In this document: piece by piece, positions 1 to 19,503 of the stretch
Numbering within the stretch: the first letter of the stretch is position 1
Layout: each line of letters starts with the position of its first letter
Source: Pseudobacteriovorax sp.
Lineage (GTDB): Bacteria; Bdellovibrionota_B; Oligoflexia; Oligoflexales; Oligoflexaceae
Reading direction: 5' to 3'
Assembly (NCBI GenBank): GCA_050293845.1
Contig: JBNKNM010000098.1
Span: 1-19,503, forward strand
DNA length: 19,503 bases
Notes under the pieces: model-generated
The model's database searches: none
What the model saw: only the letters and a program-made list of their open reading frames with translations
What the model was told of the DNA's origin: nothing
Program-made: the position numbers and the translations under genes

Positions 1-149
1 TCTTGCGGATACAGGACGTGGAGCTACATCTAAGACGCGGCAAGCGAAAGCAACCCGTGCACGTAGCAGAGAAGCGTTAAAAAAGAAGAGAAAAGCGACG
101 AAAGCCGCTTAGTATTGGAAGCTCGGTCCTTTAGGGCCGAGTAGTTCAC
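1..149 (+). mobile_element. Right end of an IS200/IS605-family insertion sequence (partial; continues left of the window)
   Basis: GAAG (118-121) runs into an imperfect GC-rich hairpin GCTCGGTCC-TTTA-GGGCCGAGT (121-142), followed by AGTTCAC (143-149). This is the typical subterminal hairpin plus TCAC end of tnpB-carrying IS605-type elements, and it directly follows a basic ORF tail. Confidence 0.8.
2..112 (+). CDS. tnpB: C-terminal tail of a probable RNA-guided endonuclease TnpB (partial)
   Basis: Frame +2 is open from the window edge (LADTGRGATSKTRQAKATRARSREALKKKRKATKAA*) with the stop at 110-112, just before the IS right-end hairpin. K/R-rich tails in this position are typical of TnpB. 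No catalytic motif is visible in the window. Confidence 0.65.
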   Translation, partial: LADTGRGATSKTRQAKATRARSREALKKKRKATKAA

Positions 150-220
150 TAATTCACTTGATGAACTTAATGTCATTAGAAAACTTTTCAGTGGTGTTAC
201 TACCCTATATCACTCAAAAA

Positions 221-1132
221 CTAGATTTCAATATTTATAGCTATACCAACTTGTCTTGATTGATACCCATAATAATAGCTGATACCTAAGCCATAACCCG
301 ACATCTTGACTCCACACAGAGCACTTACGCCAAAATCAAAGGACTCCTCACTCTGATTACTGGTGACTCCCGACAATAAGGAAGATTCGCAGTAGAGGTA
401 ACTGTCTTCGTATTTGGGTATAGACCAAACATAACGTGCCCCAAGCTCAGCAAGTAGCAGGGTAAAGTCCCTGCGCTCGGTGCTTGTCAGTAGGGCGTAA
501 TTGCCACCGACAAACCAGCGCCAATTCACACGTTCCGGCAAGAAAAAAATCTTTCTCAACTTTAGATTCAGGTAGTCATGATTAAAGGAACCACCATCGA
601 TGTCAGCATAGCCTGTCTCTAATTGAAAGTCTAAACCACGCGCTGAACGCTTTGCTAGAACTAACTCACGTTTAATCTCGATTTCTGTTTTTACAACTGG
701 AGTTTCTTCTTTATCACCTTCATTGTGGGGTTGCACCACAATGAAAATCCTAGCTTGACGCCCAAACCGAGGGTTTTGACCACCGCCAAATACGTGAACG
801 TTATCGACGATTTTTAAGGATTTTTTGATAGCATCTCCTATCACTTTAGCCCGTCGGTTGGACAACTCAAGGTTATAGTTAGCACTGCCAGAGGTTGTGG
901 CTGTGGCTACTACGTGAACGTAGGTAATATGCTCTGGGTCAATATTGTTTATACATTCTTCCACCCTTTCCTGGCGAAAGACAATACTATTGTGAGGGAA
1001 CAGTATGTTGCAGCTATAAACTAATGTCTTTTGTTGATCTCTATTACCCGTATGGCTATCCTGACTGTGACCTTTAGCAAGACTTAGAGTTGACAAGGAT
1101 AGTACAAATAGTTGAAGTAAAATATTTTTCAT
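221..1132 (-). CDS. Exported protein with N-terminal OmpA-like peptidoglycan-binding domain and C-terminal putative outer-membrane beta-barrel
   Basis: Start is more likely ATG 1132 (MKNILLQLFVLSLSTLSLA signal peptide; ATGA overlap with the upstream stop) than 1150. OmpA-C motifs ILFPHNS and GSANYNLELSNRRAKVI. The C-terminal half has alternating amphipathic, Gly/aromatic-rich strands (LGARYVW, LGISYYYG, VGIAINIEI). Confidence 0.75.
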   Translation of the reverse strand: MKNILLQLFVLSLSTLSLAKGHSQDSHTGNRDQQKTLVYSCNILFPHNSIVFRQERVEECINNIDPEHITYVHVVATATTSGSANYNLELSNRRAKVIGDAIKKSLKIVDNVHVFGGGQNPRFGRQARIFIVVQPHNEGDKEETPVVKTEIEIKRELVLAKRSARGLDFQLETGYADIDGGSFNHDYLNLKLRKIFFLPERVNWRWFVGGNYALLTSTERRDFTLLLAELGARYVWSIPKYEDSYLYCESSLLSGVTSNQSEESFDFGVSALCGVKMSGYGLGISYYYGYQSRQVGIAINIEI

Positions 1133-1404
1133 TTCTGTCTCTTTAAGCAATACTTAATCGTGTTCCCATTTTTGTTGATCAAACCCGATAGTTCCCAACC
1201 TTTTTTACCGTAGTGGTTCAAGGCATCCTCCCAAAGCTCTAAGGTAAGCTTCGGCATGGGAAAGCAGCGATACTCCCACACTGTTAGGTCGAACATACCG
1301 GGGCCCGGAACTGCACTAACATGAGGGGGATCTGGGTAGGGATTTTTCCTTGTTAAACAACCGGGACAGAGTAAGCAAATCAAGCCAAAGAATGTGATTT
1401 TCAT
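1129..1404 (-). CDS. Small DUF4177-like lipoprotein
   Basis: Signal peptide ending in a lipobox-like CPGC(16), a Pro-rich linker, then the WEYRCF...ALNHYGKKGWELSG...YCLKR pattern of DUF4177. Overlaps both neighbours (TAATG, ATGA). Confidence 0.75.
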   Translation of the reverse strand: MKITFFGLICLLCPGCLTRKNPYPDPPHVSAVPGPGMFDLTVWEYRCFPMPKLTLELWEDALNHYGKKGWELSGLINKNGNTIKYCLKRQK

Positions 1405-2084
1405 TAAAAAACCTTTATGACGACCCTACGATTTTTTTTCTGATTTTCCTCGATGGGTTTATCATCTTCGTCCGTATTAGGAGCTATGGGTCGGTAGCTG
1501 CCGTAACCTTGTAACGAAATTCTTTTTCCGGGAAAGCCTGAATTAATAATTTCTTGAACTACTGCTAAAGCCCTCGCCGATGACAGTTCCCAGTTATTCC
1601 TAAACTGATAGCTACGAATGGGAACATTGTCAGTATGTCCTTCCACTACAATTTGAGCATATTCCGGTACAGCATGAAGAAGTGCAATGATTTTTCTAAC
1701 CAAAGGGATATTTTCCTGAATAAGATCAGCTTTTCCTGAAGAAAACAGTAAAGATTCATGGAAAATAAGTTTTACGGCATCATCTGTTAGATCGACGGAT
1801 ACCTTCTTGTCTAGTCCGGCAACTTTAATCTCATTTTTGAGATTTTCAGATAAGGTCACGAGATCGACCTCACCCTCAAGATCTCGACCAGATACCGAGT
1901 TCTTGATCTGCTCAAATTTTATTTGACTTACTTTCGATGCTGACATCAACAGAATGAAGAAAACTAGCAGTAAGCTCATAAGATCGCCGAAACTAGTCAA
2001 CCATCCTTCGTTTGATGAGGAATCATCATCGAAATATGTTTCTTGATCCCCTTCGAAATCAAAACGTTCGGATAAATTATGCAC
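1404..2084 (-). CDS. motB: MotB/PomB-family stator subunit (TM with ion-binding Asp, plug helix, OmpA-like domain)
   Basis: WLTSFGD(34)LMSLLLVFFILL transmembrane motif, plug-like KFEQIKNSV, LLFSSGKADL, VEGHTDNVPI, NWELSSARA, NRRVVIKV. Confidence 0.93.
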   Translation of the reverse strand: MHNLSERFDFEGDQETYFDDDSSSNEGWLTSFGDLMSLLLVFFILLMSASKVSQIKFEQIKNSVSGRDLEGEVDLVTLSENLKNEIKVAGLDKKVSVDLTDDAVKLIFHESLLFSSGKADLIQENIPLVRKIIALLHAVPEYAQIVVEGHTDNVPIRSYQFRNNWELSSARALAVVQEIINSGFPGKRISLQGYGSYRPIAPNTDEDDKPIEENQKKNRRVVIKVF

Positions 2085-2856
2085 CTTTAGTTTCCTTTAC
2101 ATTTCTGGTCGACTCCAGGTAAAAAGCTGGTTTTTTATTCTCAATCATATAAAGCCAGAGTAAAGCCTGCTGAAAATTTTTCAAACGCTCAACCTTTAAG
2201 TTTTCAATTTTAGCGACCAAGGGACTAATCATAACTTGTGAAACAAATATTCCATATAGAGTTGTTAACAAGGCAAGGGACATGTTCGGCCCAATACTGG
2301 AAAAGTCGGTAAGGTTACCCAATAACTTCACTAAGCCCAAGATAGTTCCAAACATTCCAAACGATGGCGCTAAGGTTGTCAGTTTTCTTAAGACATTGAT
2401 TTGTACAGCTAAGTCGGCTTCCATTCGCTTTTTCCGGAGTGAAACGATCATTTGGATGTCTGGCAAGCCCACCCTAGCATCTAGTTTGTCAGCGATCATG
2501 CGCCATGTACTTGTGAATTGGCTATCAGAGCGCAAAGCTTCAGCTAGATTTTTAGGGCCTTTACGATAATACATATCAGTCATATCAGAAAGCTTGCCTT
2601 CTATTTTATGGACTTTCTGTCTAACCTGAGTTGCTGATCTTGTCGTAATATTTTTTACTAGATCGCAGATTACACCAATAGGAGTTGTGCAAAGAGCAAT
2701 GCCAACTACTCCTCCCCAAACAACCAAGAATGAAGGGAAATGCAGGAAATAAGCAACTGGTTTAACATTATCTAAAACGAAAACTCCTAGGAAGAGTGAC
2801 GCTAAAATTGTTCCCATGCCCATCATGGAAAGTAGCATCTGAGCTATACTATTCAT
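2077..2856 (-). CDS. motA: MotA/PomA-family stator subunit
   Basis: 259 aa with a 4-TM layout; HFPSFLVVWGG (TM2) and APSFGMFGTILGLV...IGPNMSLALLTTLYG (TM3-TM4); directly upstream of motB with an 8-nt overlap. Confidence 0.92.
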   Translation of the reverse strand: MNSIAQMLLSMMGMGTILASLFLGVFVLDNVKPVAYFLHFPSFLVVWGGVVGIALCTTPIGVICDLVKNITTRSATQVRQKVHKIEGKLSDMTDMYYRKGPKNLAEALRSDSQFTSTWRMIADKLDARVGLPDIQMIVSLRKKRMEADLAVQINVLRKLTTLAPSFGMFGTILGLVKLLGNLTDFSSIGPNMSLALLTTLYGIFVSQVMISPLVAKIENLKVERLKNFQQALLWLYMIENKKPAFYLESTRNVKETKGA

Positions 2857-4532
2857 GGTTTATATCCTTTCACTGCTTTGTTTCGAAATTTTTTAAGTAA
2901 GGTAATCTGCGCCTCGGCCTTTTCCTTGCCACTCGCCTTGTAGGTGTTTAATAAACTATTAATCAGTGATCTACGGACATTTGTAAGACGGTCAACAATA
3001 GTCCCTTCAAACTCTGGGTAGGACTGGATCAAGGATACAATCTGGCTATTTTCCAGATCTTCAAGAAGTGAACCGACTTGTTCTTCCTTCTCCATAAAAA
3101 GCTCTTTGCAACCAATTTTATAAGCGTCTAGCTCTGCTAGCTGAACTCCTAATTCATTTAGCTTTAAGACTGTGTTTTTAGCTTCAAGATCATTATCCAA
3201 TAGCGATCTAATTCTATTTTCCGGTAATGACAGATCTTTGTTATGAAGTGAAGACTTCTCTAGGTCGTATTTTTCTTTTAGTACTTTTTCACAATCATCC
3301 AATTGAGATTCGCTTACTGCATTTTCATAGAGGCAAGCCATCATTTTGGCTTTATCATCCGAAGTAGCTTGTTTTAGCATTTGTTGCATCTGTACATTAC
3401 TAACATAATCGCCGAGCACGGCAAGGAAAAGCCCTTTATTTTCTGCTGGTATAAGCCTAAAAATCGCTTCTCCAGCAAGCAGCCCAAGAAAGCCGAAACG
3501 TTGACCACTTTGGGCTTTGTAAATTTTCTTGAAATGCTCGACCTCCGTCGCTAAGTCACGAAGAGTCCGGTGGGCATTTTCTTCTGTCATATCGCTAGAA
3601 TCTTCAGACTTCATCAGATCTTCTTCTTCGAATTTTAGATTGCGAGCAATCATCGAACGATTCTTTTCCGTACTAATAGATTTATACAAGGCACAGGCTT
3701 GCTCCTTATTCAAACCTTTGAGAAATTCATTACCAAGTAAGGGGAATTCGCTCATGAATTCTAGTATCACAGCTACATAGCCTGGCACCGCATAGCTTTG
3801 GTCTTCAGAAGAGTCCTTATTGTCATTTTCCGAATGATCAGTATGGTCAGTTTTCAACTTTTTACCTATACGCGCCAAATCTTTTAACATATTTCCGACG
3901 ATAAAAACTACTGCTAGCATCGCTAGAAAGAGTCCTAAGCCTAGCACCAGGCTTGAGAAATTTTCTTCGATGAAGTCGATAAACAAGTTAGATGTCTGCA
4001 CTGTCTTCTCTTGGTTAGGATAGAGATGTTCAACCCGACTCACGACAATTTCCGGAATCTGATCAATACGACTTTGAACTCTTTCCGTGATTAGTTCCTT
4101 AGCCATAGTTTCCATCTCTTGAGAGATATTTTGGCGTAAAAACAACCTGAGTTTCGCTGCCGAGATAATGAGTTTATCCTCGAACTTAAATGTTTCTTCA
4201 CTATCTATATTCTTCTTAGCATCAGCCTCAGGTAGAGTAGGTTTGTTTTGAAAGCCTGGTAAAGCTGGTGGCTCCTCAATTTCCTTAAGTTCGGACTTTT
4301 GCTCTTTAGAACCAACCGAGACAGGGATTTTAGTTCGTTCTACCCGACTGAATACCGAGATCATTAAATTAAAATCTTCTTTTCGCAGAATACTTTCTAA
4401 GTGCGTATTCAGCTCTCTTTCTAAATCAGACTCTAAACTTTTGACTCGGTCTACTTTGTTGGTGAGAGCTACCGAGAAAATAAAAGATAAGAGAATAAGT
4501 ATATACTTAGCCATTCTTCTTTGTTTCTCCAT
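2853..4532 (-). CDS. Membrane protein with FliF-like periplasmic part and FliG-like cytoplasmic part (putative FliF-FliG rotor fusion)
   Basis: N-terminal signal/anchor (alternative start ATG 4514). Periplasmic ESDLERELNTHLESILRKEDFNLMISV...ISAAKLRLFL...AKELI resembles FliF RBM3. TM at ~aa 193-215. RFGFLGLLAGEAIFRLIPAENKGLFLAVLGDYV resembles FliG-M. KELFMEKEEQVGSLLEDLENSQIVSLI...AEAQITLLKKFR resembles FliG-C. ATGA-coupled to motA. The ORF is certain; the homology is manual and remote. Confidence 0.65.
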   Translation of the reverse strand: MEKQRRMAKYILILLSFIFSVALTNKVDRVKSLESDLERELNTHLESILRKEDFNLMISVFSRVERTKIPVSVGSKEQKSELKEIEEPPALPGFQNKPTLPEADAKKNIDSEETFKFEDKLIISAAKLRLFLRQNISQEMETMAKELITERVQSRIDQIPEIVVSRVEHLYPNQEKTVQTSNLFIDFIEENFSSLVLGLGLFLAMLAVVFIVGNMLKDLARIGKKLKTDHTDHSENDNKDSSEDQSYAVPGYVAVILEFMSEFPLLGNEFLKGLNKEQACALYKSISTEKNRSMIARNLKFEEEDLMKSEDSSDMTEENAHRTLRDLATEVEHFKKIYKAQSGQRFGFLGLLAGEAIFRLIPAENKGLFLAVLGDYVSNVQMQQMLKQATSDDKAKMMACLYENAVSESQLDDCEKVLKEKYDLEKSSLHNKDLSLPENRIRSLLDNDLEAKNTVLKLNELGVQLAELDAYKIGCKELFMEKEEQVGSLLEDLENSQIVSLIQSYPEFEGTIVDRLTNVRRSLINSLLNTYKASGKEKAEAQITLLKKFRNKAVKGYKP

Positions 4533-5106
4533 CTTTTGCTTCGACTTTGCCTTGCTTTACAGCTGTCGGTTCTATAGTGGCTTTTTCCTCTGTTTCACTA
4601 TATTTTACTATTAATGTAGCCAGTTCAGGTTGCTTAGGTTTGATTTGTAGGGAATACTTCCAATGTTCAACAGCTAATTCTTTAGCCCCAGTAACAAAAA
4701 GGATCGAACCTTTCATATTGATAAGTTTGGTATTCCACGGATCTATTCTTTGGGCTTTTTCAACTAGCTTCCATGCTTTCTCGAAGTCCTTTTTTTGATA
4801 GGAAAGCTCTGCTGAGTACAGCAATCGATGAAGCTTAGTTTTTTCCGCTAGCGTTAAAGCTCGTTTTAAGATTTTTTTATCTGTTTTGATAAATGCTCTT
4901 TCATGAACCTTGATATTGTAGCTTTCTTCATTTTTCAAAGCTTCTTTCAGCTTAATTTTCTGAATCCCTGCATCAGTCTCAAGAACGATGTAATCACCAT
5001 CTTCATAGACAGATTCTACGGTGACTTCTTTCAAAACTTCTTCACTAGCCGATAATTGGAAGCTCAATAAGGTGGATAGTACTATAATGGACAATACCCG
5101 ATGCAT
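4507..5106 (-). CDS. Exported tetratricopeptide repeat (TPR) protein
   Basis: Signal peptide MHRVLSIIVLSTLLSFQLSA; two TPR-like repeats (AELSYQKKDFEKAWKLVEKAQRIDP; GSILFVTGAKELAVEHWKYSLQIKP); AAGGGA RBS upstream. Confidence 0.85.
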   Translation of the reverse strand: MHRVLSIIVLSTLLSFQLSASEEVLKEVTVESVYEDGDYIVLETDAGIQKIKLKEALKNEESYNIKVHERAFIKTDKKILKRALTLAEKTKLHRLLYSAELSYQKKDFEKAWKLVEKAQRIDPWNTKLINMKGSILFVTGAKELAVEHWKYSLQIKPKQPELATLIVKYSETEEKATIEPTAVKQGKVEAKDGETKKNG

Positions 5107-5117
5107 AACGTTCCCTT

Positions 5118-6179
5118 CTAGAATGTAAAATCTACGCCAATACCAAACATCAAGTGTGCGGGTATAGCCTCGTCACTATCAAAATACCCAGATTCTGGGT
5201 CCTTATCACTACCCCCAACAACACCATCGTTCTTAGGCTCAGACATGAAAACGTGCACTCTTTCTGTTATACCCAGGTAAAGAGCACTCCCGAACCTAAA
5301 CTTCATACCTGCTTGCAGCTGAATTTGTGTATCGCCATTAAAATCGGTCACACCAAATTCCAATGGGTAGATCAATGTCACATATTTCCAATGCTTACCC
5401 GAAATTTCGTTGTAGTTCAAATCGGTATAGAAGCCAAAGGTGGTTTGGCTCGGCAACCCATTCAATGCCCCCATATAAGTTGCGCTAACACCGACATCAC
5501 CTAGGCCCACTAAGCGCTGGCCCATGGTCAAGCGGCCTCCCATAGGGGCGGGCAAGTCACTTTCATGAAAAATCATAGACTGAATACTTATACCCATAAC
5601 AAATCCGGACCGCGCTGGCCCTTGATTCAAGATTTTGTACTCTCTCGAGTACACCAACTTTTGGTCTTCTATAGAATACGCTCCCACCTGCATGATGATT
5701 TCATCGTCAGAACTATCAAGGTGAACGGTGAGATAGCCATCCACACCAAGCCTTTTGAGGGCATCGAGCATCTCAGAGTTATCAACAAAGCCTTTGCGAA
5801 TATAAATATCGCGGCCGTCAGTCAAAGCCCGTGGCTTAAAGCAGCCAACGCACCTCATGAAGGTCAGGGTTTTTTTATTTTTTGAATCTTTCTTTTCAAA
5901 AATTGTGCTTTGTTCGATGCGATTGACCAGGTACTCCCTAAGATGACTGGGAAAACTCTTACTCTGTGAGTAGCGAGCCAACGTCACTTTCGGAAGCTTT
6001 GCCGCAATGGCTCCTATATCAGCTGTGAACAGGGATGTCAATTCGGCTATGGCCGCATAACTTTTCGACCTAGATATCTTACTAAGGTCATTATCACTTG
6101 CTGCGATCACAGTGATTGGGCTAGCTAGTAGTAGGCTTAAAAAAGCAGGAAATAATATCTGCAGAATTTTGGCTTTCAA
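5118..6179 (-). CDS. Putative outer-membrane protein: periplasmic TolB-N/CsgG/FlgO-like alpha/beta domain plus C-terminal beta-barrel
   Basis: TTG start with GGAG 7 nt upstream; signal peptide; CxxC (CVGC); LGVDGYLTVHL...VGAYSIEDQKLVYS pattern; amphipathic strands ending in a BAM-type beta-signal MFGIGVDFTF. Confidence 0.6.
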   Translation of the reverse strand: MKAKILQILFPAFLSLLLASPITVIAASDNDLSKISRSKSYAAIAELTSLFTADIGAIAAKLPKVTLARYSQSKSFPSHLREYLVNRIEQSTIFEKKDSKNKKTLTFMRCVGCFKPRALTDGRDIYIRKGFVDNSEMLDALKRLGVDGYLTVHLDSSDDEIIMQVGAYSIEDQKLVYSREYKILNQGPARSGFVMGISIQSMIFHESDLPAPMGGRLTMGQRLVGLGDVGVSATYMGALNGLPSQTTFGFYTDLNYNEISGKHWKYVTLIYPLEFGVTDFNGDTQIQLQAGMKFRFGSALYLGITERVHVFMSEPKNDGVVGGSDKDPESGYFDSDEAIPAHLMFGIGVDFTF

Positions 6180-6305
6180 TTTTCATCTCCACATTAACCA
6201 TGTCAGTCTCAACTTGGAACCACATCTGCCACAGATATTGCAACAGCCATTCCAATTAGTCGAAAAAAAGTTCCCGACAGACTTGTTACAAATGCCATTA
6301 AATAA

Positions 6306-6322
6306 TAACTAGATACTAGTTA
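6306..6322. promoter_or_regulatory. Perfect 7-bp inverted repeat, candidate regulator-binding site in the divergent intergenic region
   Basis: TAACTAG-ATA-CTAGTTA, ~125 bp upstream of the minus-strand operon and ~190 bp upstream of the sigma54 motif. Confidence 0.3.
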
Positions 6323-6513
6323 ATCTAAGCAGGGGTGACGGTCCAAGGCTGAAGAATTAGAGCAAAGGCATTAACAAATTTTTTTCAGATGTCTAACGCA
6401 ATATAACCACTTGGTAAGAGTCTTGACATTGGGCCTCCCATGATTCTGAAATTTGGATTCATAGGTATACGATAAGGACCACAGAGAGGGCAGCCTCCTG
6501 GCCCAGAGGACTT

Positions 6514-6530
6514 TCGGCATGAAATTTGCT
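6514..6530 (+). promoter_or_regulatory. Sigma54 (RpoN)-type -24/-12 promoter
   Basis: TCGGCATGAAATTTGCT: GG (6516-17)-N10-GC (6528-29), close to the TGGCAC-N5-TTGCW consensus, ~50 nt upstream of ATG 6582. Confidence 0.65.
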
Positions 6531-6581
6531 TCAGATGTGCTAGCCGAACTGCTGCATCCTCACTGCTGAAATGGAAGCTAC

Positions 6582-7601
6582 ATGAAACAAATAATTATTT
6601 TCGCTTTGCTAGTAAACCTGATTGCCTGCAAGGAGAAATCGTCTCCTCCTGATCCAACTTTTCTCATTCAAAAAGATTCTGCAAAGATCGACGACGATAT
6701 TGAGTCTATGGAGCTATTAGGGCGGAGCGTATATTTATCTAGCAAATCCAGTTCCGTAAGTTTTACATTAGAAGGCTCTTTGAATCTCTCTAAAAAAGAA
6801 ACGATCAACCGTCAGATCCTGCCTATCCTTTCTCAAAATGGTATCAACTATCTTCTTTTAGAAGACAGGGAGTCTCTCCTAGATCAAACTCCCTTGGAAG
6901 ACGACCTTCCTGAGGAAGGGGAAGATGTTCAACTCAGCCTTGCAGCACCTATAATTCTTTTTAACCCAGAAAAAAATCCTATTGGAGCTGCTACCCAAGA
7001 TAATAATACGGGCTTAATTTATACCTACCTAAGGGGTATGGGTCTGTTGGCCACTGCCCCTGAACAGACTGACTTCACTGCCTTTATTGATACTCAGCTC
7101 ATTGACTCAGCTGTCAGCCCGCGAAAAATGATCGTTCATCGCTCGAAGCTCATTCTTCTGGATTTTGATTTTGGAATATGGGTTTTTAGTTTATCTGATC
7201 CTTTAACACCACGCTTGGAACAAAGTATATCAATTAGTGATTATAATTCGGATATCGTTGCTGTAAATTCTTCTACTATTGCAGTTTCCACTGCCAGAGA
7301 CGGAATAAAAATTTTCGCGATTAACAATGGTTCTTACCGTCATACTCGAACAATCACCACTCATGGAGCTGTCACCAAGATGGTCCCGTTCAATGATCTA
7401 CTCTATGTTAGCGAAAAAATTTCTCAACGTGAGAGCTATTTATCGATTTTAAATGAAAATGATTCCGTGACACGACCTATCTATGTTACCGACTATGAAA
7501 TTGAAAACTTTAGTATCGGTTCAAGTGGTGATTTCCTGGTAAGTTACGACTCTCTAGGAGAACTTCGAATCTACGATACCTTTATTCAGGACTTGCGATA
7601 A
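6582..7601 (+). CDS. Lipoprotein with beta-propeller/LVIVD-like repeats
   Basis: Lipobox LIAC(16); blade-like units LILLDFDFGIWVFSLSDPLTPRL and IAVSTARDGIKIFAINN. Confidence 0.65.
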   Translation: MKQIIIFALLVNLIACKEKSSPPDPTFLIQKDSAKIDDDIESMELLGRSVYLSSKSSSVSFTLEGSLNLSKKETINRQILPILSQNGINYLLLEDRESLLDQTPLEDDLPEEGEDVQLSLAAPIILFNPEKNPIGAATQDNNTGLIYTYLRGMGLLATAPEQTDFTAFIDTQLIDSAVSPRKMIVHRSKLILLDFDFGIWVFSLSDPLTPRLEQSISISDYNSDIVAVNSSTIAVSTARDGIKIFAINNGSYRHTRTITTHGAVTKMVPFNDLLYVSEKISQRESYLSILNENDSVTRPIYVTDYEIENFSIGSSGDFLVSYDSLGELRIYDTFIQDLR

Positions 7602-9340
7602 TGAATTTCACTAGGAATATTTATTTCATTCTTTTGTCTCTTCAACTTTTTGCTTGTTCAAAGTATGAAGGTGAGGACTATGTAGGTTCCTGCCCTGGTC
7701 CAGACACAAGCCTATCAGGTGCAGACTTAAAAGATAAAGATCTTAGTGCTTGCGATTTCAGCTATAGGAACTTAGCAGGTATAAAGTTCAGTGATACCAA
7801 TCTTGATGGCGCAAATTTCTCTCATGCTATTTTAGATGGTTCAACTTTCACTCGGGTTCATGGTGAAGGGGTTCTCTTTACAGGGGCAAAACTGGATTCA
7901 GTTACCTTCGACGAGGCTCACTTCATCAATAGTGATTTTTCTAGCAGCACCCTCCACGACAGTCACTGGTTAAACACTACTTTGGAATCGGTCGACCTAC
8001 GCCGTAGTCGTGGCCATCAAGTTCTATTTGAAAATTCGGTCCTTTATAGGACTCAACTAAGTGATACAATGCTGGCCTTTTCTGAAGTATTAGGCACGAC
8101 AATTCAGGATTCTATTATTAGTCACAGTAGCGAGCGCACTGGATTTAGCAATGTGAAATTTTCAAATTCTCAAATCCACCAAAACGACTGGACAAGTAGT
8201 CGTTTAAGTTCAGTTATTTTTACTGACAGCACACTAATGATGGGAAATATTTTTGACCAAGTTAATATTGATAGCAGCCAGTTTATAAACGTCAGTGTAG
8301 CTGACATTAAATTTAGCAATGCTAGGATCAGCAATTCTACTATCACTGACTCAACCTTCTCCACAGATGCTGATAATAATCCGGGCCCTCCGTGGCACAC
8401 CAACTATGAAGGTGACTTTAACTTCGATGCTCCCGAGATCAATGTCGAAAAAATAAATTTTGTTTCCTCCAATCTTGATCGTTTAGCAATAAACAATAGC
8501 CATCTTGCAATGGTCGTTTTCGATTCGAGTACAGGGCAGATTTTAGTTGATAACTCCAACTTGGAATCATCAAAATTCTTACAGTCGACTTTTACCGAAT
8601 CAAGCTTCAGTAATCAAAGCAATCTTAGCAAAGCAGAATTCAAAGAATCAAACCTCAATGGAAGCAGCTTTGTTGGTAGTTTTCTTAACTCAAGTATATT
8701 TTTTGGAGGTCAACTGCAGGACGTTAGGTTTTCTGGAGTTGAAGGTAATTCAGCTAGCTTCTCCGAAGTGAAAATGAACGGAGTCAATTTTCATACCAGT
8801 GCTTTTCAAGCGGCCCAGTTTAACGCAATCGTAGATTTTGACAGCCAATTTTATGAAACTACTGTCACAAACTCTAAGTGGGAGAATATCGGCGATGCGG
8901 TTATTAACTTTTTCTCGTCAGATATGTCCGAAAGTTTTGTAAAAAACTCCAACATTAGTTTTCACGCTATCTCTGACTCAAAGATCGATGGTATTCAGAG
9001 TGAAAATTTTGCATTTACCAGTGTTGTCCCTTGGGAAGCGAATCCTTTTAAAACAATGGTCGAAGGTGCTAGTTTCAGCGGATCTTATATCCATGGCCCC
9101 CTAGGTGACTACTTTTATGAGTGGATATTTCAGCGTAAGCAACCATGTACCAGTCGCGCAGTTGTTACACCATCACGAATGCACACCCATCCCGATACGC
9201 CAGCACCTTTTGGGTATGGGACTGTCGTAATGACACCTGAAATGATTAAGAATATGGCCGGCATGCGACTCCATGGCTACTGCGGAGTAACCTATCAATG
9301 CCGGTTGTCTGGTGCAAACTTAATCTGTGAGGGCACCTGA
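7601..9340 (+). CDS. Pentapeptide-repeat lipoprotein
   Basis: Lipobox LFAC(19); long 5-residue periodicity (SLSGA DLKDK DLSAC DFSYR NLAGI KFSDT NLDGA NFSHA ILDGS) over ~430 aa; Cys/Pro-containing C-terminal cap. Confidence 0.92.
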   Translation: MNFTRNIYFILLSLQLFACSKYEGEDYVGSCPGPDTSLSGADLKDKDLSACDFSYRNLAGIKFSDTNLDGANFSHAILDGSTFTRVHGEGVLFTGAKLDSVTFDEAHFINSDFSSSTLHDSHWLNTTLESVDLRRSRGHQVLFENSVLYRTQLSDTMLAFSEVLGTTIQDSIISHSSERTGFSNVKFSNSQIHQNDWTSSRLSSVIFTDSTLMMGNIFDQVNIDSSQFINVSVADIKFSNARISNSTITDSTFSTDADNNPGPPWHTNYEGDFNFDAPEINVEKINFVSSNLDRLAINNSHLAMVVFDSSTGQILVDNSNLESSKFLQSTFTESSFSNQSNLSKAEFKESNLNGSSFVGSFLNSSIFFGGQLQDVRFSGVEGNSASFSEVKMNGVNFHTSAFQAAQFNAIVDFDSQFYETTVTNSKWENIGDAVINFFSSDMSESFVKNSNISFHAISDSKIDGIQSENFAFTSVVPWEANPFKTMVEGASFSGSYIHGPLGDYFYEWIFQRKQPCTSRAVVTPSRMHTHPDTPAPFGYGTVVMTPEMIKNMAGMRLHGYCGVTYQCRLSGANLICEGT

Positions 9341-9343
9341 TTT

Positions 9344-10048
9344 ATGAAATTTTTCCACCCTGTATATATTGTAGCGATATTACTAGAGCTAGTTTCTGCA
9401 AGTGCTTACGGTTCAGATTACTGCTCGAAGCCGCAGAGCAATTCCTATGAATTCACGCGTCAAGTCATTATCAAAAAATTGGCTATACAAGGTTTAAGCT
9501 GCCCTGAACAAGAGCATCACCTAAAGTCTATTAAGACCATCGATCTCTCTTCAAGAGGCATTGAGAATGTCAAGCCTTTGCTAGCCTTAGAAAATATTGA
9601 GATCATCAAGCTCAAAGATAATAACATCAAAAGCGCAGAATCTTTGCTATACCTAAATAATATTCGTGAGTTAGACTTATCTCAAAATAAAATTGAAAGC
9701 TTTAATGTGACGCGCGAGACGCCAAGTCTTGAGGTTCTCCGCATAGATTTCTCTCACGAAAAAGTCAATATCAGAGGCTTGGGTAAGCTAAGCAATATCA
9801 AGACACTATCTCTTAAGAAAGCTGGAATTCGATCAGTGAGCGCTTTCTTTGCACTGCCTGAGTCGGCGACAACTCTAGATCTTTCTTGGAACTCACTTAA
9901 CAACGCAAATGATTTGATCCAGCTGTTATCGAGAATGAATGTAAGCTTTTTTCCAAGTAAAACACTATGTATGGCACGATTTCGAAATCGTTCCCACACT
10001 ATCGCACATATTTGCGAACCATATCTAGCTCAAGAGGAAGGTAGATGA
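9344..10048 (+). CDS. Exported leucine-rich repeat protein (internalin-like LRRs)
   Basis: Signal peptide ending ASAYG; LRRs IKTIDLSSRGI, IEIIKLKDNNI, IRELDLSQNKI, IKTLSLKKAGI, TTLDLSWNSL; Cys-containing N- and C-caps. Confidence 0.88.
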   Translation: MKFFHPVYIVAILLELVSASAYGSDYCSKPQSNSYEFTRQVIIKKLAIQGLSCPEQEHHLKSIKTIDLSSRGIENVKPLLALENIEIIKLKDNNIKSAESLLYLNNIRELDLSQNKIESFNVTRETPSLEVLRIDFSHEKVNIRGLGKLSNIKTLSLKKAGIRSVSAFFALPESATTLDLSWNSLNNANDLIQLLSRMNVSFFPSKTLCMARFRNRSHTIAHICEPYLAQEEGR

Positions 10049-10968
10049 AATTACTCTTAATTATGATCAGCATCAGTTATTTAGCTGCTTGTGAAAAATT
10101 AGACGATCAAAACAATTCAAATGTTGGTGATCTAGCCCATCACAATCAGAAAGAAATTGAGGAGCTTAATCGTTCTGTCAATGCTGAAAAACTGAATAGT
10201 CGTGATCTATCCCAAAACCTAGAGGGAGACGTACGCGCTCTCCAGGACTGGCGCAATATGGTTCACGAAACGGCAATCAGCTCTGAAGCCTTCAATATAG
10301 CTGTAGAGAAACAATTCCAACCCCTATACGATTGCCTGAATAATCTCGATAACAGTAGTTGCCTGGTTATACAAGAAATCAAATCGTGCCTTAGTTCCCC
10401 CAATCCGCAGAATTCTGACTTTTGCGCGGCAATCGATGCTCTCTTTGCAAAAAATCTCAATCAAGATCAAAAAATTGATTTCTTAGAAACATGCCTAAGG
10501 AAAAATCCCCAGTTTCAGTTCTCACTAGCCGCACCTTGGACAATTGATTTTGACGAAACAATAGCCGGCTGTACTGGCCTTCAGTTTATTGCCGAGTACA
10601 GCCGCCAACTCGCAGAAGCCTTAGATAAAAAGATAGATGATAGCGTAGAAGCCTTAGATAAAAAGATAGATGATAGGCATCAACAACAAGAGCAGCACAT
10701 CAAAAACTTGGAACAGCGAATAGCTGAACTAGAAAGTACTATTGAAGGTTTTGCTGATATAGCTACTTTATTGGATAGACTAAGCAACCTAGAAGGGCAA
10801 CGGACTCACGAAATTCAGGTCATAGAAAAACTTTCTGCCGACTCGAAACAGCTCTTTTTAGAGCTTAAAAGGGAAGGGAATATGGTCAATATTGATGATA
10901 AGCAAATTAATGACTGCATGTTTAACAACCTCCCCAGTAACAGTGAACTCCCCAATTGTTTGGATTAA
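10045..10968 (+). CDS. Coiled-coil, Cys-containing lipoprotein of unknown function
   Basis: Lipobox LAAC(16); coiled-coil segments (IKNLEQRIAELESTIE); a Cys-rich central region; ATGA overlap with the LRR gene. Confidence 0.75.
   Translation: MKLLLIMISISYLAACEKLDDQNNSNVGDLAHHNQKEIEELNRSVNAEKLNSRDLSQNLEGDVRALQDWRNMVHETAISSEAFNIAVEKQFQPLYDCLNNLDNSSCLVIQEIKSCLSSPNPQNSDFCAAIDALFAKNLNQDQKIDFLETCLRKNPQFQFSLAAPWTIDFDETIAGCTGLQFIAEYSRQLAEALDKKIDDSVEALDKKIDDRHQQQEQHIKNLEQRIAELESTIEGFADIATLLDRLSNLEGQRTHEIQVIEKLSADSKQLFLELKREGNMVNIDDKQINDCMFNNLPSNSELPNCLD
10614..10676 (+). repeat. In-frame tandem duplication, 30-bp exact unit with 33-bp period
   Basis: AGAAGCCTTAGATAAAAAGATAGATGATAG at 10614-10643 and 10647-10676, encoding EALDKKIDD twice. 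Confidence 0.95.
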
Positions 10969-10973
10969 ACACT

Positions 10974-13900
10974 ATGCGTCACTACCCCATTTTTCTTCAG
11001 ATTCTGCTACTACTGGCTTGTAATGCAGGTAACGTTGATAGCACTAGTGTGCAAGAAAATAGCAGCATCTCAGCAAACAGCAGTACCAGCAGATCTGCTA
11101 CAGTCTCCCCGAATCTCGGTACACGTTCGGACACGCCCATTTGCGATGACAACAACTGTGAACCACCAATTCCAGATGGTACCGGCGACGATCCTCCACG
11201 CGAATGGCCTACTGGTACCATTATTATACCAGGCACGCCGCCAATCGGTGAGTTGCCAACTCTACCAGGTACTCTCACTTGTACACTACCAGCGCCGACC
11301 TATCACTTCGGCGGCTGTGACACTAGTAGCAGTATCCCCTGGTACCGAAAAAAAATTGATGGCGACTTGATGTTAGAGCAGTATGAAGCTCACAGGCAGA
11401 CCCAAAACTTAAATCAACGGAAAGTCGAAGTAATCGTTCTCGACTCCGGATACGAGTACTACATCCAGGATTCTAGTACCCTAGTTAAAAGTCCATATGC
11501 TGATGCCATTCCCGAAGTTGATTTTGCGATGGGTCAAATTTATCGCGATGGGCACGGTCAAGTGAGTACTAAAATAGAACTTTATGCGGACAGGGTGGAA
11601 CAGGCCGCCAGGGCTGACTTTGTCAATGGTACCTTAAGAAATGGTTACGCTGATACCACTGACCTACACGGAACCCATGTCAATGCCACTGTCGCTGGTT
11701 GCTCTCAAAATGGGGTTGCTAAAAATATTATCCTAAGTTCTTTCCGCTTTGAGCTAGGCAATGCTTGTAACCCCCAGCAAGATGACCTTGTTGCCGCTAT
11801 CGATAAGGTTTGTGAACGAGCCAGTAGAACCCAAGATGACTTTAAAATCATAAACGTGAGCATAGGCTCACTAGCCGATGAAGTCGGTTATGACGAACGT
11901 GGTTTACCCAACAAGCCCTTTCGAGATAAATTGCCAAAATGGCGGGAAAAGGGCTGCTTGGTTGTCCAGGCCTCTGGTAATGATTCTTATATCCGACGCT
12001 ATAATATGTCGAATCAGCTCTATAAATCCATGCGTGAAAAGCATTTAGAAGAAGCTACTGTATTTAAACGCTTGCTCGCACCATTCTACTTGCCCAGAGT
12101 CGCGGATAACCTTTTTCCAACCGAGAGCGTTATCGAATCAAAAAGAGAGGTAGAACTGAAAAATGCCTTACTCCGGGTCGGAGCTACTGGATCAATTGGG
12201 TACTATTCATCCTATTCTTCTTTGGGAGAAATTAAAGCACCGGGCACCAAACTACAAATATTTGATAGGGAAATCTCTGGAACAAGCTTCGCTGCCCCTG
12301 TGGTCACATCGCTTTTGGCAGAAATCGCTGCCACTGTCAGAACATTCAATTCCCAATATTGGAGTGTTCTTGACCCTAGTGAAAAAATTGATCTGTCTAT
12401 CGACATTCTTAACCGTTCCCAGCTTGCAGGGGTACCCAATGGCTTGCGTGCCACTTCTATGGCGCGTGCCGTTGCCGAAAACCAGAACCTCCTTGGTCAG
12501 GAATGGAGTAGCTCTGAAATGCAATCTCAGCTCTGTCCTGTACGATTAAAAGAAGAGACTCAAAGCTGTCAAAGCTTGCTAGAGGCAAACAGTACAACCC
12601 CACTTAGAACGAGTGAGGCCGTGGATCAATGTCGCAAAACCGTTCGCAGAAGTCTTACTCTATGCCACCCGAGTGATGAAGAGCAAACTATGGCTCACAT
12701 CAGACGAACAAAACTGATGATCGATTTTCACTACAACGAGCTAGCCGATCGAGCCGCAATGCATCGCCTAGAGGCGGGTTTTGAAACCTTAGCCAACTCC
12801 CCATTAGCCCTGAACTTCATTCAGACTCAGGTCGATGAACTTATACCTTCCCTATTACAATTAACGAGCCTTGTCGGTTTGTTTTCCGCTGACTATAGCT
12901 CGGGAGAATGGCTCAACATAAATATTTCTTTGATGAGACACTTAGCCTTAGCTAGTGACTCGCAGCAAGTAAGAGATTTATTTTCGAAGTTCACTCACTA
13001 TGTCATCACCTCAGAAATATTCGACTACGAGATGCAAAAAAGGAGTGGTAGAGGCTCAGAAGAAAAGCTAGAGCTGTTAGCTGAAATCCTTAAAGTGGGG
13101 ATCAGTAAGTTCGGGCTGGATTTTATGACACAGACACTCGATGATAGCTATTCCACTGTGTACCAGAGTCACAGTTCCTGGCTAGAAGATCATAACTCAT
13201 ACCATTTCGTTCCCATACTTCGCCTCTTAGATAAGTTACGTGGAACTGAGTTATCCAGTAAAGCTATGGAGCTTGAAAGTAATATCATGGCAACTCTTGA
13301 TAGTCTGAGCTCGGTAATTAATCCCGTCAGATACTGGCGTCCAATCGCCATGTACAAGCCTGGAATTTCATACCTCCGCGACAATGATTGGATTCCCGGA
13401 AAAATCATCAGCGACGATATGTTCCATTTAGATTTAAGTTACCTTAAATCATCAGCCCAGCGTTATGTTAGAGCTCATGGCCCCAGTACAGTTGGTCTTA
13501 TCAATCTTGCAGCTGTCGCCAGTAGTAACCAGTGGAACCCCCAAGGTGTCTTTACAACCAAAGACTTTAAAACTGCCAACAGAGTCTATATCAACGGAGT
13601 CAATGACAATCATTTTTTTGAATTACTGGGGCAACAAGAAGATGGTGAAATCGCAGCGCTTGATTACATCCGCGACAGACTGATACTTGTGGATATAAAT
13701 ACAGCTCCTTCTAAGGCTAATTGCCTCGAATGGGATCATCCTAATATCTTGATGAACGCCGACCTAGATGTCGATCTTATTGATTTTTGGGTACCATGTG
13801 ACTATCAAGCCCAGAGGCTTTCCAGCTATGAAATTATGATGACCAAGCCTCGCCATTTCCGTCAGTGCTTATCACCCGTTCATGCTGACAAATACAATCT

Positions 13901-15302
13901 CGACCCGAATCCCAATGGTGTTGATCAGGGTATTTATAATTGCGAACTGCAGCAAAGCAGCGAACAATTATCAAAAACAATACTCGATACCATCGACGAG
14001 TCTAATCACCAACTATACTCCCAGGAAATCCAAGAGCTATCGGTAACGAACCTCTTAAACTTCAACGAGCTATCGAGGAAACAGACATTAGACTACTTGG
14101 ACTTAAGAAGCTTTGATGACCTTGGATTTCTCGTGCTGGCATTGGAAGCCCTCAACACCGATCCAGCTGGTCCTGAGTTTCAAGCCAAAGAAGATTTTAT
14201 GGAACTATACGTGGATATATTAGCCCACGAAGATTATCGGAACGATAGGTTTATATTTTTTAAAGATGCGGTTCAAGTCTTCTTGAACCATTTCGAAGGA
14301 CTTAATAATACAAGGACTTCCTTTGAAAATAAGCTATTTTTGCGGAACTCCTTTTTTCAGACAATAATCAATGCCCAGCGTACAGCTCTAGAGCAAGCTG
14401 ATGCCAGCGATGTCATCAACCTTGGAAAAGCTTTCCGACTTTTGCGGAACTCGACCCTCTGCCAGGTTTACGGCACCGCAACTTTTAACCATGCCTGGGA
14501 AACTTTCCCTCTCTCGGCTAGCAAACGTGACTCAGTCTATCTTCCTCTACTACTTCACCAAGGTGTTACCAATGGGACGGGAAACTACCGATATGCCTAT
14601 GAAGAGGCACGGCTTTTCGCTAATAGTTGCTGGGGTAGTTCTACCCATACTAATGATGATGATGGACTATCGTGCTCAGCTGACAGTAAAGATCTAGACA
14701 TCATGTTTGTTATCGATCGCTCTGGTTCTATGGGTCCTCATGCTGATAAAGTCAAATTTTGGACCAAATTTCTCGTAGCTAGATTGAAGGATAAAGGCTG
14801 TTATCCCCGCGTCGGTGCCTTGACTTATGAGGCTGCCGTCGATGAAAAACGTCAGTTACCTAGCACTGACTTGGATGAATTCAGCAAGTTTATGGATGAG
14901 ATTGAAATCGCTGGCGGTATCGAGGTGGGACTAGCCGCTGTCAAGGAAGCATTAACAATACTAAATCCCAGCGATCAGATAGGTACGGATCATCGTAAGT
15001 TTATTGTGCTGATCTCTGATGAACTCAGCTATAACCTCAATCCTTACTCAGCTGACATTTTTCCTTTAGTCAACTTTTGGATCGATCAACGAGAAAGATT
15101 TAAAAACACCTATTTCACTCACGCGGTGATCGATGGTTCCCCTTTGCAGCAAGCAACGCAAATCGGAAGTCTCTTAAATGAAGCGCTTAGTGAGGACCAC
15201 GGTGGACGTTCCATTCATTACTCACTTGAGTTTCCCATGGATTTTGATAACTTTGTTTTTGATTTTACAAACTTCATTATAGCAGAGTTAAATGCCTCAT
15301 AG
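10974..15302 (+). CDS. Large S8 (subtilisin-family) serine protease lipoprotein with C-terminal von Willebrand factor A domain
   Basis: Likely start ATG 10974 (MRHYPIFLQILLLLAC lipobox). Catalytic motifs VIVLDSG (Asp 11442), HGTHV (His 11667), SGND (oxyanion Asn), SGTSFAAP (Ser 12285). vWA MIDAS FVIDRSGSM (14715) and LISDE. Confidence 0.92.
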   Translation: MRHYPIFLQILLLLACNAGNVDSTSVQENSSISANSSTSRSATVSPNLGTRSDTPICDDNNCEPPIPDGTGDDPPREWPTGTIIIPGTPPIGELPTLPGTLTCTLPAPTYHFGGCDTSSSIPWYRKKIDGDLMLEQYEAHRQTQNLNQRKVEVIVLDSGYEYYIQDSSTLVKSPYADAIPEVDFAMGQIYRDGHGQVSTKIELYADRVEQAARADFVNGTLRNGYADTTDLHGTHVNATVAGCSQNGVAKNIILSSFRFELGNACNPQQDDLVAAIDKVCERASRTQDDFKIINVSIGSLADEVGYDERGLPNKPFRDKLPKWREKGCLVVQASGNDSYIRRYNMSNQLYKSMREKHLEEATVFKRLLAPFYLPRVADNLFPTESVIESKREVELKNALLRVGATGSIGYYSSYSSLGEIKAPGTKLQIFDREISGTSFAAPVVTSLLAEIAATVRTFNSQYWSVLDPSEKIDLSIDILNRSQLAGVPNGLRATSMARAVAENQNLLGQEWSSSEMQSQLCPVRLKEETQSCQSLLEANSTTPLRTSEAVDQCRKTVRRSLTLCHPSDEEQTMAHIRRTKLMIDFHYNELADRAAMHRLEAGFETLANSPLALNFIQTQVDELIPSLLQLTSLVGLFSADYSSGEWLNINISLMRHLALASDSQQVRDLFSKFTHYVITSEIFDYEMQKRSGRGSEEKLELLAEILKVGISKFGLDFMTQTLDDSYSTVYQSHSSWLEDHNSYHFVPILRLLDKLRGTELSSKAMELESNIMATLDSLSSVINPVRYWRPIAMYKPGISYLRDNDWIPGKIISDDMFHLDLSYLKSSAQRYVRAHGPSTVGLINLAAVASSNQWNPQGVFTTKDFKTANRVYINGVNDNHFFELLGQQEDGEIAALDYIRDRLILVDINTAPSKANCLEWDHPNILMNADLDVDLIDFWVPCDYQAQRLSSYEIMMTKPRHFRQCLSPVHADKYNLDPNPNGVDQGIYNCELQQSSEQLSKTILDTIDESNHQLYSQEIQELSVTNLLNFNELSRKQTLDYLDLRSFDDLGFLVLALEALNTDPAGPEFQAKEDFMELYVDILAHEDYRNDRFIFFKDAVQVFLNHFEGLNNTRTSFENKLFLRNSFFQTIINAQRTALEQADASDVINLGKAFRLLRNSTLCQVYGTATFNHAWETFPLSASKRDSVYLPLLLHQGVTNGTGNYRYAYEEARLFANSCWGSSTHTNDDDGLSCSADSKDLDIMFVIDRSGSMGPHADKVKFWTKFLVARLKDKGCYPRVGALTYEAAVDEKRQLPSTDLDEFSKFMDEIEIAGGIEVGLAAVKEALTILNPSDQIGTDHRKFIVLISDELSYNLNPYSADIFPLVNFWIDQRERFKNTYFTHAVIDGSPLQQATQIGSLLNEALSEDHGGRSIHYSLEFPMDFDNFVFDFTNFIIAELNAS

Positions 15303-15384
15303 CACTGCCTGCAAGGCTTGCTCATTCACAAATGCGAATTTGAAAGGAATCGGCATATAGGCAAGGGGGCGATTGAACTTTGCC

Positions 15385-16392
15385 TTAAATCAAACTAAGT
15401 AAAAAATCGATAGTGAGAGCTTCTTGAGGGATTCTCTGCTTTTTTGCGAAAAGTTCACATATGTCATTTGTTAGGTCGGTATCGCTATAAAAAATCGATG
15501 CAATTTCTATAGGCGATATGGAAGCAGTACTTTCATCACTCAGCCGTTGAAATGTCGGATGAAGCATCGCTCTATAGCCGAATAGATAGGGGTCCACGAT
15601 GAACGTGGGTAATTCTTGACTATTTCGCATCAAAGTCCCTAAGATCCGCAGTCCCGTAGGGTCTAAATCACCTAAGTAAAAAAAACGATGATTGGCAAAG
15701 ATTTCATCTAATAAAATATAACTGGCATTGATTTCCTGTCCCCGACCTAAAACGGTTCCCGCAAACTTTTTAGTTTTTTGATTCCAGTCAGTATAGGTCC
15801 AATAGGTATCGCAATTTTCAAGAATTAGTACGTCCTTGGATTCACTTTCCGACACTTTTGTAAAAGCCAGAGGTGGCGGTCTATACTGCGCATTCAAATC
15901 TTTGAGCTTAAGATAAGAAAGGCCAAATAAGTTGCCAGTATTCTTATCATGGTATCCGTCGAGTGTTTTTTCATGACCAAATATTTTATAGCTCAACTCT
16001 CTTATTGTTGTAGGGGGGAAATTCTGATTGCGGGTGAGATAGTTATCTATCTTTACAAGGGCTGCAATTAAGTTTTGTGTTTTTTGTGTTTTTTTATCGA
16101 AAAAAATACGCATGACTCTTGGATCAAAAAATTTAGGAGTAGAAGTCTTTACAGGTATTGTTTGATCCTCTAGCTTAATAAAACTAGGTAATAAAGCCTC
16201 CGTCGTATTGGGAGTGCTAATACACTTCTCTTGCTCTAGAAATGATAATTTTTGCAAAAGTAGTCTGTCTAATGTTTCCTGAGGGGGTTGGTATACTGAT
16301 AAGAATAGATCGCGTACTTCATTAATAGGTTTCCTTGAGGTATGAATTTCTCTTAGCTTGTCGAGAAAATGCGAATCTAATGAACTAATCAT
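15385..16392 (-). CDS. jetD: Wadjet JetD-like Toprim nuclease (DUF2220/DUF2399-type)
   Basis: RELSYKIFGHEKTL, Toprim glutamate VLILENCDTY, VLGRG, YLGDLDPTGLRI (DxD), IPQEAL; ATGA-coupled to an SMC-like gene. Confidence 0.85.
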   Translation of the reverse strand: MISSLDSHFLDKLREIHTSRKPINEVRDLFLSVYQPPQETLDRLLLQKLSFLEQEKCISTPNTTEALLPSFIKLEDQTIPVKTSTPKFFDPRVMRIFFDKKTQKTQNLIAALVKIDNYLTRNQNFPPTTIRELSYKIFGHEKTLDGYHDKNTGNLFGLSYLKLKDLNAQYRPPPLAFTKVSESESKDVLILENCDTYWTYTDWNQKTKKFAGTVLGRGQEINASYILLDEIFANHRFFYLGDLDPTGLRILGTLMRNSQELPTFIVDPYLFGYRAMLHPTFQRLSDESTASISPIEIASIFYSDTDLTNDICELFAKKQRIPQEALTIDFLLSLI

Positions 16393-19300
16393 AGCGACTT
16401 CTCAGCTGTGTCATGAACTTCCAAATCTACCTCAATATCTAAATCAGCGACAATGTCAATCGGGCTGATATCTTCGACGTCAACTTTGGTGACGCTTGCA
16501 TGAGAAAGGTCCTGAAGAGCGAGTTCAAAATCTTCTTCGTAATCGTTCTCTTTTATATCGTCTACCTCTAAAATATCTCTCTTATGAGTGATGTCACGTT
16601 TTTTCTTTTTTACCACAATAATTTTGGGAAACTTGCTTAATGGTCCTAAATCTCGTATACCAGTGTAGAATACCAGCTGAAATCCAACACGGTCCGCAAG
16701 CCTCACCCATGACGCTACTAGATCGGATCGATTCGCTGCACCAATGGGATTGTCCAGTAAAAGGAAGCCTCCGCTCTTGGAACGTGTGTCACTACTCTTC
16801 TGATGGCGAGCATGGCCAATGAGTAGCATGATTAGAATAGAAGTCGTGATTAGTTCGCCTCCCGAAGCTTTTAATTCATTGACAGCAGTGTACTGGGTTG
16901 TTCCCCCTTTGATAACTTTGAGACCTAATCCACTATTAGTAAGGGCTAGAAGTAACTCTGTGGAAAGCTCATTTCTGAGGGTTGCCACAGAGGGGACAGC
17001 CTTTAGACCTTGGGAGAATTCATGCTGCAATCGATCCATATAAACTTTGGCACGTGAAAAAATTTCTTCGTGGCTAAGGGATTTTAAAGAATAGCTGTAT
17101 TTTAGAATTTTAGCTTTGTCCTTAAATCCATCCATGGGTATAACAACACGTTGGGACTTATCTAAAATATCTATGCAGTCCTTGATATGACGCACAACAC
17201 CTTCTAGCTGCCTATGGTAGCCCTCTTCAATTTTTTTGATTTGACCTAAGGTGGATTGCAAAAACTCTGTTAGTTGGTAGTGTAATTTTTCAAGGTACAC
17301 CTCATTAATGGCATCGGCGGCGAAGCTATCGATATCCTGGTGGAATTTAGGTAAATGCTTCCCGAGCGAACTGTAAGATGGATCTTCTTTTAATTTATTA
17401 AGTTTCTGTTTTAATTTGGCTCGATGGATGTCTAAATCTCGATCGATTTTTTTATACTGTGCTAGGACTGAATTTTTATAGTCAATGACAGATTTTTGGT
17501 CATCAAATGTGACATTTGCGAAGTTTCCTTGCAGCCCTGGCTCTGCACGGGCCATAGAAACCAGTGAAGATTCTGCATGTTTATAATCTGCAGATGCTTT
17601 TTCAAGTAGATGGCGGCGTTCCTGCTTTTGTACAGCTGATTTTTTTAATTGCTCCCTCTGTTCTTGTACATTTCTTATTGTTCTTCTGACTTCTTCCAGT
17701 CTACTCTCAATGGATTCTTCGTCTGTTAAATGGGAAGGCAATACTATTGTTTTAAAACGGCGCTTGGCTGTGTGTTCTTGTTGTTGTAAACTTAGCTCTT
17801 CATAGCGACTATCGAAACGAGCCAGGTCTTTATTGAAATCTGTTGTTAGAACCTGATTTTCCTGGCTGTCCTGGATGAGGTCATCATATGCACGGTTGAC
17901 CAGTGCGGAAAAAGTATCCTTATCCTGAGACTCTTGAATTTCATCTATACCCTGGCCAAATTTACTACGAAGATCTTTGATAGCTCTCTGGAAAGTATCT
18001 ATATCATTCTTAATATTAGTAATGGTCTCATCGTTGCGGTTTTGGTCATAGGCTTTTTTAGCAAATATGTAATTTTGCCGAACGGTTGTTAGTTCGAGGC
18101 TTGGCAGCTGTTGCTGTATCCCTTCTGGTATCACTGTCAGAGCACTAAGGGTAGCAGCCTCATTTTTATACTCTTGAACTTGACGCTTAAGATGACCTGC
18201 ACGAGCAAAGTGTTGATCTCGCAAAGTTTTTAAACTGGCATGTTCTTGGTCAAGGTTTTGAGTGCGAACGTTTATTCCTTGTATTTGTTGTCTAAATGCG
18301 GTGATCTGATTTTTTATGCTTTGCATTTTATCAGAAAGATTTAGAAGGTTAATCCAGTTTTGAAGCCTAGTTTCCATGACTTTCTTGGATTCAATTAGGC
18401 GTTCCAAATTTTCTTGATTGGTTTTTATTCTGAGTTGTAACTCTTGTTGTTGACTCTGGTTTTGCTCCAGTTGAGTATTTAACTTTTCAATATATTCCTT
18501 AGACTCATTCCAACGGTTTAAAAAAGATTCGCTATGGAATGTAACATATTTGTCTAGATACAGACCTAATTTGTTTATTAAAGAGTCAAGCTTTTTAAGC
18601 TGTTCATCCAAGTCAAGGGCTGTGTCTGTGGTTTCTGTTATTTGTTGCCTTAGTCCTTCAATTTTTTCAATATAGGCCGACTGACTATAAATGGAGTTGT
18701 CTGCTACAGGTAGAGTGAAGCTGTTGCTTGCTGGAGAAGGATTTCTATCAGATAATTCACAAAAGCTTACCTGAACGGGTTGGTTGAGAACGGCAATGCT
18801 TTTAGCTAGCTCAGCAATGCGAGGCATCTCTCCTTCATTACGAATGGCAATGCCGAGAAACCTGCCTGGATCTTGCGCAAAAAGGTCGGCGATTTGTTGA
18901 GTCGTGAGTCCTGGGTGCTGGGATAGAAAAATAGGAAAGGCCTCTGCTGATTCAATACCAGATTCATGTAAAAAGTCTAGAGCAGCAGCTACATTGTCGC
19001 TCACTAGCAGAGATTTTCGTTCCTCTACTATGGAAAGCTCATCTTGTAGGGCTTTAATGCGATGGCGAGTTTGCTGTAAGCGATCAATTTGTCTGCTATA
19101 GATTTCTTCGAGACGCAGTTGAGATGTTTCATCAAATCCCATCGACTCGTCAAAATATCTTTGATAAGCTGCTTGACCGCGAATATCCTCTGCTGCGGTA
19201 TCGGCAGATTGAACCTGGAAGCTTAACTTCTGCTCTTCAAGTTTTCGGCTATGGATCTCTTTAGAAATGTTTTTTATATCATCAGATAGATCTTTTAAAT

Positions 19301-19503
19301 CTCTAGTGTCACTGGTTAGTTGCTGCTTTATAGCTTCCAATTTTTCAGAAATGTAGTCTTTCTCTTGCTGAATCTCTTGTCGTTCCGCTTCCCAGTCACA
19401 CGTAGGGATGTCCTTAGCCTGTAGCTCTGCTGTAAGATCATTAACTTTTTCTCCCAACTCATCAGCTTGAGAAGAATAGGTGACCACCTGGCCTTGCAGT
19501 TCA
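16389..19503 (-). CDS. jetC: SMC-like coiled-coil ATPase, Wadjet JetC-like (5'-partial; C-terminal ~1037 aa)
   Basis: The frame is open to the window edge (ELQGQVVT...). Long coiled coils flank a globular hinge-like segment; ABC signature ASGGE (~16855-16868), Walker B/D-loop FLLLDNPIG (~16741-16766), FQLVFYTG; immediately upstream of jetD. Confidence 0.8.
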   Translation of the reverse strand, partial: ELQGQVVTYSSQADELGEKVNDLTAELQAKDIPTCDWEAERQEIQQEKDYISEKLEAIKQQLTSDTRDLKDLSDDIKNISKEIHSRKLEEQKLSFQVQSADTAAEDIRGQAAYQRYFDESMGFDETSQLRLEEIYSRQIDRLQQTRHRIKALQDELSIVEERKSLLVSDNVAAALDFLHESGIESAEAFPIFLSQHPGLTTQQIADLFAQDPGRFLGIAIRNEGEMPRIAELAKSIAVLNQPVQVSFCELSDRNPSPASNSFTLPVADNSIYSQSAYIEKIEGLRQQITETTDTALDLDEQLKKLDSLINKLGLYLDKYVTFHSESFLNRWNESKEYIEKLNTQLEQNQSQQQELQLRIKTNQENLERLIESKKVMETRLQNWINLLNLSDKMQSIKNQITAFRQQIQGINVRTQNLDQEHASLKTLRDQHFARAGHLKRQVQEYKNEAATLSALTVIPEGIQQQLPSLELTTVRQNYIFAKKAYDQNRNDETITNIKNDIDTFQRAIKDLRSKFGQGIDEIQESQDKDTFSALVNRAYDDLIQDSQENQVLTTDFNKDLARFDSRYEELSLQQQEHTAKRRFKTIVLPSHLTDEESIESRLEEVRRTIRNVQEQREQLKKSAVQKQERRHLLEKASADYKHAESSLVSMARAEPGLQGNFANVTFDDQKSVIDYKNSVLAQYKKIDRDLDIHRAKLKQKLNKLKEDPSYSSLGKHLPKFHQDIDSFAADAINEVYLEKLHYQLTEFLQSTLGQIKKIEEGYHRQLEGVVRHIKDCIDILDKSQRVVIPMDGFKDKAKILKYSYSLKSLSHEEIFSRAKVYMDRLQHEFSQGLKAVPSVATLRNELSTELLLALTNSGLGLKVIKGGTTQYTAVNELKASGGELITTSILIMLLIGHARHQKSSDTRSKSGGFLLLDNPIGAANRSDLVASWVRLADRVGFQLVFYTGIRDLGPLSKFPKIIVVKKKKRDITHKRDILEVDDIKENDYEEDFELALQDLSHASVTKVDVEDISPIDIVADLDIEVDLEVHDTAEKSL

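Follow-up and report, generated by a model that had tools for sequence, protein, structure and literature searches.

The operon described here looks like an undescribed rotary envelope machine made of flagellar motor parts. One of its seven genes encodes a fusion protein, P0001, that carries the M and C domains of FliG behind an RBM3-like periplasmic domain and a single transmembrane (TM) helix, and this protein is probably the single-chain rotor subunit of a non-flagellar envelope machine driven by MotAB. To our knowledge, FliF, FliG and MotAB have been described only as parts of the flagellum, and the MS ring of the flagellum also houses the export gate. The natural single polypeptide considered here retains the parts that receive torque and build the ring but lacks the part that houses the export gate and the motif that binds the switch. 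Its operon is translationally coupled, and the genes lie tightly overlapping in the window, i.e. the whole stretch of 19,503 nt that was analysed, in the following order:

5118 to 6179, minus strand: secreted protein of 353 aa (OM353), the first gene of the operon, with a signal-peptide-like N-terminus and an aromatic last residue
4507 to 5106, minus strand: TPR protein of 199 aa with a signal-peptide-like N-terminus and weak TPR matches; overlaps the fusion start by 26 nt
2853 to 4532, minus strand: FliF(RBM3)-TM-FliG fusion protein P0001, 559 aa, assigned by profile, model, structure and alignment searches
2077 to 2856, minus strand: MotA/PomA-type stator A subunit of 259 aa (PF01618, 9.7e-18); its start overlaps the fusion stop by 4 nt
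1404 to 2084, minus strand: MotB-type stator B subunit of 226 aa with plug, channel aspartate D34 and OmpA-like peptidoglycan-binding domain (MotB_plug 1.6e-13, OmpA 3.6e-18)
1129 to 1404, minus strand: small protein of 91 aa (S91) with a lipoprotein-like N-terminus, a Cys-containing signal sequence
221 to 1150, minus strand: secreted OmpA-like protein of 309 aa, the last gene of the operon (OmpA 4.8e-4, below cut-off)

A first-pass annotation of this DNA had already placed a FliF-FliG fusion at exactly these coordinates; the strand is minus, and the plus strand is full of stops. P0001 alone gives no match in Pfam, NCBIfam or the PDB sequences, and all its family assignments run via the profile of its relatives. 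A full HMMER scan of 1.84 billion representatives identified 31 full-length relatives, and the fractions given below refer to the 32 aligned family members. We found no published description of this family. The AlphaFold model of P0001 was built on the alignment of the 32 members and reaches a mean pLDDT of 83.9; since its pTM is 0.44, the arrangement of the domains relative to each other is not predicted. Four parts can be distinguished in the model: the signal peptide, the periplasmic domain of alpha-beta-beta-alpha-beta topology, one TM helix and a FliG-like N/M/C region. Each segment that the first-pass annotation had named was located in it:

4461 to 4532, minus strand: N-terminal hydrophobic segment, aa 1-24, as read from the sequence, with a hydrophobic stretch at aa 10-23
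4017 to 4460, minus strand: RBM3-like periplasmic domain, alpha-beta-beta-alpha-beta, aa 25-172, with a core pLDDT of 86-96 and FliF structure matches
4191 to 4322, minus strand: hairpin-tip loop of low confidence, aa 71-114, carrying L91-P92-G93-F94
3888 to 3956, minus strand: single TM helix, aa 193-215, a hydrophobic run followed by a K/R-rich cytoplasmic stretch (model helix 192-229)
3507 to 3809, minus strand: helix-Pro-helix and small helical domain, aa 242-342, located as the C-terminal FliF helices and FliG_N would be
3264 to 3500, minus strand: FliG middle-domain homolog without EHPQR, aa 345-423, by profile match, fold and FliG_M hits
2859 to 3119, minus strand: FliG C-terminal (torque) domain homolog, aa 472-558, by fold and FliG_C Pfam matches

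Three lines of evidence identify the cytoplasmic part specifically as FliG rather than only as MgtE-N or generic helical repeats. First, the family profile matches FliG-MC of T. maritima (1lkv) among the PDB sequences with an E-value of 7.7e-26, and the top 14 PDB entries by E-value are all FliG. Second, hhalign against 14 canonical FliG proteins of the relatives gives a probability of 98.7% (E 4.4e-16), with residues 348-555 of the query aligned to FliG 114-324. Third, the modelled C domain superimposes on 1qc7_B with a Z-score of 13.4 (rmsd 1.6 A over 87 residues) and on FliG bound to MotAB (8ucs_H) with a Z-score of 12.7, and the M domain on 4fq0_D with a Z-score of 8.6 (rmsd 2.4 A over 78 residues); in Pfam, FliG_C (PF01706) matches 24 and FliG_M 12 of the 32 members. 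The profile match to 1lkv begins at residue 342, the M domain having been expected from about 345, and the helical FliG-like region extends to residue 554 in the model. The profile match, the 31 full-length relatives and the conserved gene order together make the likeness of P0001 more than chance. An MgtE-type identity of the cytoplasmic part was considered and rejected (MgtE, E 0.21 versus the FliG value given above).

For the preceding segment, the claim that a FliF-like C-terminus runs into FliG-N is suggested by structure alignment but finds no support in sequence searches. The model shows helices at 242-262, 264-272, 276-285, 289-298, 303-311 and 317-342 with a break at P264 (pLDDT mostly 76-94, block means 63-94), and residues 275-559 align with residues 6-322 of Salmonella FliG (8vib_G) at a Z-score of 10.8 over 264 residues, but with an rmsd of 13.2 A. 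PF14842, the FliG N-terminal domain, matches none of the 32 members at E 0.01, and hhalign against canonical FliG gives no extension before residue 348. The degeneration of the EHPQ motif is confirmed: ENKG in P0001 aligns to EHPQ of the genome's own FliG, and positions 364-367 are unconserved in the family (E in 12/32; none of His, Pro and Gln is the most frequent residue at its position). Since the FliM-binding motif is missing, no C-ring switch is expected, and rotation, if it occurs, might then be unidirectional. In the C domain, N495 (30/32) and R520 (29/32) are kept. The positions of the family's torque helix presumably correspond to the E. coli numbers through the alignment to the FliG proteins of T. 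maritima and of the source genome. In this alignment, R520 falls on the Arg of the canonical FliG torque helix, and the canonical acidic pair aligns to positions 527-528, which are hydrophobic or basic (L/M/K-type) in the family; for E. coli FliG, the excerpt of PMC12505986 names R281, D288 and D289 as the charged torque-helix residues facing MotA.

At the other end of the protein, residues 1-24 are probably a Sec signal peptide or, alternatively, a first membrane anchor; an Ala-x-Ala-type site is present at the equivalent place in the paralog P0003. The two halves of RBM3 that had been proposed correspond in the model to helix 28-48 plus strand 54-70 and to strand 115-133, helix 138-156 and strand 161-167. 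Between them, a long beta-hairpin sits where FliF has its collar, and the proposed insert is the low-confidence loop 73-112 that holds PPALPGF (pLDDT below 50 at residues 73-86 and 98-112). This loop contains the most conserved motif of the family, LPGF (L91 28/32, P92 32/32, G93 31/32, F94 31/32), which is replaced by LPY[YF][SA] in the subtype-2 proteins compared (L027, L055-L059). VIA-align matched 15 FliF entries to the model with Z-scores of 9.5-10.9, spanning FliF 228-438, i.e. RBM3 plus collar; for 7cg7_A, 105 residues align at a Z-score of 10.9 with an rmsd of 3.5 A (residues 25-172 of the model with 233-438 of FliF). In a Foldseek-independent search of 48,161 representative PDB chains, FliF RBM3/S-ring chains were the best matches of the periplasmic domain (Z 10.6, 10.4 and 9.7), and generic alpha-beta-beta-alpha-beta folds scored lower (CzrB 9.0, PrgK 8.2, SpoIIIAG 5wc3_A 7.0), which puts FliF only about 1.5 Z units ahead of generic folds that share its topology. 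In sequence comparisons, no kinship with FliF could be detected: hhalign against 30 FliF proteins gave P 0.04 and a probability of about 1%, the N-terminal profile of the fusion family finds no FliF in the PDB, and the Pfam FliF models do not recognise the fusion protein. Across the genomes searched, YscJ_FliF_C (PF08345) matched canonical FliF only, in 36/41 genomes, and never a fusion locus, and YscJ_FliF (PF01514) in the source genome matched the canonical FliF on contig C169 only. The RBM3 claim thus has the fold on its side, with FliF as the best structural match, and homology to FliF was not detected by sequence. The absence of RBM1 and RBM2 was read correctly, as only residues 25-172 are periplasmic and form one domain; this leaves no housing for a type III export gate. 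The TM helix had been expected at about residues 193-215, and the model helix starts at 192.

The periplasmic domains are predicted to pack head to tail, in line with the homo-oligomer that the first-pass annotation had envisaged. Four copies of residues 24-178 gave an ipSAE of 0.46 (runs 0.49, 0.46 and 0.43) as compared to 0.00 for the best control, at least 72% of the contacts agreed between the runs, and the partner pLDDT was at least 69. Each copy presents two distinct faces, formed by helices 33-50 and 143-157 and by strands 55-63, 127-131 and 163-172, respectively. In the calibration of the tool, which rested on two copies whereas the prediction here used four, the ipSAE mark was reached by 20 of the 30 proteins solved as pairs and by 1 of the 23 solved as single chains. 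The pass may reflect the likeness to solved FliF rings, and ring formation by the fusion protein is a prediction only. Nevertheless, the FliG identity, the RBM fold and the predicted self-association all support the initial idea of an MS-ring/rotor in one polypeptide that needs no export apparatus, and none of the outcomes named as speaking against it was seen.

The strongest support for a rotor comes from the dedicated MotA/MotB pair immediately downstream, which was absent from the first-pass annotation. Both genes follow the fusion gene with overlapping start and stop codons. Among the NCBIfam models, MotA scores best with PomA (1.3e-23) and MotP (5.3e-23), both below the equivalog cut-offs; because the scores are far under these cut-offs (83.6 vs 341 bits), we regard the stator as a divergent member of the flagellar type. 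The protein matches flagellar MotA/PomA in the PDB at 1.5e-16 to 2.3e-13 over residues 15-221 and has the long TM2-TM3 cytoplasmic domain of the flagellar type, and the scores for TolQ and ExbB are 5.3e-6 and 0.0079, respectively. As to the Arg/Glu pair with which MotA faces FliG, R98 and E106 are matched in the alignment with an Arg and a Glu of PomA, but both positions vary in the 12 other MotA proteins of related operons. The channel Asp of MotB is kept in 12/13 operon homologs; in the 13th, the ORF as called begins only after this residue.

It could be argued that no large rotor turns, and that FliG_C only docks MotAB to a small oligomer or a static ring, with the rotation of the stator converted to pulling or conformational work on envelope partners as in Tol-Pal or ExbBD-TonB. 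The Tol-Pal-like richness of the operon in envelope proteins (a TPR protein, two predicted outer-membrane proteins, a lipoprotein) and the lack of conservation of the acidic torque-helix positions and of the charged MotA residues would fit such a force-transducing assembly. However, the stator is of the MotA/PomA type, with PomA and MotP as the best and TolQ and ExbB as weak matches, the FliG M+C unit is present in full and fits FliG much better than it fits MgtE, and the ring-building motif of the periplasm is predicted to chain head to tail. We therefore consider a non-rotating assembly unlikely.

The operon could also provide an accessory ring or a stator scaffold for the ordinary flagellar motor, similar to the additional rings in the periplasm and the TPR scaffolds that high-torque motors have. 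TPR proteins and outer-membrane lipoproteins are typical scaffold parts of elaborated motors, and the source organism is flagellated: on other contigs, its genome carries one canonical FliF, two canonical FliG and one FliM, and there are 16 loci of the MotA/ExbB family. Yet the single FliF is opposed by at least three paralogous fusion operons (on contigs C98, C198 and C8), of two gene-order subtypes, that exist beside a normal flagellar gene set. Flagellar genes were found neither in the whole window nor in any of the 14 related loci that were searched with its proteins, and rod, hook, export and switch genes are absent near the fusion gene. Moreover, the fusion is patchily distributed, in 22/131 genomes of the phylum and 8/21 of the source organism's own family, whereas FliF is present in 21/21 genomes of this family, and the C ring would face competition for stators from a second ring that bears FliG. 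A role in the flagellum is, in our view, quite improbable.

The operon itself is kept beyond this window. The order outer-membrane protein, TPR protein, fusion, MotA, MotB and small lipoprotein is also found in loci L053 and L051 and in at least two paralogous operons of the source genome. L061, in which the fusion gene is broken, keeps the order up to MotB, and the next ORF there has no S91 match. The order is partly present in L054 and L026, and in L052 it occurs with no MotAB next to the fusion gene. L027, L055, L056, L057 and L058 share a second arrangement, MotA-MotB-fusion. That P0001 is a decaying or function-less paralog whose flagellar-like domains are relics without a mechanism is hardly credible: it is off-consensus at about residues 470-477 (A, C and K, where the family has K470 in 24/32, F475 in 18/32 and an acidic residue 476 in 26/32) and the copy of one relative (G032) is interrupted by stop codons, but its own frame is open over the full length as in 30 relatives of matching length, the near-invariant LPGF, F346-G347, N495 and R520 are retained, the locus of the ortholog in G002 preserves the complete seven-gene order, the two fusion proteins being 33% identical, and the translational coupling also argues against decay.

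For the rotary machine, we suggest the following mechanism. Sec would export the N-terminal half of the fusion protein, and the RBM3-like domains would pack side by side, helix face to sheet face, to give a putative ring in the inner membrane, with the long beta-hairpins standing up like the collar of FliF. Each subunit would cross the membrane with one TM helix, and the fused FliG-like N/M/C domains would form the cytoplasmic face of the ring. Stator units of the MotA5B2 type, encoded right behind the fusion, would be fixed to peptidoglycan via MotB, and ion flow through the channel at the MotB Asp would push on the FliG_C torque domain, with the result that the ring rotates or is pushed with respect to the wall. 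The output would be taken off at the periplasmic side, where the LPGF loop at the hairpin tip is a candidate contact for the TPR and outer-membrane proteins; a rod or a hook has no place in the proposed machine. It is tempting to speculate, and we do so tentatively, that the FliF(RBM3)-FliG ring with its own MotAB is an autonomous, secretion-free rotary motor of the inner membrane that transmits torque via the collar and the LPGF loop to its TPR and outer-membrane partners, and that it drives a process at the surface or in the outer membrane such as gliding, movement of surface proteins or envelope remodelling.

If this is true, nature has a rotor-stator pair that is independent of the type III export apparatus, and a single flagellated Oligoflexia genome operates at least three of these motors, in two subtypes, in addition to its flagellum. 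Such a finding would have a direct bearing on the question of whether motor and export system of the flagellum arose separately, and it would provide studies of flagellar evolution with a testable case of a rotor-stator module without type III secretion. A minimal rotor from few genes would also be a simple system for torque generation and ring-size control, and a candidate new route of ion-motive energy to the outer envelope.

Among the known systems, the flagellar core shares the RBM3-like fold with an insertion at the position of the collar, the identical order of RBM3, TM helix and FliG-binding region, FliG M and C by profile, and a MotA/MotB pair of the flagellar type whose MotB has the plug, the Asp and the OmpA domain. 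It differs in that the flagellum uses two polypeptides, with FliG normally a free cytoplasmic protein of about 330 aa, whereas the fusion is a single chain that lacks RBM1/RBM2 and EHPQR and has TPR and outer-membrane proteins as partners; RBM2 is described in the excerpt of PMC11739650 as the inner ring accommodating the export complex. Engineered fusions of Salmonella and of Vibrio alginolyticus (PDB 8z4d/8z4g) likewise join FliF end to end with FliG, and according to the excerpts of PMC11481574 and PMC6079021 they assemble rings. The 945-residue Vibrio fusion chain matches our family profile at 2.7e-15, and its S-ring part matches the model with Z-scores of 9.5-9.7. These are, however, laboratory constructs with full-length FliF (RBM1-3 and two TM helices) inside a complete flagellum, whereas the gene studied here is natural, contains nothing of the first half of FliF and comes with a stator operon of its own. 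A natural FliF-FliG fusion is known from the Chlamydiaceae (Bergeron 2016, PMC4768692), again a FliF-like membrane protein with a FliG-like cytosolic tail and no complete flagellum. As far as the excerpt of PMC4768692 goes, it has about 330 aa, an SctJ-like RBM2 plus one RBM-like domain and two TM helices, but no SpoIIIAG-like (RBM3) domain, and its tail resembles FliG_M only; P0001, with RBM3 only and full FliG M+C, is its converse, and the adjoining MotAB is not reported for Chlamydia in this excerpt. SpoIIIAG and the injectisome proteins SctJ/SctD share the RBM topology, and SpoIIIAG also has a beta insertion; unlike the fusion, they have neither FliG nor a stator, and they score below FliF. 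We know of no FliG-type rotor protein or RBM ring in the non-flagellar 5:2 ion motors Tol-Pal, ExbBD-TonB, AglRQS-Glt, GldLM and ZorAB. A working likeness to them is possible, as they combine a MotAB-family motor with periplasmic and outer-membrane proteins to bring ion-motive energy to the outer envelope (excerpts of PMC9389320 and PMC12505986); in contrast to Tol-Pal and ExbBD-TonB, our MotA is closest to PomA/MotP and not to TolQ/ExbB. A Zorya anti-phage system was also considered with PADLOC and rejected: MotB alone resembles ZorB (1.3e-22), MotA has no ZorA match, no ZorC/D or ZorE was found, and the other operon proteins have no match.

The remaining genes give some further hints. OM353 has no Pfam or NCBIfam match; it is likely an outer-membrane partner, and its homologs adjoin the fusion gene in five other loci. 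Its neighbours in a protein atlas are unnamed clusters, some with LpoB/CsgG/TolB_N or OMP_b-brl, which is a lead only. The TPR protein has sub-cut-off Pfam matches to TPR_2 (0.0027) and TPR_CcmH_CycH (0.001) and matches the TPR region of NCBIfam PrsT at 3.1e-8; its homologs immediately precede the fusion gene in L051, L052, L053 and L061, and in L054 one is nearby on the opposite strand. In L053, a homolog of the OmpA-like protein occupies the corresponding position, and in L052 one is found close by. Finally, S91 matches NCBIfam Sp36_fam at 2.7e-6, below the cut-off, and its homologs come after MotB, or after the fusion gene, in L026, L051, L052 and L053.

The fusion protein P0001 is encoded on the minus strand by an open reading frame that spans 559 codons and is bounded by positions 2853 and 4532, and the plus strand across this interval is closed by many stops. 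The gene is the third in a run of seven minus-strand genes with overlapping or abutting ends: an 11-nt gap separates the gene for the secreted protein OM353 from the TPR gene, and from the TPR gene onward the overlaps are 26, 4, 8, 1 and 22 nt, respectively. One site resembling a terminator (110-93, minus strand) is located downstream of the last gene, and the scan of the window for promoters and terminators gave no enrichment (8 promoter-like sites vs 14.1 expected, 6 terminator-like sites vs 5.3).

Genes of the operon
5118-6179, minus strand: 353-aa secreted protein, likely in the outer membrane (OM353)
4507-5106, minus strand: 199-aa TPR protein
2853-4532, minus strand: fusion protein, 559 codons (P0001)
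2077-2856, minus strand: MotA-like protein
1404-2084, minus strand: MotB-like protein
1129-1404, minus strand: 91-aa lipoprotein-like protein (S91), weakly similar to the NCBIfam 'Sp36 family protein' (2.7e-6, below the cut-off) and to DUF4177 (0.035)
221-1150, minus strand: 309-aa OmpA-like protein (OmpA309)

On its own, P0001 has no match in Pfam, NCBIfam or the PDB sequences; phmmer against the PDB returned a chance match only, and a word-index protein search retrieved only the protein itself. All family assignments for P0001 run via its relatives. HMMER over 1.84 billion representatives identified 31 proteins with an E-value of at most 0.001 (at most 1e-10 for 16 of them), which are 464-642 aa long and the majority of which align end to end; one is P0001's own cluster and one a paralog in the same genome. 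In an alignment of 32 family members (A1), P92 is invariant, and G93, F94, L274, F346, G347, N495 and R520 are near-invariant. The family of the fusion is real but rare. The AlphaFold model used here was built on A1 and has a mean pLDDT of 83.9 and a pTM of 0.44, at which the domain-to-domain geometry is not predicted; a single-sequence model (pLDDT 41.5) was discarded.

The cytoplasmic half of the fusion is FliG. Pfam recognized FliG_C in 24 of the 32 members (best 3.5e-15), FliG_M in 12 and the related MgtE_N in 13. The family profile matched the middle and C-terminal part of Thermotoga maritima FliG (1lkv; E 7.7e-26, profile positions 342-551), and the best 14 PDB sequences for this profile were all FliG, with MgtE at just 0.21. 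The FliG-M/C-like character proposed in the first-pass annotation was borne out when hhalign compared the family with 14 canonical FliG sequences from related genomes (residues 348-555 versus FliG 114-324; probability 98.7%, E 4.4e-16). Residues 472-558 of the A1 model superimpose on the FliG C-terminal domain (Z 13.4, rmsd 1.6 A, 87 residues) and on FliG bound to MotAB (8ucs_H; Z 12.7). R520, conserved in 29 of the 32 members, is aligned to the torque-helix arginine, and the family positions aligned to the neighbouring acidic pair of this helix are non-acidic. The FliM-binding motif, noted earlier as degenerate, is absent: P0001 has ENKG vs EHPQ in the genome's own FliG, and these columns are variable across the family. 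That the missing motif implies unidirectional rotation is a reasonable guess and no more.

In the A1 model, the transmembrane helix (193-215) is followed by a charged stretch and by two helices (242-262 and 264-272) that are broken by the conserved P264, and a small helical domain continues to residue 342. The earlier reading of this linker, FliF C-terminal helices running into FliG_N, fits the structure comparisons: residues 275-559 of the model align with positions 6-322 of Salmonella FliG (Z 10.8, rmsd 13.2 A over 264 residues), and the top Foldseek match is a full-length FliF model (280 aligned columns). At the sequence level, neither Pfam on the 32 members nor hhalign lent support to it.

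For the periplasmic half, the A1 model has a helix (28-48), a strand (54-70), a low-confidence loop (73-112), a strand (115-133), a helix (138-156) and a strand (161-167), a predicted topology that is that of the alpha-beta-beta-alpha-beta ring-building motif. Two unusually long strands form a hairpin, and the model has an insertion where FliF has its collar. Foldseek retrieved FliF S-ring and RBM3/collar chains (probability 0.94-1.00, TM-score about 0.37-0.45 on the target), and VIA-align matched 15 FliF entries (Z 9.5-10.9) over Salmonella FliF 228-438 or Vibrio FliF 254-453, 14 of them with an rmsd of 2.5-3.5 A over 96-109 residues and 8zds_A with 6.9 A over 148. The AlphaFold2 weights are older than the FliF ring structures, which makes it unlikely that the model was simply copied from them. 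FliF was also the best match of this domain (10.6, 10.4, 9.7) when 48,161 representative chains were searched independently of Foldseek, followed by generic folds of the same topology (CzrB 9.0, MamB 8.6, PrgK 8.2, SpoIIIAG 7.0), over which the margin of FliF is modest. The sequence methods did not see this relationship: Pfam YscJ_FliF_C matched canonical FliF only (36 of 41 genomes, one match per genome) and no fusion, a profile made from the N-terminal half (A3) did not retrieve any FliF from the PDB, and hhalign of the family against 30 FliF proteins of relatives gave no significant match (P 0.04). The two best local alignments from this hhalign comparison run in the same order as the structural superposition, which is suggestive and no more. 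Thus, the proposed RBM3-like nature of the periplasmic part stood in fold but not in sequence, and because of the modest margin and the silence of the sequence methods we call the domain RBM3-like by fold and chain position and not a proven FliF homolog. The absence of RBM1 and RBM2 that had been suggested was confirmed: about 150 periplasmic residues leave no place for either, and PF01514 matches canonical FliF alone in the organism's own genome.

Four copies of residues 24-178 were co-folded with the family alignment, along with three controls. A head-to-tail packing of the copies was predicted with an ipSAE of 0.46 (runs 0.49, 0.46 and 0.43) vs 0.00 for the best control, and the runs shared at least 72% of the contacts, with a partner pLDDT of at least 69. 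When the tool was calibrated, 20 of 30 proteins solved as pairs reached the ipSAE mark, as did 1 of 23 that had been solved as single chains, with two copies and other alignments rather than the four copies used here. Two distinct surfaces of every copy take part in the predicted contacts: helices 33-50 and 143-157 pack against strands 55-63, 127-131 and 163-172 in the adjacent subunit. Such an open-ended packing, as modelled for 24-178, is a requirement for a ring or polymer. The result may owe something to the solved FliF rings, and for this reason we count it as support, not as proof.

The neighbouring genes encode a stator pair. The MotA-like protein matches PF01618 (9.7e-18), its residues 15-221 align with solved flagellar MotA/PomA, and its closest models are PomA/MotP, with TolQ and ExbB far weaker. 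The MotB-like protein has a plug, an OmpA-like domain and the channel aspartate (D34), which is conserved in 12 of 13 related MotB proteins, the thirteenth being a truncated ORF call. R98 and E106 of the MotA-like protein are aligned to an arginine and a glutamate of PomA; these positions vary among the related operons, and the charge pair was given no weight as a family feature. An identity as Zorya was rejected, PADLOC showing generic MotB/ZorB likeness only.

The best-supported reading, which we consider moderately probable, is that the fusion and MotAB constitute a non-flagellar rotor-stator machine. Single-chain FliF(RBM3)-FliG subunits would form a ring that is driven by the adjacent MotAB, and the output would be on the periplasmic side, with the invariant LPGF loop, the TPR protein and the outer-membrane proteins as candidates for the coupling; we infer the ring, its rotation and direction, and the output of this machine. 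A force transducer of the Tol/Ton kind that does not rotate is a rather unlikely alternative.

Gene order around the fusion, the rotor subunit of the putative rotor-stator machine, was compared by searching 14 related loci with the seven proteins. The order OM353-TPR-fusion-MotA-MotB followed by S91 (subtype 1) recurs in the genomes of two relatives, G002 (all seven genes) and G036, with parts of it also present in G007 and on contig C198 of the own genome; in G032, it is kept up to MotB and the next ORF has no S91 match. The operons of subtype 1 are accompanied by S91 homologs. A second order, (TPR)-MotA-MotB-fusion-(small OM barrel) (subtype 2), was found on contig C8 of the own genome and in four relatives. 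The own genome has at least three fusion operons of two subtypes, 16 MotA/ExbB-family loci overall and, elsewhere, a normal FliF, two FliG and a FliM. The A3 profile, which canonical FliG cannot match, has matches in 22 of 131 genomes of the phylum and in 16 of the 83 of good quality; in the organism's own family it matches 8 of 21 genomes, and FliF is present in all 21. A search for related loci retrieved none with P0001 as the query; with a closer alignment of subtype 2 (A4), the named records that hold subtype-2 relatives are MAGs assigned to Pseudobacteriovorax, Oligoflexus, Oligoflexia, Oligoflexales and Pseudobdellovibrionaceae. Among the protein-atlas neighbours of OM353 there are Balneolota, Myxococcota and Bdellovibrionota clusters, which is a lead only. 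The number of paralogs, the patchy distribution and the lack of linkage (no flagellar genes elsewhere in the window) make it quite improbable that the fusion is an accessory of the ordinary flagellar motor, and a functionless relic is, given the conservation, hardly credible.

According to the accessible parts of the respective papers, FliF-FliG fusions made by engineering form rings (PMC11481574, PMC6079021), and Chlamydiaceae have a natural FliF-FliG fusion that is opposite in make-up, with RBM2 present, without RBM3 and with FliG_M only (PMC4768692). In the accessible part of a survey of MotAB and their non-flagellar relatives (PMC12505986), FliG appears once only, where the introduction names it as the rotor partner in the flagellum, and is not linked to a non-flagellar homolog. 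Full-text literature searches, with subscription journals and preprint supplements outside their reach, gave no description of the fusion family.

Several loci deviate from these patterns. In G032 (locus L061, contig C101, 2625-4206), the fusion is split by in-frame stops into ORFs of 215 and 192 aa next to OM353, TPR, MotA and MotB genes that look intact, and is a pseudogene or else the product of an assembly error. In G030 (L052, contig C415, 7824-11787), OM353-TPR-fusion-S91 has no adjoining MotA/MotB, and an OmpA309 homolog lies a few kb off on the opposite strand; the stator genes may lie at another locus, or the stator may be shared. The invariant loop motif at 91-94 also differs by subtype in A3: LPGF in subtype 1, and LPY followed by Y/F, S/A and a conserved DEWD stretch in subtype 2, a difference that may stem from distinct partners in the periplasm.

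A second family of long proteins has a FliG-like M/C region: a 780-aa ORF on contig C18 of the own genome (L004/L029) matches FliG_C with 50.5 bits, and ORFs of similar length (780-890 aa) in many relatives match family-profile positions of about 246-552; their architecture differs from that of the fusion. On contig C80 of the own genome (L028:1-1200, minus strand), an ORF of 400 aa, truncated where the contig ends, matches FliG_C (27 bits at 312-382) but not the A3 profile, has a TPR protein upstream and a MotA/MotB pair about 4 kb off on the other strand, and may be a further, shorter variant.

The remainder of the window holds five secreted-looking genes on the plus strand (6582-15302), divergent from the motor operon, that encode an unknown protein (339 aa), a pentapeptide-repeat protein (579 aa), an LRR protein (234 aa), a coiled-coil protein (307 aa) and a subtilase (S8; 1448 aa) carrying a VWA domain at its C-terminus, and a type III Wadjet defence pair on the minus strand (15385-19487) that consists of a 335-aa JetD (PADLOC JetD3, 1.9e-40) and a JetC-like SMC protein of at least 1032 aa that runs off the window end (PADLOC JetC3, 1.3e-40).
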